DNA from: Amphiscolops sp. MND2022 | Lineage: Eukaryota | Reading direction: 5' to 3' | Length of the DNA stretch: 64,000 bases | Assembly (NCBI GenBank): GCA_964187785.1 | Contig: OZ076409.1 | Span: forward strand, 45,820,001-45,884,000 | Shown: positions 1-64,000 of the stretch, one piece after another | Numbering within the stretch: the first letter of the stretch is position 1 | Layout of the letters: each line of letters opens with the position of its first letter | Notes under the pieces: generated by a model | Databases searched by the model: none | What the model was told of the DNA's origin: nothing | The model's input: only the letters and a program-made list of their open reading frames with translations | Made by a program: the position numbers and the translations under genes

Positions 1-3000
1 GTGTGCGCGGGGACTAGTTCGGTCACAATACATTAGTGATGTGTCGCATACATAAGGGTATCGTAATTCGCTGGGCTCTTCCCCTCGCTTTCTGCGGTCC
101 AATCTCCGAATTGTAGTAGCTATGATCCTCAAAATTACTTCGGAATTCCAATCCGTAAAAGAGTCCGCCGCGCCTGTACTTAGGTTCAGAGGGATATGTA
201 ACTACACAATTGGTGGATGGAACTCCATTGGCATTGGGAGGGCGGATGGTGCACGTGCCCTTATGATGGAGGTAAAGTTGTGCTCAACTTGCTTCTTGTC
301 TTTAATAATCGTGTAGGCCCATGGGCGGTCGCAGAGATGTTAAGCTGGCTACTACTCTGTGGTAGGTGGTATCCGGCTGGGGTCCATCTGTCGTTACGAA
401 GTGTAATATGGACAAGGTGGGGGTGTTTGCCGCCATACGTAGGACTTGTGTTGGGTATCTGAGTGCCATGACTGCACGAAAGATTGGCCAGACCATGGGA
501 GCGATTAGAGGCATCAGGTCTTCCGTCTCCACTTACATGAGAATGGCCGTTTGTGAGGGAAATAAGAAGCCAGGAAGTTGATTGGGTTCTCTGTTGATAG
601 CAGGGTTTTCATCCAGAGGATGCATTATACCCGCAACGTTGACCCAGGTTGAGTAGATGCACGTGAGGATAGCTTCGATGTTGAGCTCCAGTTGTTTCTT
701 CAGTTGTAGGGGACCCGCTGGGTCCAAGGCGCATAAAATCGCTTGCAGCCAACTTTTCTGATTCTGGGCGTACACCAGGTAACTGAAAAGCGACAAGTTT
801 CCTTTGTCAAAGATCAGTTTCTGGAGAATACCTGAGGGTCTTTTGTAGACTGCGTGCATGCCGACAGCCATTAGATACGCCAAGATTTCACTTATGGTGG
901 CTTTCTGCATCGCTTCCACGTATAGGCGCACTTGCTGGTCGTCGAGATTGAATTCGGCCTGGACGAAACTAGGGAGCCAGAATGGAGAAATGTTGTACAA
1001 GAGTACAGGGAATGGAATTTCTAGCCGCAGGGCGACTTGATTTAGAGTTTCACGCAAGGCTTGGTGCCAGGTTTGATATATGTCCCTGGGTTCTGTTTCA
1101 GTCTGTTTTGCCAGGTCTCGTGTCATCATTACCAGGAGTGTCAAGGTGAGGGACGCCAGCTCGAGCTTAGCATCTATTGCTATCGCTGCTATGGGGAACA
1201 CGGTAGTGTTGGTTCGATCTGCCTTGATCATCTCTATTTCCTTGAAAAGGGCTAGCAGCTCTTTATGGAATTTCGGATCGTGGGTTTTATCATCGAGGGT
1301 GGACTCGACTCTTCGTTCATACCAGAGGTTATCCACCAGGTGCTTCCGCTCGTTCTCATTGGGGTCATTTACCTTAAGTACACCATTATCGTCTAGGGAC
1401 CTGATCGACATTTGCATCCCATAGTCGTAGGCCGTCGCCTCGTCCACCATGAGTTGCGAATTCCCTCGGTATCCTGTATATCCTTGAACAGCTTTGGATA
1501 CTTCTGCCAAGAAGGCTGGATACGACGCTTCGCAGGGACGCCATGTCATGACGTTGATTCTCAGGTTCGGTGCCACGATGTAAAAGTGCAAATCTCTTGC
1601 GTAAGATGCTTCTAGCACCAAATACAAGAATTGTTGCCATGCTCTTGGGAGATGCATATACCCAGGGGGGGACACAAATACGGTTCCCGTATTTGGCTTC
1701 TTGTTCTTCGTCATTGTGGCAATGTGAGACATCGTTTCTACGTATGCCACAACTTCGTCAGTGATGAATCCTTCTGTGAATCGAGTGCTCTGCATGTCGA
1801 AATATCGCAATGATCCTCGCAGGGCGAGGTGGTCGATCACATTTGAATACACTAGGATTGGTGGAAGAGGTATGGTTTCTGCCGCCGCTGGCGTGAATAT
1901 TTTGTCGGTTACCTCCGCCATCTCGCTGAGCGTGGTGTGGTGCAGGGCATATTCATCAATCTAACATCCATCAGAGTAATATTGGAGTTGTATGAAGATT
2001 TGATGGTCGAGTCGACAAAGAGAGCGATTCTGGTCTTTTGCAATAGGTCTTTTCCCATTGGGACCAGGGTGATGGGGTCCCTCGCGTAGTTTTTCGATTG
2101 TAAGTGATTCTCCACAAATCTGCCAGGTCTCTGGCGAGTGAGTCGCTCAGTCGATGGTTGCAGTGGTTGGAGGTACGTAGAGTTACTGTTCTGCAAATCC
2201 CTCCTGAGACGTTCGAACCATGGTGGGACTCCTCCATCATTGGTGAATACCGGTGGCTTGACTGGCCTGGTGTAAACTACTCCAATGTTGGCCCTCTCTT
2301 TAGTACGCTGAGTGGTTTGGTCCCATTTGCTGTTAGCGCTCGCAAACGTCTGTTTTGGGGGATCTTCTTCATCGGGTATACTCGGTACTTCACGTTGGAG
2401 ACGCACTGCGTCCCTCGCCGTTATGTCTAGTTGTTTGATTTCGGTTGCAGTGAGCAGCTCTCTGGCTACCTTTTGCCTTCTGGCTTCCAGTTGGCTGGGG
2501 GATGGGGCTGGTATTCCCCTGTTTGATCTTGAACTAGTTTGCCCGTCTTATTCTCTAGCTCTTTTCGCTGCGTTCAATTTATCGCGAAGGTCTATGGGAG
2601 CGTTGTTGTTTTTCTTTCTTCCCGCTGCTCTTCTCTTTGGCGCTCTTGTAGTTTAGGATCCTTTTGGAAGCCTATCAGCTTGCTGGGTTCATTTTGAGAG
2701 GGTTTGGTGTTAGAGGTGGAGGGTGTCAATTCTTCATGGGAATCTTGAAAAGTGACTGTTGTGATTGGGCGACTTTCTTTGGCTTGCTCTTGTGTTGTTG
2801 TTTGGTTGCATTCAGTAGGGCTCACTTGCACCCCTCCCCCCTGAAAGGTGGAAGGAAGCATGTAGCTTGAAGTGGATTGTGTAAGCGAGCTGACGCCCAC
2901 AGATGCCAGAGGCATAGGTGGTGTTAGGATCGGAGGCGGAACTAAGGGTAGGGTGCAGCTGAAAGTTGTAGTTCCGGAAGGGGGAGTTGAATCACAGTTT

Positions 3001-5460
3001 GTGTTGGGGTAGGCTGCGGTGCTTGGAATAAAGGTTGAATCGTAGGGGGAGAGATTCTGAATGACCGTTCTTGATCCATTGGAGGCCTATTAGGTTCTCC
3101 GTAAAGCATATGGGAGCGGTGACTGATTAGATTATGAGTTAGATCATAACCACGCCAAATGCCATCACGGAAAGTAGCGGAACGCTCAAGCGGCCCGATA
3201 CTGCTATTAATGGTCAATAGGACCTCTGGGTGCGCTGCTTGCGCTTGCATTTGAGCAACGATCATGGCAAAGCCAGCGATTATGGTGGGGGTGGCCCCTT
3301 CTTGCAAAGCTTGTTGGACTAAGGCTAGCTAGTTGACTCAACCATTAACCTCGCCCATCGACGGAAAAGTGCTGGAAGGAGTAGCACGTTGTTGGGGAGG
3401 TTGTTGACGGCTGGGTGCAGACATTTGCATCCCATAGTCGTAGGCCGTCGCCTCGTCCACCATGAGTTGCGAATTCCCTCGGTATCCTGTATATCCTTGA
3501 ACAGCTTTGGATACTTCTGCCAAGAAGGCTGGATACGACGCTTCGCAGGGACGCCATGTCATGACGTTGATTCTCAGGTTCGGTGCCACGATGTAAAAGT
3601 GCAAATCTCTTGCGTAAGATGCTTCTAGCACCAAATACAAGAATTGTTGCCATGCTCTTGGGAGATGCATATACCCAGGGGGTGACACAAATACGGTTCC
3701 CGTATTTGGCTCCTTGTTTTTCGTCATTGTGGCAATGTGAGACATCGTTTCTACGTATGCCACAACTTCGTCAGTGATGAATCCTTCTGTGAATCGAGTG
3801 CTCTGCATGTCGAAATATCGCAATGATCCTCGCAGGGCGAGGTGGTCGATCACATTTGAATACACTAGGATTGGTGGAAGAGGTATGGTTTCTGCCGCTG
3901 CTGGCGTGAATATTTTGTCGGTTACCTCCGCCATCTCGCTGAGCGTGGTGTGGTGCAGGGCATATTCATCAATCTAACATTCATCAGAGTAATATTGGAG
4001 TTGTATGAAGATTTGATGGTCGAGTCAACAAAGAGAGCGATTCTGGTCTTTTGCAATAGGTCTTTTCCCATTGGGAGCAGGGTGATGGAGTCCCTCGCGT
4101 AATTTTTCGATTGTAAGTGATTCTCCCCAAATCTGCCAGGTCTCTGGCGAGTGAGTCGCTCAGTCGATGGTTGCAGTGGTTGGAGGTACGTAGAGTTACT
4201 GTTCTGCAAATCCCTCCTGAGACGTTCGAACCATGGTGGGACTCCTCCATCACTGGTGAATACCGGTGGCTTGACTGGCCTGGTGTAAACTACTCCAATG
4301 TTGGCCCTCTCTATAGTACGCTGAGTGGTTTGGTCCCCTTTGCTGTTAGCGCTCGCAAACGTCTGTTTTGGGGGATCTTCTTCATCGGGTATACTCGGTA
4401 CTTCGCGTTGGAGACGCACTGCGTCCCTCGCCGTTATGTCTAGTTGTTTGATTTCGGTTGCAGTGAGCAGCTCTCTGGCTACTTTTTGCCTTCTGGCTTC
4501 CAGTTGGCTGGGGATGGGGCTGGTATTCCCCTGTTTGATCTTGAACTAGTTTGCCCGTCTTATTCTCTAGCTCTTTTCGCTGCGTTCAATTTATCGCGAA
4601 GGTCTATGGGAGCGTTGTTGTTTTTCTTTCTTCCCGCTGCTCTTCTCTTTGGCGCTCTTGTAGTTTAGGATCCTTTTGGAAGCCTATCAGCTTGCTGGGT
4701 TCATTTTGAGAGGGTTTGGTGTTAAAGGTGGAGGGTGTCAATTCTTCATGGGAATCTTGAAAAGTGACTGTTGTGATTGGGCGACTTTCTTTGGCTTGCT
4801 CTTGTGTTGTTGTTTGGTTGCATTCAGTAGGGCTCACTTGCACCCCTCCCCCCTGAAAGGTGGAAGGAAGCATGTAGCTTGAAGTGGATTGTGTAAGCGA
4901 GCTGACGCCCACAGATGCCAGAGGCATAGGTGGTGTTAGGATCGGAGGCGGAACTAAGGGTAGGGTGCAGCTGAAAGTTGTAGTTCCGGAAGGGGGAGTT
5001 GAATCACAGTTTGTGTTGGGGTAGGCTGCGGTGCTTGGAATAAAGGTTGAATCGTAGGGGGAGAGATTCTGAATGACCGTTCTTGATCCATTGGAGGCCT
5101 ATTAGGTTCTCCGTAAAGCATGTGGGAGCGGTGACTGATTAGATTATGAGTTAGATCATAACCATGCCAACAGCCATCACGGAAAGTAGCGGAACGCTCA
5201 AGCGGCCCCAAACTGCTTGTAATGGTCAATAGGACCTCTGGGTGCGCTGCTTGCGCTTGCATTTGAGCAACGATCATGGCAAAGCCAGCGATTATGGTGG
5301 GGGTGGCCCCTTCTTGCAAAGCTTGTTGGACTAAGGCTAGCTAGTTGACTCAACCATTAACCTCGCCCACCGACGGAAAAGTGCTGGAAGGAGTAGCACG
5401 TTGTTGGGGAGGTTGTTGACGGCTGGGTGCAGGCATGCAGTTACGTGATGAGGGGTCCAT
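1..5460 (-). pseudogene. Accessory ORF3 of element A (env position) with an SGNH-hydrolase-like domain; partly duplicated; continues off-window
   Basis: ATG at 5460 follows a polypyrimidine/CAG acceptor at ~5528; Pro/Gln-rich N-terminus; IALFVDS, ILVYSNVIDH, VFVSPPGY and WRPCEASYPAFLAEVSKAV are spaced like SGNH blocks; 462-aa open segment at 533..1921. Confidence 0.55.
1407..5432. repeat. Tandem duplication, ~2013-bp unit (1407..3419 and 3420..5432)
   Basis: Near-identical sequence and ORF pattern at offset 2012-2013; junction ctgggtgcag|acatttgcat. Confidence 0.97.
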
Positions 5461-5859
5461 GGCAGGTGAGTTCGATAGCACTGATGAGGAGTATGGTAAC
5501 ATAGGAGAAAATGAGTGATGGTGCAATCTGGGGTAGAAGGGCGAAGGAACAGCACAAAACTGAAAAGCAAGTTACACATGAACATAGAGAAGGTGTATGA
5601 AATACGTTAAGTGAGTTAAGAAAGGAACATAAAGGGTTGAAACCCAAAAGATGAAGGAGTGACTGTTAAGAAAATTTGCAGTTGTATAGAACGCAGGCAT
5701 TAAAAGCCTATGGATTGATTGGCGCGTATTAAGAAAACTAAAAAGGAAAGTGGGGAAGTAAACAGGAGAAACAAGGAGGGCGGGCCTCTGGCCCTGCATC
5801 CAAGACAACTCAATCGGCATTGATATCAATAGAAGAAATTGATGCGATCGAAACGTCGT

Positions 5860-7250
5860 GGAGACCCTGTCGTGGAGTATTATTTCTAGGTTTGACCCGA
5901 AAAAGTGATCTCGGAGCGTGGTGTACCAAGTTGGTAAGAGGTTAATCGATCGTTCGGGTTCATAAATGGGTATGTGGATTTGGGAGATTTCGTATTGATG
6001 AAGCTGGTGTTGGAGGTGAGTGAGGCATGTGTATAGAGTTTCGTGCAGGAGTGGGTGTTTATTGGAGGCTCAGGTGCACAAGATGAAGATTTGATTGTTC
6101 CAGGGTGCGGTATGGGAGTGTTTCAAGCAAATGGCAGTGCCAACCGAGGGTTTTAAGCGGAATATTGCTTCCTGTCCATCTTCGCGAACGATGTATCGAA
6201 TAGTCGCCGATTGGGATTGTAGGTCGGCGGGACAACACAACACTAATGTGCCGGAGGCTTGTAGAATGTCCGTATCAGAGTAAGTAATCCACGGCACATA
6301 GTTTGGGCGAATTTTCGGTTGCGATATGAGCCTTTTCCCACTGTCCTTTTCATGATTATCTAGAGGTTTCGATGTCAAGTGTCCAAAAATCGCTTTGCGA
6401 GCCTCCCATATTGTGCGATGCAGAGGACGGTTGCCCATGTGTATGCACGACCAGCTGTGCATGATGGAGAGTGCTTCTAGGGTGGACAAGGCCGTATCAG
6501 GTGTGTATGTTAACCGGTCTAGAATACAAATTTCCGTTTGTCGGCAGAATGTGATGGCTATCAGTTGCAGCCATTGTTGGCTCAAGAATTTTCCGCGGTA
6601 TATGTCGGCTAGATGAAAACAAAGAATGTTGCTTGTCTCCACGAGAGTGCGTAAGTTCTCTAGGCATTATAACAACATAGTCGGTGAGACCATTAAGGAA
6701 TCATCGAGGGAGGTGATCAGGAGCCACCATCCCGCGAATGTTTGATATACGTCACCCAGAGGGGAAGCGATATGATATTTGTTCCATAACTGGTTTGCGG
6801 TGATGCAGCGAATCATCAGGGGGTTGCTGCATGTGTTATCTAGTTCTCCGAACCAGAATGAGGGTGGTAGAGGGGGAATGGTTGCTGCCAATGTGAATTC
6901 AAGTCCACCTTTTTCATGGCTTGTCCATTCCTTGAAGCGATATGTTGGACAATTAGAAGGAGAGAACTTGTGCATTTCTTTCAGCGTGGTTTCTAGAGGT
7001 GGTACAAGTCCAGATTCAGTGCTGGCATAAGTTTTCTCGATGGTCAAAATTATATGTCGGATGGTTGGTGGGGCTTTGGGTTTCTGTTGTTCCGCTCGTA
7101 CAGTCAAGATTTCGTTTTGAGGGTGGTTTTGCGCTCGTGCTAGCGTGAGTTCGCGAGCCGGAATCGCCGCTACCCGGGCCAGTCGTAGATTCGGGGGTTC
7201 CGTAACAACTAGCTGGACGCAACTACAGTTTACGGGAACCACAGGTTCCG
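5860..7250 (-). pseudogene. C-terminal Pol extension with two tandem TARG1/OARD1-like macrodomains
   Basis: WITYSDTDILQASGTLVLCCPADL...KPSVGTAICL...IFILCT*ASNKHPLLHETLYTCLTHLQHQLHQYEISQIHIP...WYTTLRDHFSG parallels the OARD1 sequence pattern. A more degenerate repeat (WWLLITS...CLENLRTL...WLQLIAITF..TEICILD) precedes it. Confidence 0.65.
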
Positions 7251-10200
7251 CATCTATATCTGGGCGCTCTGTTAGCTCGGAGTTGATAGCGTGGTGCTCG
7301 CCTGGAAGCATCATCGAGTGTGTTTGGTTGGGTAGGGTCTGGGCTCTCGCGAATTTCGGGGAGAGTCATGGCTCTGTCATGTATTCTGGGCGGGGCCCTA
7401 GTGGAAAATCTAGTTCTTGGGCCTCTTTTAAGTCGTGTGGTTGGTCTTCTAGAGGACGTAGTGGTTCCGCTTGAAGATGTGGGTAGCTGGTTTTGGCGAC
7501 CAGGAGGTTTACCCCTTGGTCGACCTCTCCTGTTGGAGGTTCTAGGTGGTAAACTTTGATTCGCAATCTGGTTGTCAAGGTCGACATTGTGTTCTTGTGG
7601 GTCAGCTGTTGGAGCTGAGGGAGCTGACTGATTGGGGTCTCTTGTTTGTGGGATGAAAAGAGGGAAGTTGCTCAAGGTGTCTGTGAGGGAAGGGTTAGAC
7701 AGCAGTGGAGCTGAGGTCCCAGAGGGCGATGGTATCAAGCTCTCGATGAATGTTGTAGGTTGTATTTCCTCCTGATCAGAGAATAACGGTTCCAGATCAT
7801 CGAGTTCGGGGAAGACTACCTGGGAGGGAGAGTTCATGGGTGGCGGTTCAGCTGCTTCCGCTTCTGATTCTGGTTCGGATGGGTATCCGAATTGGCTGAA
7901 TCTCCTGCGTGGGATTCCTTGCTCTATGGCAGTTTGAGTACGCGTTTGGATGATACGTGGGGGAACCGGCCTGGTGGGTTCCAATTCGAGCGATGCTTCT
8001 GGGAGTTGTTCTGGTAGGAAGGAGTCTCTGGAGATGTCCGAGGCAATTTCTTCCTTGCTTACTTCCACGTATGGATCAGCTATGATGGCTATACTTTGAT
8101 CTGGTCCGAAAAGTTGGTGAATAGTCCAGTACCAGGGGCTGGTACGTGTTTTCTTAGTCTCTCATAGTGAACTTTTTGACCCGTGTCTAGTACGTAGAGG
8201 CGTCCGTCTTGTAGTACGTCCGTGATTTTGTGGGGTCCGCGCCATGCGCGTATGAGCTTGCGAGTGCCACCTTTGGGTATTATGTGAGAGAACACCCAGA
8301 CAGCGTCGCCGACGGCGTGCGCTTTTGCTTTTAGGTGGCGATCGAATTTTAGCTTTTGTCGAAGCTGAGCTTGATGGGTGTTTCGTCAGACTAATTCATG
8401 GATTTCTTATTGTCTGGCTAATAAGTGTTCTACAAATTCTTCTTTGGAGTCAAAGCCTCGTGCTGCGAATTCTGGGTATATGAACGACAATGGGGGGATT
8501 TTTCTGCGCCATGTTGGAGCATGTATGGTGAAAATCCCGTGGTGGCGTGTCGAGTAGAGTTGTATGCGCCAAGGACTCCGTCTATATATTCGTCCCAGTC
8601 CTGCATTCTGCGCGACGTGTAGACTCGAAGTAAGGTGAGCAGGGTTCTGTTCTGTTGCTCTACGAGTCCATTACCTCTGGGGTGTGCCGGAGTTAAAGTA
8701 ATTTTAGTACCTTGGGAAGCCTTCATGAGTTCTTGGGCTTTTTCAGCTGTGAAGTTCGTCGCGTTGTCAGATTGCATTCCTGCAGGAGTGCCATGTCTGG
8801 CAAACCATTTGTTCAGGATGATTTTTACCGTGGTTTGCGCGTCATATTCGTCGTGGGCGCATGAGACAGCTTCTGCGAATTTGGTAAAGTGATGTATTAT
8901 TACAAAGAGGCCGGTGTTGCCTGAATCAGTTTTGCAAAGTTTCAAGTGCTCAAATTGAACCAGATCATTGAAGTTGCTACTGTTTATACTCTGCAGGGGG
9001 TAGCAAGGATTTCCTTCTGGGTGTTTTGCTTGCTGGCAGATCAAACACTGTTTGATGTGATTCACTACGTCTCTTTTGATGCCCGGCCAAGTATGTCGTT
9101 CTTGTATCCTTGCTAGCACTTTTCCTACGCCTTGATGTCCCGACTCATCGTGCGCTCGGTACAGGATTTCGTGTTGGAAGAGTTGTGGCATGACGATCAT
9201 ACACGGGCGTACGTGCAAAGCACGTTGTTGAGGGACGTTGTTGACGCAAAGTATGTCGTCGGGATTTAGGAAGAGTAGATCTTTCTTTTGGTTGTAATAC
9301 CTTTTGGCGAAGTCTTGCACTTCATCAGGGAACAATGGGTCCTCCAGGGGTTCGTTCTTCATGAGCTTCTTCAGTGCCAAGAGGTGCACGTCTCTGTTTT
9401 GGGCCATGTGTATGTCTCGTAGACCGTATTTGGTTAGGTGGTGTTCGTGTAATTCCGCTTCAATGGTCCTTAGAACGTCAGCTTGTTTCTGACATTCGGC
9501 GGGCAGTGCCCCTAGAGTCGGGTCCGGCTCGGTTGTGTCTATTCGTGCCGGAGGCACTCTTGTGGTGATGCTCAAAATTCGGTTCGATCGTTCGTCTTCC
9601 TCAAGAGTTGATGTTGTTTCCCACTGGATCTCAGGATACCAAGGAGTGTCTCCTGTTGATTCTTCAAGACTTTTGTTCTTTTGCTTCTTCTGAAGAATGT
9701 ACAGTAGAGGTAGTCGGACTCGGGCTTCCGAAGGAAGTTCTGGATGGTTTGGAATTAGGTGACCGCGCTTGTCGATGTATGGGATCGTGGGGAGTTCGTC
9801 ATAGTCTTTCTGTGACATGAAATTGAATCCTTCGCTTACCTCTGGTAGCTTTTCAAGGATTTGTTCAATATTCATATAGTCGTTGGTGCGCTTGCTAAGT
9901 CCATCGACATTTCGGTGTTGCGTCCGCGGTCTGTGGACGGTTTTGAAATGATATTGGTCTAGGCGTTCGATCCAACGACCAATCATGGCTTGGTCCATGG
10001 AGTAGGTTTTAAGCCATGATAGGGCTTGATTGTCCACGCGAAACGTGAATTCTCTACCTGCTAGGTATGAGTGGAATTTCTCCACGAAGTAAAACACTGC
10101 ATACATTTCCAACTTGGGGGCACCATAGTTTAATTGGGTCTTGGTCAGTGATTTGCTACCGTAGACGATCTGTCTCAGGATGGTTTTGCCGTTGTATTCT

Positions 10201-12707
10201 TGTTCTTGATGCAGAATACCAGCTACTGTACTGGTATCTGTGTCTAGTACGAACCGTCCTTGCTCATTCGGTGCAGCTAGGGTGGTAGCGTCGGATAAGG
10301 CTTGTTTCACCGAGTCGAATGCTTCTTGGTGTCTTTCCTCCCAACAGAAGTGTTGATTTTTCTTCAACATTTCTTGTATGGGTTGTACCTTGGCGGCGTG
10401 GAATGGTACAAAATCGCGGTAGTAGTTAGCAAATCCTAGGAAGCTTTGAAGTTCTTCCTTGTTCCTGGGAGGTAACCACTCTTGGATTTTGGTCACTGCT
10501 TCTGGGTCGGGCCGGATTCCCTCAGCGGACACTATTCGTCCCAGATATTTGGTTTCCGAGCGCATGAAGTCGCATTTTTCCGCTGGCATTTTGAAGCCTG
10601 CCTCACTGAAACATTCGAATACTTCTTTAATTCTCATGATGTGGTCTTCGATTGTTTCGGTTGCAATTACTATGTCGTCGATATAGTCCATGACGACACT
10701 CCCATGTCTTTGTTGGATTTTTTGTAGGGCTCTTGTGATGGATCGTTGGAAGGTGGCGGATGCATTGCATAGCCCGAAGGGCATACGTCGCTATTCGAAC
10801 AAACCTAGTTCGCAGGCAAATGTTGTTTTCCTTCTGTCGCGTTTCTTCAGAGGTATTTGCCAAAAGGCCAACGCTAGATCGATGCTCGTAAAGATTTTTG
10901 CGTTGTCAATCCTGGATAGACTCTCGTCTATTCTTGGCAGGGGGAAGGCGTCTTTCACTGTCACGTCATTTAGCGGTCGGAAGTCGCAACAGAAGCGAAG
11001 TTCACCTGTCTTTTTTTACCATTACTATTCCACTAGCCCAAGGCGAGTAGGAGGGTTGGATTAAGCCTAAGGCTAGGAGGTTCCTTACTTCTTGATTGGC
11101 TTTGGCAGCCTTGTCGGTGGACGCTCGTCTTGCGCCCTCCCTGTGGTGGATAGCTTCCGGTTCTAATTCAATACGATGTTTTGCTATTGTACACTTTTAT
11201 ATGTCGGCCTTATGTTTCATAAAAAGGTCGTCGTACTCGTTTAAAACTTCTGCTAACTGATCTCTTGCACCCTCCCCCCAGAAAGAAAGGACAGAGGACA
11301 GGTCAGGGCCTGGTATTGGTTGGTTTTTACAATTGGGGATCGGTTTGTGCGCGTTTCTCATTTTCCGACATTTCCTCTTCCGACAACTCAGTGGATGACA
11401 AAAAATTTTGGGCGAAGGAACTAAATTCACTGCTTGTATCACTAAAATTAACAATACGATCATTATTAACATGTTCTACTAGAGGCATGAAAGTTCCATC
11501 TGTTTGGTCAACTGTGACCGGTTCGAACATAAAGACGGTAGGCTCTGCCTTGCCGAGGACAGTTTTACTTGGAATCTGTAAGTTGTCGTTTGCTGTTTTG
11601 TTTCTTATGGCGAGGTACACTGTGCCGTCGTCTTCCACTGAAGTCAAGGTGTCTTCTGAAACAAAGGAACTTCGGTTGTACACCCCGCTGGGCCGTATCA
11701 TTACAATGCGGAAACGGTATTCATTGGGGTCCTGGGTAATGACTTGTGCTCTAACTAATTTACGTTCAAAAGGTCCTAGTACAACCATTTCGGTAGAGCC
11801 TACTAAAGAAGGTTCATGGTCACTAACCTCATGGCTTAAAATGGCGTGGAGATTTTGGATCTCGGATGGTGACTCTCATTGCGGTCAGGTCTACGAGGAC
11901 ATTATAAGTGCGTAAAAAGTTGCGTCCTAGCAGGAAGTCTTCGGCTCCTAAGTGGTCTGCGATGACTATGAAGTTGGTCTTCAGCGTGTGGGCTCCCAAT
12001 TGAAAGTTCACATTCTCAGCAATACCGACAGTGGTTATGGTTTTGCCGTCGGCTGCGTACAGTTGGATGTCATACGGCAGGAGACTCAATGAATGGGCGG
12101 ATGATATCTTTTGATACGCGGCAAGAGAGAAGATAGAGACACCTGAACCAGTGTCAGTCATACCGTATAAGGGAATGGGTTCTTGGAGGTTATTGCCAAA
12201 GGCAACCACCAATGATGCTCTTTCGTCGATGCGAGCTTCCCCCCTGGGTGTCTTGTATACCAATGTTGTAACACCGTAACTCCTGGCGGCCCAGGTATAG
12301 TCCCTGTGGGAAAAGACCTTCTAGGACTACAATGGCGTCGAATTTCATATCTACGCCATCTACGTTAATTGCCACTGGGACGGGAGAAATCGTTTTTACT
12401 TTTTGAATCGGCGCTAACTTGGTCTCGTCGTCGCGGGTGAAGTGCGGAAACGGTCGAGCGGTGATTGTGTATTTAGTGTTTCTACACAGTTCCTCTTTCA
12501 ATTGCGCTAACGGTAATTCGGGACGCAATTTTTGTTCGGCGGAGAGGAGTATGTGTATGGAGATGAGGGTCTCGGTGCAGTTAGGGGCGGGTGCTTTTAA
12601 TGTGGTAAGCACTTGTTTTTCACCGCAAGTAACGATAATGGGGCGAAACGGGCCTCCGGCCTCTGCAACTGAGACTACTCTGACTTGATCATCTTGTGGT
12701 TCGCCAT
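7223..12707 (-). pseudogene. pol: pol of element A: pseudo-protease, protease, dUTPase-like spacer, RT, RNase H, integrase, GPY/F, Pro-rich tail
   Basis: GMTDTGSGVS protease; MPFGLCNA and DYIDD RT motifs; LDTDTS and DNQAL RNase H; H-H-C-C and QSDNA..E integrase; WRGPHKI GPY/F-like motif. Confidence 0.93.
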
Positions 12708-15468
12708 CTAACTGGTTGGTATACGGAGCATACCATGCTGCCCTGACTTGTTCTTCTTGTCGGGATGTTCTGGGGCCATACATTCTGATGCGGAATGTTC
12801 AGTGCATCCGCAATTGATGCAGAAGGCAACGGTTCCTTGGATTGGCAGAGATGCTGGGTGCATTTCGTTATTCACCCCCGTGTGGTTGCGATGGGCAAGT
12901 CCAACCACCGGATGGGTTCGTGTGACATGAATTCACCTGTTGCTGCACTGGTTTTCGTGAGCGATATTTCAGTGGACAGTCGATCACAAAGTGTGGTAAG
13001 TCACCGCAGTTAAAGCATGCTCAATGGGGTTGTTGCCTATAGGGTGCCTGTTGTTGAGGTGGCACTCGCTGAGGTTGTTGCATTGGCGGTGGAATTGCCG
13101 GGGGCAATTTTGGTTGTTGGTTTGTGGCGGAGGTTGTGGTTGTTTTGAGGCTGAGGCATTTGATATTTTTCTGGACGATTGGAACCGCGCATGCGCAAGT
13201 TTTGCTGGACTATGAAGCGAAGCGCTTCTACCGTCGGTGGTGTTTCGACGTATTGTTCCTGTGCGTACATGAGGCCTAGGTTCCGTTTCAGTTCGAAATT
13301 GCGAACACCTTCGATGAATTTTTGAATAATCTCATATCTGCGAACAGTCACTTCCTCGTTGGGGTAGCCTTGGCTACGCAGAACTTCGGGGGCATCGAGG
13401 TATTTCATATAGTCCTCCTCGTTGTTCTGGTTGCGGGTCCTGAACTGTTGTTGTATGTGGATCTTACTTGACCCAGTTCCAAATCGCCGCGCTAGCAATG
13501 CAAAGACTTTTTCGTCGGTGTCTCTTTCCGCCTCGGCTTTGTTGGTGATGTAGTCTCTGGCTTCGTTTTCTAGATATTCAATGATTGTCCAGGCTTTGTC
13601 GAGGGGAGTGGCTTTGGCATGTGCCTTCTCCAAGTGACGCTTCATCAACATTATCCAGCCGTCGGCGTTGCCGTCCTTGGTTCCTCGATATTTCGTTGGT
13701 TTATTCTTCGACCCCCCTTCGCCGCTAGTAGCGGTTCCAGACCCTTGGACATTGCGGTCGAAATGGCTTCTGCCAGTGCTTGCCGTTGGCTCGTTCTTGG
13801 GGTGTCAGGGGTTACGCTTGGCGTTGCAGGAAGCTGTTCCATCTCCTCTTGGTCTTGTTCCAGGTTTCGCTTAGTGGTGATTTATCGCTGTGTACTGGTG
13901 GCCACTGGCCGTGGGACCAAGTCTAGGTACGTCTGCTTGGGAGGGTCACTACTTATGTTGGTTCTGGCGGTGTAGTAGTTTGACTCTCTTGTCGTCATTC
14001 CGCTTGCAGCAGAATAGTAATCTCCCGTTGTAGATGCACCACGAGCAAAAGGGTCGAATGATACGCTAGTTAGTGGGTCCGTACCCACGTCGCAAGATTC
14101 TGCTCGGATCACACTTGCCATCTTGCTTGTTCGTGGTTGATCTCTTTTGTAGGTTGCGGGCGGCACCAACTTCAGAGGTTTGGGTTGTTCGATGTTGGAC
14201 TGTGCTACCTTTCGGTAGGTAGCTTGCGTTGGGTGTGGGGCCGCGCTAGTCGAAGGTAAGTCCCTGGAGTGAGAGGTTACCGGCGCCGCTGGCGTCGTTT
14301 TGGTTTGGGCTGCTGCGGTTTGGGCCGCCATTGCTCTCACTCCTAGTGTTAGGTCTTTCATCGTGGTCATCAAGTCTATCATTCGAGTGTTTGAGTCATT
14401 TTCTCTGCGCTGCATGAGGTCTGACATCATTCTCATTCATTCGTCAGCTTGACAATCTCGCTCTTTCATCACGGCTGACATTTCGGCCATGCGGGTGTCT
14501 GCCATGTTTTCTCTTTGTTTTATCAAGTCATTCAGAGAGGCCATGGATGCTTCCAACCTTCCTTGATTCTGGCGTCATTCGGCCTGTATCTCCAACAGGC
14601 CCTTTCTCATGTCATCCATATCCCTCATGATGACGTCAGCTCTCATCACATGTTCGGTGTTTTCTCGGGACAGTCGTGAATGCACTTGTGAGAGTTGAGC
14701 CAAGCTGTTTCGGAAATCTTCTCTCACTGCTTGCGACTCTCTTGTTATTTTCGTAACAGTTGATTCCGGGGCTGTTTCAGCGCTAGTTCTCGAGTTAGGC
14801 GTGTAGTTTGATTTGTCAGTTCTTTTTGGAGCAAGATCTAAGCTTATTGATGGGGGTGTTCTGAAGACGTATCGCAACGGGTTGTCTTCTATTTGCGTCG
14901 ATGGATTATCATTTGGTTCAGTAGGTGCCGCTGATGGCCCTCCCTCTCGTGCGTAGTCGCTCAAAAAGGGATTTCTAGTTCCGCTGGTACCTAATGCGAG
15001 GGAACCCAGCGGGGTCTTGTTAATGGAAGGGGTGCGGGGGGCCGCCACAGGAGTTGCGTGGTTGCTACTTTGTGATGCCGTATCTTCGACTACACTTGTT
15101 TCGCATGGTGGTTTTTTATTTGTGTTTGGCCATTCCTTTAGACTGTAGTCAGTGACTTCTAGGGGTGGCCACGCATTATTTCGTGTGGTATTTCCGGTAC
15201 CATCCACTGGATTGGTACTATCGAGGGAAGCTTGCGACGAACCGAGCTGTTCGGTTGCGGCTGTCATCTCAATGTTTTGTTCCGCGTTGGAAATAAAGTC
15301 AGACATGAGTTCTGAAAATACATTTGTAATGGTTGGTTCTTGGAGATTGTCGGTAAGAGTCTCCCATCGAGTTGTGTTTTCTATCATGTTACCAAATGGA
15401 TTTGTAGCATGGAAGTTCCTGGGTACGTCCCAGTTCTTTTTGGTCAATTTTTGGCGTATGGAGCTCAA
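12708..15468 (-). pseudogene. gag: gag of element A (disrupted)
   Basis: Colinear ORF pieces 14575..15468, 13882..14436, 13651..13842 and 13037..13651 (capsid-like); zinc knuckles CFNCGDLPHFVIDC (~12965-13020) and CINCGCTEHSASEC. Confidence 0.85.
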
Positions 15469-18073
15469 TTATAAACTAAAAGGAGGTTTTTCAACAGACG
15501 GAGTTACTTGTCTCACCCGTCCATCCAGAAAGAAAGGATAGTGAGCGATAAGAGAGTATGAATTGCTGCAAGTGGAACTTCAACACTAGAAACGACTAGA
15601 ATTAAATGGGACAATTTCACTTTGATTGGGACCGAGGTCAACAAAAAGGTTTTTTACTAGCTTCGGTAATTGGGCTAGTGGTATTCTACGTTCTAAGGTT
15701 AACTAAAATTTTTATCCCGGTCTCCGCTAAGTGGAGAGGATTACATTTATAACAAAACAAAAATTTTTTTTGGGTTTTATTGACTGCTTACGAGCTGCTT
15801 GCTAATATACTTCGGGATAGGTTGTGGAAGAGCCTATTGAGTTGCGGAGCGGTTGATGGGAATGAATAGTGGTGGTCCAAATAGTTTCAGCGCTATGCGC
15901 TCTTTCGACTAGTTGAACTTGTTTCTCACTAAGTTTTCTCAATTTCTGGATTCAGGTACGGTGGGATGGATGGGATACGGGGGTGAGCATGGAAGAAGGA
16001 CCCAGTCGAAGGCGCAGAGGGTACTCCGTTTTTTGAGGAGTTGTTTTCAAGTCCTTATGGGGGTTGTTTGGGACAGAAAGTGTGGCGTTTTCCGTTCAAT
16101 TTCCGTAAAGTCGGTGATTTTGTCGTCGATTGGCACGTCTGGAATGGGTGGAAATTATTTCCAGGGCTCGTAGCGACTTGAAAATTTCACACTATATAGT
16201 ACACTGGCTGAATCGTGGGAAATTCAACGCCGATTGTACAGAAATTGACTCTATGGAGGTTACGGTTACTTAACAATGTTCATTGAAAAATTGAACATGT
16301 CGTGAAACTCTCAAAAAGTGGTCGGGTTCGCCTCCTAGGCGTCCTAGCTACTTGAAATTTTGCGTGCGAGCGTAGAAAATCCCCACACAACAAAATACAG
16401 CGGCGGATGATGTACCTGAGGTACCATTTTTTTGGGTTAAAATTCACAAAAATGTCAATTTCTCAGCTTTGACTAGCCACTGGCTGCTCAAATTGCACAA
16501 GTCGTCGGGACTTAGTGCCGTACGTATGAGAATGCAGGAATTTAAGTGCTGGGATAGCTGCAAGGAATTGCACTATGCTCAACTATAGTTCGATTTTCTC
16601 TACGATTTCGTACTCTTTTTGAGCAAAACTGCGGTTAAGATTTCTCAAGGACTAGCAGTGCTAGGGCAATGAAATTTACACCACTAACCTAACTTTGTGC
16701 GGTCTACACGATGATGTAATTCGTTTTGAGTTGCTCTTGCTAGGAGAGCTTTCGACCTGCTCTGGGAACACTACACCAATATTCCGAAATTGTCACTAAA
16801 ATATCACGTTTTTGGCAATTTCTCGGCAACCACTAGTTGGAATCACTCGCGGTTTTTTGCGTTTGCAACGTGAGGGTATATACTAACAGAAAATAAGCAA
16901 GCAAAACCTGGTAGAATCCAAATAGGATTTCTCAAAAAAATTTTTAAGTTGTACTTTTTACACTCTCGGAACAATACTGAAATAACGTGTTTTCGCCAAG
17001 AAATTTTTGTCTATCGGTTCTTGGACGTTCGAGATTGTTCCAATAGTACTGTAAGAAAGCGTGACAACTTGTTTTAAGGGGATGGGGTTCGTTCAATTAT
17101 TATTTTTGATGTTATATCTCTCAGGTCTATGGGGTCCTCTACTCAGGTCTATGTATATCAAAAGAAACAACTAGTTAAAGTTTCAATTTCTTTTGGGGAA
17201 CCTTAGAAAACAACTTGGCAGTAGTGTCTCGTACTACCAAGCTAGGGAAAAAGATTTTTGGGTGGACTTGGAAGCTTGGAAGCTAACGTCCAAGTCTTTG
17301 CCCTCGTCAAATTTGGTCAAAATGGCTAAATTTGACAATTTTTTAACAAAAATCGCTAAATTTTTCGCTATTTTTGGAAAAATGGCCCGGCAAAATTTTT
17401 CGTTCCTGACCCAGTGAGTCTGTTGGAACGTTTTTCTAGTATTCCCACTGGCCTTACTCTATTTGGCAGAATATTGGCTTTCAAAATTAGAAATTTCGGT
17501 ATTTGAGCTATAAATGGTGTTATTTTCGAGGTTTTCGAGCTCAAATTTTCTAACAACTGATCCGAATACCCTCTGGGTATTTTTCTCAGTTAGTTATAAT
17601 GGGAATAGGCCTGGGAATACTCTTTTTGGGCCGTTAAATTAAGAAAATGGACGATTTCACCCGTTTGACGTGGTATACAGCAATCACGGGGGCGTGGAAG
17701 GAACGGTCGTGTAGGACGTCACCACGTCATCACAGCTGGTGGGAACCTTCGGCGTTCGTCCTCTCTGTCCCCATACATTGCAAATTAGCTGAAAATAAGC
17801 TAGAAAACCCTTTAAAACACGTTCCGGATAGGCCGGAACAGCTTTTTTATTAGGTTTTGGTAAGGTTCAAGGTACACTGTTAGAAACTGTTAATTTCTCT
17901 AAGTAGACCCTAGAAATATGCGGAAAACACACGAACAACAATAGTACAAAGCCCAGAGGGCTGAAAAAAAGATTATAAAATTAATCTAGGACCCTCCCTT
18001 GAGCTTTTCCAAGATCCGGACCTAACAGGGTCGGAAGGCAGAAGTTGCTCCTACTTGTACGCAAAATGAAAAA

Positions 18074-18092
18074 GATCCCTCTGTGGTCGCCA
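18074..18092 (-). promoter_or_regulatory. Primer-binding site, probably tRNA-Arg
   Basis: Minus strand reads TGGCGACCACAGAGGGATC, 16 nt inside the LTR end; it resembles the complement of a tRNA-Arg 3' end (TGGCGACCAC...). Confidence 0.8.
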
Positions 18093-18108
18093 TAAAAACT
18101 ATTCCAGA

Positions 18109-18527
18109 TGTAACGACCGGCTAGCGACGCACATCTAGGAAGAGTGACAATGCCTAGGATGCTTAAACAGGAGGAGGCCGTCGTCTTACTACATACCTAG
18201 ACACTAGTGTTTGGTCCCAAATTGGTCTTCTAGGGGGACTTTTCTGACGTCTAAGGAGGCTTCTCAAATTAGAGCTCCGAAGCGACGCGCCGGCACTCTC
18301 AAAGTCCGGAAACACCCCACAAGCCTGTAAAAACGATTTCTAAGGTTTTAGTACGCGTTTCTACGAGTTCCTACATACTTCCGAGGTCAAAAAAGTGTTT
18401 AGCTGGAAAACATCGTATTTGGTGAATAAGATCTGAAAAGACCTAGAATGTCATACATCATCCAAATACTCCAAGGAAAATGGGGAAATATTGAAGAAAA
18501 ACGGGGATAGGCCCCAATTACGTTACA
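18109..18527 (-). repeat. 5' LTR of element A (419 bp)
   Basis: 7-bp terminal inverted repeat TGTAACG/CGTTACA; PBS adjacent; a homologous diverged copy starts at 36885. The partner LTR is outside the window, so no TSD check is possible. Confidence 0.85.
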
Positions 18528-19621
18528 GTTTTCAATCCATCATCCATATTTTGCATCTGGCAATGCTCTGCAGATGTTGTTGATTTCCCAAGGGGATGGC
18601 ACAACATTCCGATAATCTTTCTGCTGATGTTTCTTCATCTTCTGGCAATTCTTCATCTTTTTCTGCAACTTTTTCACACGTGCTCTGTTTCTTGCTCCCT
18701 CTCCGCGTGGTCTCTCTTTTTGTTCATTCGTTTCGTACCTGCTAGGTCGGCCATTTTGATTCTTCTATTTTGACATCGCACATTTCGAATTTTTCATCGA
18801 AATTTTGTCATGCCAGTTGCTGACGTTACATAAAAAGTTCAAGGAATCTTGACTGGGGAAGTTTGTATTTTTTCAGATATCTGTTTCTGTAGGCGTGCCC
18901 TCTAGCTCTGCTGTGTGGACAAAGGTGTGAAGTTTCAATTTAGGCTTTCTTGAGTTCTGACAACTGTGCCAATACAAAACCGGGCCATTGAAAATATTCA
19001 TCATCACCCAGGTTTTCTGTGCAGATCTGAAGGATTCTTGCAGAACTTTGCAGATATCTGCAGATTCGAAGAAAACATGACCAAATCAGAAACACTATAA
19101 AAACCCACAGGGATGTCAACCGAACAATGAAAACGCTGAGAACTCCTGCGAAACCTCACTTATGTCAAAATGATGAAATTTTTTTCCGAGGCAATCTGTA
19201 CAAATCTGTAGAGATTACAGATCTTAACAGAGCCAAGCGGTGACTAATAAATTACCAAAACGTATTCCGAGTTACCAGCAATTACTCCAACAAAGCAAGT
19301 TCCCAAAATATCACATTATCAACAATTCTGCAGATCGATCTTTGCAGAAAAAATCCAGCAGATCTTCCCAGATTCGCAAAGATCAAATCATGGGCAATGA
19401 TGATTGATTGTAAATTGAATAAATACCTATACAAAGAACCACTTGATTTTCTGTCGTCTATCTAAACTTGATTGTGTTGAACTCAACAACGTAGTGCTAC
19501 AGGCAAGTTGTCTCAGGTTCCAGTCGATCAATCATATAGAGCTGTTGGAGCAATGAGTCAGGTTCGTTTCAACAGACGTGCTGGTTCTATTTTATTTTGT
19601 GAATACGTAATTACATTACTG

Positions 19622-21577
19622 TGTCGCAGGCTGCCGCCTGTGATGGTACAAGGACCACTACTACTGCAGAAGGACAGGATATAGCGGCCGGAACTCTACC
19701 AATATATTAGAGGTAAACATTAAAAACACAAACTTTGCTAGTATTTTTTAGTCTACAAGTTGTACTTGTTATCGTTGCTGATTTTACATTTAGTATATAG
19801 TTTGCTGATATTAGTCCGTTCATGCCGACATTTGAAAGTTCAGATGATGTATTGACAATTGTAAAAGTTAGAAGTGCAGTATGAACACGCTGTTATAGCA
19901 ATAGATAGGCAGCTAGGAAGCGTAAAGGAAACGAGTTCAAGTGAACGTAACTCCAATTCCGGAGACGTCACTTGAGCTCAACCTGTTAGCCAATCATATT
20001 CATCCATTTGAGTAATAGTAGTGCTGTTTTTAATTAATGGCCGGTTTAGGCCATATGCCGGAAATTCATCTTTATTAATTGGCGCTTTAGTCAAACGGCC
20101 GGTTCCGGCCTTAATGTTCAGATGAAAGAATATTAGTGCAGACACTGCTGTGCTCCGTTAAATAGTAGTCTAATCATGTTGCTGTACTAATTAAACGTTC
20201 ATTTTAGCTAATTGGCGCTTTGTTCTATCCATTCCAATATTAGGCCGAATAAGGCCATTTGCCTGACTTCTATCCTTTGTTGCTGTTGCCAATTGGACAG
20301 TGGCCGGTTAAGGCCTCTTTTCAATACTATTATTCAGATGCCAGTTACAATCATTTAGTATATTTTAAATGTCATGTATAGTTACAAGTACGTCGTAAAG
20401 ACTCATGTAGCTCTTGAAATTAATTGATGTAATCAATACCAATGTATGATGTTGCTACCAATATTGGCCCAAAGGACATGTCTGGCCTTATTTGCTAGTT
20501 GGCACGTGGAATCTGTGTGCATATTATATAGAGGTAAATATGTGCTGTTACATGTAACATTGCTGTATACAAGTTGATCTAGCCTGCTAACGGGGCACGT
20601 GCCGACACGAGATTGTCAGCATTCCTGAAATATTAGAGGCGTAAACATTTTAATCGATGCTATTTGATGTACCGTGTGCCTTTTGAATACTTGTTAAAGA
20701 TGTCAAAACAGGAATTTGAACGGCCGCGTGACCTTACGATCACAGTTCGGCGGCACTTTGATGCTTACATAGTTGAGTTAAGTCAGGTGCTTTCGGAATG
20801 TGCTTGTAACATTTTTTGACTGTTTGCATCATGTTTATCCCGCCCGAGGAAGTATATATAGAAACAACTTCCTTCGGGTGGACACAATTTTGTTTTGCTC
20901 CTAATACTCAGTTGATAACACTTTTACGTTAACAATCACCAATTCTGTTTTCCGGTTTTAATATTTTAACTATTCAACCCGGTTTAGTCTTGATGCCTAC
21001 TACTAGGAAACAAAAGAAGACAAGGAAATCTAGAGGATTAGAGATTCTCTCTGATATTGAAAACCTTGATAAAATGTTAGGAGAGAACCATTTTAATGGT
21101 ACGAAAGAGACGAAAGTCTCGAAGGAACCTCTATCAGGAGACAAGAAAGCGTCACAAGTAATAACTTGGAAAATGAAGGACTAGATCCTTATGCCGATTA
21201 TGGAAACCATAGAGTTAGGACTAGCGCCATTCATGACCACAATTCTGCAAGCGTAGATTCTCAAGCTGAGATTAACAAGCTTTCGAGTGATTTGAACTCT
21301 AGAATGTCTAGGGAGATGGATGAGATGATGAACAGTGTCAGTTCTCAAATCCAGAGAGCCATAAATGATGCCATTAATAACCAGGTTTTACCCCAAATCC
21401 AGAACGTTGTTATGGCCGGTTCAGGACAGGAGACTAGAAGAGGATGGGAGACATCTATTAATAGACCCGAAATTCACTCTGAAATTCAACAGAATCCGAA
21501 GGCCAAAACTAACTTTAATAGTGAACATAGTGAAAATCACCGTAAAGGTGAAAGGACACAGTGTGATGTTCATGACA
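19622..21577 (+). repeat. 5' LTR of element B
   Basis: Direct repeat of 34056..36011 with only scattered differences; TATA box at ~20853. Confidence 0.97.
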
Positions 21578-21595
21578 TGGTGACAGGAGACAACG
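21578..21595 (+). promoter_or_regulatory. Probable primer-binding site (tRNA-Leu-like)
   Basis: TGGTGACAGGAG immediately follows the LTR-terminal CA and is one mismatch from the usual Leu PBS TGGTGTCAGGAG. Confidence 0.6.
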
Positions 21596-22685
21596 AATCT
21601 CCAAATCTAGTTCCTGAGTTTCTCACAGGACGTATCCCATCAAGAAGTCATCTCAATCAGTCCTATGAGGACATCAACCTCGACACGATGATCCCAGCGC
21701 ACGAGAGAATTGCTACAGTTGCCGATTCTGATCCCATTACTAGATTGGCCGACGTCTTGACTACAATGCAGAATAGACCAACGGCACAACAACTCACAAT
21801 ACGCCCAGTCAACTCCAATACCATGACGTTCGACGGCAAGAGTAAGAAATTTGAGCTGTTCGAAGATCTCTTCCATACTATGATCAAGATGCAGCCAGAG
21901 ATGACCGAACAAATGAAAATTAATCATTTTCATTCATTGTTGAGGAAAAATGCTCTCCAAACATTGAGAAACATCAATACGACAAATCGACAAACCCTCG
22001 AAGACGTACTAGTCATTTTCCGACGAAAATACGTCAAACCTGAATCACAGGCAACCGCCAAGCATAAATGGCACCGCCTGATCTTTGATCCCAATACGAT
22101 GAAACTGCATGATTTCCTGAATCAAGGGGCAGAGAAAGCGTTTGGAGACCATGCGCAGAAAATGATTGACAGCTTGCTCTACGCAAAACTGCCATCAAAA
22201 CTCAAGCGGTCCGTCAACATGGCCAGATTAGAAAATGGCTCATACGATGAGATAGTTGCTCATTTGGAGAGAGAATTAGAACTCAACGCCCTGGAGGAGT
22301 CAGACGACCTACCAATGGCCACAATGACCTCCTCATCTACAAAACCTAAAACTCCTCTGTCCACAGGGCAAATGTCCGATATCACTTGTAAATATTGCAA
22401 GGAAAAGGGCCACATGGTCAAGGACTGCGAAAAACTGAAAAAGAAAAAAGAGAAAGATGCCCAACAAGGCAAGTCGACCCAGAAGAAAACAAATCCGGAG
22501 TAAAGCACTTGTGGCAAAAAGAATCATCCCGATGAAAGATGTTGGCAAGGTGCTGGTGCACATCTTAAACCCAAACGCACTAGACCCGAAGACTCAACTG
22601 ACAAAAAGCCCAATTCAAAGGCTCAGAAACCTCAGACCAAACCGACATCATCGAGCTCCCAATCCTCATACTCTAATGATGAGTC

Positions 22686-22692
22686 AAAAAAC
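22686..22692 (+). other. -1 ribosomal frameshift slippery site A_AAA_AAC (gag to pol)
   Basis: The heptamer directly precedes the gag TAA, and the -1 frame is open into pol ORF 22791..23651. Confidence 0.8.
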
Positions 22693-25600
22693 TAACTTCG
22701 CCACGACTCCAATATAACGAATTAATATCTGTCCGACAATACATCAGATCGGACCCTCCAACGCGAACTTTCCACCAATACAATCAGCAATTGATGGACT
22801 ATCCCTCTGTTGTCTGGCAGCAACAGATGGAAAAAGCTACCATCATCACCTACAATAACACCCATTTATTTCAGAAACCAATTCCTGTTTGGGACCCTGA
22901 TTACACCACTACCTTCACTACCCGGTTCAGGCCCATTCCCCTAATCGATGATTACAATCCGACATACATCGATCCAGACTACGGCAGAGATCCCTACTGG
23001 GACACCGAGCTTTACAACCAAGATTCGCTGCAATTTCAATATGTCCTGGACGATATTGACCATTACAGTAGAACAGTCCACGAAAATCCTCCAATTACCC
23101 ATAACAAGAAAACACGAGCGCTAATCAAAAACTGGCAAATGAATGATGGCACAAACCATCCAGTGTTCCCAAACCCATTGGGGACCGAGAATCCTGAAAA
23201 CAGTGGTGAAACCACGCCACAATCATTACTAGACGAAAAACAATTCCAAAACGTACTCATCACCAAAGATGGTGAACCAGACTGTATACCCCTGTCAACC
23301 AACATCAACCTCAAATGCAAGAAACGCATGCTTTATTTCCCAATGGACTTTGGGGAATTGACCATTGATGGATTATTAGACACTGGGGCACTGTCCAGTG
23401 CAATCCCTGAAATGGACCTCCGGAAAATTCGTCTTCTATCTCCACAATCTGTTATCCGAGAAGGTCCGCCTCCAAACTTCCAAATCATGGTCGCTAATGG
23501 GCAACTGGAAACTCCTAAGAGTACCATAAAGCTCAAATTCGAAGTTGGTGACATTGAGTTCCATGAAATCTTTATAGTAATGGAACATTTGACAGGACCG
23601 ATCATTGGACTAATGTTCCTTCAAAGAAATCATACAGTGCTGGAGACATGAGACAAGGAATCCTGAATTTCCCGTTCTTTTCAATGCAGCTTAAAACAGC
23701 TGACCACAAATACTCCAATGTTTTAGAACCGATTCTCAACCCCACTGAAATAACAATTCCGCCAAATGACAGAGTCCTAATTAGGACCAATTCCTTACTG
23801 TATCCTGAGAATGCGGTTACCGGAATTTTGCAACCGAGCGACCTTCTACATGAAGAAGGCGACATCACATTTTGCCCAGCCTTGGTCACTCTGAATGATG
23901 GCAATATAACGATACCAGTGAACAACTTCACAGACCACCCTTACAAACTCAAAAAGGGACTTCACATTGCCAATTTCTCAGTCATGACGCCAGAACAAAT
24001 GAAATATGTCAAACCAATAGATCCGGCATCAACCTGGCACCTTTTGCAAAACGACCAAGAACAAGCGGCCCATTATATCGGCAGTCTCATCAAGACAAAC
24101 AGAAATCCTCAAAATTCTGAAAATTACTGGTTCCCAACTCCAGAAAACCCTGGACACCCCGAGGAACACACACCTATCCAGAAAGGAATCCTACGCAAGT
24201 TACCGGCCTTACAGGACCTGGAGACACTCGACCCCACTACAGATGCAGAATCGCGTGCAAAATTCCTAGAAAACTTTGACTGGAAAGATTCCACCCTTAC
24301 TCCTGAAGAAAAGGAGAAAATTGAGGAATTGTTAGTGGAATTCCATGACATCTTTGCACGACACTGATTTGATATAGGCATGAACGAGGAATTCAAGGTG
24401 AAATTAACGCCTAAGGACGATTCCCCAGCCTATAGTCAAAGCCTTCCAGCTCCTATCAACTTGAAGGAGGACATCCTAGTTGAATTAGCCATGTTACACA
24501 AATATGGCATAATAACTACACTACCATTTTCGAAATATGCGAGTCCAATATTTGCACAAAAGAAACCGAATGGGAAACTCCGACTCTTGGTTGACTTGAG
24601 GAAAATCAACAACCTCATCTCGGATGATTATATCAACAATAATCACCCCGTCAGTACACTAGTTGATGCTGCCCAACACTTGGCAGGCAAAAAAACTGTT
24701 TTGTAAATTAGACTGTTCGCAGGCATACCTTTGCCTACCAATGGCCGACCAACGCTCAATCGAAATGTTGGCTTTCAATTTTGCCAGTCGCACATTCGCT
24801 TACAGACGTTTAGCACAAGGCCTTTGTCGGTCACTATCCGCTTTCTCGTGTTTCATGAGGGAATACCTCGACAAAGTCATTAAAGCGGATCAGTGTGCCC
24901 AGTATGTGGACGATATCGGCATCGCAGCCAATGATGCTGACCATCTCATAACGAACCTGAGAGCTACGTTCAAATGCATTCAGGAAGCAGGCCTTAAGTT
25001 AACAATGCACAAATGTCACTTCGGTGCAAAAGAAATTGATTTTCTCGGACGGACTATTACCCCCACAAGGCGTCAAACCCCAGAAACAGAATGTGCAAAA
25101 CTTTATCGAAAAAACCAAATTCCCGAAGTCGAAAAAGGCTTTGCAACGCTACTTGGGATTCTTGAACTACTACAGAAATTATGTCCCAAGACTTTCAGAA
25201 CGCCTTGCTCCATTCTACAAGATGCTCAAAAGTGACGAAAAAGTCCTAGTATCGAAAGAATTAGTCCAACAATTCGAAGAAATCAATAGAGCACTAGACA
25301 AATGTTGCGACTTGGCCCTACAGCAACCCATTCCGAACAAGCAAATAGCACTAATGTCTGATGCAAGTTTTGGTGCAGCCGGGTACGCGGTCCTAATTGA
25401 AGACGACCCAAGCCAGAAATTTACATCACTCAGAAAATCATATGCACCAGTCGCATATGGATCAAAAACTTTCACCCCAGCCCAGATCAAGTTGTCAATT
25501 TATGCCAAGTAATTCCTTGCAATTTATTTTGCATTCAAAGAATTTGGCCATATCTTCTGGGGAGCGCCCAAACCAGTCATTATCTTAACTGACAACAAAG

Positions 25601-27899
25601 CTGTAACACGATTTTTCCAAACGAAAATAATACCCCCAGCACTGTGGAACGCATGTGACTATGTTATCCAGTTCAATTTTGTCATTGCGCACATCCCGGG
25701 GGCACAAAATACAGCTGCCGACTATTTGTCCCGATTGGAAGCAAATCCGAAGGACAACCTGGTGATGAAAATTCGCGAAGATGTACAAACACTGCCAATC
25801 GAAATCAATGTCCAATCCGCAGGGGTGTCACAAGAAGAACAAATCTTCTACACCAACGACGACGATGAGACAGAGGAACAGTATTGGGCAAGAAAAGAAG
25901 CAATCAAGAAAAATCCAGCAACTGATGAACCCACTGTTACCAAACAAACTCTGTCAACAAATCTGGTCAAGCAACACCCCGATATCCAAGTCCGATTAAG
26001 GAAAACGAACCAGATCATTATTGAGCAATCCAAAGATGCAGTATTACAACAATTGAAGGCAAAACTCCTTCATGAAGATTATTCAGAAGACATACTGCAA
26101 CAGGATGCCCGATACAGACACTATGCAAAAATTCTGGAACGAATTGTACTAAAGGATGAAATCCTGACAAGGCAATATTTTGATGAAACAGGGAATGTTA
26201 AATACCATCAAATTTTGCTCCCGCAACACTTACTCCAGGACTTGCTCCAATCTCTTCACAGGACAGCGCATAAACATCCTGCGATTTCAAAAATGCTGCA
26301 GGAAATTCGACAGAGGTATTACCACCCTAACATGGCTAAACATGTCAAAAAGTGGGTAGAAGGGTGCGAACAATGTGCCAGAGACAAAAGAGTCCCTAAC
26401 GCAACAATTACACCTGAACTACTCAACTTGCCCGAATGGGACCTTGGACCTGAAGACGCCATGCAAATTGACCTATTGCCGAATCTCCCCCCAAGTGGTG
26501 GGTATGAAAACGTCTTATCAGCAATCGATGTATTTTCCAGATATCTGTTGGCCTATCCCCTTACGGACGCATCAGCGATCAATGTAGCAAAAGCGCTCAT
26601 TGACATCATGACTAAACACTCATATCTACCAACGACTCTTATCACTGATAAAGGTACTGCATTTACTTCTACAATTATTGCGGAGGTTACGCAGATTCTG
26701 GGCATCACACTCAAATGTGCCACGACAAAACACCCGCAGACAATTGGGAAATTGGAGCGAACTCATGCCTCATTGAAAACAAATCTCAAAATGGCATGTG
26801 AGGAATATCGCCGACAATGGCACAAATACTTGCCATTAGCAGTACTGAATCATAATACTAGTTATCACGCCAGCATCGGTTGTGAGCCGACGAGAGTATT
26901 TCACGGAAGAATTCCATTCAATATCTTGGACCACTAGCTTGGAAATAATCCTAACGAGCAGATCAACCCCACAACCGAATTTGCTGAAGAAATCCAAAAC
27001 CGGACAAAAATCCTGATTGACAAAACGAAGCAAACATTATGCAGTCGTATATCAAGTACAAAGAATTTTATGACCGCAAAGCGAAAGCCGCTCCACTAAA
27101 GGAGAACGAATACTGTTTTGTCTTACAGCCGAAAGCGGATAATCAAGGATCAAAAATTCCATTCCGCGATTACCGTTGGGTTGGACCATTTGTAGTCCAA
27201 AAAGTTTTGCCAAATGAAAACTATATAGTACGACGGATTAACACGAACAGAACTCAAATTTTGCATCGGATCCGTCTTAAAAAGTTTGTCCTCAATCAAC
27301 CGCTTGAAGACAATTTCCGAGAACAACGGTTGCAGCCAGACGAAGAAATTGTCATTCCGCAAGATGATTTATATATCATAACGTGGGAAACCGAATTTGG
27401 CGAGCAGCTAGTTACACAAGGAAGCGAGACTATTCCGACTAGCACGCCGAATGGCGAACGGCCGAATGCGGCAGAAACGAATACAAATGACGTAACCGAG
27501 AATGAAGCGGATTACATAATCACGCGAGAAGTAACGAACAACGGCAATGCAGCGCAAAGCCGGAATGACCGCTTAAATGATGACGTCACTGAAAGAAATG
27601 AATCTACTGCAGTCACAGAAAATGAAGAATCTGATTGGCCGAATCCGACCGTTTCCCCAAAAAACCAAGAAAAATCATTGCCGAATACGGCAGATAGACT
27701 GAAAAACGATGAAAATTTTTCAGAAAGAAACTTGACGAATGAAAACGATACACAAAATTCTCCAAACAGGGGGGATGATATTATCGTGCCCGAAATATCT
27801 GAAAACGATGCTAGAAATGAAAGTCTGAGCCCTAGAGGAGGAAAATATAACCTCAGGCCTAACCCCAACCCAAACTACTCAGAAGACTTCAGATACTAA
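22692..27899 (+). pseudogene. pol: pol of element B (protease, dUTPase-like spacer, RT, RNase H, integrase, GPF motif, acidic tail); several stops and frameshifts
   Basis: LLDTGA; QYVDDIGI; SDASF; H..H..C..C and IDLL/ITDKG/ERTH integrase motifs; WVGPFVV. Confidence 0.95.
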
Positions 27900-28126
27900 G
27901 AATTGAATTTCTTCCCGAAAATGGGAATTCTCTTCTATTCATTCCTTTTATCCTTTTTCTGGCCCCTCAAAGTATCTTTTGCAATAAATAATTGGGGCAT
28001 TACAAATGATCCCTTACAAAGAAATAAATATGGGATCAAGGCAACAACGAACAAAATGAATATAAATACGAAACAGAAAATGAACAAAGCATACAGTCTA
28101 CAAGTACATGAATACATATGTACACA

Positions 28127-31100
28127 TTAGTTCTTAGAAGATCCCTGGACAAGTTTCTTGGAGGCAGACGAGATAGTGGAATTACTGCTGCCCATTCTTT
28201 TCCGTTGTGTCCGGGAAGGAAACTTTACGGCAGAGTCATCCGGCACGGAAGAGGCAGTTCCTTTCCCCAGACGAACAGCCCGAGTGGGGGAAACAGCAGT
28301 GACGGTCTTATAGGAGGCAAGAAGGCTCTTGTAGATCTTGGACCTACCGAACTCATCCACAAAGGTCCATTGATCGTAATCGGGGGAGAAAGCTGAACGC
28401 TCGAAGGAAGAACTGAGAGCTGAGAACTTTTCTAAATTGGCATCAGAGCAACAATACGAAATGGAATCAGGCACGCAAGAAAGGTAACTCTGACAGGGCA
28501 CTACCAGGTCAGCAAAACGGCGTCGGTGTCCAGATGTGTCAACACTCCCAATTGATACTGGAGGATATTGGGGACTTTGACCTGTCAGACACAAGCAGCA
28601 CAGCTTGAAGAGATGAAAAATGTGCTCATGAGTTTGAAAAAACTCGAGCCGCATCAGGAAGTCTATGAGGTCACTGGAATTTTCCAGAGATCAAAATCTG
28701 GAGGATAATTGACCCGCAGGTGATCCAACAAAGCCAAATACTCATCTCGACAGATGTTCTCATTCTCACTGGAGACCCAAGAACGAAGCTGAAAGGTCGA
28801 ATGTAGCACCTCAAAATGCCGGAGTCCGACCTCTGTCGGCCTTTTGAAGAGGACAAAAGGGTCAAAGGCGGTGAACCCCTTGATCACCTCGGAACTCAGG
28901 CCGGCTTGGTTGAGAACCTGCTTAATCAGGTACTGAATGAAGTGCAGTCCCTCTTTGACAAAACTGCTGGTTGTTTCTGCAGCTGTCTTATCAATGCAGC
29001 GGCCTTCTCGGATTTTTTGTTCAGATGAACAACATCAGCACACTGTTTGCTGGCAGTAGCTATCCGATTCGTCAATCGGTGCCGGATAAGGAAATCGTCC
29101 TCACTGATGAATTTTCCTTCGCTCACGTTGAAATTAAGGAGAAGGAACCACGAATTCTCGAGAGGGATGGTCTCTGGAAAGTAGCATCTGGCACATAGCT
29201 TGGAGACGGAGCGACAGACTTCTCCACAGAGGAAAAATGATGCATCTCGTCGGCCCTGCAGATTGACAACGAAACTGGAAACATCTGGAAATACAACGGA
29301 CAAGATCATGAAAGGAACAAAATGTTCGCGTGAACCCATGACAACATGCCTACTATGTTAGTAGTCCAAAGAATCAAGGATCAAGGACCGTCCAGATAAT
29401 GCCTTAAAGTATCGATATGGACATGTGGCGGTATACTCACAATCACTGATTATGCGTTGGAAGAGCTCCAACTTGACGACGAAGAAAGAGTCGCAGATAA
29501 GAGACCACTCGAAACTCTGCACTTGATTGTGGACCCCCTGCATTCCTTGATGTGGAGTGTGTGATGTCAAGTACTGCCTGACTGCCTTCCAATGTTTCAC
29601 GAGTTCCCGGCAGAGATTGGGTAAACTCGACAAGTCCAGTTTGCAGGTATCAATGGCCTAAATGGACCCAAAATGCCTTTTGCCCGTACCTACCCCCTAA
29701 CCCTTTGCGCCTTAGGTTTGGACTTGAAATACTAACTTGTGCTAGCTCAGGGGATTGCAGGACCCAGTCCTCGCCAGTAGCTGCCCCAAGTGAAACCATG
29801 AGGCATTTCAGAACAGAGAAAAAGTCTATTCTGCCAAACACACTGTAAGTTGGCTTGTGCATCATCTTCTGAAGTTGCAGGTGTTCGAAGCGAAAACAAC
29901 TCTGGACAGCCCGAGGGAAGAAAGCATTATGGTCGATAGTCTGGATCAGCTCCACTGGACATCCTGAGCAAGCAACTATATCGGCCTTGGTGGACACTAC
30001 TGAAAGAAGTCTGGAAAGAGACCCCAACTCCCCAGTGAGATCAGTGGAAGGAAGCCCACTTCGGCACACGTAGATTCGACAGAGAGTGTCGCCCTTCCAG
30101 AATTTGACAGACATGAGTCTGTTCACGCCCTCATCCTCAAACTCGATGGCAAAGTGCTGTGTGGTAGCAATCTGCTCCGCTAAATCACTCATTGCACAAT
30201 TGAAAATGTGCTGGAAGATGGCCTGGAAAGGAAAAGGAGGATTACGAAATGTGTGGAGGACTTTGGCCTCCCTCAAGCAGTACGCAAACTCAAAAGAGAA
30301 CTTACCGAAATTCTTTCCTCGCCCCAATAGATGTCGCAGTAGCTGATCTGGTAGTTGGTCAAAGAGCTTATTTGGGACCACAATTTGCGGAGCATTCCAA
30401 TATCTCCAAGTTGTTGTACGAAGTCCCCGATGAGATGGATCTGCGTCTTGGCCCTTGATTCAGGGGTGACAAGTGTGGTCGACGTACCTTTTATGAAATC
30501 ATCGTAAAAGGGGAAGCGTTCTCCGATGTCCACCAGCTCGACGTGCATGAAGTGGCGCCTCTCCTTTGCCAACTCTATCTCCGAGAGGATCTTCCCATTA
30601 CGGCCTCTCACTCGATGTTGCACCTTTCCAGACACGGAGTGGACGCTTTTAAGGTGCTCGTAGCGCCATCTTTGATCCCGTCTGAGGTGCTTCTCAGTAC
30701 TGTGGTGTCGCAAGATTTCTAAATTCCCCCTAGTCTTCACGGAGATATTCTTTTTGCATATATGGCACCACACCATATATGGATTGTGAAGGGGATCTGC
30801 TGGTCCGGAAATGAATGAGCGCGTCCAACCGATCTTAGAGAAGAACCCTCTCTCATAGGAACACCTCGAGTCTGCTTGCGTCGCTTCCTTTTGGGCGCTT
30901 TACCCGAACTTGAGGCCAAAGGCGGGGCGGGAGAAGTTTGAATCCGCAGCTCAGAAAGAGTGGCATCAAGGCTTGACTGCTCCGTAGATTCAAAGCCTGC
31001 TTGGGAAGGATCATCTTGTGTAACCTTACGAGGAGTAGAAGCAGGTCTGAAAGGCTCCTTGAAAGCCTGTGAGATGAGCGCCATCTCGCCAGAACTATCA

Positions 31101-32310
31101 GTATCGTTGAAGGAGTCCAGCCCTCTGTCTTCTTGCCCTGAACTCGATCCAGCAGACGTATCGGTTCCCGATTCAGGGAAATTTTCAGTGCGCGAGCTGT
31201 CTTCAGAATCACTGTGCAGACCAGGTCCTGGAGTTTGGGCTCTTGGCCTGACACGGAATTGATCAGTTCGGGAACTGGAAGTGACCGGAGCTCCGCGAAC
31301 TGCCCCAATCACCATCTGTTCCATGGCAGTAAAGGACATTTTCAACGTCTCATCAGTAAGAACTCTCAAAAGATGATATACTTGTGGCTCAGTGAAAGCC
31401 ACTGTTCTATGGCCGAGAGGGAAGTTGATGGTGGAGGCATCCTCATCAAAGTACTGTTTCAAAATGGCCCGGCTGCGGCCAGAGAGCTCCCTGACTTTGG
31501 AATCTTTCCCTGTAGATGTTGACGGACGCATGACATCGGGACGATGGATGGAAGTATCAACTGATGATTCTTCTGCAGTTTCAGTCGCATTTCCTACTGG
31601 TTGGAAGTTGTATAGGGCAGGTCCACTTGCCTGGCTGGATGTGTCACCGGCTTCCTCAGTGCCAGTCACGTCGTCCAAATATATCACATCCGTGACTCCT
31701 GTTGGCAGTTTGGGGGCATCACATACAGAGGAACTCTCATCAGTCTCATGCTGAAGGAATGACGCTGCTGACACGTTGGCAGAAGTTCCACAAGTTGTCA
31801 ACAACTCTAGCAATGCCGTCAGAGAGGAGGGAGCAATCGTTAGACCAGCTTCTAGCTGTGTTAAGTTCAGCCCTGCAGACTCACTGGGCAAGTTCTTGGT
31901 TGGAGTGCTGGTTTGGAAAAACAATGTAGAATTTTGGGGTTCAATCCCAGCAGCAAGCTGGCATTCTCTTCAATCTCCTGTTCCCTGATTTCAGAATCCT
32001 TGGCAACTTGTCCCTCTTCCTGTTCCTGGACTTGCTCAAGAAAGAGAACTTTCTCATCTGCATACGCAGTAACGTCAACGTTACTGTCAAGACAGCTAGG
32101 CGACCTTGGAGGTCTTGTTGGAGGGAAGGGTGGAGGCGATGGTTGCGGCCTACGGACAACGTTGGACACTCCTGCAGAAGTAGTACTCAGGACACGCTCA
32201 CTGGGAATATCTGCTGATGTGTTGGCTTGGACTTGAGGATCATCTCCTGGCTGATTTGCTAAACAAAAAGAGATGAAATTTGGCGGTGAGCTTCCTTGAA
32301 AGAAATCCAT
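28127..32310 (-). pseudogene. Antisense spliced accessory gene of element B (~1300 aa): disordered N-terminus, NLS, BED/TTF-like zinc finger, degenerate hAT-transposase-like body
   Basis: Seven colinear ORF pieces; phase-0 GT-AG introns at 30223..30305 and 29658..29736 restore the frame; WCHICKKNISVKTRGNLEILRHHSTEKH; KAPKRKRRK. Confidence 0.75.
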
Positions 32311-33358
32311 TTCACCGCATTAGAAAACTTCCGGAAGTGTTTGAAAATTTGAATGAAAAACGTTATCACGTGTTCATTGACGGAAACAGGAAGCACTTTG
32401 TGAACAAATTTGACCCTGATTAAGTTAGATTTAGTTCAAAAATAAAACAAACCAACTTTCAGACGAAGACATTCTGGGGCAAGACTGATTGTAGGGAATG
32501 AGTCCTTGTTCGACTGAAATGGATAGGGGAACTTGGCCGAGTCCGGCTGAAGAAGGAGATCTGGGATACTCTGAAGAGTAGAGCTGACGGAAGAAGAAGT
32601 GGACGTACAAGGATGAATCTCAGTTGGGAGGATACAAATAAAAGAAACAGATGTAGAGTAATCAGAAATGGAATTGGATTGGAATTTTAATGTAAAAGAA
32701 TTGAAGAATTGGAGTTCGTGGCTGAAGATTATTACCAGACTAATATTATGGATTATGTACATATTTATTTTGTACATGGAGTCTGCCAGCGAAGTGTACA
32801 AAGAACTTTGTTATTTACAGCTTATTTAGTTAGAGGCCGGTTATGGCCGTTTGCCCTGTTTTGTTTAGCCGTTTCGTCCAGTTACCCTAGTTACCCTTAA
32901 CTAGAATTTTCGCCATTTTGAGTTATTTGGATTTAATATTTTCGCCATTTTATTATTTAATCTTACAACTTATCGAAGCTTAATGCTGATTGGCTGAAGC
33001 CTTTTTGAAAGAATTCCGCGTCGCGTGTCGTTAATTGCCATCAGGCAAACAGTTAATTACCCACTTGAAACGGGTGAAGATAATATTTACAACTCAAGCG
33101 TCATCAACACCTCTCAGAGTGATGGTGTTGATAGGGGGTAAACACTGAGTTATCAAAGGAAGCCGACTAATTATAAAATTCCATTCAGGAATGTTTACGT
33201 CGGATCAGGGCGATTTACCGATAACTCGTCCGCCAAAACGAATTGCCGGGAAAAGGCCCGAGTCGACTAAATTTTTGAGTTGGTAAATTCATTCCACTTT
33301 GAAATCTCACTCAAGCTAGTTAAATTCTCCAGTCAGCAAAATTGCTAAGAAACTCATA

Positions 33359-34144
33359 ATGCAAAGATATAACCTAACTAAAAAGCTCTTTGATCTTGAA
33401 GAAGACTCAGAAAGCTAAGTGGATTCAGTGATCTACATCTCAAGTGACAGTGAGAATGAAGTCTCAAGTTCCTGGGACTCGGACTGGTCCACGGATACAG
33501 AAGAGATCATAGAAAGAATAGAACGAGAGGTGAAAGCTGCTCCAATCCCTATAGCGGGACGCGCAATGACGACAGAAGATTTAGACGATGAGATGACAGC
33601 TGGACCAAGCAGTGCTTGGCCTGTTCCGCCCTCTACCCCTAAACTGGGATTCGAGTATTTTAACAAGGAAATGTGATTGGCTCCATCGAAAAAGCAAAGA
33701 AAATCAAAAGTCGAGCTCTGTGCAACTGTATTACCCGTTCTGGAGTCCCCACTGTCTCCTCCCGACCATGAAAGGGGACCGAGCATTGACACCCCTCTTG
33801 TGCAGTCAACCTCTGGAACTTTCTATGCGTCCTATCATGTGCAAAATACCGAGCCTTATCAGGACATGAGCCAAAATTTGCACACAGGCTGTATGGTATG
33901 CGGCAAATCGAGAGATCAAATAAAAGCAGAAAAGGTGATCTGGTACATGCAAAGATCGACACCTAGCAGTGAGCCCGCTTATATCACCGCCCTACGACGA
34001 GAGGCTTATGAAAATGGCTTGAACGCAGGAAGCTTACTTTTTCTAACACCCGCAGTGTCGCAGGCTGCCGCCTGTGATGGTACAAGGATCACTACTACCG
34101 CAGAAGGACAGGATATAGCGGCCGGAACTCTACCAATATACTAG
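33359..34144 (+). pseudogene. Small sense accessory ORF (~260 aa, two in-frame stops) ending inside the 3' LTR
   Basis: ATG at 33359 is in frame with ORFs 33419..33676 and 33677..34144; VIYISSDSE motif, PSKKQRKSK and CMVC. Confidence 0.65.
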
Positions 34145-36011
34145 AGGTAAACATTAAAAACACAAACTTTGCTATCATTTTTTAGTCTACAAGTTGTACT
34201 TGTTATCGTTGTTGACTTTACATTTAGTATATAGTTTGCTGATATTAGTCCGTTCATGCCAACATTTGAAAGTTCAGATGATGTATTGACAATTGTAAAA
34301 GTTAGAAGTGCAGTATGAACATGCTGTTATAGCAATAGATAGGCAGCTAGGAAGCGTAAAGGAAACGAGTTCAAGTGAACGTAACTCCAATTCCGGAGAC
34401 GTCACTTGAGCTCAACCTGTTAGCCAATCATATTCATCCATTTGAGTAATAGTAGTGCTGTTTTTAATTAATGGCCGGTTTAGGCCATATGCCGGAAATT
34501 CATCTTTATTAATTGGCGCTTTAGTTAAACGGCCGGTTCCGGCCTTAATGTTCAGATGAAAGAATATTAGTGCAGACACTGCTGTGCTCCGTTAAATAGT
34601 AGTCTAATCATGTTGCTGTACTAATTAAACGTTCATTTTAGCTAATTGGCGCTTTGTTCTATCCATTCCAATATTAGGCCGAATAAGGCCATTTGCCTGA
34701 CTTCTATCCTTTGTTGCTGTGGCCAATTGGACAGTGGCCGGTTAAGGCCTCTTTTCAATACTATTATTCAGATGCCAGTTACAATCATTTAGTATATTTT
34801 AAATGTCATGTATAGTTACAAGTACGTCGTAAAGACTCATGTAGCTCTTGAAATTAATTGATGTAATCAATACCAATGTATGATGTTGCTACCAATATTG
34901 GCCCAAAGGACATGTCTGGCCTTATTTGCTAGTTGGCACGTGGAATCTGTGTGCATATTATATAGAGGTAAATATGTGCTGTTACATGTAACATTGCTGT
35001 ATACAAGTTGATCTAGCCTGCTAACGGGGCACGTGCCGACACGAGATTGTCAGCATTCTTGAAATATTAGAGGCGTAAACATTTTAATCGATGCTATTTG
35101 ATGTACCGTGTGCCTTTTGAATACTTGTTAAAGATGTCAAAACAGGAATTTGAACGGCCGCGTGACCTTACGATCACAGTTCGGCGGCACTTTGATGCTT
35201 ACATAGTTGAGTTAAGTCAGGTGCTTTCGGAACGTGCTTGTAACATTTTTTGACTGTTTGCATCATGTTTATCCCGTCCGAGGAAGTATATATAGAAGCA
35301 ACTTCCTTCGGGTGGACACATTTTTGTTTTGCTCCTAATACTCAGTTGATAACACTTTTACGTTAACAATCACCAATTCTGTTTTCCGGTTTTAATAATT
35401 TAACTATTCAACCCGGTTTAGTCTTGATGCCTACTACTAAGAAACAAAAGAAGACAAGGAAATCTAGAGGATTAGAGATTCTCTCTGATATTGAAAACCT
35501 TGATATAATGTTAGGAGAGAACCATTTTAATGGAACCGAAAGAGACGAAAGTCTCGAAGGAACCTCTATCAGGAGACAAGAAAGCGTCACAAGTAATAAC
35601 TTGGAAAATGAAGGACTAGATCCTTATGCCGATTATGGAAACCATAGAGTTAGGACTAGTGCCATTTAGACCAGAATTCTGCAAGCGTAGATTCTCAAGC
35701 TGAGATTAACAAGCTTTCGAGTGAGTTGAACTCTAGAATGTCTAGGGAGATGGATGAGATGATGAACAGTGTCAGTTCTCAAATCCAGAGAGCCATAAAT
35801 GATGCCATTAATAACCAGGTTTTACCCCAAATCCAGAACGTTGTTATGGCCGGTTCAGGACAGAAGACTAGAAGAGGATGGGAGACATCTATTGATAGAC
35901 CGGAAATTCACTCTGAAATTCAACAGAATCCGAAGGCCAAAACTAACTTTAATAGTGAACATAGTGAAAATCACCGTAAAGGTGAAAGGACACAGTGTGA
36001 TGTTCATGACA
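34056..36011 (+). repeat. 3' LTR of element B
   Basis: Direct repeat of 19622..21577, followed by TSD TACTG. Confidence 0.97.
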
Positions 36012-36884
36012 TACTGTGATTTGGAAATCATCCGCCGGGCGACTTAAAGCTTGACTTTTTTCGAAATCAATTGAAAATTTTGAACAACGTCAGAAGTGAA
36101 AGTTTCTTCGAAATTCTCTGTTTCTCATTAGTATTTGGATTGAATTTCTGAGACCAAAATTAAGAAAGTTACAAATAGCTAATTTTTAGCAAAATTTGGA
36201 CATTTTTCTTTTTCCCATTTTTCTGTTTTACCTACAGCTTTGTGGCACGTTTTATGCTCAATCAACTTCAGAATGTTTCTGAAACAAAAAATAAATCATT
36301 GAAATCTTAACAATCTGCAGAATCCGATGAAATTAACGTTTTAAGAAAAAAGTTCGAAGACCTACTAAAATCTGGGAAATTAACTGATATGTTCTTCCTG
36401 CGCCTGAGTTTTCACTTGATGCGCCAATCAATATTGAAAGTGAGAGCAATTACGCTAAATTATTAATTGGTTGATAACGACGCTCAGCGCACAGGGGTAT
36501 GATTTCCTATTCACAGTACTGTGCTGTAACAAATAATATTGAACAGTGATTATGCGTCCTTTTTGAGTACAATTTACTAATACATTACGATAAAACATTG
36601 TGAAACGGGAACCGTTTAGTGGTCCCAGCACCTCTCAGTGACGTTACTGGTAAATGCCTTTAGTCTTGTTTTGTTGAGTATTGTGACCAACAATGATCCC
36701 AAAGTTTGAAAGGTGTTCCTTGAGGGTATTTGATGTTCTTTCATGTATCCATTATACGATGAGAAGGTTGCTGATTGATGTTGTAATATACCTCTCCACT
36801 TAAAGTTTAGCTGCTTAGTATTATAATACCACTTGATTGCCTTTCCAGAAGACATGCTTTGTTGACATATTCACTGTAACTTTA

Positions 36885-37245
36885 TGTAACGTCACGCTAG
36901 CTGCGTACATCTTAAAGCTGGGATAATTCCCAGGTTGCCTTGACAGACAGGAGACCATAGTCTTACTACAACGCTAGACATCAGTTTTTCTCCCAAACTT
37001 TGAATAGGTTTCTTAGGGGGACTTTTCAAACGTCAAGGAGGCTCCTCAGTTAGGGCTTCGTGCCAACATGCCGGCACTCACAAAGTCCGGACAGGTCCCA
37101 CAAGCATCATGATGTAAAAACATTCCTGAAGGTTCCTGCGACTTCCTACAAACTTGCGAGGTTCAAAAACGGCAATCAGCTAAAATTAATTTGATTGACG
37201 AAATATGATAAAAAATACGAACCTAGTAGGTCAAACATCACCATA
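36885..37245 (-). repeat. Diverged, truncated solo LTR of the element A family
   Basis: Starts TGTAACG and shares blocks (gtcttactaca, tagggggacttt, gccggcactc.caaagtccgga) with 18109..18527. Confidence 0.8.
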
Positions 37246-40200
37246 TCTCTGAACATCTGTACCATTAAAACACAATAATCACAAATAAAGCACCTGGGAC
37301 CGACACTCAGCGACTTTTGTAATTTGGACAAAGTCTGCATGAAAGTTGCCAGTCTTTTTTCACGTTTTCGGCATTTTTCGGGTAGTTTTATGACGGGACG
37401 ATTTCCTTGTCACGCCATCACGTGAATTTCTGAACGTTTTCCGGAGATTTTCTTCTATTCGTCTTTGCTCTCTTCGTCGGGGGTGGCAGGGTGTGCTGCC
37501 TTCCTTCACCGCGCTTTTTATCGCGATGTGGATGTGCGAACGATCTTACTTTCCACATGGACTAAGTTATCGTAATTTGACGTATTATTTGGTAACTGTT
37601 TCACGTTAAAATTAATATACTCGAGAGCGGTTGTTGGAGTTTGGTTGAGTAGATTGAATTCAGGAATTCAGCAAACCCAGTTTTTAGAGGCTTTTTATGG
37701 GATGGTTATGAGAAAAAGCATAATGCCCGTCCCTATTAGCAGTAACAAACCGGATCCAGGCCAGAGAGCGTCCCTTAGGATAGTTCCCCCAATCGGGACC
37801 GGCTTTCCTTAGACCAAAGTGAGCTAGTGTAGGAAGCGGTCCAGTCCCACACAGATACGTTACACATTATATGCCAGTTTCTCCATCTACTGTAGCTATC
37901 AAGATATGTCAATGCTCATCGTTACATAGAACCTTTTTTTTGGCGACCACAGTGGGATCGTATTGGGAAGCATTCCTAAATGGTTTTTTAACGATCAGGC
38001 CCCCGTGTTCAGCGCAAAGACCTTTTTGAATCCGATGAAAAAAGAAGAACCAGAGTTTTCTTTGTTTTTGGCTACAGTACGTCTTCTTGGGAGCTGGTAC
38101 GGAACTTATGTAGAGAAACCCGGAAAAAGCCCGTTTTCAGGTGTTATGGTTGCATTTTTGAAGAAAAAACCATAAAATGTATGTTGAGTCAGTGTCATCA
38201 GCGGGTATTTTTTTGCAGGAAGCAGTGACGGCAGTTCGTTGTTACCGGTGTTTAACCGATTGTTGTAGCTATTTCCAGATTTTAAAAGAGTAGCAGATGG
38301 GCGGAGCGCCGTCATCCATCCGAGCGAAGAAGGTGCAAAATCGAGTGTTGCAGGTTGTTTCCTGCCATTTCTCGCGGATATTCCCGGAAAGGATGGTTTT
38401 TGATGACAGCAAGTTCAAGTGCTAATGGTGCTAATTGTATAAACCATGTGCCTCTATCTGGTATAGATGTGGAGAAAAAGCGTGGCGAAAAAGCGTAACT
38501 TGACAAGAAGTGTCGCCCTGATGGGTCATGGTTCGCAAAAATCTTCAAATTGCTTTTTTTTGATTGTCAAATGTTGGTGTAGTTCAGTACCACTTTTTCA
38601 CGAAGTAACGACACCATCTGGAACGCTTCTAAATGGCGAAAACAGTGATTTTTTGTGAAAAGTGTTGTTATTTGTTTTTTTTTGGCGTTTTGGGTGGCAC
38701 AGTGAAAAGTGGGTGAAACGCAATCACTTGTCCTAAGAGAGGCGAAAGTAGAAAAGAGGTCAAAAAGTCACTCGAAAACACCCGTGTGACCAAGCGTGGC
38801 AAAGTAATAGACCAGTTAACTGTAGTTTCCCAATCAAAACACAAATCTAATGAACCGGTTATACCTTTTATTGCGAGTTTAAGCACTGATGGACCTGTTG
38901 AGTGAAAATGTTGTCTTTTTGTCCGTTTTTGGACATTGTAGAGTGTATCATTAAAGCTCCGTAGTACGAAGCTTATCTGTCGTCAGGAAACTTGTGCGTT
39001 CTCGTTAACAGTTTTTGTGTAAAGATAACGTCTGGGTCTGAATCGTAGTGCGAGCACACGTGAAACCCATGAAAGCCGTAAAGCCATTGAAACCCGTCAT
39101 CACACCCAAACACAGGTTGGTAACTCCGGTTTGGTGGTCCCAGTAACCTCGGACAAGAATATCGTTTTGCTACCATTTGGGAGAACGGTGGCAAGACCAC
39201 AGTTGTGACCGACAATTCAGTGCCACCAATTATTCTTAATGTGATGTTGAACGCTTCCATAGCGTATGCATCGCTGCATAATAGTGTGTTTTTAGATGAG
39301 GGCGTAGGAGCTGTCGGAGGAACAAGCTCACTCGTTGTCAGCCTGATAACCTCCAACCTCACCAACAACCAGCAGCGTGTTCGAAGTGACACACAGTTAG
39401 GATCGACGCAACTGCCTCGAGGCAACCCGACACGGACGATTTGTGCTGGGAACTGATGCCAGCGCTGTCGCCATTTCCGGCATCTTGCACCGGTGGCAAG
39501 GCGGGGAACGTCGCCTCCGAACCATCGCGTATGGTAGCAAGAAGCTGACTGCAACTCAAGCGCTGAATTATGATGCGCGCAGGGCTTGACATATACGCTG
39601 TCTACCACTTTATTATCAACAACCACATCAATTTGTGTTCCCGAACAATCATCCGGACAATCAGGCTTTGTCCTGGTTGAAAACGTATTCCACCAACCAA
39701 ACCCCGATAGGTCGATGGATCATGGCGCTCGAAAAGTGTGACTTTCGAGTGGATTATCGTTGCGGGACACAACATCGCAACGTTGGTGGGCTGTGTAAGC
39801 GAACTAATGATTATCAATGGAAATAGAAGCTGCTCGAGAAGCTGCCAAAAGTGGCAAAACGCTGGAATTTCTTACAAGCTGAATGTGACTAATTGCTGAC
39901 GGTATCATGGTTTGATGTATAGGGGAGGGTGATACCCAATCACCAAATTTAACTGCACATTTGCCGAACGTGGAGCTTTTTGCTCCAAGGCCGTTTAGGC
40001 GTATCATTAGAAAAACTCTACATGCAAAATGTCGGAAAAAGCACAAGGAAGCGCTGCGAGCTCCACTGCCCCAGCTTCTCCCACCAGTGTTGCACGCCCA
40101 TGAAGACTTCTATCCTTACTACCCCGAGGATTGGATAAATGTAACCGACGAAGCGAGTCAAGAATATCTATTGACAACTGATCTCACAAACGTTGCATGG

Positions 40201-42585
40201 CAGACTACCTATGCTCTGGCCGAGACCAATAGCTTAGCCATGCAAAATGCTCCCACTGTGTTCAAGAAAACCATTTGGCAATCCGAGACTTTGACACGGA
40301 ACTGCATGAACATGTAAACACTGTTCATGGCATCAAACACTTGGTGCCTGCTCAAAAACGTGAAGTCAACGTCTTGGCTATTAACATCGTTGGTCCCAAA
40401 AGAGACCATCGAACATCGAACTTTACTGAAGACGTGCGCGTGTTCACACGCAAATACTAGAAGCAAAACATATTCTGTTAATTAACAAATAGAGGTCTTT
40501 TGTATAGAGTATTCCCCCTCATCCACTGGTTGAACGTCCGTGCATGATTGTAATGCCTCACTTTTAACAGCACGAATTTTTGCTCCATACCCACGATGCT
40601 ATGCGTCAACAAGACATCACCAAGATGATGGCGCGCACACAACAGCGCCATACTTGGCCGGGCATTCGCTGTAGTGTAGGGCAGTACGTGAGCCAACAAG
40701 TGCGTGATAAACCAGGTAACGTGCGATTCCGCTAGAAAAATGTCCAAAGTGGGTATTTCAACGAACTAGTCCAGGATGATCACTTACAAATTTGCCCCTC
40801 TGACAACAACAATACGAGGAGACTGGTGAACCTTTGTCTTTTTTTCAAGCTGAGACGGTTCCTTGCCGTCATGAGGTATACGATGCGGTATGCCGTCACG
40901 TCTAGGTTTTCGTTGCAGAAATGGTTTGCCAAGCACGGCACTCCTAGGCGCATGCAATCTGACAATGCGCCCAACATGACTCCGTAGGTGTCGAATGAGG
41001 TCATGATAGCCACCCACGTCACCAAGATCATCTCCACAGCCGAAAATCCGCGTACTCAGGAGTTGATCGAGCTCCCAAATCGTACCGCACTGACTTTGTT
41101 GTGAGTTTTCTGCTCGCAGCGCATGAGACATTCGGACCAACGCCTAAATGAAGGTGTTGGTCGCCTATAGCTCTACAGAAGCGGCACACAGTCGGGTGTG
41201 TTAGTGCTAGCGACACTAGTCTGCCGTGCAATACCTCGAAGATTGAGAAAAGTCTAAAAACTGAAGCTAACGACGGTGGAGCAAGTTATGTTAATAAAGT
41301 TTACGATGAAATTAATAAAAAATTGACTCTGAATTAACGTCTTCATCTGACGTTGATTTTCTGTCTTCAACCGGACTAACGAGAAAAGCTTGTCTGAACG
41401 TGAAAAGAACGCCCAAGTTGATGCGCTCCTGTCGTGGACCGCTTAAGGTTGTCCATGTGCGTTTTAGACGCAGGTCAAAATGCACTTTTCGAACTCTTAA
41501 AACCGCATCCTAGCGAACCGAATTCGTTGCTGCCCCTCTTGATACAGACGAGAAAGCAGTCTTAATGGACGCGGAGCCTGAACGCTCCATAAAAGAGATA
41601 AACGTTGATGCATCTAAATTTTCTTTTCAAACTGAAAAACTGCTTTCAGAATCATCGGACGTTTTCTTGCCCTCGCGCGAACGTCTGTGGATGAATACTC
41701 GTCTGTGCACTACCCTCCGAACGGCCCTTGCCATATTTCGGAGAATGAACCAGTGAAGAGAAAGGTCTAGAGCGCACTTCGGCTACGGTAGTGCCATCGT
41801 TTTCTCCCAGCATAGTGTTTAAACGATTTAATTTTGAGCGAGAACCTGTGCGATTATCACGGTGTTTAACAGCAAAAATGCTGTTTGACACGTATGGTGT
41901 GCGATGGAGCAAGACGGGTTTTTCAGATCGGCCTCGCACTAGTGGCTGGTGGTCACCGCCCCACATGTGGAAGCTCTACTAAGCCCACAACTTTTGTTAG
42001 CTTGCTTGTTAGCTTCCGCCACGAAGGAGATAATTCTGTGCGTCCGTATCATAGATTGGTATCAACGCAAAGTGAATTTTGGCTGGACGTTTGAAATATT
42101 CATTACGTGGTTGGCCACCCGTTGTCCACGAATCCGCTTGTTAGATTAGCGGACACACACTTTATGGAACAGTTGCCCGCGAAGGCAGCCATTAGCACTT
42201 TAATCGCGTGGTCCGGGCGAACGTTGATACTCATGCGTTGCCACGCTCTTTGTCGCAAGATTCAGCCGCGGTACAAGGACGTCGTCCTCGGGTATGCCTG
42301 ACTCAGACATTGGACCCGGGATGGAAACTGTGTATCCTGGAGTCCTGCTCCAAAACTTGGTGGAGTACATATTTTACGATATGGCCAACGTTCTGGAAGC
42401 AGAAGGTGATATTGTGTTGGCTTCCCCAGCCGAGCTGGGAACCAATTTAACAGCCTTGCGATGTGTACTGACCAAGTATAAAAAAGAGTCTTTCCGTTTT
42501 GACCGCCCCTAGTAAATAGTAGGGGAGATTTTAACCGTAACACCGCGTGTACTCACAATCTCTCTCAGTCCATTCACATAGTAAT

Positions 42586-42785
42586 NNNNNNNNNNNNNNN
42601 NNNNNNNNNNNNNNNNNNNNNNNNNNNNNNNNNNNNNNNNNNNNNNNNNNNNNNNNNNNNNNNNNNNNNNNNNNNNNNNNNNNNNNNNNNNNNNNNNNNN
42701 NNNNNNNNNNNNNNNNNNNNNNNNNNNNNNNNNNNNNNNNNNNNNNNNNNNNNNNNNNNNNNNNNNNNNNNNNNNNNNNNNNNNN
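42586..42785. other. Assembly gap (200 N)
   Basis: Run of N. Confidence 1.
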
Positions 42786-43659
42786 CTTGTGCTGCAACCG
42801 TTAATCGAGACACCAACCGTGACTGAGAGCTGCGAACTAGAGGTAATTTCTGGGCTCAATCGCAAGGGCACCTTCGCTGACTCAAGGCCAAGATGATGAG
42901 GCCGGCACAAAACGAGTTTCCCCACACAAAACCTTGTACTCCTAGTATAACAGAAACCCAACCAGTCGTTTGCCTCCAGACAAACAGCGACAAAATGGGG
43001 GCAAAGATACGCTCCGTGATGGTGCCGGTGCTTGTAGGGTACCAAGGCCCTACCCAGCCTCAGTTGGCAATGGACGAAGAAATGGAAATTTACGCTCCCA
43101 AAACTGACTTTGTGCCTGCGAGCACACCATTGACATCTTCGACGTCCAACACTGCTGAAAACCGACGTGCCTATTTGCCACCGTCCGTGGACGTGTCTGG
43201 GTTGCTGATCACTCGCGACTCAAAACGGTTTTGCGAAGCTGCTAGCTGCTTATAAGGACATCTGCTCTATGACGATTAACGTGTTCCTCCCCCTAATGCC
43301 ACCGCCTCAGAGTTCAAGTTGAACGACGCCCAGCTTCGGATGCTGATGGAGGCTCTCGCCGATATGACTATCGGAGATGTGTGGGCCCGGTCTTTGGCCA
43401 TAGGCCCTAACAAAAGCGTCGCCGGCTTTTTTGTCATTCTAACAAACATTGTGGCCTTGTGAAACTTGGTGGAAGCCTATACCTATTTGGTACTCAAGGG
43501 CAACTATAGAGTCTGATCCGTTGGAGTCATATTCAGATTGTTACCTACAAACAAGAGTAAACCGAGCATTTTCGGAGGGTGCGTGCCTCCGTACAACACT
43601 GGATCTACTCCTCGCTGGTTTTCGCATCGGGGTTGTTCGTCGGTGTTGAACAGGTGCAA

Positions 43660-46438
43660 CCTCTGCACTATCTAACTGAGCATTGAGCAACTATCATGGG
43701 AGAACGCCGGGTTCCCCATACCTCAACAATTAGTCGATTTGAATTTTGCTGAAGAGGAGAACTTTGTGCCAGTGTTAGCACCAGTGTTGGCTCCTATCAT
43801 CGGTCCAATAGGAATCATCAGCAGGTATCAAATGGAACCGCTATCTGTGGCGGTACGCGTGCCAACGGACTCATTTTGCACGTTTTTGCAAGGCGTCCCG
43901 CTAGTTAGTTATGCTCGCGCTGTCCAAAATTGGCTGAGCAGTGAGAATCCCAAGCATACACCACCATAAAGACCGAGCACCAGCCTCAGGGCCCGAACAC
44001 GAAAAACCAGTCATCTGCCAAGTGTACACCCAATGAACTGATATATTGCTCCTCAGGATCTGGACGTCAGACCGTTTAGGTTCCAGTGATCACCCGATGT
44101 TCTTGACTTGAATAATCAGAACTAACCTGCGAGCTAGCCCCAACAGTGATCCTGCGTATGTTTTCAAGTGTATCCAGATTCCCAACAGGTACTAGAAGGC
44201 GCCTATTGGTTATCCTCTTGTCCGCCTACTGGAAAACCTTGAGCATCAATTGCAGTATCTTTCACGAGTGCATCAGTGGATCGACGCCGATGCGATGGAA
44301 AAACTGGAATTGATGCTTTGAAAAGAGGTTGGGAGCTCTGGCGACAGCCTGGTTTGGTATCGAAGCGGGTAGCGCTGGCAACCGCCGGTGAAGCAGAGAG
44401 CAACCGACGTGTAGCTCCGTCTTTGGCTATACGTTTGAATCAACCTTTGACAATTGATGCGATGGTAACCCTGATGATATCCGTTTGAAAATCCCAGGTC
44501 GTCAAAATATTGAGCAGACCGCTGCCGAGCAGTCAGGAGATCATGCTTCTGAACAGACATCTTGTGGTTCCAATGTTATGTACTGCTCTGGTGGATCCAA
44601 TCGACAATTTCAACTTTGATACAGACACTGAAACCCTTCTTCCTTCGCCGCGACAAGGTGCGTCCTTCGGCGATCAGTCAGAAACCACTGATGAGTCTAG
44701 TCAACGAAAAAATTGACAATGCAATGAGCAGCAGGTTAAAAAAGCTGGTGAGCCTGCGAGCTCTCCTATGCACGCCTTGCGTGGATATTAAAACAAACTA
44801 TGAGAAAAAAAATAACCATGAAAGACTATCGTGTTTTGCTGCTTCACAACGCGAGCGGTGTTCATTGGATCACCCCGGCTGAAAATGACAAAAAGACATT
44901 TTAACTAGAACTTTAGCTGTTATCTAGAGTCATGTGAACTCTGTAGCCTGGTGTAAGGGTAGCGGAGCCGAGCAGCTCCCAAAAAGACCTTTTAACGCTT
45001 GAAAACTAAAAAAACAATCAAAAAAACTAGTACAAAAGAAGCTCTTCGTCCTCTGCACTATCTAACTGAGCATTGAGCAACTATCATGGGAGAACGCCGG
45101 GTTCCCCATACCTCAACAATTAGTCGATTTGGATTTTGCTGAAGAGGAGAACTTTGTGCCAGTGTTAGCACCAGTGTTGGCTCCTATCATCGGTCCAATA
45201 GGAATCATCAGCAGGTATCAAATGGAACCGCTATCTGTGGCGGTACGCGTGCCAACGGACTCATTTTGCACGTTTTTGCAAGGCGTCCCGCTAGTTAGTT
45301 ATGCTCGCGCTGTCCAAAATTGGCTGAGCAGTGAGAATCCCAAGCATACACCACCATAAAGACCGAGCACCAGCCTCAGGGCCGCCTCAGGGCCCGAACA
45401 CGAAAAACCAGTCATCTGCCAAGTGTACACCCAATGAACTGATATATTGCTCCTCAGGAGACCGTTTAGGTTCCAGTGATCACCCGATGTTCTTGACTCG
45501 AATAATCAGAACTAACCTGCGAGCTAGCCCCAACAGTGATCCTGCGTATGTTTTCAAGTGTATCCATATTCCCAACAGGTACTAGAAGGCGCCTATTGGT
45601 TATCCTCTTGTCCGCCTACTGGAAAACATTGAGCATCAATTGCAGTATCTTTCACGAGTGCATCAGTGGATCGACGCCGATGCGATGGAAAAACTGGAAT
45701 TGATGCTTTGAAAAGAGGTTGGGAGCTCTGGCGACAGCCTGGTTTGGTATCGAAGCGGGTAGCGCTGGCAACCGCCGGTGAAGCAGAGAGCAACCGACGT
45801 GTAGCTCCGTCTTTGGCTATACTTTTGAATCAACCTTTGACAATTGATGCGATGGTAACCCTGATGATATCCGTTTGAAAATCCCAGGTCGTCAAAATAT
45901 TGAGCAGACCGCTGCCGAGCAGTCAGGAGATCATGCTTCTGAACAGACATCTTGTGGATCCAATGTTATGTACTGCTCTGGTGGATCCAATCGACAATTT
46001 CAACTTTGATACAGACACTGAAACCCTTCTTCCTTCGCCGCGACAAGGTGCGTCCTTCGGCGATCAGTCAGAAACCACTGATGAGGCTAGTCAACGAAAA
46101 AATTGACAATGCAATGAGCAGCAGGTTAAAAAAGCTGGTGAGCCTGCGAGCTCTCCTATGCACGCCTTGCGTGGATATTAAAACAAACTATGAGAAAAAA
46201 AATAACCATGAAAGACTATCGTCTTTTGCTGCTTCACAACGCGAGCGGTGTTCATTGGATCACCCCGGCTGAAAATGACAAAAAGACATTTTAACTAGAA
46301 CTTTAGCTGTTATCTAGTGTCATGTGAACTCTGTAGCCTGGTGTAAGGGTAGCGGAGCCGAGCAGCTCCCAAAAAGACCTTTTAACGCTTGAAAACTAAA
46401 AAAACAATCAAAAAAACTACTACAAAAGAAGCTCTTCG
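43660..46438. repeat. Tandem duplication, ~1390-bp unit (43660..45049 and 45050..46438)
   Basis: Near-identical sequence and ORFs at offset 1390. Confidence 0.97.
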
Positions 46439-47029
46439 CACGCAAAAGCTGCGAAAAAAGTTTTAGACGCAATTAATCATCTAAACAGTGCTTGCCCTGA
46501 ACGGAAAACCCATCTTTCCAGCTTATGCTAAAACGTTGTCATATCTTTGTAGCAAAAGCGAAGTCTTATATAGGTAAGATCTCGGAAACGTACATCCCTA
46601 AACGCGTGTTGGAAACAATGACTAGTTCTTGTTCCACGACGTTTTGTACCGGACTCTCAGCATCAAGAGAAGCCCTGTTCTTGGAAGAGACCCTGTGATG
46701 CTTGCCACGGACGACCAGGCATACGCCTTGGGAGTATTGTAACTGCAACTGCGGACCCATCGAAAAAACCGTCTGGTACCTGAAACTCGTTCGAAAATGA
46801 CGTACGTGGCAGTGTGAGCATGTTTTTTTTTCAACTACCTGTCGGCAAAAAAAAGCAGGTGAAGACGCAGAAAAAGTCGCCCCACGAAACGAGATGCGCC
46901 AAAAACGAAAAAAGCAGCTCAGCTGAAAAACGTGCCAAACCACGGTGTTCTACCATAAAATGGAAATTCTTGTCACTTTTGGTTGAGAAAACTTGAGTAT
47001 GATTAAGATTGCAGCTAAAAGTTTTTTTC

Positions 47030-48060
47030 CGGTGCCACGGAAGTGTGTCCAGCTCGCATGCTGGGTGTGCAGACGATCCTACTTTCCACATGGATTCGTT
47101 ATCGTAATTTGATGTATTATGTAGTCTTTGTCTCATTTATATTAATATGCTAGTGAGCCGTTGTTGGAACTAGTTATTTCTTGGTTTATTAGCTTTCCCA
47201 CTCTTGGATTGGAAGCAGAAACTCGGCAAACCCAGTTCTTAGTTCTTAGAGGTTATTTCTGCGGTGGTTGTGAGAAAAGGTATAATTCCCTCACATAGTA
47301 GCAGTAACAGACCCGATCCACGCCCGAGAGTGTCCTTTAAGATAGTTCCCCCACTCGGGACCGGCTTTCCTTAGTAGACAATTAGCCAATGTATGAAGCG
47401 GTCTAACCCCAGACACATTCGTGGCCTATTGTATGCCAGTTTCTTCAACTACTGCAGCTATCAAGCTATGTCAATCCTGATCATTACATATAACTCAATT
47501 TTTGGCGACCACAGAGTGATTGTCTTGGGAAGTTTTCGTTAATGGTTTTTAAAAGAACTGGCGGTGCTCAGCGCCAGGAACGTTTAGACTCTGATAAAGG
47601 AAAAAATAGGGAGTTTTACTTGTTTCCTTCTACAGTACGTCTTCTTGGGGGCTGGTTTGGATTTTATCCGGAGAAACCCGAAAAAAGCCCGTTTTCAGGT
47701 GTTATGAGGGCATTTTGGAGAAAATATATGTTGTGTCAGTGTTAATCCTTCAGCGGGTTTTTTCCTTTGCAGGTAGCGGTGACGATAGCTCGTTGCTACT
47801 GGTGTTTAACCGATTGTTGTAGCTATTTTCATTTTTTTGGGCTATGTAAAAGAGTAGCAGATGGGCGGTGCGCCGTAATCCATTCGAGCGAAGAAGTGTC
47901 AAATCTAGTTTTGCAAGTTGTTTCCCCCCATTTCGCGGGGAGACATCCAGGGATGGTTTTTGGTGGACAGGAAGTTCAAGTGCTAATGGTGCTAATTGTC
48001 CAAATCGCGTGCCTCTATCTGGTCTGGATGTGGAGAAAAAGCGTTGTGAAGAAAAAGCGT
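47030..48060 (+). mobile_element. LTR + PBS + 5' leader fragment of a subfamily related to element C
   Basis: Clearly diverged homolog of ~37500..38510; TTACA end at 47488 and PBS TGGCGACCACAG at 47503. Confidence 0.8.
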
Positions 48061-48193
48061 GTTTCAACGGCGTGTCTGGGAAAGTTTTTATACCTACGCG
48101 GGATTGATATTGCCTAACACTTTTTCTCGAAGCTTTTGAAAATCAACTTTGTTAGTTTGTGTTCCAACGGATTAAGTTTTAATAATGTTGCCT

Positions 48194-48460
48194 AACCAAA
48201 TGAGGAGGGATTCCCTAACTTAGGGAATTCCTCCTCATTTGGTTCAACACCTTATTCTCGATCTTTTGAGTGAAATTATTGAAAGTTTTACTTTACAGTT
48301 GAGTCTCATCTTTTGTTCTTTTGCTTGATGTTTTGGGTTCGCTCACTGAATTGAATTCAGTGAGCGAACCCAAAACATCAAGCAAAAGAACAAAAGATGA
48401 GACTCAACTGTAAAGTAAAACTTTCAATAATTTCACTCAAAAGATCGAGAATAAGGTGTT
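48194..48460. repeat. Two abutting palindromes (51 bp and a perfect 215 bp)
   Basis: Arms 48194..48218/48220..48244 (one mismatch) and 48246..48352/48354..48460 (perfect). Confidence 0.97.
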
Positions 48461-50329
48461 AGAAAGAAACCAAGACAGTGAATGCACTTAAAAACATCTG
48501 TTGAATTTGATAGACGAGACATCAACAAAAAGTGACAGTTTATCTACTCCTGAAGTACGTAGTGCATATACCATGTTCAGAAAACATTGAGAAAGTCCTA
48601 CCGAGAGTAGACTCAATTTTACAAAGCCAAATTTAGCCGCTGATGCTGAGCAGCACAAAGCACATTTCAAAACAAGGTCGAATTGCTCTTCAAACTCAAA
48701 AGCTGCCATTTTTTACAGTTTGTGGAAACCCCCCATCAATTTATTAGCAGGAAAACAAACAGAAACGGTATATGTCGGTAACCGCCGAAGCTTAAAAAAG
48801 CAAAAGCACTTCAAAAAGTAAAGAATACTTTTTTGAATAAATTATCAATTTCACAATACCAAAAAAACCACAGGGGACCCTTTTGGTCCAAAAAGAGCCT
48901 TTCTGCTTTTACTCTGACCAGAAATGTCACCTACTTCGTATATAACGTCAAAAATACAGAGGTAGCGCAAACTTGTCGAACACCCGCTTCCTGTTTTCTA
49001 AATCGCAACTTATTTCTCATATGACGTCGTCAAAAGTTCAGAGATAGCGTGCTGGGCCAAATGAGAAAACTTTTTTGATTACCCACTTTCTCCTTAGTCA
49101 GTGAAACTCAGATTTTTTCCGATAAAACGTCAAATGTTCGGATATAGCCTGCAGGGCCAAATGGGAGCGCTGTTTTTGAGTCTTTGCCTCCCTCTTGGTA
49201 AAACGCAGTTTGAAATATAAAAATTCGGATATTGAGCTGAAGTTTCGAACGTCCGCTGCCTCCGTATTGAACAGCAGTCTACTTCGCGTATAACGTCAAA
49301 ATTTGGTAAAAGCCTGCTGGGCTGAATGGGAGCTCGTTTTTTTCCGAATCTTCGCCTCCTTCACAATAAAGCGCAATTTACACAAAACGAAAGTCACAAA
49401 TTTGAATATAGCGCAATGTCACAACCCCATAGTTGAGCTAGTGCCGTGGGGCAGATGTGAAAGCAGAACAAACAACTGCAGACCACAGAAGAGCATAAAC
49501 AGGTATTAGACCTTAAAACCGTTAGATATTTACAACCCCCCCCCAAACAAAACTGACCTAATTCTAAGGTAATACATTGGATGAACTACCTATTATGGGT
49601 CATTATACACATTGATGTAAGACGTATAAACTTCACCATGCCGTTTTGCGCCACACTATTATGCGGTACTATACGTTTCGTGCAAGTGTGATTATACGTC
49701 ATCTTAAGCTTTCACTATACAGCATTGTGCGCTTTTAAGCCCGATAATTATACGTCACTATGCGAAAAGCAGAGTGACGATAAAACGGCATTGCGAGGTT
49801 TTCCAGGGTTTTTGGCTCATTTAGTTTTACTGATTCAAATTTGATGTAGCTGTAAACTTTTATCCTATGAATGGGGTTACACCATTGGACGTGGGTCTAT
49901 TCAAAGGTTGTTAAGCGTATGACATATCAAAAACTCGGATATTGCGCAAAACTTGGACGATTTTAAAAATTTAGATTTGGAGAAGTTTTGAAGAACTATT
50001 TCTGTGGATGGAAATCACGTCTAGAAGTCATTATGATAGCTGCGTTTTATATTCAATTGATTGCCGACTAAAAATAAAGAGAAAGGCGCGTTTTCTTTTG
50101 CAAGGGTAAAGTTTCTAGTTTTTCGGTGTCCTTGCACGGCTTGCAACACTTCCTGAAAGTTGCTTGTGGATACCTTTTGATAACTTAGGACTTCAAATTC
50201 TTGCAACTTTTTGCAGTTTTTAATGCCTCGACTGTTAAGTTTACTATAAAAATTGTTGATTGAAGAACTGTTCAAAACAACTCAAGCGAGAAATTTTGCC
50301 TCAAAAATGCACCTTTGGAACTCAAATCC

Positions 50330-51060
50330 TGACATGAGTGCTCTCTAGGTCTTCATTCCTGTTTGAGACCCTAGAAACTCATCTCTTGAGTTGCTTCTGA
50401 ATCTGCGTTCTAAGGCTTCTTCAGATCTGTACCCCTGTCCTCTAACCGGAGCCTCCCATCTTCTCTCGGGCCCCTGTCCTTGTCTGGATCTTAATGTAGC
50501 CTGAATCTGAGGCAGTATTTGATCACTTTTTGTTTGCCTCATTTATAGCTCTTTCAATCTGGGAACTCACAGTACTCAAAAAAACTCCCATCTCTTTAGG
50601 ATTTCTTTGATTTAATTCTCCTGACAGCCTATTGAATTCACTGCTAGAATCTGTTTCCGTCAGGCTTTGGCCATTTTGGGCATAATTTCTAATCTCGCCT
50701 TCGCGTTAGCTAGAGTGTGAATCAGTATTCTAATTCATTGAAGCATCATGACACGGACTATCAGGCTTTCTGCCAAAGTTACTAGACTCGCTTTCCCTCT
50801 CTCTAAGTTATTTCCTCCTAACTTTTTGTCATGATTCTCAATGTCAGATAACATATCTGACTCTCTAGACTTTCTCGCTTCCTTTTGCTTCCTTGTGGTA
50901 GACATCAAGAAAATCCAATAGTAAATAGTAAATTATTCGAATCGGAAAAATTAATTCCGACAGAGATTCACAACAGGTTTACACTCAATGAAGGTCGTGA
51001 TAAATTTTCAGCTCCGGGCAGTAAGAGCTATATATACTCCCTCCAGCAGGACACTGACTT
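50330..51060 (-). repeat. Old LTR relic related to element B, carrying the gag N-terminus
   Basis: Minus strand encodes MSTTRKQKEARKSRESDMLSDIENHDKKLG and QILPQIQ; TATATA at ~51030; similarity ends at an LTR-end-like sequence near 50330. Confidence 0.8.
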
Positions 51061-52919
51061 TTTTTCATGATTGGATAAACAAAGCCACCTTCCAAGTTTT
51101 ACATGTACAGAAGAACACACAAACATCAAAGCTACTTCTTTGGAAAGCGCCTGATTAGGACATAAGTCCCATGATAGCGTGACAAAGGAGTGAAAGATAG
51201 TTTGACACGTGACATTATAAACTTTTCTTGGGTGAAACAACAAAACAGTAATAAATGTCAACAACGCATCAAAGAATCATCCTGCACTAAGAATTACAGG
51301 AATGTGAACATTCCTTTGCAAGCACGTGCCTACGCACGCAGGCTGAATATTTGTTTGAAATAATAAATTTAGTACTGTGACCTTTATTTTTTCATGTTAA
51401 AATATCTACTTCATGGTGGCCAGAAAACGCTTTCGGACTAAAATCTGGACCTGACATTTCTGTCAGAAAGGTTCCAAGAGCCAATACATCATATGTTCAG
51501 CTTCGATAGGCAACAGATCATCGTTATTTTTATTGAATACTTATGTGCATGAAAAAAACATTAAGTACTTTCAGATCAAAAGCACATCATTATTGGTTAA
51601 GTAAAGCGTTCCGCATAAATAAGACAAGTATTGGCCGGAGTCGGCCGTTTGACTTGCGTCACATGAGTCGCAGCTTCATTTGGCCAAATGGTTGTAACCG
51701 GCATAATAAAATAATACTGCATAGCAACAAAGTATTTGTATAAATCTGATTGGTTGATTTTTGAACTGAACTCAACGCTGCCGTGAGAAACGTTTCCGCA
51801 TTTGAACACATTTCCTTTCCGCTGATTAATTGCCTACAATTTTTATTAGCTCTTTCAAAACACTTTACATACATCGTAACTTCAATAGGTTCGCCCTCTT
51901 GATTTGAATACCTCAAATCGTAATATTTTACCAGACTAATCTAAATAATCGAATCTAACAACGATATACGAAGGTAGCAACATCTGAAATGAAAAGTTTT
52001 CTTATTAAAGTAAAGAGTTTTTGTTTTGTTGAGTGTTGGGCAGAGTTCCAGGTGCGATTTCTTGCCCAGTTGTTGTCGTCGTTGTCGTTGTCCCGTCATA
52101 GGCGGCAGCCTGCGACACATCCTGTTAATCATATTTAGTTTTTGTTACTGAGCAGTGTTAAAATATAATGAAACAAGACGCCCGCTAAGCATCGGGATAT
52201 TTTCCTCTTAAAACGTAACGCATTATCACGGATTCGAACCCACGACCTCAAATCTGCCAGGTGACTTGATGGAGTTACTAAATGTGTGTTACTAAATGTA
52301 GTAAATGTGTGTTACTAAATTTTGCCGTGTTACTAATTGGAGAAATAAAGTGGAGTTTCAGTAGAATTTGTAAAAAAACGCAACACAGGTTATGATTTTC
52401 CTCCGCCATTATATGTGGGCAGAAAATAATAATAAAGTTAATCTTCTGATGTGGGTTCGGTTGTTGGTTGAAAAACATTAATCATCATGAACCTTAGACA
52501 TTTTCCGCTTGCAAAATTGTGCTAGAAAGGCTTTTCGCTTGAAGGTTTCACATAAGGAAGAATGTACCATATGGTTGACATTATGTAGTCTCTGCGTTTA
52601 TAATCGCTTAAATTCAATTATAATCAAAGACCGCATTGTATGAAACATATCTTTAAAAGAAGACGTTCCCTCCAAACTGCAAACTTTGTATCCCTCCTCG
52701 CTTGCATTGTTAAAAAGATTATTTTTTACCTCAATATTCCAAACATAACTGTAACTTTTGGGCATCAAGATTATAAAAAACTACGGAAATATTGTTTTTT
52801 CCTTCTTGAACTTCCAAACTCTTCGTTGTTGAAAACTTCCAATTTCCTCCCATCCAGTTGCTTGAACTTAGAATAAACAGTTTTCTGATTAAGCAGTTTT
52901 TCAAGTAGGAGTGCGCCAG

Positions 52920-54870
52920 GAATTGACTGCTGTCTGCACCCTCCCGTTGCTAGGGTATCGAAGTTCCCATCGCAGGCGGTATCCTGCCTCACTAAAAATG
53001 TATGCGCTCCTTTGATGTGACTACCCCTTTACTTGAAGATTTTGGAGACGTTTTGGACAATTTTTTAAGAAGGGAATGCATTAGAGGGATGAAAAGAAGA
53101 AATTCAAGTACTTGAGTGCTTCGTTTTTGAGTGTTTCTATCCTTTCATTTTTCTTTCGAAGCGGCTGGGGCGTGTGACTGAAATAATCCGGATCCAATAA
53201 TTTTCACTTCGCTTCGCACAGTATTTTTGCGTATTGTTTGAACAAGTCAGATAACAGACCATCCGAAGGTGAGCAGTGCTCTAATATAAAACTTTTGGAA
53301 AGAATAAGCAATGGAAATTATGCGTGCAAGGTTTTTCATACAACACGAGCACTGATCCAGTGGAGAACAGAATTCAACAACTTGAATACACAGACTGATT
53401 CTCGACTTCAACTTTTCCATTTCAACTTTTTCCAGTTCGATATTTTTTGTTTTCCTAAACAAAAAAATAGTTTTAGCACAATAATTGATTTTTTTCTCCA
53501 GCTTCTGTAAATAGCTACTAGTAGTAGTGGTGAAAAACTTGAGTGTTTTCCACTTTGCCTGGAGGCAAACGCTAGTTTCCTTACGTGGTTAGAAAGTCCC
53601 TCCGCATGTACGTGGGTTCGAGTGCCGCGATATAAACCGATTTTTACCGCTCACAAAGTTTGGGGCAAAACACAAAAAATCTCTTTTTATTCGAGTTTCT
53701 TTCGGCACGGAGTGGCTGTTCCCAGTTTTTTTTACAATTAGTGAAACCATTCAACTTCCAGCCAGGAAGAAGCGTTTTGCAAGCATAGAATTCCTTCGCT
53801 CCTACTTTGAGCAACTTACCGAAAAAAATTAATTTAATTTAGGAAAAAAACTAAAGTTAAAGTTTTAAGGTGACTTCTAGGACAGAGTAGACAGTTTTCG
53901 AATCGAAAGAGAGTGCACCACGAATTGACTGCTGTCTGCACCCTCCCGTTGCTAGGGTATCGAAGTTCCCATCGCAGGCGGTATTCTGCCTCACTAAAAA
54001 TGTATGCGCTCCTTTGATGTGACTACCTCTTCACTTGAAGATTTTAGAGAAGTTTTGGACAATTTTTCAACAAGGGAATACATTAGAGGGATGAAAAGAA
54101 GAAATTCAAGTATTTTAGTGCTTCGTTTTCAAGTGTTCTTATCTGTCTTTTCATTTTTCCTTTCGAAGGGGCTGGGGCGTGTGACTGAAAAAAATCCGGT
54201 TCTGATCATTTTCAATTCGCACTGCACTTGCGTATTGTTTGAACAGTCAAAAAGCACAACATCCGAAGGTGAGCAGAGCTCTAATAAAAAATTTTTTGCA
54301 AGAACTTCCTAGTAATTTTTTTCAGCTATGTTTCTGTTTTGGAAAAAATAAACTATGGAAGTTATGCGAGCAGGGTTTTTGATACAATCCAAATATTGAG
54401 TTGATTCAGTTCAGAGTAGATTTCCACAACTTCAACTATGTTTTGAAACCCCAGACTGATCATCGACTTCAACTTTTCCATTTTTGAACTAGTTCGCTTT
54501 TTTGTTCTTGAACAAAAATCTTAGTTTTAGCAGAGTAATTGATTTTGTATTCCTCTACGGTTGCTGTAAATAGCAACTAGAAGCGCTTATTCGAAAACTG
54601 GAGTGTTTTTCACCTGGTCTAAACGCAAGCGCGAGTTCCTCTAAGTGGCTATAATGTCCCTCTGCATGTACGTGGGTTCGAGTCCCGCGATAAACCAAAT
54701 ATTTTTAACGCTTGCAAAGTTGGGGGAAAGCCAGAATCTCCCCTTTTTTGAGTTTCGTTCGCACAATGAGGCTTCTATTCAGTTTCTCATACTTCAGGAA
54801 ATCATTTAATTTCTAGCTCAGTAGAAGCGTTTGGCGAGCATAGAGTGCCGCTGTTACTGCATTGTACGAC
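52920..54870 (+). repeat. Diverged tandem ~1-kb repeat, each copy containing a tRNA B-box-like (SINE-like) segment
   Basis: Copies start at 52920 and 53922; GGTTCGAGT(G/C)C at 53615 and 54675. Confidence 0.75.
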
Positions 54871-55552
54871 TCACCGAAGAATATTTTGATTTTTTTTGGG
54901 TTTATTCTGAGGGAAAAGAAATTTTAATGTCTTATGTTTTTTTTGACTTCATGGTTTTTTTTGGACTCTCGGACTGATACGGATCTTTTAGGCTCTGTGT
55001 CACATTATTTCGATCTTTTTCTTCTCAATGGGAGTTTGCTGCTTCGATTTGTGATGCTTTCTGTTAGAGCGTTTCTCGAGTCTAGTGGGTTACATCTTTG
55101 GGTACTTTTCGCATTGTGAGAATTTTTTATAGTGTAAAAATTTCGGAGAATTTCATGAAATTGGTTTTTTTCATCCTGAAAGGTCTTCCCTTGATTATTT
55201 TTTGTTCTTGTAAGGACATGAAAAAAGTTTTCACTTAATAGTTCCCCAGCGTGGGAGATCACAACAAAATCACATCGCGTTTGTGCTTTCCAAATTGAAT
55301 AATGAAAAACATTAAATCCAAATTGTCCAAAACAAAAAATTGCAGTTTATTCAAGTTGATAAAATTTTCGAATGCAGACATGTAAAAAGCCAAACGGATA
55401 GACAGAGGAAAACTTTTTTTTATGTTTTCGGGAGACGTTTTTGAACTATGTTCAAGGCGTTCTCAAGAAACATTTCACGAAAACAAAAGCGCCGAGAAGA
55501 CCCAAACTGAGCCTTTCGTACACGTTTCTCTAATTAAGAACATCAACCCAAA

Positions 55553-55892
55553 CAGGTATACTTTTTTTTAAAATGTCGCACAATTTCGAAAAACTTGAAG
55601 GAGGCACTGTACTACTCGTATCCTGACTTCTTCCTAATTTGGAATTTTCCTGAATTCCTTCAAAGTTTTGTAATTGTTTTCATTTAAAGCTATACGTTTT
55701 AAGAGCCTGAAAGGTACCTCCTTCAAGTTTTTCGAAATTGTGCGACATTTTAAGAAAAAGTATACCTGAAAAAGTATATCTTCCAGACTAAATAGCTCAT
55801 CTTTTGGCCTCTTTGGCTGTGTTCACTTAGTTATACGTTTTAAAGTCAGTAATAATTTTCTTTTTAGTGTGAGCTATTTAGTCTGGAAGATA
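55553..55892. repeat. Two adjacent inverted repeats (52-bp and 23-bp arms)
   Basis: 55553..55604/55717..55768 and 55777..55799/55870..55892. Confidence 0.9.
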
Positions 55893-56790
55893 AAACTAAT
55901 CTAATCATCGAAATATTCGGGCACCTTTTCTTGAACATAGGGATTGCAAATTTTGAGGATTTCAAGATTGTTTAGGATTTTTTTCTCGATAAGGTTGTTA
56001 TGCTGATTATCAGGCTAATCGAATGTTTTACGTCGAAATGTTTTACGTTGAATGTTTTAGGTTGAAAATATTGATTTTCTAAATTCGAACTGTTCTAAAA
56101 ATCTCAATAGATGAATTGCAACACTCCTAAATAAAAAATACAAGAGTTAAGAGTTGTCTTTGTTTTCCAATACTCAATTTTTGTTATTTTCAAAAAATTT
56201 GTTTCAACAAGAATGATTCTCTCTGAAAATGTACAAAAACTATCCATTTGACAAATACTGATATTCACCATTGTTGTGATTATATTTGATTTTGAAGATG
56301 AGACCATGAGCCAACTGTGAGACCATGGGACTACTCCAATTGAGAAAACTGCTGAATTTTAACTATGCAAAATTTGCAACACCCTACAGTATTCGCAATT
56401 TCGAAGTTCAAGATTCATTTGCCACTCGCATCAGACAACTTTCAAAACTTGTCCAATTTTGGATACTATCTGCGCAAATACATTGTTCAAGTAGCAGTGA
56501 AGTACTTGTTTCTCTTTGGGTCAATGGTAATTCTAGCGGTAAATTTTTCAAGTATGGTAAATCTACGAAACGGTTTGTCTTGAAAAGCAAGTTTTCAATA
56601 GTTTCAAAGTTGAGTCGATTTCGTTATTGGAAAACCAGTGAATTTTGTACAGTTTAAATTTTAAAAATCATCAATTTTTGATTCGCTCTCTTGCTGTTGT
56701 ATGTTTTCAAACTTTGAACCCGACTTTTTTTCTCTTCAGTAACATTAAGAACCTGCATCTGCAACATCCAATCTGCAATAACAAGACGAG

Positions 56791-59700
56791 ATGAATTATT
56801 CTGATATGCCAAATATCACTGCTGTCTACTCTTCATTGGATGACGTCATGAAAGAAGAGAACTTCGTTCTGTGGATGACCAAAGCGGTGACTTTGTTAGC
56901 TACAATTCTGTCCGTTCTTGGTCTCTTATCGGATGCTATCGCGTTCCGTATCAGCTGGGGACTACCGGAGAAAAAGTCAGCTAAATCTTTGATGCAAATG
57001 CAAGCGGCGGCGGATTGTTTCCAGTGTGTTTTCCTTTTGTTGGGGTCAATCTGGAGGCAAAAAGGTTCAGTGAAAGTTCTATCCATTCAAACGCTATAGA
57101 AATCTGAAGGCTCTAAACACAAGTGTCAGCTAGATACGTCAATCGTTTTTCGAACTTTCATCATTTAAAAAGTCTAATTGTGCACTAAAAAGGCAAGTAC
57201 AGAAAATGAACTTACAGTAGGGCACCAACAGTTACCGCACACCTAAACCTTTGAAAATTTCTTGACTTTTCAGCTAAAAAGGCAAGTTTTTATAGGAATC
57301 CATGGTTCGATATTCGCTCTCAAGCAGCAGACATACATACAATAATTTTAAAAATTGAAGTTAAAGGTGTTGTCTCTTTTGTAGTTTTAAAGTCATTATT
57401 TCGATCATGATCTCAGGAATGTTCCTATTTTTATCGAAATGGTTTCAGAAACCAAGCAATAAAGATACCCCTAGCGTCCTCTGTTTTATCCTCTGCCAAT
57501 TTTTACATCCAAACAGTCAACAACCTGAGAGCATTATTTCACTGTTTAGATCACAAGTTGTCAGCCGTTGCAAATGATTTTCAGTCAGAGTTTTTTCGTG
57601 TTGTTAGAGCGAGTCGATAAAATTCGAAAATATAAACAATCATTTTTGGCAGAATTTACGCTGAAATAAAAACATAGCATAGGGTGTCATTTTGATGTTT
57701 GCTGGAAGCAATGCAGCGTTTTAGGTTTTCCATCGAATGAAATTGAACTCCATGAAACGCCCAAATTAAAAATCAAAATTTGGTTGGTTGAACCTGACTT
57801 ATATGTTCAGAGGTTTTGTGAGAATGAACTTTAATCAGTGGCGCCGTGCTTACCGCTTTAATTGGAAAGAAAGTGCTGCACATAAATTTTTGGAAGCCTG
57901 CTGTGCTTTGAATATTCAGCAATTGATTCAAGATTTAATCATTATACTGAAGTGCTACTCTGTACCGCTAGAAAATGAACATTAATTCGTGACAGTTTTG
58001 TTTCGGTTCTTTCATATTTGTCGATTATGAAGATACTACCGGGTTTTCACTCTGCATATTTCTGTAAGAAAGTGTGCCCGAGTATAACAGTGAGTAGTTT
58101 GTTTCAGCAGTTCACCAAGCTTGTAGTGAACGATGTATTTTTGCAAAACTTTAGATCTAACCAGCTTTGAGAAAGGCAAAATGATTCCCTGTTTGAAGAT
58201 TTTACATTTTTACCTGGATTACCAACTTTCTTGAAGTTAACATAAAGCCTTTGTGCTTTTTCCGGCACTTCGTGATTTTTTTGATTTTTTGTGTGACCAA
58301 AAAAAGCTCTTTTGATTTTGTTTTGGTTCATTGCAGCTTTGGTTCATTGCAGAAAATTACCATTTATATAGTTTCTAAAACTCGAACTCGAAACGCTGCC
58401 CTTGAGCATGTTTCCAAAAGATTTTTTACTTTTGATGATAGTTACGATTGTACTTTTCAGTTACAACGTATTGTGCAGTGGTTAGAGCAATCAGCTTGTA
58501 TCGGGATCGAATCCCTTATAACTCACAGTTGTTCAGTCTTTAAAAGTCTTTCATCCATCTCTTAGGTGATCAACTTCCTTTCACCACTAATGTGTGTTAG
58601 TGTGTTAATAAAAAGTTTTGTATGAGAAAGCAAATCACCTTAAAGACATTTTTGCAAAACAGTCAAAACCGCCGCAGTGAGCTGCCCATTGGTTGAAATA
58701 ATGTTACCATAGCTGACTACGATGAGGAGATGAAACCTGAAAATCTTAATTTGACTACACAAAACTGTGTCAGCGGCACACTGACGAAACACCGACATTG
58801 AAACTCAGATATACTTCTATGGCGTCCACCTCGAAAAATTAGATAAACAGTCTTTTAGTTATTTAAGGTATCGCAATAACTGATTTCAACTCTAACCTAT
58901 CTTGCAAATTTTCGAAATTCATCTACAGTTTTGGGCCCCAAGTTGTCGCACTGACAACGAGCTGCATCGCTGCAGACAGACTTGTTGCAGTCATGTTTCC
59001 AATTCAATACAAAAATCATGCTACTGAAGCTAAAGGCTATCTGGTTGGTTCTGTAGCCATGCTTCTTGGATTTTTGATTGCCAGTCCAATTTTGGTGTTC
59101 AGCCAATTGGTGGATGATAAATGCATCATTGGGGAATGGAATGATGTTGTGTACCAGCTTCATGCTTATGCCAGTAAGTATGCTTATTCATGGCCTTCTC
59201 AAAGTGACTTTTTACCTTTCTTCACAAAAATTACCGAATATTTAAATTCTTGAACCTAAAAAGGATAGAGGGGGGACAAACATCCATCTAATTTTCTAAT
59301 CCACAAGGTTTTTTGAAAATTGCTAGTAATGTCACGTAGTCGAAGGTCCCACCAATCGACATTCATTCAATTCCATTTGATCTACTCAGTTTATTCAAGT
59401 GTTGTTTGCACGAATTTTGACATACAAGATTCAAATTCAGGACATTCCGACATTGTTCAATGTGTAGTTGCTTTGTTTCAGTCATCGTTTACATGCCAAT
59501 CTCGACAATTTGCACCTTGACTGTTGTACTGACAATAATAAAACGAAAGGTCTCGTCAGGATCAACGACCAGGAAGGCCACCACTTTCTCTAAACGAGAC
59601 AAAGAAGTGACAGCTGGTTTAATTGCACTGTGTTGTGTTTTCATTTTGTCTGAAACAGGGCAAGTAAATTACATTAACAAGTGTGTTTAATTGTCTTACA

Positions 59701-61670
59701 CGTTCAGTAAAAAATGGGTTTTCCTAAAGTTCCAAGGTTCTCGTTGAACTACGTTTTTCGATCCCAGCGTGATACCAATGTCACAGTGGTTCCATATAGT
59801 TGTACCCAATTTCGTAGTTTTGCATAGCTTCGTGCGATCATATACTTGAGAGTTTTCAACATTACCTCATACTTATTTTCAAAGCGTGGATAATACTGAT
59901 GCTTCTAGCGGCTTGTGTTTCACAAATGCAAAACCGTCACAAAATTTTTCCAATGGGACACTACCAAAAATACTTTTAACGTATTTCGATCATCGATTAA
60001 TTTCGTGTTGCAACTACTCCTTATCAAAGTCCGTTTTTAGTGTATTGCGGCCGTTTTCCGCCAGAAACAAAGGCAGGTAAGTTGTTCCTTGTACGGTTGT
60101 CACAATTATGGGACCCTTTTGTGAAATTATAATATTTTCGAAAAAAGGTGTTTAATTTCAAATAAGTAGAATGAATAATTGAGGGAGGGCCCAAAAGGAC
60201 CTTCTGATTGATTTTGGTGATCCTTTTTAGAATTTCATGTTTTTACCTCAGAACTATCCTCGAAATATATTGTTTCGAAGGCCGCCCCTCTCAGATTTTT
60301 TCTGGTGATGTGCAACTGTTTTTTAAAGTATTTTTCAAAATTTAATGAATTTTGAAACGCTCCAAGAAATTAGTTTCCGTTTGATGTTTTCAGTTACAGA
60401 AAAGCGTTTTCCGTGCACGAAAGGCTACCTTTGGATAAAAAACTCATATATTTGTGAGATGCCTTAAAACGTACTGAGCCTATTTTCAAAACTGCGCATT
60501 TTGAGCCTTGAGCGGGATGAGACTTTTTCCAAATATAAATAAAACGTTCAATCGAATTCATGATAGTGCGATGAAAGCAACCAATTGTTTCACATGCTTG
60601 GCTACTTGGATTATCACTTAAAAACATCCAAATGTTCCTTTCTTATCAATTTTCTCAATTCTGAATGAAAAGCAGATCTTAATGGTGCTAAAAGGTCCTT
60701 TCTTGTTTTTTTTTGTAAACGAGATCTTTTGAACTCTTTTAAATTGAACACATGGTCCCTTTTAGATTTTTCTGCCTCAGGTTAGTTTTTTTAGCTGAAA
60801 GGCTCCCTTTTTAAACATTCATGGCACTGCAATACTTTCAAAAACCTTTTTTTTCAGAAAGAACCCTTCAGCGTAATGGAAAACACTGCAAGTTTCGAGC
60901 CCATTGCGGCCACGGCTCAAAATCGTATTAAGGGTATGCTTTTCCAAATCAGCGATGAACCTGATTTATTATGGACATGCAGAGCACATACATCCAAAAT
61001 ACAAAAGAATGAATTGAGTCGAAGACAAAAGCTTCTTTAGCTTTATTTAGATAACTCGATCATTCAAGTCATACTTTGTATTATGGGAGAAAATTTTATA
61101 GGTTGAAAATTCAAACATTCAAAAACACTTTTATACTTTTTACAAGCTTAAGTAATATCATATTGTTTTAAAATTATCCTTTCTTGAAGCTTTTGGGTCC
61201 CTTTTTATTTTTTTTGCTGTTGATTAGTTTCATTGTATTCAAAAATATGGAAGTTTAAAAAGACCAGTTCACACTCTAAGTTTTTATAAATTTCAGCACA
61301 AAACGGAATTGTTGAATTGTTGACACAAGAATATTTTGTTTGATATTTGACTGTTTGAGAATTCCATGAACACGTTATTTTGTTTTGATCACTTTCGATT
61401 CGGTCAAAGAACCTATGTGTTGTAGTTTTCTGCCATATTTTTCAGAAACTTCTGGATTTCAGGTACTCTGTTTTGCAAATGGGGGCTAAGACCGGCTGGA
61501 ACTCTACAGTGGAGGTTTCGCCGTCGATGTTTAAATTTTTACTAGCATTGAGTGTTTGTTGTCTGGGACTGAACAGTGTGGCCACTGCTCCCATCTACTT
61601 GTGCATTACGCCAATGCGTCAAGCTCTCTTCAATAAAACCTCCCAACCAACTAGCAACAATCAAGTCTAG
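56791..61670 (+). CDS. Multi-exon rhodopsin-family (class A) GPCR, divergent peptide/chemoreceptor-like
   Basis: Exon from 56791 (N-glycosylation sequons, TM1, TM2 AAAD); tentative exon ~57996..58089 (FCK); exon 58929..59173 (AADRLVAVMFP, TM4); exon 59482..59659 (TM5-6); exon 61463..61670 (LNSVATAPIY, TM7). The last two junctions are phase-consistent; the first two are unresolved. Confidence 0.8.
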
Positions 61671-63299
61671 ACCAAGTTCTGACAGTCTGGAAAGCATTCA
61701 ACTCACTTCGAAGTATGCAAACTTTTTAGCGACAGTTGAATTGAAGTAGCATTTACATCGCCGGAAAACTAGACACGTAAGTTCATCGCAAAAACCTGAT
61801 AAAATGGAAAAATAAAATTCTGTTTTTTGCAATTTTGTTGCTGAAACGTTTGCTAGCTCTTCAATTCAGCTGTAACCGTTTCCTCTACAACTGTTCCTCA
61901 AATTTTTTCCTTTAGAATTATACTTCCCCAAATTTGTTGCTGCCTCCGCAAAAATACCAGCTGAGAGCCCCCTGCATGTTTTGAATCACATGATCTTTTT
62001 GTTTCTCAAAGCACCCAAAAAATGTTTTGAATGCTATACATGTACAACTCTGTAATTACATGAAATTTGATAGAAGTTTAGGGTTTATTTTCGCCCAATT
62101 ATAACCTTGCAGAAGTATTCTTCTTTAAAATCTTGAAGTAGAAGACAACAAAAAGTCTTAATCTGTGTAAGTAAGTTGCATGCCTTTAGAATCCTTCTGT
62201 GATGATTGAAATCAATGATTGAAAATTGGAATGTGGTGAGTCAGTTAAAATTAATAGGATTATCTTTTAACACTACTTTCGACGGTTTTTTGACAAACAG
62301 TGCATGCTTTCTTAAGATTTCACTTCAACTCTACCCATTTGCAAGAAAGCAATCTGCTCATACCCTTATTCAGTAAATAGAGTTTGAAAATCATAGAAAT
62401 TAGAAATTGATGTGTAATTGTGTTCGTAATACAATAACACGATCTTCACGGAAAATCTTTTGTCTTTTCTTTACAAGATATATGCCCAACAAAGTCTCCT
62501 TTTGGTGCCCAATTACATTGAGCTTCTACGTATGTCACTAAAAAGTACACTGCATTGGTGTATCTGCCACTATGAGATTTTTCAGAACCTTTTGAAAGAA
62601 ACATTACTCATTTGCAGCCTTAAGTGGGGCGGTATGAAACTCACGGTGTGCATGAATCGAAAGTTACGAACATGCTGAGTGTATCAAAAACATCAATATT
62701 ATCTCATTTTGTTTCAAGACTTACCCAATCACCGTACAAAATGATCGAAGCGACAGAGTGAAAAACATCAAGGGTTATACAGACCCTCAGCGTTGTAGAT
62801 ACGGATACAGCGCAGAATCATTGTGTCCAAGGTTCAAGCTTTATTTAAACCCAGCACAGGATCTAGCTAAAAGCCGCTACTTAGGAGGAACATCAACGTT
62901 CATCGCAGAAAAAGAAGCGAAACTATGAAAATTGATAATATTGAGAATCTTACAGAACGCAATCCACGCAAGGACTACAAAACTAAAAAGCGGATCGACA
63001 AGCAGTATCTCAGTGAAACCACTAATTGAGCTGTTCAAGAAAGCTAAGTATGAATAAAAAGTTTGACGTCTTTTTCAAGGTAAAAATGTAGCCAATAAAA
63101 TATTTTATTGCTTATTATTTTATTGCATATGCTTGTACAATTTACGAAACCGTATACTCTGTTTTCGGTCTCAGTTGTGAGATATAGGGGATCAAAGATG
63201 AAAAAATTACGTTTCTTCGAAACTTCTTCGAAGGAAACAATGAAGTCAATATTTTTTAGGCGAAAATGTAGCCTAGAATCTTGTGCAAAGTTTAGCGAA

Positions 63300-63830
63300 A
63301 ACATGGCTTTCATATCTTTTCTCTTGGTTTTTCTTTTGAGTATCCAATCTTTTCTATTGAGTATCCATATCTTTTGAGAAATTTGCCTCACAAGGCACAT
63401 GTCACGAAACACGTCGCGAAAAAAACTCGACCACATGGGCATCTCGTAAAGCTCGAAGACCCAAAAACTTCTCAACATATCAATTTTCAATTACTGTAAA
63501 CAACTTGGAAACAATAACGGGATTTTTCAAAGCTAAATCAATGGCGCGGAGAGGAATTTCCTTGTAGACACTGTTACGCCAACCTCAAAAATGCCAAACA
63601 ATCAAAAATGAATCCGGGAATCACACTTGAGAAGGTCAAAAACAACTTCGATGTCAACAAAAAGGAAACAATAATTGTGGGGAAAACAAACATTGGAAAC
63701 ACAAAAAGAAGTGTGAATGAACGAACCGAGAATGAAATTGAATTCTTCATCCATCCTAATACAACAGCTTGTCAAAACAAAAAACAACAAGCCGGGATCG
63801 GCATAAGTCGGCGCCATATCTAAGGCTCAA
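63300..63830 (+). pseudogene. Possible non-LTR retrotransposon RT relic
   Basis: Fragments KKLDHMGI, NNGIFQ and GITLEKVK..KKETIIVG weakly resemble LINE RT motifs. Confidence 0.25.
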
Positions 63831-64000
63831 AAATACCAAAAGACGTCGAAGTGACAAGTATTCCTTTGCAGTACCTGAAAGTGTCAAGTATTTTTTTACA
63901 GTACGAAAGTTGGGCCCAATTGGCACGCTAGCAGACCCCCGGCGCGCTAAAAGGGGGACCATTTCGGATTTTTTAACATCCATTGTTGTCAAATATCAAA

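What the first reader, a model, noticed from the sequence alone, without database searches (positions are those of the whole stretch)
20039..20315. GGCC-N6-GGCC dyad repeated four times per LTR and once in the internal promoter region
Seen: GGCCggtttaGGCC (20039), GGCCggttccGGCC (20097), GGCCgaataaGGCC (20243) and GGCCggttaaGGCC (20302), repeated in the 3' LTR (34473, 34531, 34677, 34736). GGCCggttatGGCC also occurs at 32835, between the two divergent accessory genes. Fixed half-sites one helical turn apart with a variable spacer, in AT-rich DNA, suggest a dimeric protein site. Inference: a candidate target of the element's own zinc-finger protein, analogous to VANC/VANDAL cis-motif anti-silencing or a viral transactivator.
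Basis: partly seen in the sequence, partly recalled or inferred. Interest (0 to 1): 0.7.

Follow-up and report, generated by a model that had tools for sequence, protein, structure and literature searches.

The report
Retrotransposon's candidate self-regulation DNA site
A jumping gene, probably from an animal, repeats one palindromic 14-base signal in its main promoter and between two extra genes it carries, one of which encodes a zinc-finger protein that may bind that signal and switch the element on, but the binding is not shown.

Summary
The motif is real: 10 exact GGCC-N6-GGCC hits against 0.35 expected, and no other spacer is enriched. Four lie in the U3 of each 1,956-bp LTR of a Ty3/Gypsy element. 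One lies at the midpoint between two divergent accessory genes. The spacer is not free: the site reads GGCCG-R-N-T-N-N-GGCC, and five more one-mismatch sites lie along the element. The antisense gene encodes a family-wide C-x2-C-x16-H-x5-H finger, BED/hAT-like only at lead level; both accessory genes are broken in this copy. Best reading (0.42): a DNA site for the element's own finger protein, wired like foamy-virus Tas (internal promoter plus U3) and like VANC or TnpA. Rivals: a host factor such as Smad on GGCCG (0.25), an RNA hairpin (0.13), a duplication relic (0.12). Binding is untested, and conservation rests on two LTR families because no other copies' DNA could be fetched.

The parts
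19622..21577 (+). 5' LTR, 1,956 bp, TG...CA; holds the last ~29 codons of ORF3 at its start and the first ~195 codons of gag at its end
34056..36011 (+). 3' LTR; 27 substitutions and 2 indels against the 5' LTR, none inside the four sites (about 0.8 expected there, so uninformative)
19617..19621 (+). target-site duplication TACTG, repeated at 36012-36016
21578..21595 (+). primer-binding-site-like stretch starting TGG right after the 5' LTR, inside the gag frame; the tRNA was not identified
   Evidence: inference
20039..20052 (+). U3 site 1 (3' LTR copy 34473); degenerate counterpart in the solo LTR at 51690-51703
20097..20110 (+). U3 site 2 (copy 34531), perfect GGCCG-N4-CGGCC; 20 of 22 bases shared with the solo LTR over 20089-20110
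20243..20256 (+). U3 site 3 (copy 34677)
20302..20315 (+). U3 site 4 (copy 34736)
19990..19994 (+). CCAAT box just upstream of site 1, also in the solo LTR
20594..20602 (+). E-box-type GGCACGTGC, identical in the solo LTR
20853..20860 (+). TATA box shared with the solo LTR; the four sites start 551-814 bp upstream of it; start of transcription inferred, not shown
21414..21427 (+). one-mismatch site in the gag-coding part of the LTR (copy 35848); not kept in the solo LTR
20993..27899 (+). gag-pol (zinc knuckle, protease, RT, RNase H, integrase), broken into several frames
27460..27692 (+). near-match sites in the integrase C-terminal tail: 27460 and 27637 (one mismatch), 27679 (two)
28127..32310 (-). 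antisense accessory gene, apparently spliced: long acidic low-confidence N-terminus, zinc finger, further exons; broken by frameshifts and stops in this copy; one-mismatch site at 31467
30687..30767 (-). C-x2-C-x16-H-x5-H zinc finger, BED-like at lead level
32311..33358 (.). intergenic region between the divergent ATGs, presumed bidirectional promoter (TATA-like at 33172; CCAAT on the minus strand at 32993)
   Evidence: inference
32835..32848 (+). internal exact site, starting 525 bp from the antisense ATG and 524 bp from the ORF3 ATG
32535..32548 (+). second internal site, one mismatch
33359..34144 (+). sense accessory ORF3 (~261 aa in relatives), ends inside the 3' LTR; two in-frame stops in this copy
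50330..52117 (-). solo LTR of a sister family (flanks GGATG/GGATT), 69% identical over aligned columns and 52% over all columns of the U3 alignment
51633..51646 (-). exact site in the solo LTR, counterpart of U3 site 2

Best explanation
The 14-mer is a double-stranded DNA site, best written as two inverted GGCCG half-sites four bases apart with a looser right half, bound by the zinc-finger protein of the element's antisense gene. Proposed circuit: the internal bidirectional promoter has basal activity and makes the finger protein and ORF3. The finger protein binds the site in that promoter (autoregulation) and the four-site U3 array 550-810 bp upstream of the TATA box, and activates or shields the LTR so that genomic RNA is made. 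Shown: the motif, its positions, its retention, the conserved finger. Inferred: promoter activity, hAT origin and loss of catalysis, binding, and the sign of the effect.
For: Enrichment at one spacer only. Best non-coding block between two LTR families, 20 of 22, ahead of the TATA block (18) and the E-box block (17). Both half-sites are kept 16 of 16 across the duplicated module against 71% elsewhere in that alignment. The internal site sits at the midpoint of the two ATGs in DNA with no detectable homology to U3 (85 of 300 shuffles score as well). Within one mismatch the internal region has 6 strand-hits (5 sites, one a training site) against 0.17 expected, 0 of 200 shuffles; the other Gypsy element and flank have 1 against 0.28. 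The finger family is large (243 clusters; 873 representatives) and its ligands are conserved. The finger region folds at pLDDT 86, and BED domains of ZBED1, ZBED3 and Hermes recur among its weak Foldseek rows. Nine of ten listed Atlas rows other than the first carry hAT/ZBED-type families or names, with one row named otherwise but carrying DUF4371. Precedent: two Hermes BED domains bind a quasi-palindrome cooperatively (PMC10368747); hAT-derived CGGBPs mostly prefer CGG (PMC8097297); Tas binds an internal promoter and U3 (PMC3185757).
Against: No result links protein and motif. BED/hAT identity is unproven: no zf-BED Pfam hit in 59 of 59 members, Foldseek E 2.4-5.9, VIA best Z 4.5 with RNA-enzyme fingers of TUT4 and TUT1 as the only rows over the finger, Atlas scores under 0.9. 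Conservation rests on two LTR families, and the sister LTR keeps one exact site of four. The 16-of-16 figure comes from an alignment anchored by the motifs; with motifs masked a different 24-nt block at a 133-bp offset is found. Spacer fit among one-mismatch dyads is 5 of 11 inside against 2 of 20 strand-tests outside, p = 0.067. Host DNA at 52118-64000 also shows 6 two-mismatch strand-hits against 0.79 expected, 0 of 200 shuffles. Integrase-tail sites may reflect Pro-Asn repeats. GGCCG is a Smad element (PMC5727232).
Confidence: 0.42

Rival explanations
1. The sites are an enhancer array for a host transcription factor, as is usual for LTRs, working with the CCAAT, E-box and TATA elements. 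A named candidate is Smad, whose 5GC element includes GGCCG and GGCGC.
For: All 6 non-redundant exact sites begin GGCCG; U3 holds GGCCG 10 times on both strands and GGCGC twice, five of them within 20039-20110. Smad 5GC motifs act in clusters (PMC5727232, passages). The other conserved U3 blocks are ordinary host-factor boxes. The finger family varies at several positions around the helix while site 2 is kept between two families.
Against: The Smad passages read describe clusters, not a fixed dyad; the strict spacer and the R-N-T bias are unexplained. The other Gypsy element in the window has no exact site. No paper in the library holds the motif as written.
Confidence: 0.25
2. The motif acts as a short RNA hairpin (4-5 bp stem) on the sense transcript, bound by the finger protein or Gag for packaging, export or 3' processing.
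For: Every exact site folds as a hairpin; the solo site (z -2.85) and site 4 (z -2.2) have extended stems. All 4 orientation-informative near-matches are element-sense. The only VIA rows over the finger are TUT4 and TUT1. 27679 swaps the outer pair and 32535 keeps it by G-U.
Against: 5 of 7 windows folded are not more stable than shuffles. Stems do not covary: of 7 sense-strand 4-bp stems with this loop in the element, 5 are GGCC. 21414, 27637 and 31467 break the stem. The array sits among promoter boxes.
Confidence: 0.13
3. The sites are a neutral relic: one GC-rich palindrome multiplied by old U3 duplications, with the internal and coding matches due to chance and codon use.
For: Pairs 20039/20097 and 20243/20302 align as one module (score 51, 0 of 300 shuffles). 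The sister LTR lacks the second pair. The tail sites coincide with Pro-Asn codons.
Against: Half-sites outlast their flanks. The internal exact site is not U3-derived. CCG is used in 6 of 13 tail prolines against 22 of 117 elsewhere in gag-pol. The CpG is kept in 6 of 6 sites.
Confidence: 0.12
4. The binder is ORF3, or the sites are left-over subterminal repeats of a hAT transposon that inserted into the element.
For: ORF3 is equally conserved (187 clusters) and has a C-x2-C and an acidic N-terminus. hAT BED sites lie in subterminal repeats (PMC10368747).
Against: No terminal inverted repeat with an 8-bp duplication flanks the antisense gene (best 7 of 12). Most sites are in the LTR, outside any such insert. 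ORF3 has no Pfam or Atlas match.
Confidence: 0.08

Closest known systems
Foamy-virus Tas with its sites in the internal promoter and U3 (PMC3185757, passages)
   Same: Accessory genes between pol and the 3' LTR, one ORF running into the LTR; the same motif upstream of the accessory genes and, in more copies, in U3.
   Different: Gypsy element with no env found; the finger gene is antisense and spliced; no homology to Tas seen; promoter activity and binding not shown.
VANC/VANDAL anti-silencing (PMC5735166, passages)
   Same: Short motif repeated in one orientation, mostly in non-coding parts, multiplied by duplication, in an element with an accessory gene.
   Different: VANDALs are plant MuDR DNA transposons; their motifs are 8-9-base non-palindromes at high density; no VANC domain detected; demethylation untested.
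Transposase-derived regulators: TnpA, AtMu1 (10.64898/2026.08.24.746577, abstract and passages); hAT-derived CGGBPs (PMC8097297); Hermes BED (PMC10368747)
   Same: Zinc finger followed by a helical region and a possible RNase H-like exon; CGG-containing palindromic site.
   Different: Those are DNA transposons or host genes; the preprint does not mention retrotransposons or LTRs (0 occurrences); hAT membership here is a lead only.
Antisense additional ORFs of Gypsy elements: Retand TRP28, Grande gene23, Boty (PMC11963269, PMC7264820, passages)
   Same: Conserved antisense gene between pol and the 3' LTR with its own upstream promoter; a transposase-related, probably DNA-binding domain in Retand.
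   Different: Plant and fungal elements with other domains; no cognate site described in the passages read; here a divergent gene pair and a shared motif.
Smad 5GC element (PMC5727232, passages)
   Same: GGCCG half-site, clustered.
   Different: No fixed dyad spacing or spacer bias in the passages read.

Membership tests
Ty3/Gypsy LTR retrotransposon | Two LTRs with TG...CA ends and a short target-site duplication | tested here: met
   1,956-bp LTRs, TACTG on both sides
Ty3/Gypsy LTR retrotransposon | Order gag, protease, RT, RNase H, integrase | tested here: met
   Pfam on the successive frames; integrase matches PFV integrase and Ty3
Ty3/Gypsy LTR retrotransposon | Primer-binding site and polypurine tract | tested here: inconclusive
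   TGG follows the 5' LTR; the 26 bases before the 3' LTR are not purine-rich
VANC/VANDAL | MuDR-type DNA transposon as host element | tested here: not met
   The element is an LTR retrotransposon
VANC/VANDAL | VANC-homologous protein | tested here: inconclusive
   No significant Pfam family for either accessory protein; no direct comparison with a VANC sequence was possible
VANC/VANDAL | Motif arrayed in one orientation, mainly non-coding, family-specific | tested here: inconclusive
   5 exact sites per element (one LTR counted) are non-coding and sense; 4 of 5 one-mismatch sites are in coding DNA; specificity tested only inside this window
VANC/VANDAL | Protein binds the motif and removes DNA methylation | not testable with these tools
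   needs binding and methylation assays
BED-finger / hAT-derived DNA-binding protein | Four conserved zinc ligands in a Cys2-His2 finger | tested here: met
   C 54, C 54, H 57, H 56 of 59 rows, gaps counted as misses
BED-finger / hAT-derived DNA-binding protein | BED fold or zf-BED profile match | tested here: inconclusive
   0 of 59 zf-BED Pfam hits; ZBED1 BED rank 2, E 2.4, rmsd 2.7 over 46 columns; Hermes BED E 5.9; CGGBP1 also escapes Pfam (PMC8097297)
BED-finger / hAT-derived DNA-binding protein | RNase H-like transposase domain downstream | tested here: inconclusive
   Atlas leads to ZBED1_RNase-like, DUF659, DUF4371 at 0.78-0.82; low-confidence model, Hermes at E 1.7-1.8
BED-finger / hAT-derived DNA-binding protein | Loss of the DDE triad | tested here: inconclusive
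   No invariant acidic residue after the first strand of exon 2 in 16 sequences; the position was assigned by eye from a recalled hAT pattern
Nested hAT transposon | Terminal inverted repeats with an 8-bp duplication | tested here: not met
   Best 7 of 12 with a 7-of-8 duplication; old ends could have decayed
Foamy-virus Tas system | Same element upstream of the accessory genes and in U3; accessory ORF extending into the 3' LTR | tested here: met
   (sequence layout only)
Foamy-virus Tas system | Retrovirus with env, internal promoter inside env | tested here: not met
   No env family among 18 frames scanned
Foamy-virus Tas system | Transactivator binds both promoters | not testable with these tools
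   needs binding and reporter assays
Smad 5GC element | GGCCG or GGCGC, three or more within 200 bp | tested here: met
   five within 20039-20110
Smad 5GC element | Smad binding and TGF-beta/BMP response | not testable with these tools
   needs assays

The most novel reading that the evidence does not exclude
An animal Gypsy lineage captured a hAT transposase, kept it catalytically dead as a spliced antisense gene, and uses its BED finger as a private sequence-specific activator or anti-silencing factor. The factor reads a palindrome placed in its own bidirectional promoter, in the LTR and along the element, possibly with ORF3 (SUMO-interaction-like motif) as co-factor. This would be a Tas/VANC-type circuit built from a DNA transposon inside a retrotransposon.
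Probability: 0.33. Interest if true: 0.8.

Novelty: new variant of a known kind. Interest (0 to 1): 0.58.

Why it matters
Antisense extra genes of Gypsy elements are common and their function is stated as unknown (PMC7264820, PMC11963269). The best-documented transposon-encoded, sequence-specific anti-silencing factors are from plant DNA transposons (PMC6719617, PMC5735166). A defined protein domain and a defined 14-base site in one element make the question 'do LTR retrotransposons encode their own transcription factor' testable in a single binding assay. With hundreds of diverged family members, finger and site could also be tested for co-evolution.

Tried and rejected
No whole genome is held. 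No sequencing run was listed, so no reads were laid. No related locus was found with the finger alignment in viral or metagenome contigs or with the ORF3 alignment in metagenome or prokaryote genome contigs, so family-wide motif conservation stays untested. The 844-aa model was low-confidence (pLDDT 48) and matched nothing. Profile searches of solved structures gave no significant hit. The homodimer prediction for the finger region returned no verdict. ORF3 has no Pfam or Atlas match. A nested hAT with ends was rejected. An LTR origin of the internal region was rejected. Only 8 longest-contig lengths are shared between 119 finger and 119 ORF3 values; with no null model this is not used as proof of linkage. 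LTR-to-LTR identity at the sites is uninformative. Earlier scan notes by sequence and place gave nothing. A recalled guess at the host lineage was used as a search word; the listings showed no description of this element and the host was not determined.

Full report
Observation. GGCC-N6-GGCC occurs 10 times in 64 kb against 0.35 expected. Spacer 6 has 10 hits; no other spacer from 0 to 15 has more than 4. One LTR holds 4 sites against a shuffle mean of 0.003. Allowing any of 16 palindromic 4-mers and 16 spacers, 1 of 500 shuffles reaches four; placing the LTR's 14 GGCC at random gives four pairs at one spacing in 1 of 20,000 trials. These tests treat the four sites as independent, which they are not entirely.

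The element. It runs 19622-36011, with 1,956-bp LTRs, TG...CA ends and a TACTG duplication. Domain order is gag, protease, RT, RNase H, integrase, so it is Ty3/Gypsy. A rhodopsin-type GPCR nearby suggests an animal host. Between pol and the 3' LTR are two divergent genes. One is antisense from 32310 and apparently spliced; the other, ORF3, is sense from 33359 and ends inside the LTR. Both have large families of longer, uninterrupted relatives: 243 clusters among 896 candidates and 187 among 201. Both are broken in this copy, as is gag-pol.

What the motif looks like. The six non-redundant exact sites read GGCCG-R-N-T-N-N-GGCC in element sense. They fit two inverted GGCCG half-sites four bases apart, with the left half exact in 6 of 6 and the right half exact in 2 of 6. 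The spacer is therefore constrained and directional. The four U3 sites start 551-814 bp upstream of a TATA box; the internal site starts 525 and 524 bp from the two ATGs. One-mismatch sites lie at 21414, 27460, 27637, 31467 and 32535. In the internal region this gives 6 strand-hits against 0.17 expected (0 of 200 shuffles), counting one training site; 1-19621 has 1 against 0.28 and 36012-50329 has 1 against 0.16. Against this, 52118-64000 has 6 two-mismatch hits against 0.79, and the spacer fit among one-mismatch dyads is 5 of 11 inside and 2 of 20 strand-tests outside, p = 0.067.

Signs of constraint. The tenth exact site lies in a solo LTR of a sister family (52117-50330, minus). Its U3 is 69% identical over aligned columns and 52% over all columns. 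The 22-base window ending in site 2 scores 20, second only to the coding LTR start (21) and ahead of the TATA (18) and E-box (17) blocks. Site 1 is degenerate there and sites 3-4 are absent. In the main LTR the pairs 20039/20097 and 20243/20302 align as one module (0 of 300 shuffles) with half-sites kept 16 of 16 against 71% elsewhere. That alignment is anchored by the motifs; with them masked a different 24-base block is found. The internal region shows no homology to U3, so its site probably arose separately. This is two families only. No other DNA could be had.

The candidate binder. The antisense protein has a long acidic low-confidence N-terminus, then C-x2-C-x16-H-x5-H with ligands kept in 54, 54, 57 and 56 of 59 rows (the 59 were my choice from the 389 proteins fetched, the window frame included). 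The 177-residue finger region folds at pLDDT 86. Foldseek finds nothing significant, but BED domains recur: ZBED1 at rank 2 (E 2.4, rmsd 2.7 over 46 columns), ZBED3 and Hermes further down. VIA lists the fingers of TUT4 and TUT1 at Z 4.4 and 3.7. Atlas rows for the finger plus exon 2 are mostly hAT/ZBED families at 0.78-0.83, below the reliable range. Pfam finds no zf-BED in 59 of 59; human CGGBP1 also escapes Pfam (PMC8097297, parts 1-2 of 3 read). No invariant acidic residue follows the first strand of exon 2 in 16 sequences, which would fit a dead transposase, but I placed that position by eye from a recalled pattern. No transposon ends flank the gene. A BED/hAT origin is likely but unproven.

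Mechanism. I put 0.42 on the site being bound by this protein, in a loop where the internal promoter makes the factor and the factor acts on that promoter and on U3. Two Hermes BED domains bind a quasi-palindrome cooperatively in AT-rich context (PMC10368747, passages). Most CGGBP motifs contain CGG (PMC8097297). Transposases and dead derivatives act as sequence-specific activators (10.64898/2026.08.24.746577, abstract and passages). The same wiring is described for foamy-virus Tas (PMC3185757, passages). A host factor gets 0.25: GGCCG and GGCGC are Smad elements that act in clusters (PMC5727232, passages), and five lie within 20039-20110, but this does not explain the fixed dyad. An RNA hairpin gets 0.13: orientation is uniform and two windows fold well, but 5 of 7 do not beat shuffles and stems do not covary. 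A neutral relic gets 0.12, and ORF3 or a hAT relic 0.08.

Comparison and novelty. It is not a VANDAL or a foamy virus; it may work like either. VANC motifs are non-palindromic, dense, same-oriented and spread by tandem repeats (PMC5735166, passages). Antisense extra ORFs are known in plant and fungal Gypsy elements with function unknown (PMC7264820, PMC11963269, passages; PMC13547354, passages). A 2019 review names VANDAL as perhaps the most convincing transposon-encoded suppressor of silencing (PMC6719617, passages). The listings of searches showed no LTR retrotransposon with a BED/hAT-like accessory gene and cognate site, and one search found the motif as written in 0 papers. The library lacks most subscription journals and no supplements were read, so absence is not established. 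Unchecked scan notes describe fungal Gypsy elements with antisense zinc-cluster genes beside palindromic U3 arrays (e1-7123520, e1-7124087); they are leads, not support.

Verdict. The feature is real and probably functional (about 0.85), most likely as a DNA-binding site. Its link to the element's own finger protein is plausible and directly testable but not shown. New variant of a known kind; interest 0.58.

Noticed in passing
window 20993-21577 and 34056-34144: The LTR is coding at both ends: gag starts ~195 codons before its 3' end and ORF3 ends ~29 codons inside its 5' end; the sister solo LTR has the same layout.
   Followed up: partly
window 34030-34055: No purine tract precedes the 3' LTR; the bases there are pyrimidine-rich and lie in the ORF3 frame.
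   Followed up: no
window 33419-33450: ORF3 has a V-I-Y-I-S-S-acidic stretch in 65 of 74 full-length relatives, resembling a SUMO-interaction motif (recalled pattern).
   Followed up: partly
P0035 residues 253-323 (window about 31200-31470, minus): A conserved, confidently folded helical segment upstream of the finger (pLDDT 80-90) with no fold match; possible oligomerisation module.
   Followed up: partly
window 23567-24367: Weak dUTPase-like hit between protease and RT (E 0.046).
   Followed up: no
window 533-15400, minus: A second, different Gypsy element with a 2-kb tandem duplication (1407-3424 / 3420-5436) and long 3' ORFs of unknown kind; no exact site.
   Followed up: partly
window 52118-64000: Six two-mismatch strand-hits of the motif against 0.79 expected; two lie in a duplicated ~1-kb repeat and two are one site read on both strands.
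   Followed up: no
window 48246-48460: Perfect 107-bp inverted repeat with a 1-base loop.
   Followed up: no
window 43660-46438: 1.4-kb tandem duplication close to a run of N; possibly an assembly feature.
   Followed up: no
window 55553-55768: 55-bp inverted repeats 106 bp apart, MITE-like.
   Followed up: no
window 58867-59253: Rhodopsin-family GPCR exon (E 1.6e-8), which points to an animal host.
   Followed up: partly

Follow-up and report, generated by a model that had tools for sequence, protein, structure and literature searches.

An LTR that appears to encode the front of Gag in a gypsy-like retrotransposon of Amphiscolops sp. MND2022

The window analysed here, a 64-kb stretch of genomic DNA (64,000 nucleotides) from Amphiscolops sp. 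MND2022, contains a gypsy-like LTR retrotransposon of 16.4 kb on the forward strand (19622-36011), the features of which are collected in Table 1. The LTR pair has TG...CA ends and is flanked by a short target-site duplication, as in Ty3/gypsy elements (Metaviridae), and inside the element gag and pol are followed by antisense ORF pieces over approximately 4 kb and then by ORF3 in the sense direction. The 5′ and 3′ LTRs differ by 27 substitutions over 1957 aligned columns. In addition, each LTR has one single-base gap, located near 21101 in the 5′ LTR and, in the 3′ LTR, near 35668; these gaps bear out the distinct 1-nt deletions reported in the preliminary description of this DNA. As read, this copy of the element is dead, its frame breaks being due to decay or sequencing error. 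Elsewhere in the window there is a solo LTR, diverged and belonging to a related subfamily, which has a TATA box, an ATG at 50905 and a frameshifted gag N-terminal frame. An Rfam search of 19600-36100 was without match, and no tRNA genes were found within the window.

Table 1. Features of the element and of the solo LTR, in window coordinates
Feature	Coordinates	Strand	Remarks
Left target-site duplication TACTG	19617..19621	+	Same 5 bases at 36012-36016
5′ LTR	19622..21577	+	1956 bp, TGTC...GACA
LTR start, apparent copy of the 29 final ORF3 codons	19622..19710	+	tblastn of ORF3 relatives matches 19621-19707
TATA-like box	20853..20860	+	Sole TATATATA in the LTR; kept in the diverged solo LTR
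ATG-free leader	20861..20992	+	First ATG 140 nt past TATA box start
Putative LTR-coded gag codons 1-195	20993..21577	+	Basic tip, variable linker, long helix, variable linker
Helix codons	21253..21417	+	P0001 residues 88-142, placed by tblastn; predicted parallel trimeric coiled coil
Internal gag	21577..22695	+	Capsid-like region, two CCHC-type knuckles; tblastn to 22692
PBS-like site TGGTGACAGGAG	21578..21589	+	Adjoins LTR end; read as M-V-T-G
pol	22683..27899	+	-1 frame; protease, RT, RNase H, integrase; six pieces in this copy
Antisense ORF pieces	28127..32319	-	Up to 410 aa; candidate family members
ORF3	33359..34144	+	Ends 29 codons inside 3′ LTR; premature stops 33416-33418, 33674-33676
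3′ LTR	34056..36011	+	1956 bp, TGTC...GACA; gag-frame ATG 35427, break near 35668
Right target-site duplication TACTG	36012..36016	+	Perfect 5-bp match to left copy
Diverged solo LTR, related subfamily	50330..52117	-	1788 bp; flanks GGATG/GGATT; same ends

Other repeats are present in the window. A second, unrelated and decayed gypsy-like element occupies 533-15468 on the reverse strand and holds a 2.0-kb tandem duplication (1407-3424 / 3420-5436). Further tandem repeats are found at 43660-46438 (a 1.39-kb duplication, 98%) and at 52909-54885 (1.0 kb, 74%), together with a 1-kb repeat pair at 37529-38496 and 47062-48060 (76%). At 48246-48460 there is a 107-bp inverted repeat, perfect and with 1 nt between its arms, which could stem from a read or assembly artefact.

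The internal part of gag gave Pfam matches to DUF1759 (E=2e-06) and zf-CCHC (E=0.0016); the capsid-like region starts near residue 245-280, and gag is interrupted in this copy by a premature stop at 22501-22503. In a Foldseek search with a model of the full Gag (mean pLDDT 45.5) there was no match with E <=0.001, and the top four hits were retroelement capsids, all weak (best E=0.08). The gag and pol frames overlap at 22683-22695 in a -1 relation, with an A-AAA-AAC heptamer just upstream of the gag stop that is likely to be a ribosomal frameshift site. Pfam matches along pol follow the order gag-asp_proteas, RVT_1, RT_RNaseH_2, Integrase_H2C2, rve and Integrase_p58_C, those to protease, RNase H and p58 falling below the Pfam cut-off. 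Integrase therefore comes after RT/RNase H, which is the gypsy order, and not before RT as in Ty1/copia elements (Pseudoviridae). An RT search returned weak matches to foamy virus Pol, an 'enzymatic polyprotein' and Ty3. DUF1759 is common in BEL/Pao elements; no Pao-type RNase H family was present among the pol Pfam matches. Moreover, the gag frame begins before the PBS and reads through it, which is the Ty1-type layout. Judged on these features, the element is gypsy-like and is assigned to no named clade. A weak dUTPase match (E=0.046) lies at 23567-24367, between protease and RT, as in bdelloid LTR families. A Pfam search of the antisense ORF pieces gave no match below E=0.04; one of them (30273-30899) has a C-x2-C...H-like stretch, and the region 32320-33358 may be a divergent promoter region.

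The frame that opens at ATG 20993 extends for 585 nt to the LTR end and crosses the LTR/PBS junction as D-M-V-T-G. The ATG at this junction (21577) is composed of the final base of the LTR (A) and TG from the PBS, TGGTGACAGG following with zero spacer. The PBS-like site begins with TGG directly at the LTR end, and its peptide is conserved in relatives. In this copy, the 5′ LTR frame from 20993 meets a stop at 21184 and the 3′ LTR frame from 35427 meets one at 35669, and the downstream frame piece of the 3′ LTR extends just two codons beyond the LTR. A Gag protein search retrieved 2568 relatives of 257-819 aa, and the best 120 were analysed. Among these 120, 94 start at the Met of the N-terminus that ATG 20993 opens and 116 carry the LTR/PBS junction in frame, the other four having a one-residue variant of it; the junction Met is residue 196 in 74 and residue 190 in 14. 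The observation in the preliminary description, that the gag frame starts 585 nt inside the LTR and reads through the LTR end and the PBS, is thus confirmed by the boundaries, the frame and 116/120 relatives. Since the relatives were retrieved with a Gag protein query and their starts were assigned by a gene caller, such counts are biased to open frames, and selection is therefore the stronger evidence.

Comparison of the LTR gag frame with the solo LTR covered 130 codons in three ungapped blocks and found 43, 46 and 78 differences at codon positions 1, 2 and 3, respectively, an excess at third positions with a binomial p of 2e-4. The corresponding pS was 0.80 and pN 0.34, for a single sequence pair with blocks picked via protein alignment and with dS saturated, and the two alternative frames over the same columns gave dN/dS values of 0.68-1.44 in six tests. 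Between the gag frames of the 5′ and 3′ LTRs there are eight changes, with a ratio of 0.72, too few to inform. The solo LTR comparison shows the codon signature of purifying selection on the LTR gag frame, contrary to the refuting outcome named at the outset, an LTR ORF free of such selection. On this signature, the description of both the attachment site and the PBS as protein-coding stands, as does that of U5 if taken to mean the 3′ third of the LTR, the label 'U5' itself remaining putative.

The TATA-like box of the LTR is likely to be the promoter. ATG 20993 is the first ATG downstream of it, and in the solo LTR the corresponding distance from TATA box start to first ATG is 131 nt. ATG-free windows of 130 nt accounted for 113/1100 of those in U3 of the element LTR, and ATG-free windows of 125 nt for 0/955 in the solo LTR. 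No AATAAA was found downstream of the TATA box in the LTR. Transcription would start approximately 30 nt past the TATA box of the 5′ LTR, ribosomes would take the first ATG, at 20993, and translation would continue, along a frame that is itself observed, past the attachment site and the PBS and on to the capsid and nucleocapsid regions.

The depth of this layout was assessed with a profile search of 50% representatives, which gave 2303 matches; the best 150 were taken and 147 of these were new. A capsid match together with at least 90 residues upstream of an FDGK-type motif qualified 23 of the 147, with capsid identities of 51-94%. A junction of H/D/N-M-V-T-G type is present in 16 of the 23, compared with 1.3% in shuffles, and six junction-bearing distant representatives combine a basic N-terminus with a stretch of 114-189 residues ahead of the junction. 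Immediately before the junction Met, the distant representatives have H (7), D (6) or N (3), which is compatible with an LTR ending in ACA, the LTR ends of these relatives being deduced from the peptide motif and not from DNA. These data suggest that the LTR-coded gag layout is old in the clade. With respect to DNA of the relatives, a metagenome scan gave one short locus without an LTR, prokaryote genomes gave one weak match (29%) and none was found in viral contigs. One protein, P0422, has three tandem in-frame junction-like motifs at residues 189-230, suggesting repeated LTR-end/PBS units.

The remaining seven of the 23 representatives are without the junction motif and three of these seven start at that Met, so that 3/23 have a gene-called start there. 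Together with the presence of an ATG at the junction, this could indicate that Gag begins at the PBS Met, the LTR frame being kept for promoter or RNA structure or representing a separate upstream ORF. However, the junction ATG is forced by CA followed by TGG, and its use would require skipping the 16-17 further ATGs that separate it from ATG 20993. Moreover, no stop lies between the two ATGs in intact relatives, and the third-position bias is confined to the gag frame. A start at the PBS Met is consequently regarded as highly unlikely, and initiation at ATG 20993 is preferred.

Conservation of the protein predicted from the LTR block was profiled in 50 full-length relatives hand-picked from the best 120. 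Identity was 0.93 at residues 1-30, approximately 0.5 at 31-89, approximately 0.82 at 90-150 and 0.39 at 166-191, with 0.97 in capsid, a pattern of two apparently constrained blocks joined by linkers. The sole gap in the LTR-coded part among the 50 relatives is in-frame and spans six residues. Residues 1-14 form a basic tip with 5-8 K/R in 93/93 close relatives. AlphaFold2 modelling of the relative P0001 predicted a single helix at residues 88-142 (block pLDDT 61-78), the rest of residues 1-250 being mostly of low confidence. When residues 82-150 of P0001 were folded in three copies, a parallel bundle was obtained with a score of 0.77, against 0.02 for the best of three controls, and the runs shared at least 85% of contacts with pLDDT of at least 82. 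The mark set for this score was reached by 21/30 solved homodimers and 0/23 single chains, and in eukaryotes by 17/29 homodimers and 0/30 single chains, in a calibration that used two copies where the helix job used three and in which coiled coils may pass by likeness. The modelling supports, but does not show, self-association of the LTR-coded helix, predicted as a homotrimer. An amphipathic helix was no better than shuffles in 3/9 N-termini (8-20 of 100), and an Atlas search with residues 1-195 gave no match at or above 0.9. A loose export-signal pattern occurs at residues 13-34 in 90/93 close relatives, as against 0-24% of control windows. A Rev/Rex-like shuttle role was set aside, the pattern being missing in 7/14 more distant N-termini, and is kept as a lead only. 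With a probability of roughly 85%, the last 585 bases of the LTR are gag codons 1-195 under purifying selection and likely encode the front of Gag, with a basic tip and a predicted trimeric coiled coil.

The opposite end of the LTR is also coding, via ORF3, as judged from codon patterns and relatives, a feature that the preliminary description overlooked. ORF3 is a conserved orphan gene of approximately 260 aa with an acidic serine-rich start and a conserved C-x2-C; it has no Pfam match, and its best Atlas match, at 0.86, is below 0.9. There are 187 relatives, mostly of 256-262 aa among the best matches. The junction motif is present in 110 of the best 120 of these 187, and 93 of the 110 end 29 residues later; the residues over the ORF3/LTR junction are invariant in 30 aligned relatives. 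Over 27 codons, the ORF3 end and the solo LTR have 3, 4 and 15 differences at the three codon positions (pS 0.59, pN 0.15). The polypurine tract that is canonical before the 3′ LTR of Metaviridae is absent from the expected site (34036..34055, +), where 7/20 bases are purines and the DNA is coding for ORF3. The stretch 34030-34055 is pyrimidine-rich, with CAG directly at the LTR start, and resembles a splice acceptor.

Intact 3′ and solo LTRs contain predicted ORFs of 195 LTR codons followed by flank. With a single LTR-only product as query, 916 relatives (108-347 aa) were retrieved, and among the best 120 of these 91 exit at the junction, 12 run into gag and 17 are without the junction. In 83/91 read-outs the family sequence ends at residue 195 or residue 189. 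The first tail residue has an A-initial codon in 88/91 non-gag tails, compared with 41% later in the tails, and the LTR end is therefore independently confirmed, its last A opening the next codon. The odd layout and the absent polypurine tract could by themselves suggest that the LTR boundary is misplaced and that the repeat is a local duplication including part of gag. Because of the perfect 5-bp target-site duplication, which accompanies TG...CA ends, and of the exit of 83/91 read-outs at one or other of these two residues, this suggestion is refuted and scarcely credible; moreover, the solo LTR shares the ends. The LTR boundaries of Table 1 are accordingly retained.

It had also been proposed that every 3′ or solo LTR is a cassette of promoter, ATG and ORF that reads out into flanking host DNA. 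The anatomy of such a cassette is real, but 'every' is too broad, as the 3′ LTR and the solo LTR of the window are frameshifted. In mammals, host genes obtain a promoter, first exon and AUG from MT LTRs (PMC5538554), and the cassette could by analogy be a source of host fusion genes. The tails, however, appear random: their median is 17 residues (longest 81, with 12/91 reaching 50), against a median of 14 in null tails, of which 10.6% reach 50. In 13 non-representative read-out members the median tail was 12. One pair of true tails alone is related (96% over 24 residues); a second pair thought to be related was discarded as gag continuation. No long host frame was found among the 91 tails, which come from unspliced predicted products of up to 347 aa in total. 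As the tails are of random length, the earlier suggestion of host coding gain is unsupported, and host fusion is considered distinctly improbable. The fold of 121 nt around the 3′ LTR junction was no better than shuffles (z=0.17).

In reverse transcription, R-U5 of both new LTRs derives from the RNA 5′ end and U3 from the 3′ end. Selection on Gag would thus maintain both LTR copies of the coding block, just as selection on ORF3 would keep the LTR start coding; both LTRs would stay coding because the translated RNA end templates both daughter copies. The 3′ and solo cassettes are probably a by-product, since replication copies the block and no cassette function is needed. The expected product of such a cassette, if expressed, would be the front of Gag without capsid, followed by a short random extension. 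It is conceivable, though doubtful, that this product is functional, co-assembling with full Gag and limiting particles in a form of copy-number control that rises with LTR number, and this reading is compatible with the main explanation. The 916 relatives, with 91 of the best 120 consisting of LTR block plus flank tail, are consistent with it, as are the predicted self-association of the helix (0.77, best control 0.02) and the restriction of Ty1 by truncated Gags (PMC10951436, PMC4551931). Nevertheless, both cassettes in the window are broken, the product is without the capsid C-terminal domain used by the yeast restriction factors, as these are described there, and replication suffices to explain the cassette. 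The by-product explanation is therefore favoured.

In Ty1, the ATG lies inside the LTR, about a dozen codons before the LTR end. The statement that gag normally begins downstream of the PBS was overstated, Ty1, with its PBS inside the GAG ORF (PMC4974528) and a 53-nt 5′ UTR (PMC3592414), being a known exception. Ty1 and the gypsy-like element share a PBS within the gag frame. They differ in that the latter has integrase after RNase H, 195 LTR codons with a whole predicted domain and a second coding LTR end. Cer1, a Ty3/gypsy element of C. elegans, has an LTR of 491-492 bp and a 5′ UTR that extends to at least position 1175 (PMC10309623). A comparable coil is predicted at the N-terminus of Cer1 Gag, but it is coded downstream of the LTR (PMC10309623). 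MT/MaLR LTRs likewise contain a promoter and start codon and can read into host DNA (PMC5538554); they operate through a splice donor and host co-option, whereas the LTR described here carries the front of the element's own gag, with no host fusion among the read-outs analysed. Ty1 p22/p18 and DRT2 are, like the LTR product, truncated Gags from element sequence (PMC10951436, PMC4551931), but they correspond to the C-terminal part of capsid, while the LTR product is an N-terminal coil ending at residue 195. Extra ORFs after pol, both sense and antisense, are common (PMC7264820, PMC5408684). ORF3 differs in crossing the expected polypurine tract into the LTR, an overlap not described in the available parts of those two papers, and the available part of PMC3601003 contains nothing on coding LTRs. 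A phrase search of open-access literature, a method by which much is missed, Repbase entries and supplements included, turned up no gypsy element whose LTR codes for a long front part of Gag. The layout appears to be a new, much larger form of the Ty1-type design; the idea of a PBS within gag is already known, and for its size here, its gypsy-like setting and the coding of both LTR ends no precedent was found in the open-access literature search.

Annotation tools and LTR-divergence dating take LTRs as non-coding. In this family, approximately a third of the LTR (585 + 89 of 1956 bases) would be coding and under selection in active lineages, in a clade that spans down to approximately 51% capsid identity, and the integrase ends and the primer site would carry a second, protein-level constraint. 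The layout thereby provides a natural setting in which to test if a dominant-negative piece of Gag can be made from solo LTRs. A bolder and rather unlikely extension is that the clade as a whole moved a complete Gag domain into the LTR, that intact 3′ and solo LTRs make a capsid-less trimeric assembly poison and that plus-strand priming is independent of a polypurine tract. If this were true, the element would possess a copy-number brake that becomes stronger with each insertion and survives LTR-LTR recombination, and both attachment sites would be coding.

Follow-up and report, generated by a model that had tools for sequence, protein, structure and literature searches.

A gene carried in antisense orientation by a Ty3/Gypsy LTR retrotransposon was found within the window (the whole stretch of DNA that was analysed, 64,000 nucleotides). 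On the sequence evidence the gene appears real and is well supported, and its reading as a dead hAT transposase is moderately supported. We consider it likely that this is a hAT-derived accessory gene with predicted loss of the catalytic residues, whose product would be a nuclear DNA-binding regulator that aids transcription of its own element or shields the element from silencing.

Host element and structure of the antisense gene

The host of the antisense gene is a complete Ty3/Gypsy LTR retrotransposon (19622–36011). Paired LTRs with TG...CA ends are flanked by a short target site duplication (TSD; 5 bp, TACTG), and protease, RT, RNase H and integrase are present in the order typical of Ty3/Gypsy. 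The 5' and 3' LTRs are 98.6% identical (1,928 matches, 27 mismatches, 2 gap columns). The stretch that separates pol, which ends at 27899, from the 3' LTR contains the antisense gene and a sense ORF divergent to it. Features are given below with window positions and strand.

19622–21577 (+): 5' LTR, TG...CA, 1,956 bp, with TSD TACTG at 19617–19621 just before
21097–27899 (+): gag-pol with CCHC knuckle, protease, RT, RNase H and integrase, in Gypsy order
28127–29284 (−): predicted exon 5, remaining insertion domain and hAT C-terminal region
29441–29657 (−): predicted exon 4, where the insertion domain begins
29737–30222 (−): predicted exon 3, modelled as a helix, three strands, (a helix), a strand and a helix
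30306–32258 (−): predicted exon 2, N-terminus, basic stretch, zinc finger and helical region
30687–30770 (−): zinc finger CxxC-x15-RHHxxxxH, the best-conserved part of the protein
30875–30901 (−): basic stretch KAPKRKRRK, putative nuclear localisation signal
32457–32472 (−): predicted exon 1, ATG, 16 coding bases and GT donor
33326–34144 (+): sense ORF of ~274 aa, divergent to the antisense gene and extending into the 3' LTR
34056–36011 (+): 3' LTR, with TSD TACTG at 36012–36016 just after

The gag-pol region of the window copy is disrupted by stops and frameshifts. As the antisense gene carries four frameshifts and gag-pol is broken too, the window copy is inert.

Several other features of the element were noted. 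In all 30 of 32 loci in which the boundary was located, a polypurine tract was absent upstream of the 3' LTR and the sequence was pyrimidine-rich instead. This pyrimidine-rich stretch lies within the sense ORF in the window (34030–34056), and such stretches mostly end in CAG. The first part of the gag frame sits in the LTR (20994–21577 and 35428–36011), and the primer-binding site at 21578, which we take to resemble the 3' end of tRNA-Leu, falls within coding sequence. A weak dUTPase-like signal (Pfam E 0.046) was seen between protease and RT (23567–24367, +). The sense ORF is interrupted by one stop in the window copy and matched no Pfam family. It has an acidic N-terminus and one CxxC and can be regarded as a second accessory gene. 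It is under purifying selection (dN/dS 0.10–0.16) and has been swapped among elements independently of the antisense gene.

For sequence comparison, 40 other loci were fetched from the 1.07-Gb genome assembly that was searched and were combined with the window to give 41 sequences. Twenty close loci were taken from the best 150 finger-exon matches, with long open frames favoured, and 20 divergent loci were picked among the first 100 listed of the 470 sites that match a variant of the finger pattern.

The antisense gene has five predicted exons between pol and the 3' LTR. Every motif string quoted in the earlier note was found among the window ORFs, all on the minus strand: WCHICKK...HHSTEKH in ORF 30273–30899, QHFAIEFEDE...KFWKG and IVACSGCP in ORF 29650–30459, AFDP and RDEYLALLDHL in ORF 28663–29034, and HIFHLFKLCCLCL in ORF 28127–28690. 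These pieces are spread over several frames because of the predicted introns and of four frameshifts private to the window copy, two in exon 2 (about 31958 and 30846) and two in exon 5 (about 28998 and 28686; reference, locus L024). The extent of 28127..30850 first given for the gene was too short, since its ATG lies at 32472, ~1.6 kb further upstream. The string KAPKRKRRK, named as a nuclear localisation signal, does exist, but at 30875–30901 it falls beyond that extent and in another frame than the finger. Across copies, the sequence of this basic stretch varies and its basic character is retained.

Splicing of the antisense gene was inferred from conservation. At the three fixed internal introns, GT donors were counted in 40, 40 and 39 of the 41 sequences (the non-GT donors comprise one mis-mapped, one deleted and two GC) and AG acceptors in 41, 41 and 41. 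Intron lengths vary freely from about 66 to 249 bases while the splice signals stay, and the splice sites are conserved between copies that are just 50–60% identical in protein. Length and phase of exon 1 recur in 32 of 41 sequences (6 without anchor, 3 without match). An in-frame ATG close upstream of the exon 2 acceptor is also conserved and is a candidate alternative start. An extra intron in exon 4 is polymorphic (absent in 22 sequences, present in 17, unclear in 2). Using a pattern for one junction, no intronless copy was matched (0 matches). By established retroelement biology, the RNA that is packaged and replicated has sense polarity, opposite to the gene, and antisense introns cannot be spliced from it; this would allow the introns to survive. 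Summed exon lengths give a predicted product of ~1,300 aa. Its N-terminus, encoded in exon 2, is long, Ser/Thr/Pro-rich and likely disordered.

Selection, exchange between elements and proposed role

The finger pattern gave 1,283 exact matches in the genome, compared to 17 for the reversed control. Given these counts and purifying selection on the exons, the antisense gene is not a chance ORF. Pol adjoins the last exon in 20/20 close and 20/20 divergent loci (one truncated); as the loci were selected via the antisense gene itself, 40/40 is no share of all elements. Within the sampled copies, the antisense position between pol and the 3' LTR is family-wide. Open frames of 678–730 aa were present in many of the 150 copies listed.

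The antisense gene is under purifying selection in many copies. From 16 chosen pairs, and where dS was unsaturated, dN/dS was 0.01–0.04 for the finger region, 0.05–0.11 for exon 3, 0.06–0.23 for exon 5 and 0.08–0.21 for the N-terminus. With sense-strand RNA being what is packaged (established retroelement biology), the purifying signal would have to reflect a benefit to copying of the element.

RT and integrase are 95–99% identical where the antisense protein drops to 53–77%. RT distance fails to predict exon 5 distance (rho −0.06; 496 pairs, 32 loci), and the cassette has thus been exchanged between pol lineages. Loci L026 and L089 differ by a p-distance of 0.006 in RT and of 0.42 in exon 5. 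Finger and LTR divergence are weakly correlated (rho 0.29; 300 pairs, of which those with L024 are artefactual, from the interrupted LTR of that locus), so that a strict subfamily lock-and-key on the sampled part of the LTR is not favoured. In a profile search of 1.84 billion representatives, 662 clusters were obtained at E<=0.001; the clusters listed reach down to 24% identity, with distant homologues at 24–40%. Longer relatives of exon 5 were not present among 4,411 candidates, and finger-region relatives were not found in the viral or metagenome contigs searched.

The proposed history would start with an old hAT insertion, in antisense orientation, inside a Ty3/Gypsy element. The inserted hAT would have lost its ends and its catalysis, and the dead gene would have been kept since it helps the element to copy itself, with intact copies supplying the protein in trans. 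A nuclear DNA-binding regulator is the best fit to the kept finger, basic stretch and transposase scaffold combined with an added low-complexity N-terminus. Whether the benefit is transcriptional we judge evenly balanced; in that case, finger and transposase scaffold would bind element DNA and the low-complexity N-terminus would recruit host machinery. More tentatively, a whole intron-containing DNA-transposase gene may have been domesticated, disarmed and used as a swappable anti-silencing cassette, with ancient variants maintained through a host–element arms race and with an antisense position that permits intron gain and loss. If true, the plant TnpA/VANC systems would have a counterpart in an animal, carried by a retroelement, and the domesticated anti-silencing cassette may explain the expansion of the family.

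A protein of the same hAT origin might act at integration instead, by binding LTR ends or target DNA and tethering or shielding the pre-integration complex. Transposases bind element ends and oligomerise (general knowledge), which is in line with such a role, as is the stronger conservation of finger and C-terminal region compared to the rest of the protein. However, the protein does not co-vary with the enzymes, since the cassette moves freely between pol lineages (rho −0.06 over the 496 pairs), although this argument is weakened by the near invariance of integrase itself (95–98%). The protein would also come from a separate antisense transcript. Overall, a function in integration seems unlikely.

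Alternatively, a product of this origin could be a counter-defence protein that acts on host silencing proteins as decoy or inhibitor, with many old variants retained because host adaptation is directed at the common ones. In its favour are variants so deeply diverged that synonymous sites are saturated, beside near-identical RT, e.g. in L026/L089, and the weak link to LTR type. However, constraint is strongest on the finger, replacement changes were not seen in excess, and template switching alone can yield the mosaic. We consider counter-defence quite improbable.

Relationship to hAT transposases

The antisense protein is very probably derived from a whole hAT transposase gene. The hAT-type origin put forward in the earlier note gained moderate support from the structural rank of Hermes and from a collinear match to a hAT-subfamily profile.

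Fold evidence was gathered exon by exon. For exon 5, an AlphaFold2 model was built from a natural sequence with a 76-row alignment (pLDDT 72, pTM 0.63). Hermes transposase (8edg_A) was ranked 5 of 48,161 representative chains for this model. The match (Z 5.4, rmsd 6.2, 165 residues) places residues 1–280 of the model collinearly on Hermes 367–609; its Z is below the level that the tool deems meaningful for helical models. The other 49 of the top-50 rows had <100 aligned residues, mostly in one helical hairpin. Hermes had been named as target beforehand, and the matched range is that expected of the last exon. Of the comparison by AlphaFold and Foldseek suggested at the outset, the exon 5 ranking of Hermes spoke for the relationship, whereas Foldseek returned nothing at E<=0.001 with either the exon 3 or the exon 5 model, including PDB and viral models. 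Hermes was absent from the listed rows of Foldseek's 127 candidates, and a follow-up alignment also gave no match. The exon 3 model (pLDDT 54, low) showed RNase-H-like strand order, and no transposase was among the rows listed for it in the fold searches. A helical insertion domain and C-terminal region like those of Hermes were found with moderate scores, collinear in both methods.

For profile comparison, a template was prepared from 80 metagenome loci gathered with a short hAT motif (LPHSNA-type). The hAT subfamily with the C-terminal motif LPHSNA..ER.FS is presumably related to ZNF862-type proteins. The Pfam cut-off for Dimer_Tnp_hAT was passed by 3/3 long ORFs of the template, and the template set keeps D (32/33), D (27/28), H (27/30), W (27/30) and E (62/62). 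Because the template was chosen via this motif after the resemblance had been noticed, the comparison is a targeted test, and its E-values are pairwise.

An X-joined exon profile served as HHalign query. The score was 31.8 with no context pseudocounts and 40.4 over 265 columns with context pseudocounts and a deeper query, for which 24 shuffled nulls reached at most 27.7. The deepest query scored 51.9 (281 collinear columns over exons 3–5, probability 70%, pairwise E 4e-5); the 24 nulls were made at the query depth of the 40.4 score. Exon 5 alone aligned end to end with a score of 35.6 (12 nulls at most 27.6), and exon 3 alone gave no significant alignment to the template core. The zinc finger weakly matched the fingers of 4/4 full-length LPHSNA-type ORFs (E 0.001–0.006 among 63 ORFs). 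It had been described as a BED/TTF finger; a CCHH finger is indeed conserved, but the label was unconfirmed by Pfam (zf-BED best E 0.07).

Pfam hAT families were matched by none of the exons, and 0/76 exon 5 rows were over the cut-off for Dimer_Tnp_hAT. PDB sequence searches gave no match. The hAT transposases of the genome itself, which are of other subfamilies, gave no signal in profile comparisons, and two other hAT templates yielded nothing. Searches for DUF4371 and zf-C17orf113 gave no match anywhere, and the controls were blank too. In view of these negative Pfam, PDB, Foldseek and genome-hAT searches and a Hermes Z of 5.4, the protein might be a common zinc finger plus helical bundles that is not derived from hAT. 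Against this, two independent methods arrive at hAT with one and the same collinear alignment, and deeper queries raised the profile score, so that an origin outside hAT is distinctly unlikely.

The idea that catalysis had been eroded was borne out in the inferred register, where none of D, D and E is intact. The three positions are as follows.

30130–30159 (−): first strand, in which the inferred catalytic Asp 1 position holds Glu
29956–29979 (−): fourth strand, in which the inferred Asp 2 position reads Ser-Gly-Cys, with no acid
28547–28600 (−): region matching the hAT catalytic Glu motif, in which Glu aligns to Val/Ile

The Asp 1 position is Glu in 100/101 rows. The Asp 2 strand has S in 99, G in 96 and C in 82 of 101 rows, and an alternative HHalign register for Asp 2 falls on a column that is Asp in just 55/101. 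As exon 3 alone was not significantly aligned, both Asp registers were set by eye from the order of the strands. The template residue E671 falls on V242 (V 73, I 20, D 2 among new rows), and the neighbouring position is variable. Conserved CxxH or RW motifs are absent from the inferred registers. Terminal inverted repeats (TIRs), of which the earlier note had seen none either, were not found in common among three copies scanned (25 longest pairs listed per copy). TIRs with an 8-bp TSD were not found around the gene in these three copies, and 40/40 loci lie inside an LTR element. Given hAT ancestry, we would expect with high probability that the protein has no nuclease activity.

Several near-invariant acids occur in exon 3 (E27, E29, D81, D97, D133) and exon 5 (D258), and with these the acidic site of a nuclease or strand-transfer enzyme could have been rebuilt. 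Such an enzyme is nevertheless very improbable: the template catalytic Glu aligns to Val/Ile, the Asp 2 strand is without acid in the strand-order register (the alternative HHalign column being Asp in only 55/101 rows), and no TIRs were seen in three copies. A last reading takes the gene for the passive remains of a hAT transposon that had landed in the retrotransposon, and the likely origin by hAT insertion and the broken window copy could be cited for it. This reading is contradicted by dN/dS far below 1 on all exons, by conserved splice sites and by the open frames (678–730 aa) that many of the 150 listed copies have, and can practically be dismissed.

Comparison with known systems and further observations

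The closest precedent for the antisense gene is provided in plants, by antisense ORFs that Ty3/Gypsy elements of the Retand/Tat kind carry (Grande gene23, RIRE2, Retand Transposase_28 PF04195). According to PMC7264820, these ORFs lie between pol and the 3' LTR, occur in most copies and have a nuclear or proposed regulatory role; the same text calls origin and role of antisense extra genes of LTR retrotransposons unknown. Transposase_28 is reported for 57/104 antisense ORFs in PMC11963269. Antisense orientation, position between pol and 3' LTR, as well as a transposase-associated domain, are shared between the Retand-type ORFs and the gene studied here. Unlike them, the latter has an animal host, a predicted whole hAT-like scaffold of ~1,300 aa instead of one small domain, and four or five predicted spliceosomal introns, one of them polymorphic. 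PF04195 itself was not matched by the exons of the antisense gene in Pfam searches.

With hAT transposases (Hermes, 8edg; LPHSNA subfamily), the antisense protein is predicted to share the order of finger, RNase-H-like strands, helical insertion and C-terminal region. It differs from them in being without intact DDE, CxxH and RW in the inferred register, without TIRs seen, in its 490-aa low-complexity N-terminus and in riding in an LTR element.

VANC is reportedly a transposon-borne DNA-binding protein without catalysis. TnpA, VANC, FAR1 and MUSTANG work for DNA transposons or for the host and are mostly from plants, whereas the antisense gene sits in a retroelement. By analogy, the antisense protein may be likened to Spm TnpA, VANC, FAR1 and MUSTANG as transposase-derived or transposon-borne, putatively DNA-binding and non-catalytic (bioRxiv 10.64898/2026.08.24.746577). 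That preprint also reports activation of cognate copies by transposases and a recurrent loss of DDE among regulators derived from them; in its main text, the words 'retrotransposon' and 'LTR' are absent. Loss of catalysis marks transposase-to-regulator conversions, and here the converter would be another selfish element and not the host.

Searches of the open-licence PMC/bioRxiv literature listed no paper that describes an LTR element with a complete, spliced gene of hAT origin. Antisense extra ORFs of plants are already known; new, with moderate support, would be the whole, spliced, hAT-derived gene in an LTR element. An antisense extra gene could thereby be traced, with moderate confidence, to a specific DNA-transposase family. 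With >1,200 copies, many of them open, and with cassettes shuffled over near-identical pol backgrounds, the family offers natural variants for testing gene function and for studying intron behaviour in a retroelement.

Elsewhere in the window, another Gypsy element, not related to the first, occupies positions 1–15500 (−). It has additional ORFs downstream of pol and a tandem duplication of 2 kb (1407–3424 / 3420–5436). No homologue of the antisense gene was present in this second element. A diverged relative of the LTR start with 45 genome matches was located at 51500–52118 (−) and is probably a solo LTR of a related family. In addition, a perfect 107-nt inverted repeat with 1-nt spacer (48246–48460), a 1.39-kb tandem duplication (43660–46438) and a run of N (about 42570–42780) were observed. 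Among the metagenome sequences, L187:260-2959 (−) encodes a hAT transposase that carries an OTU protease domain (Pfam E 3.5e-14) as an N-terminal fusion.
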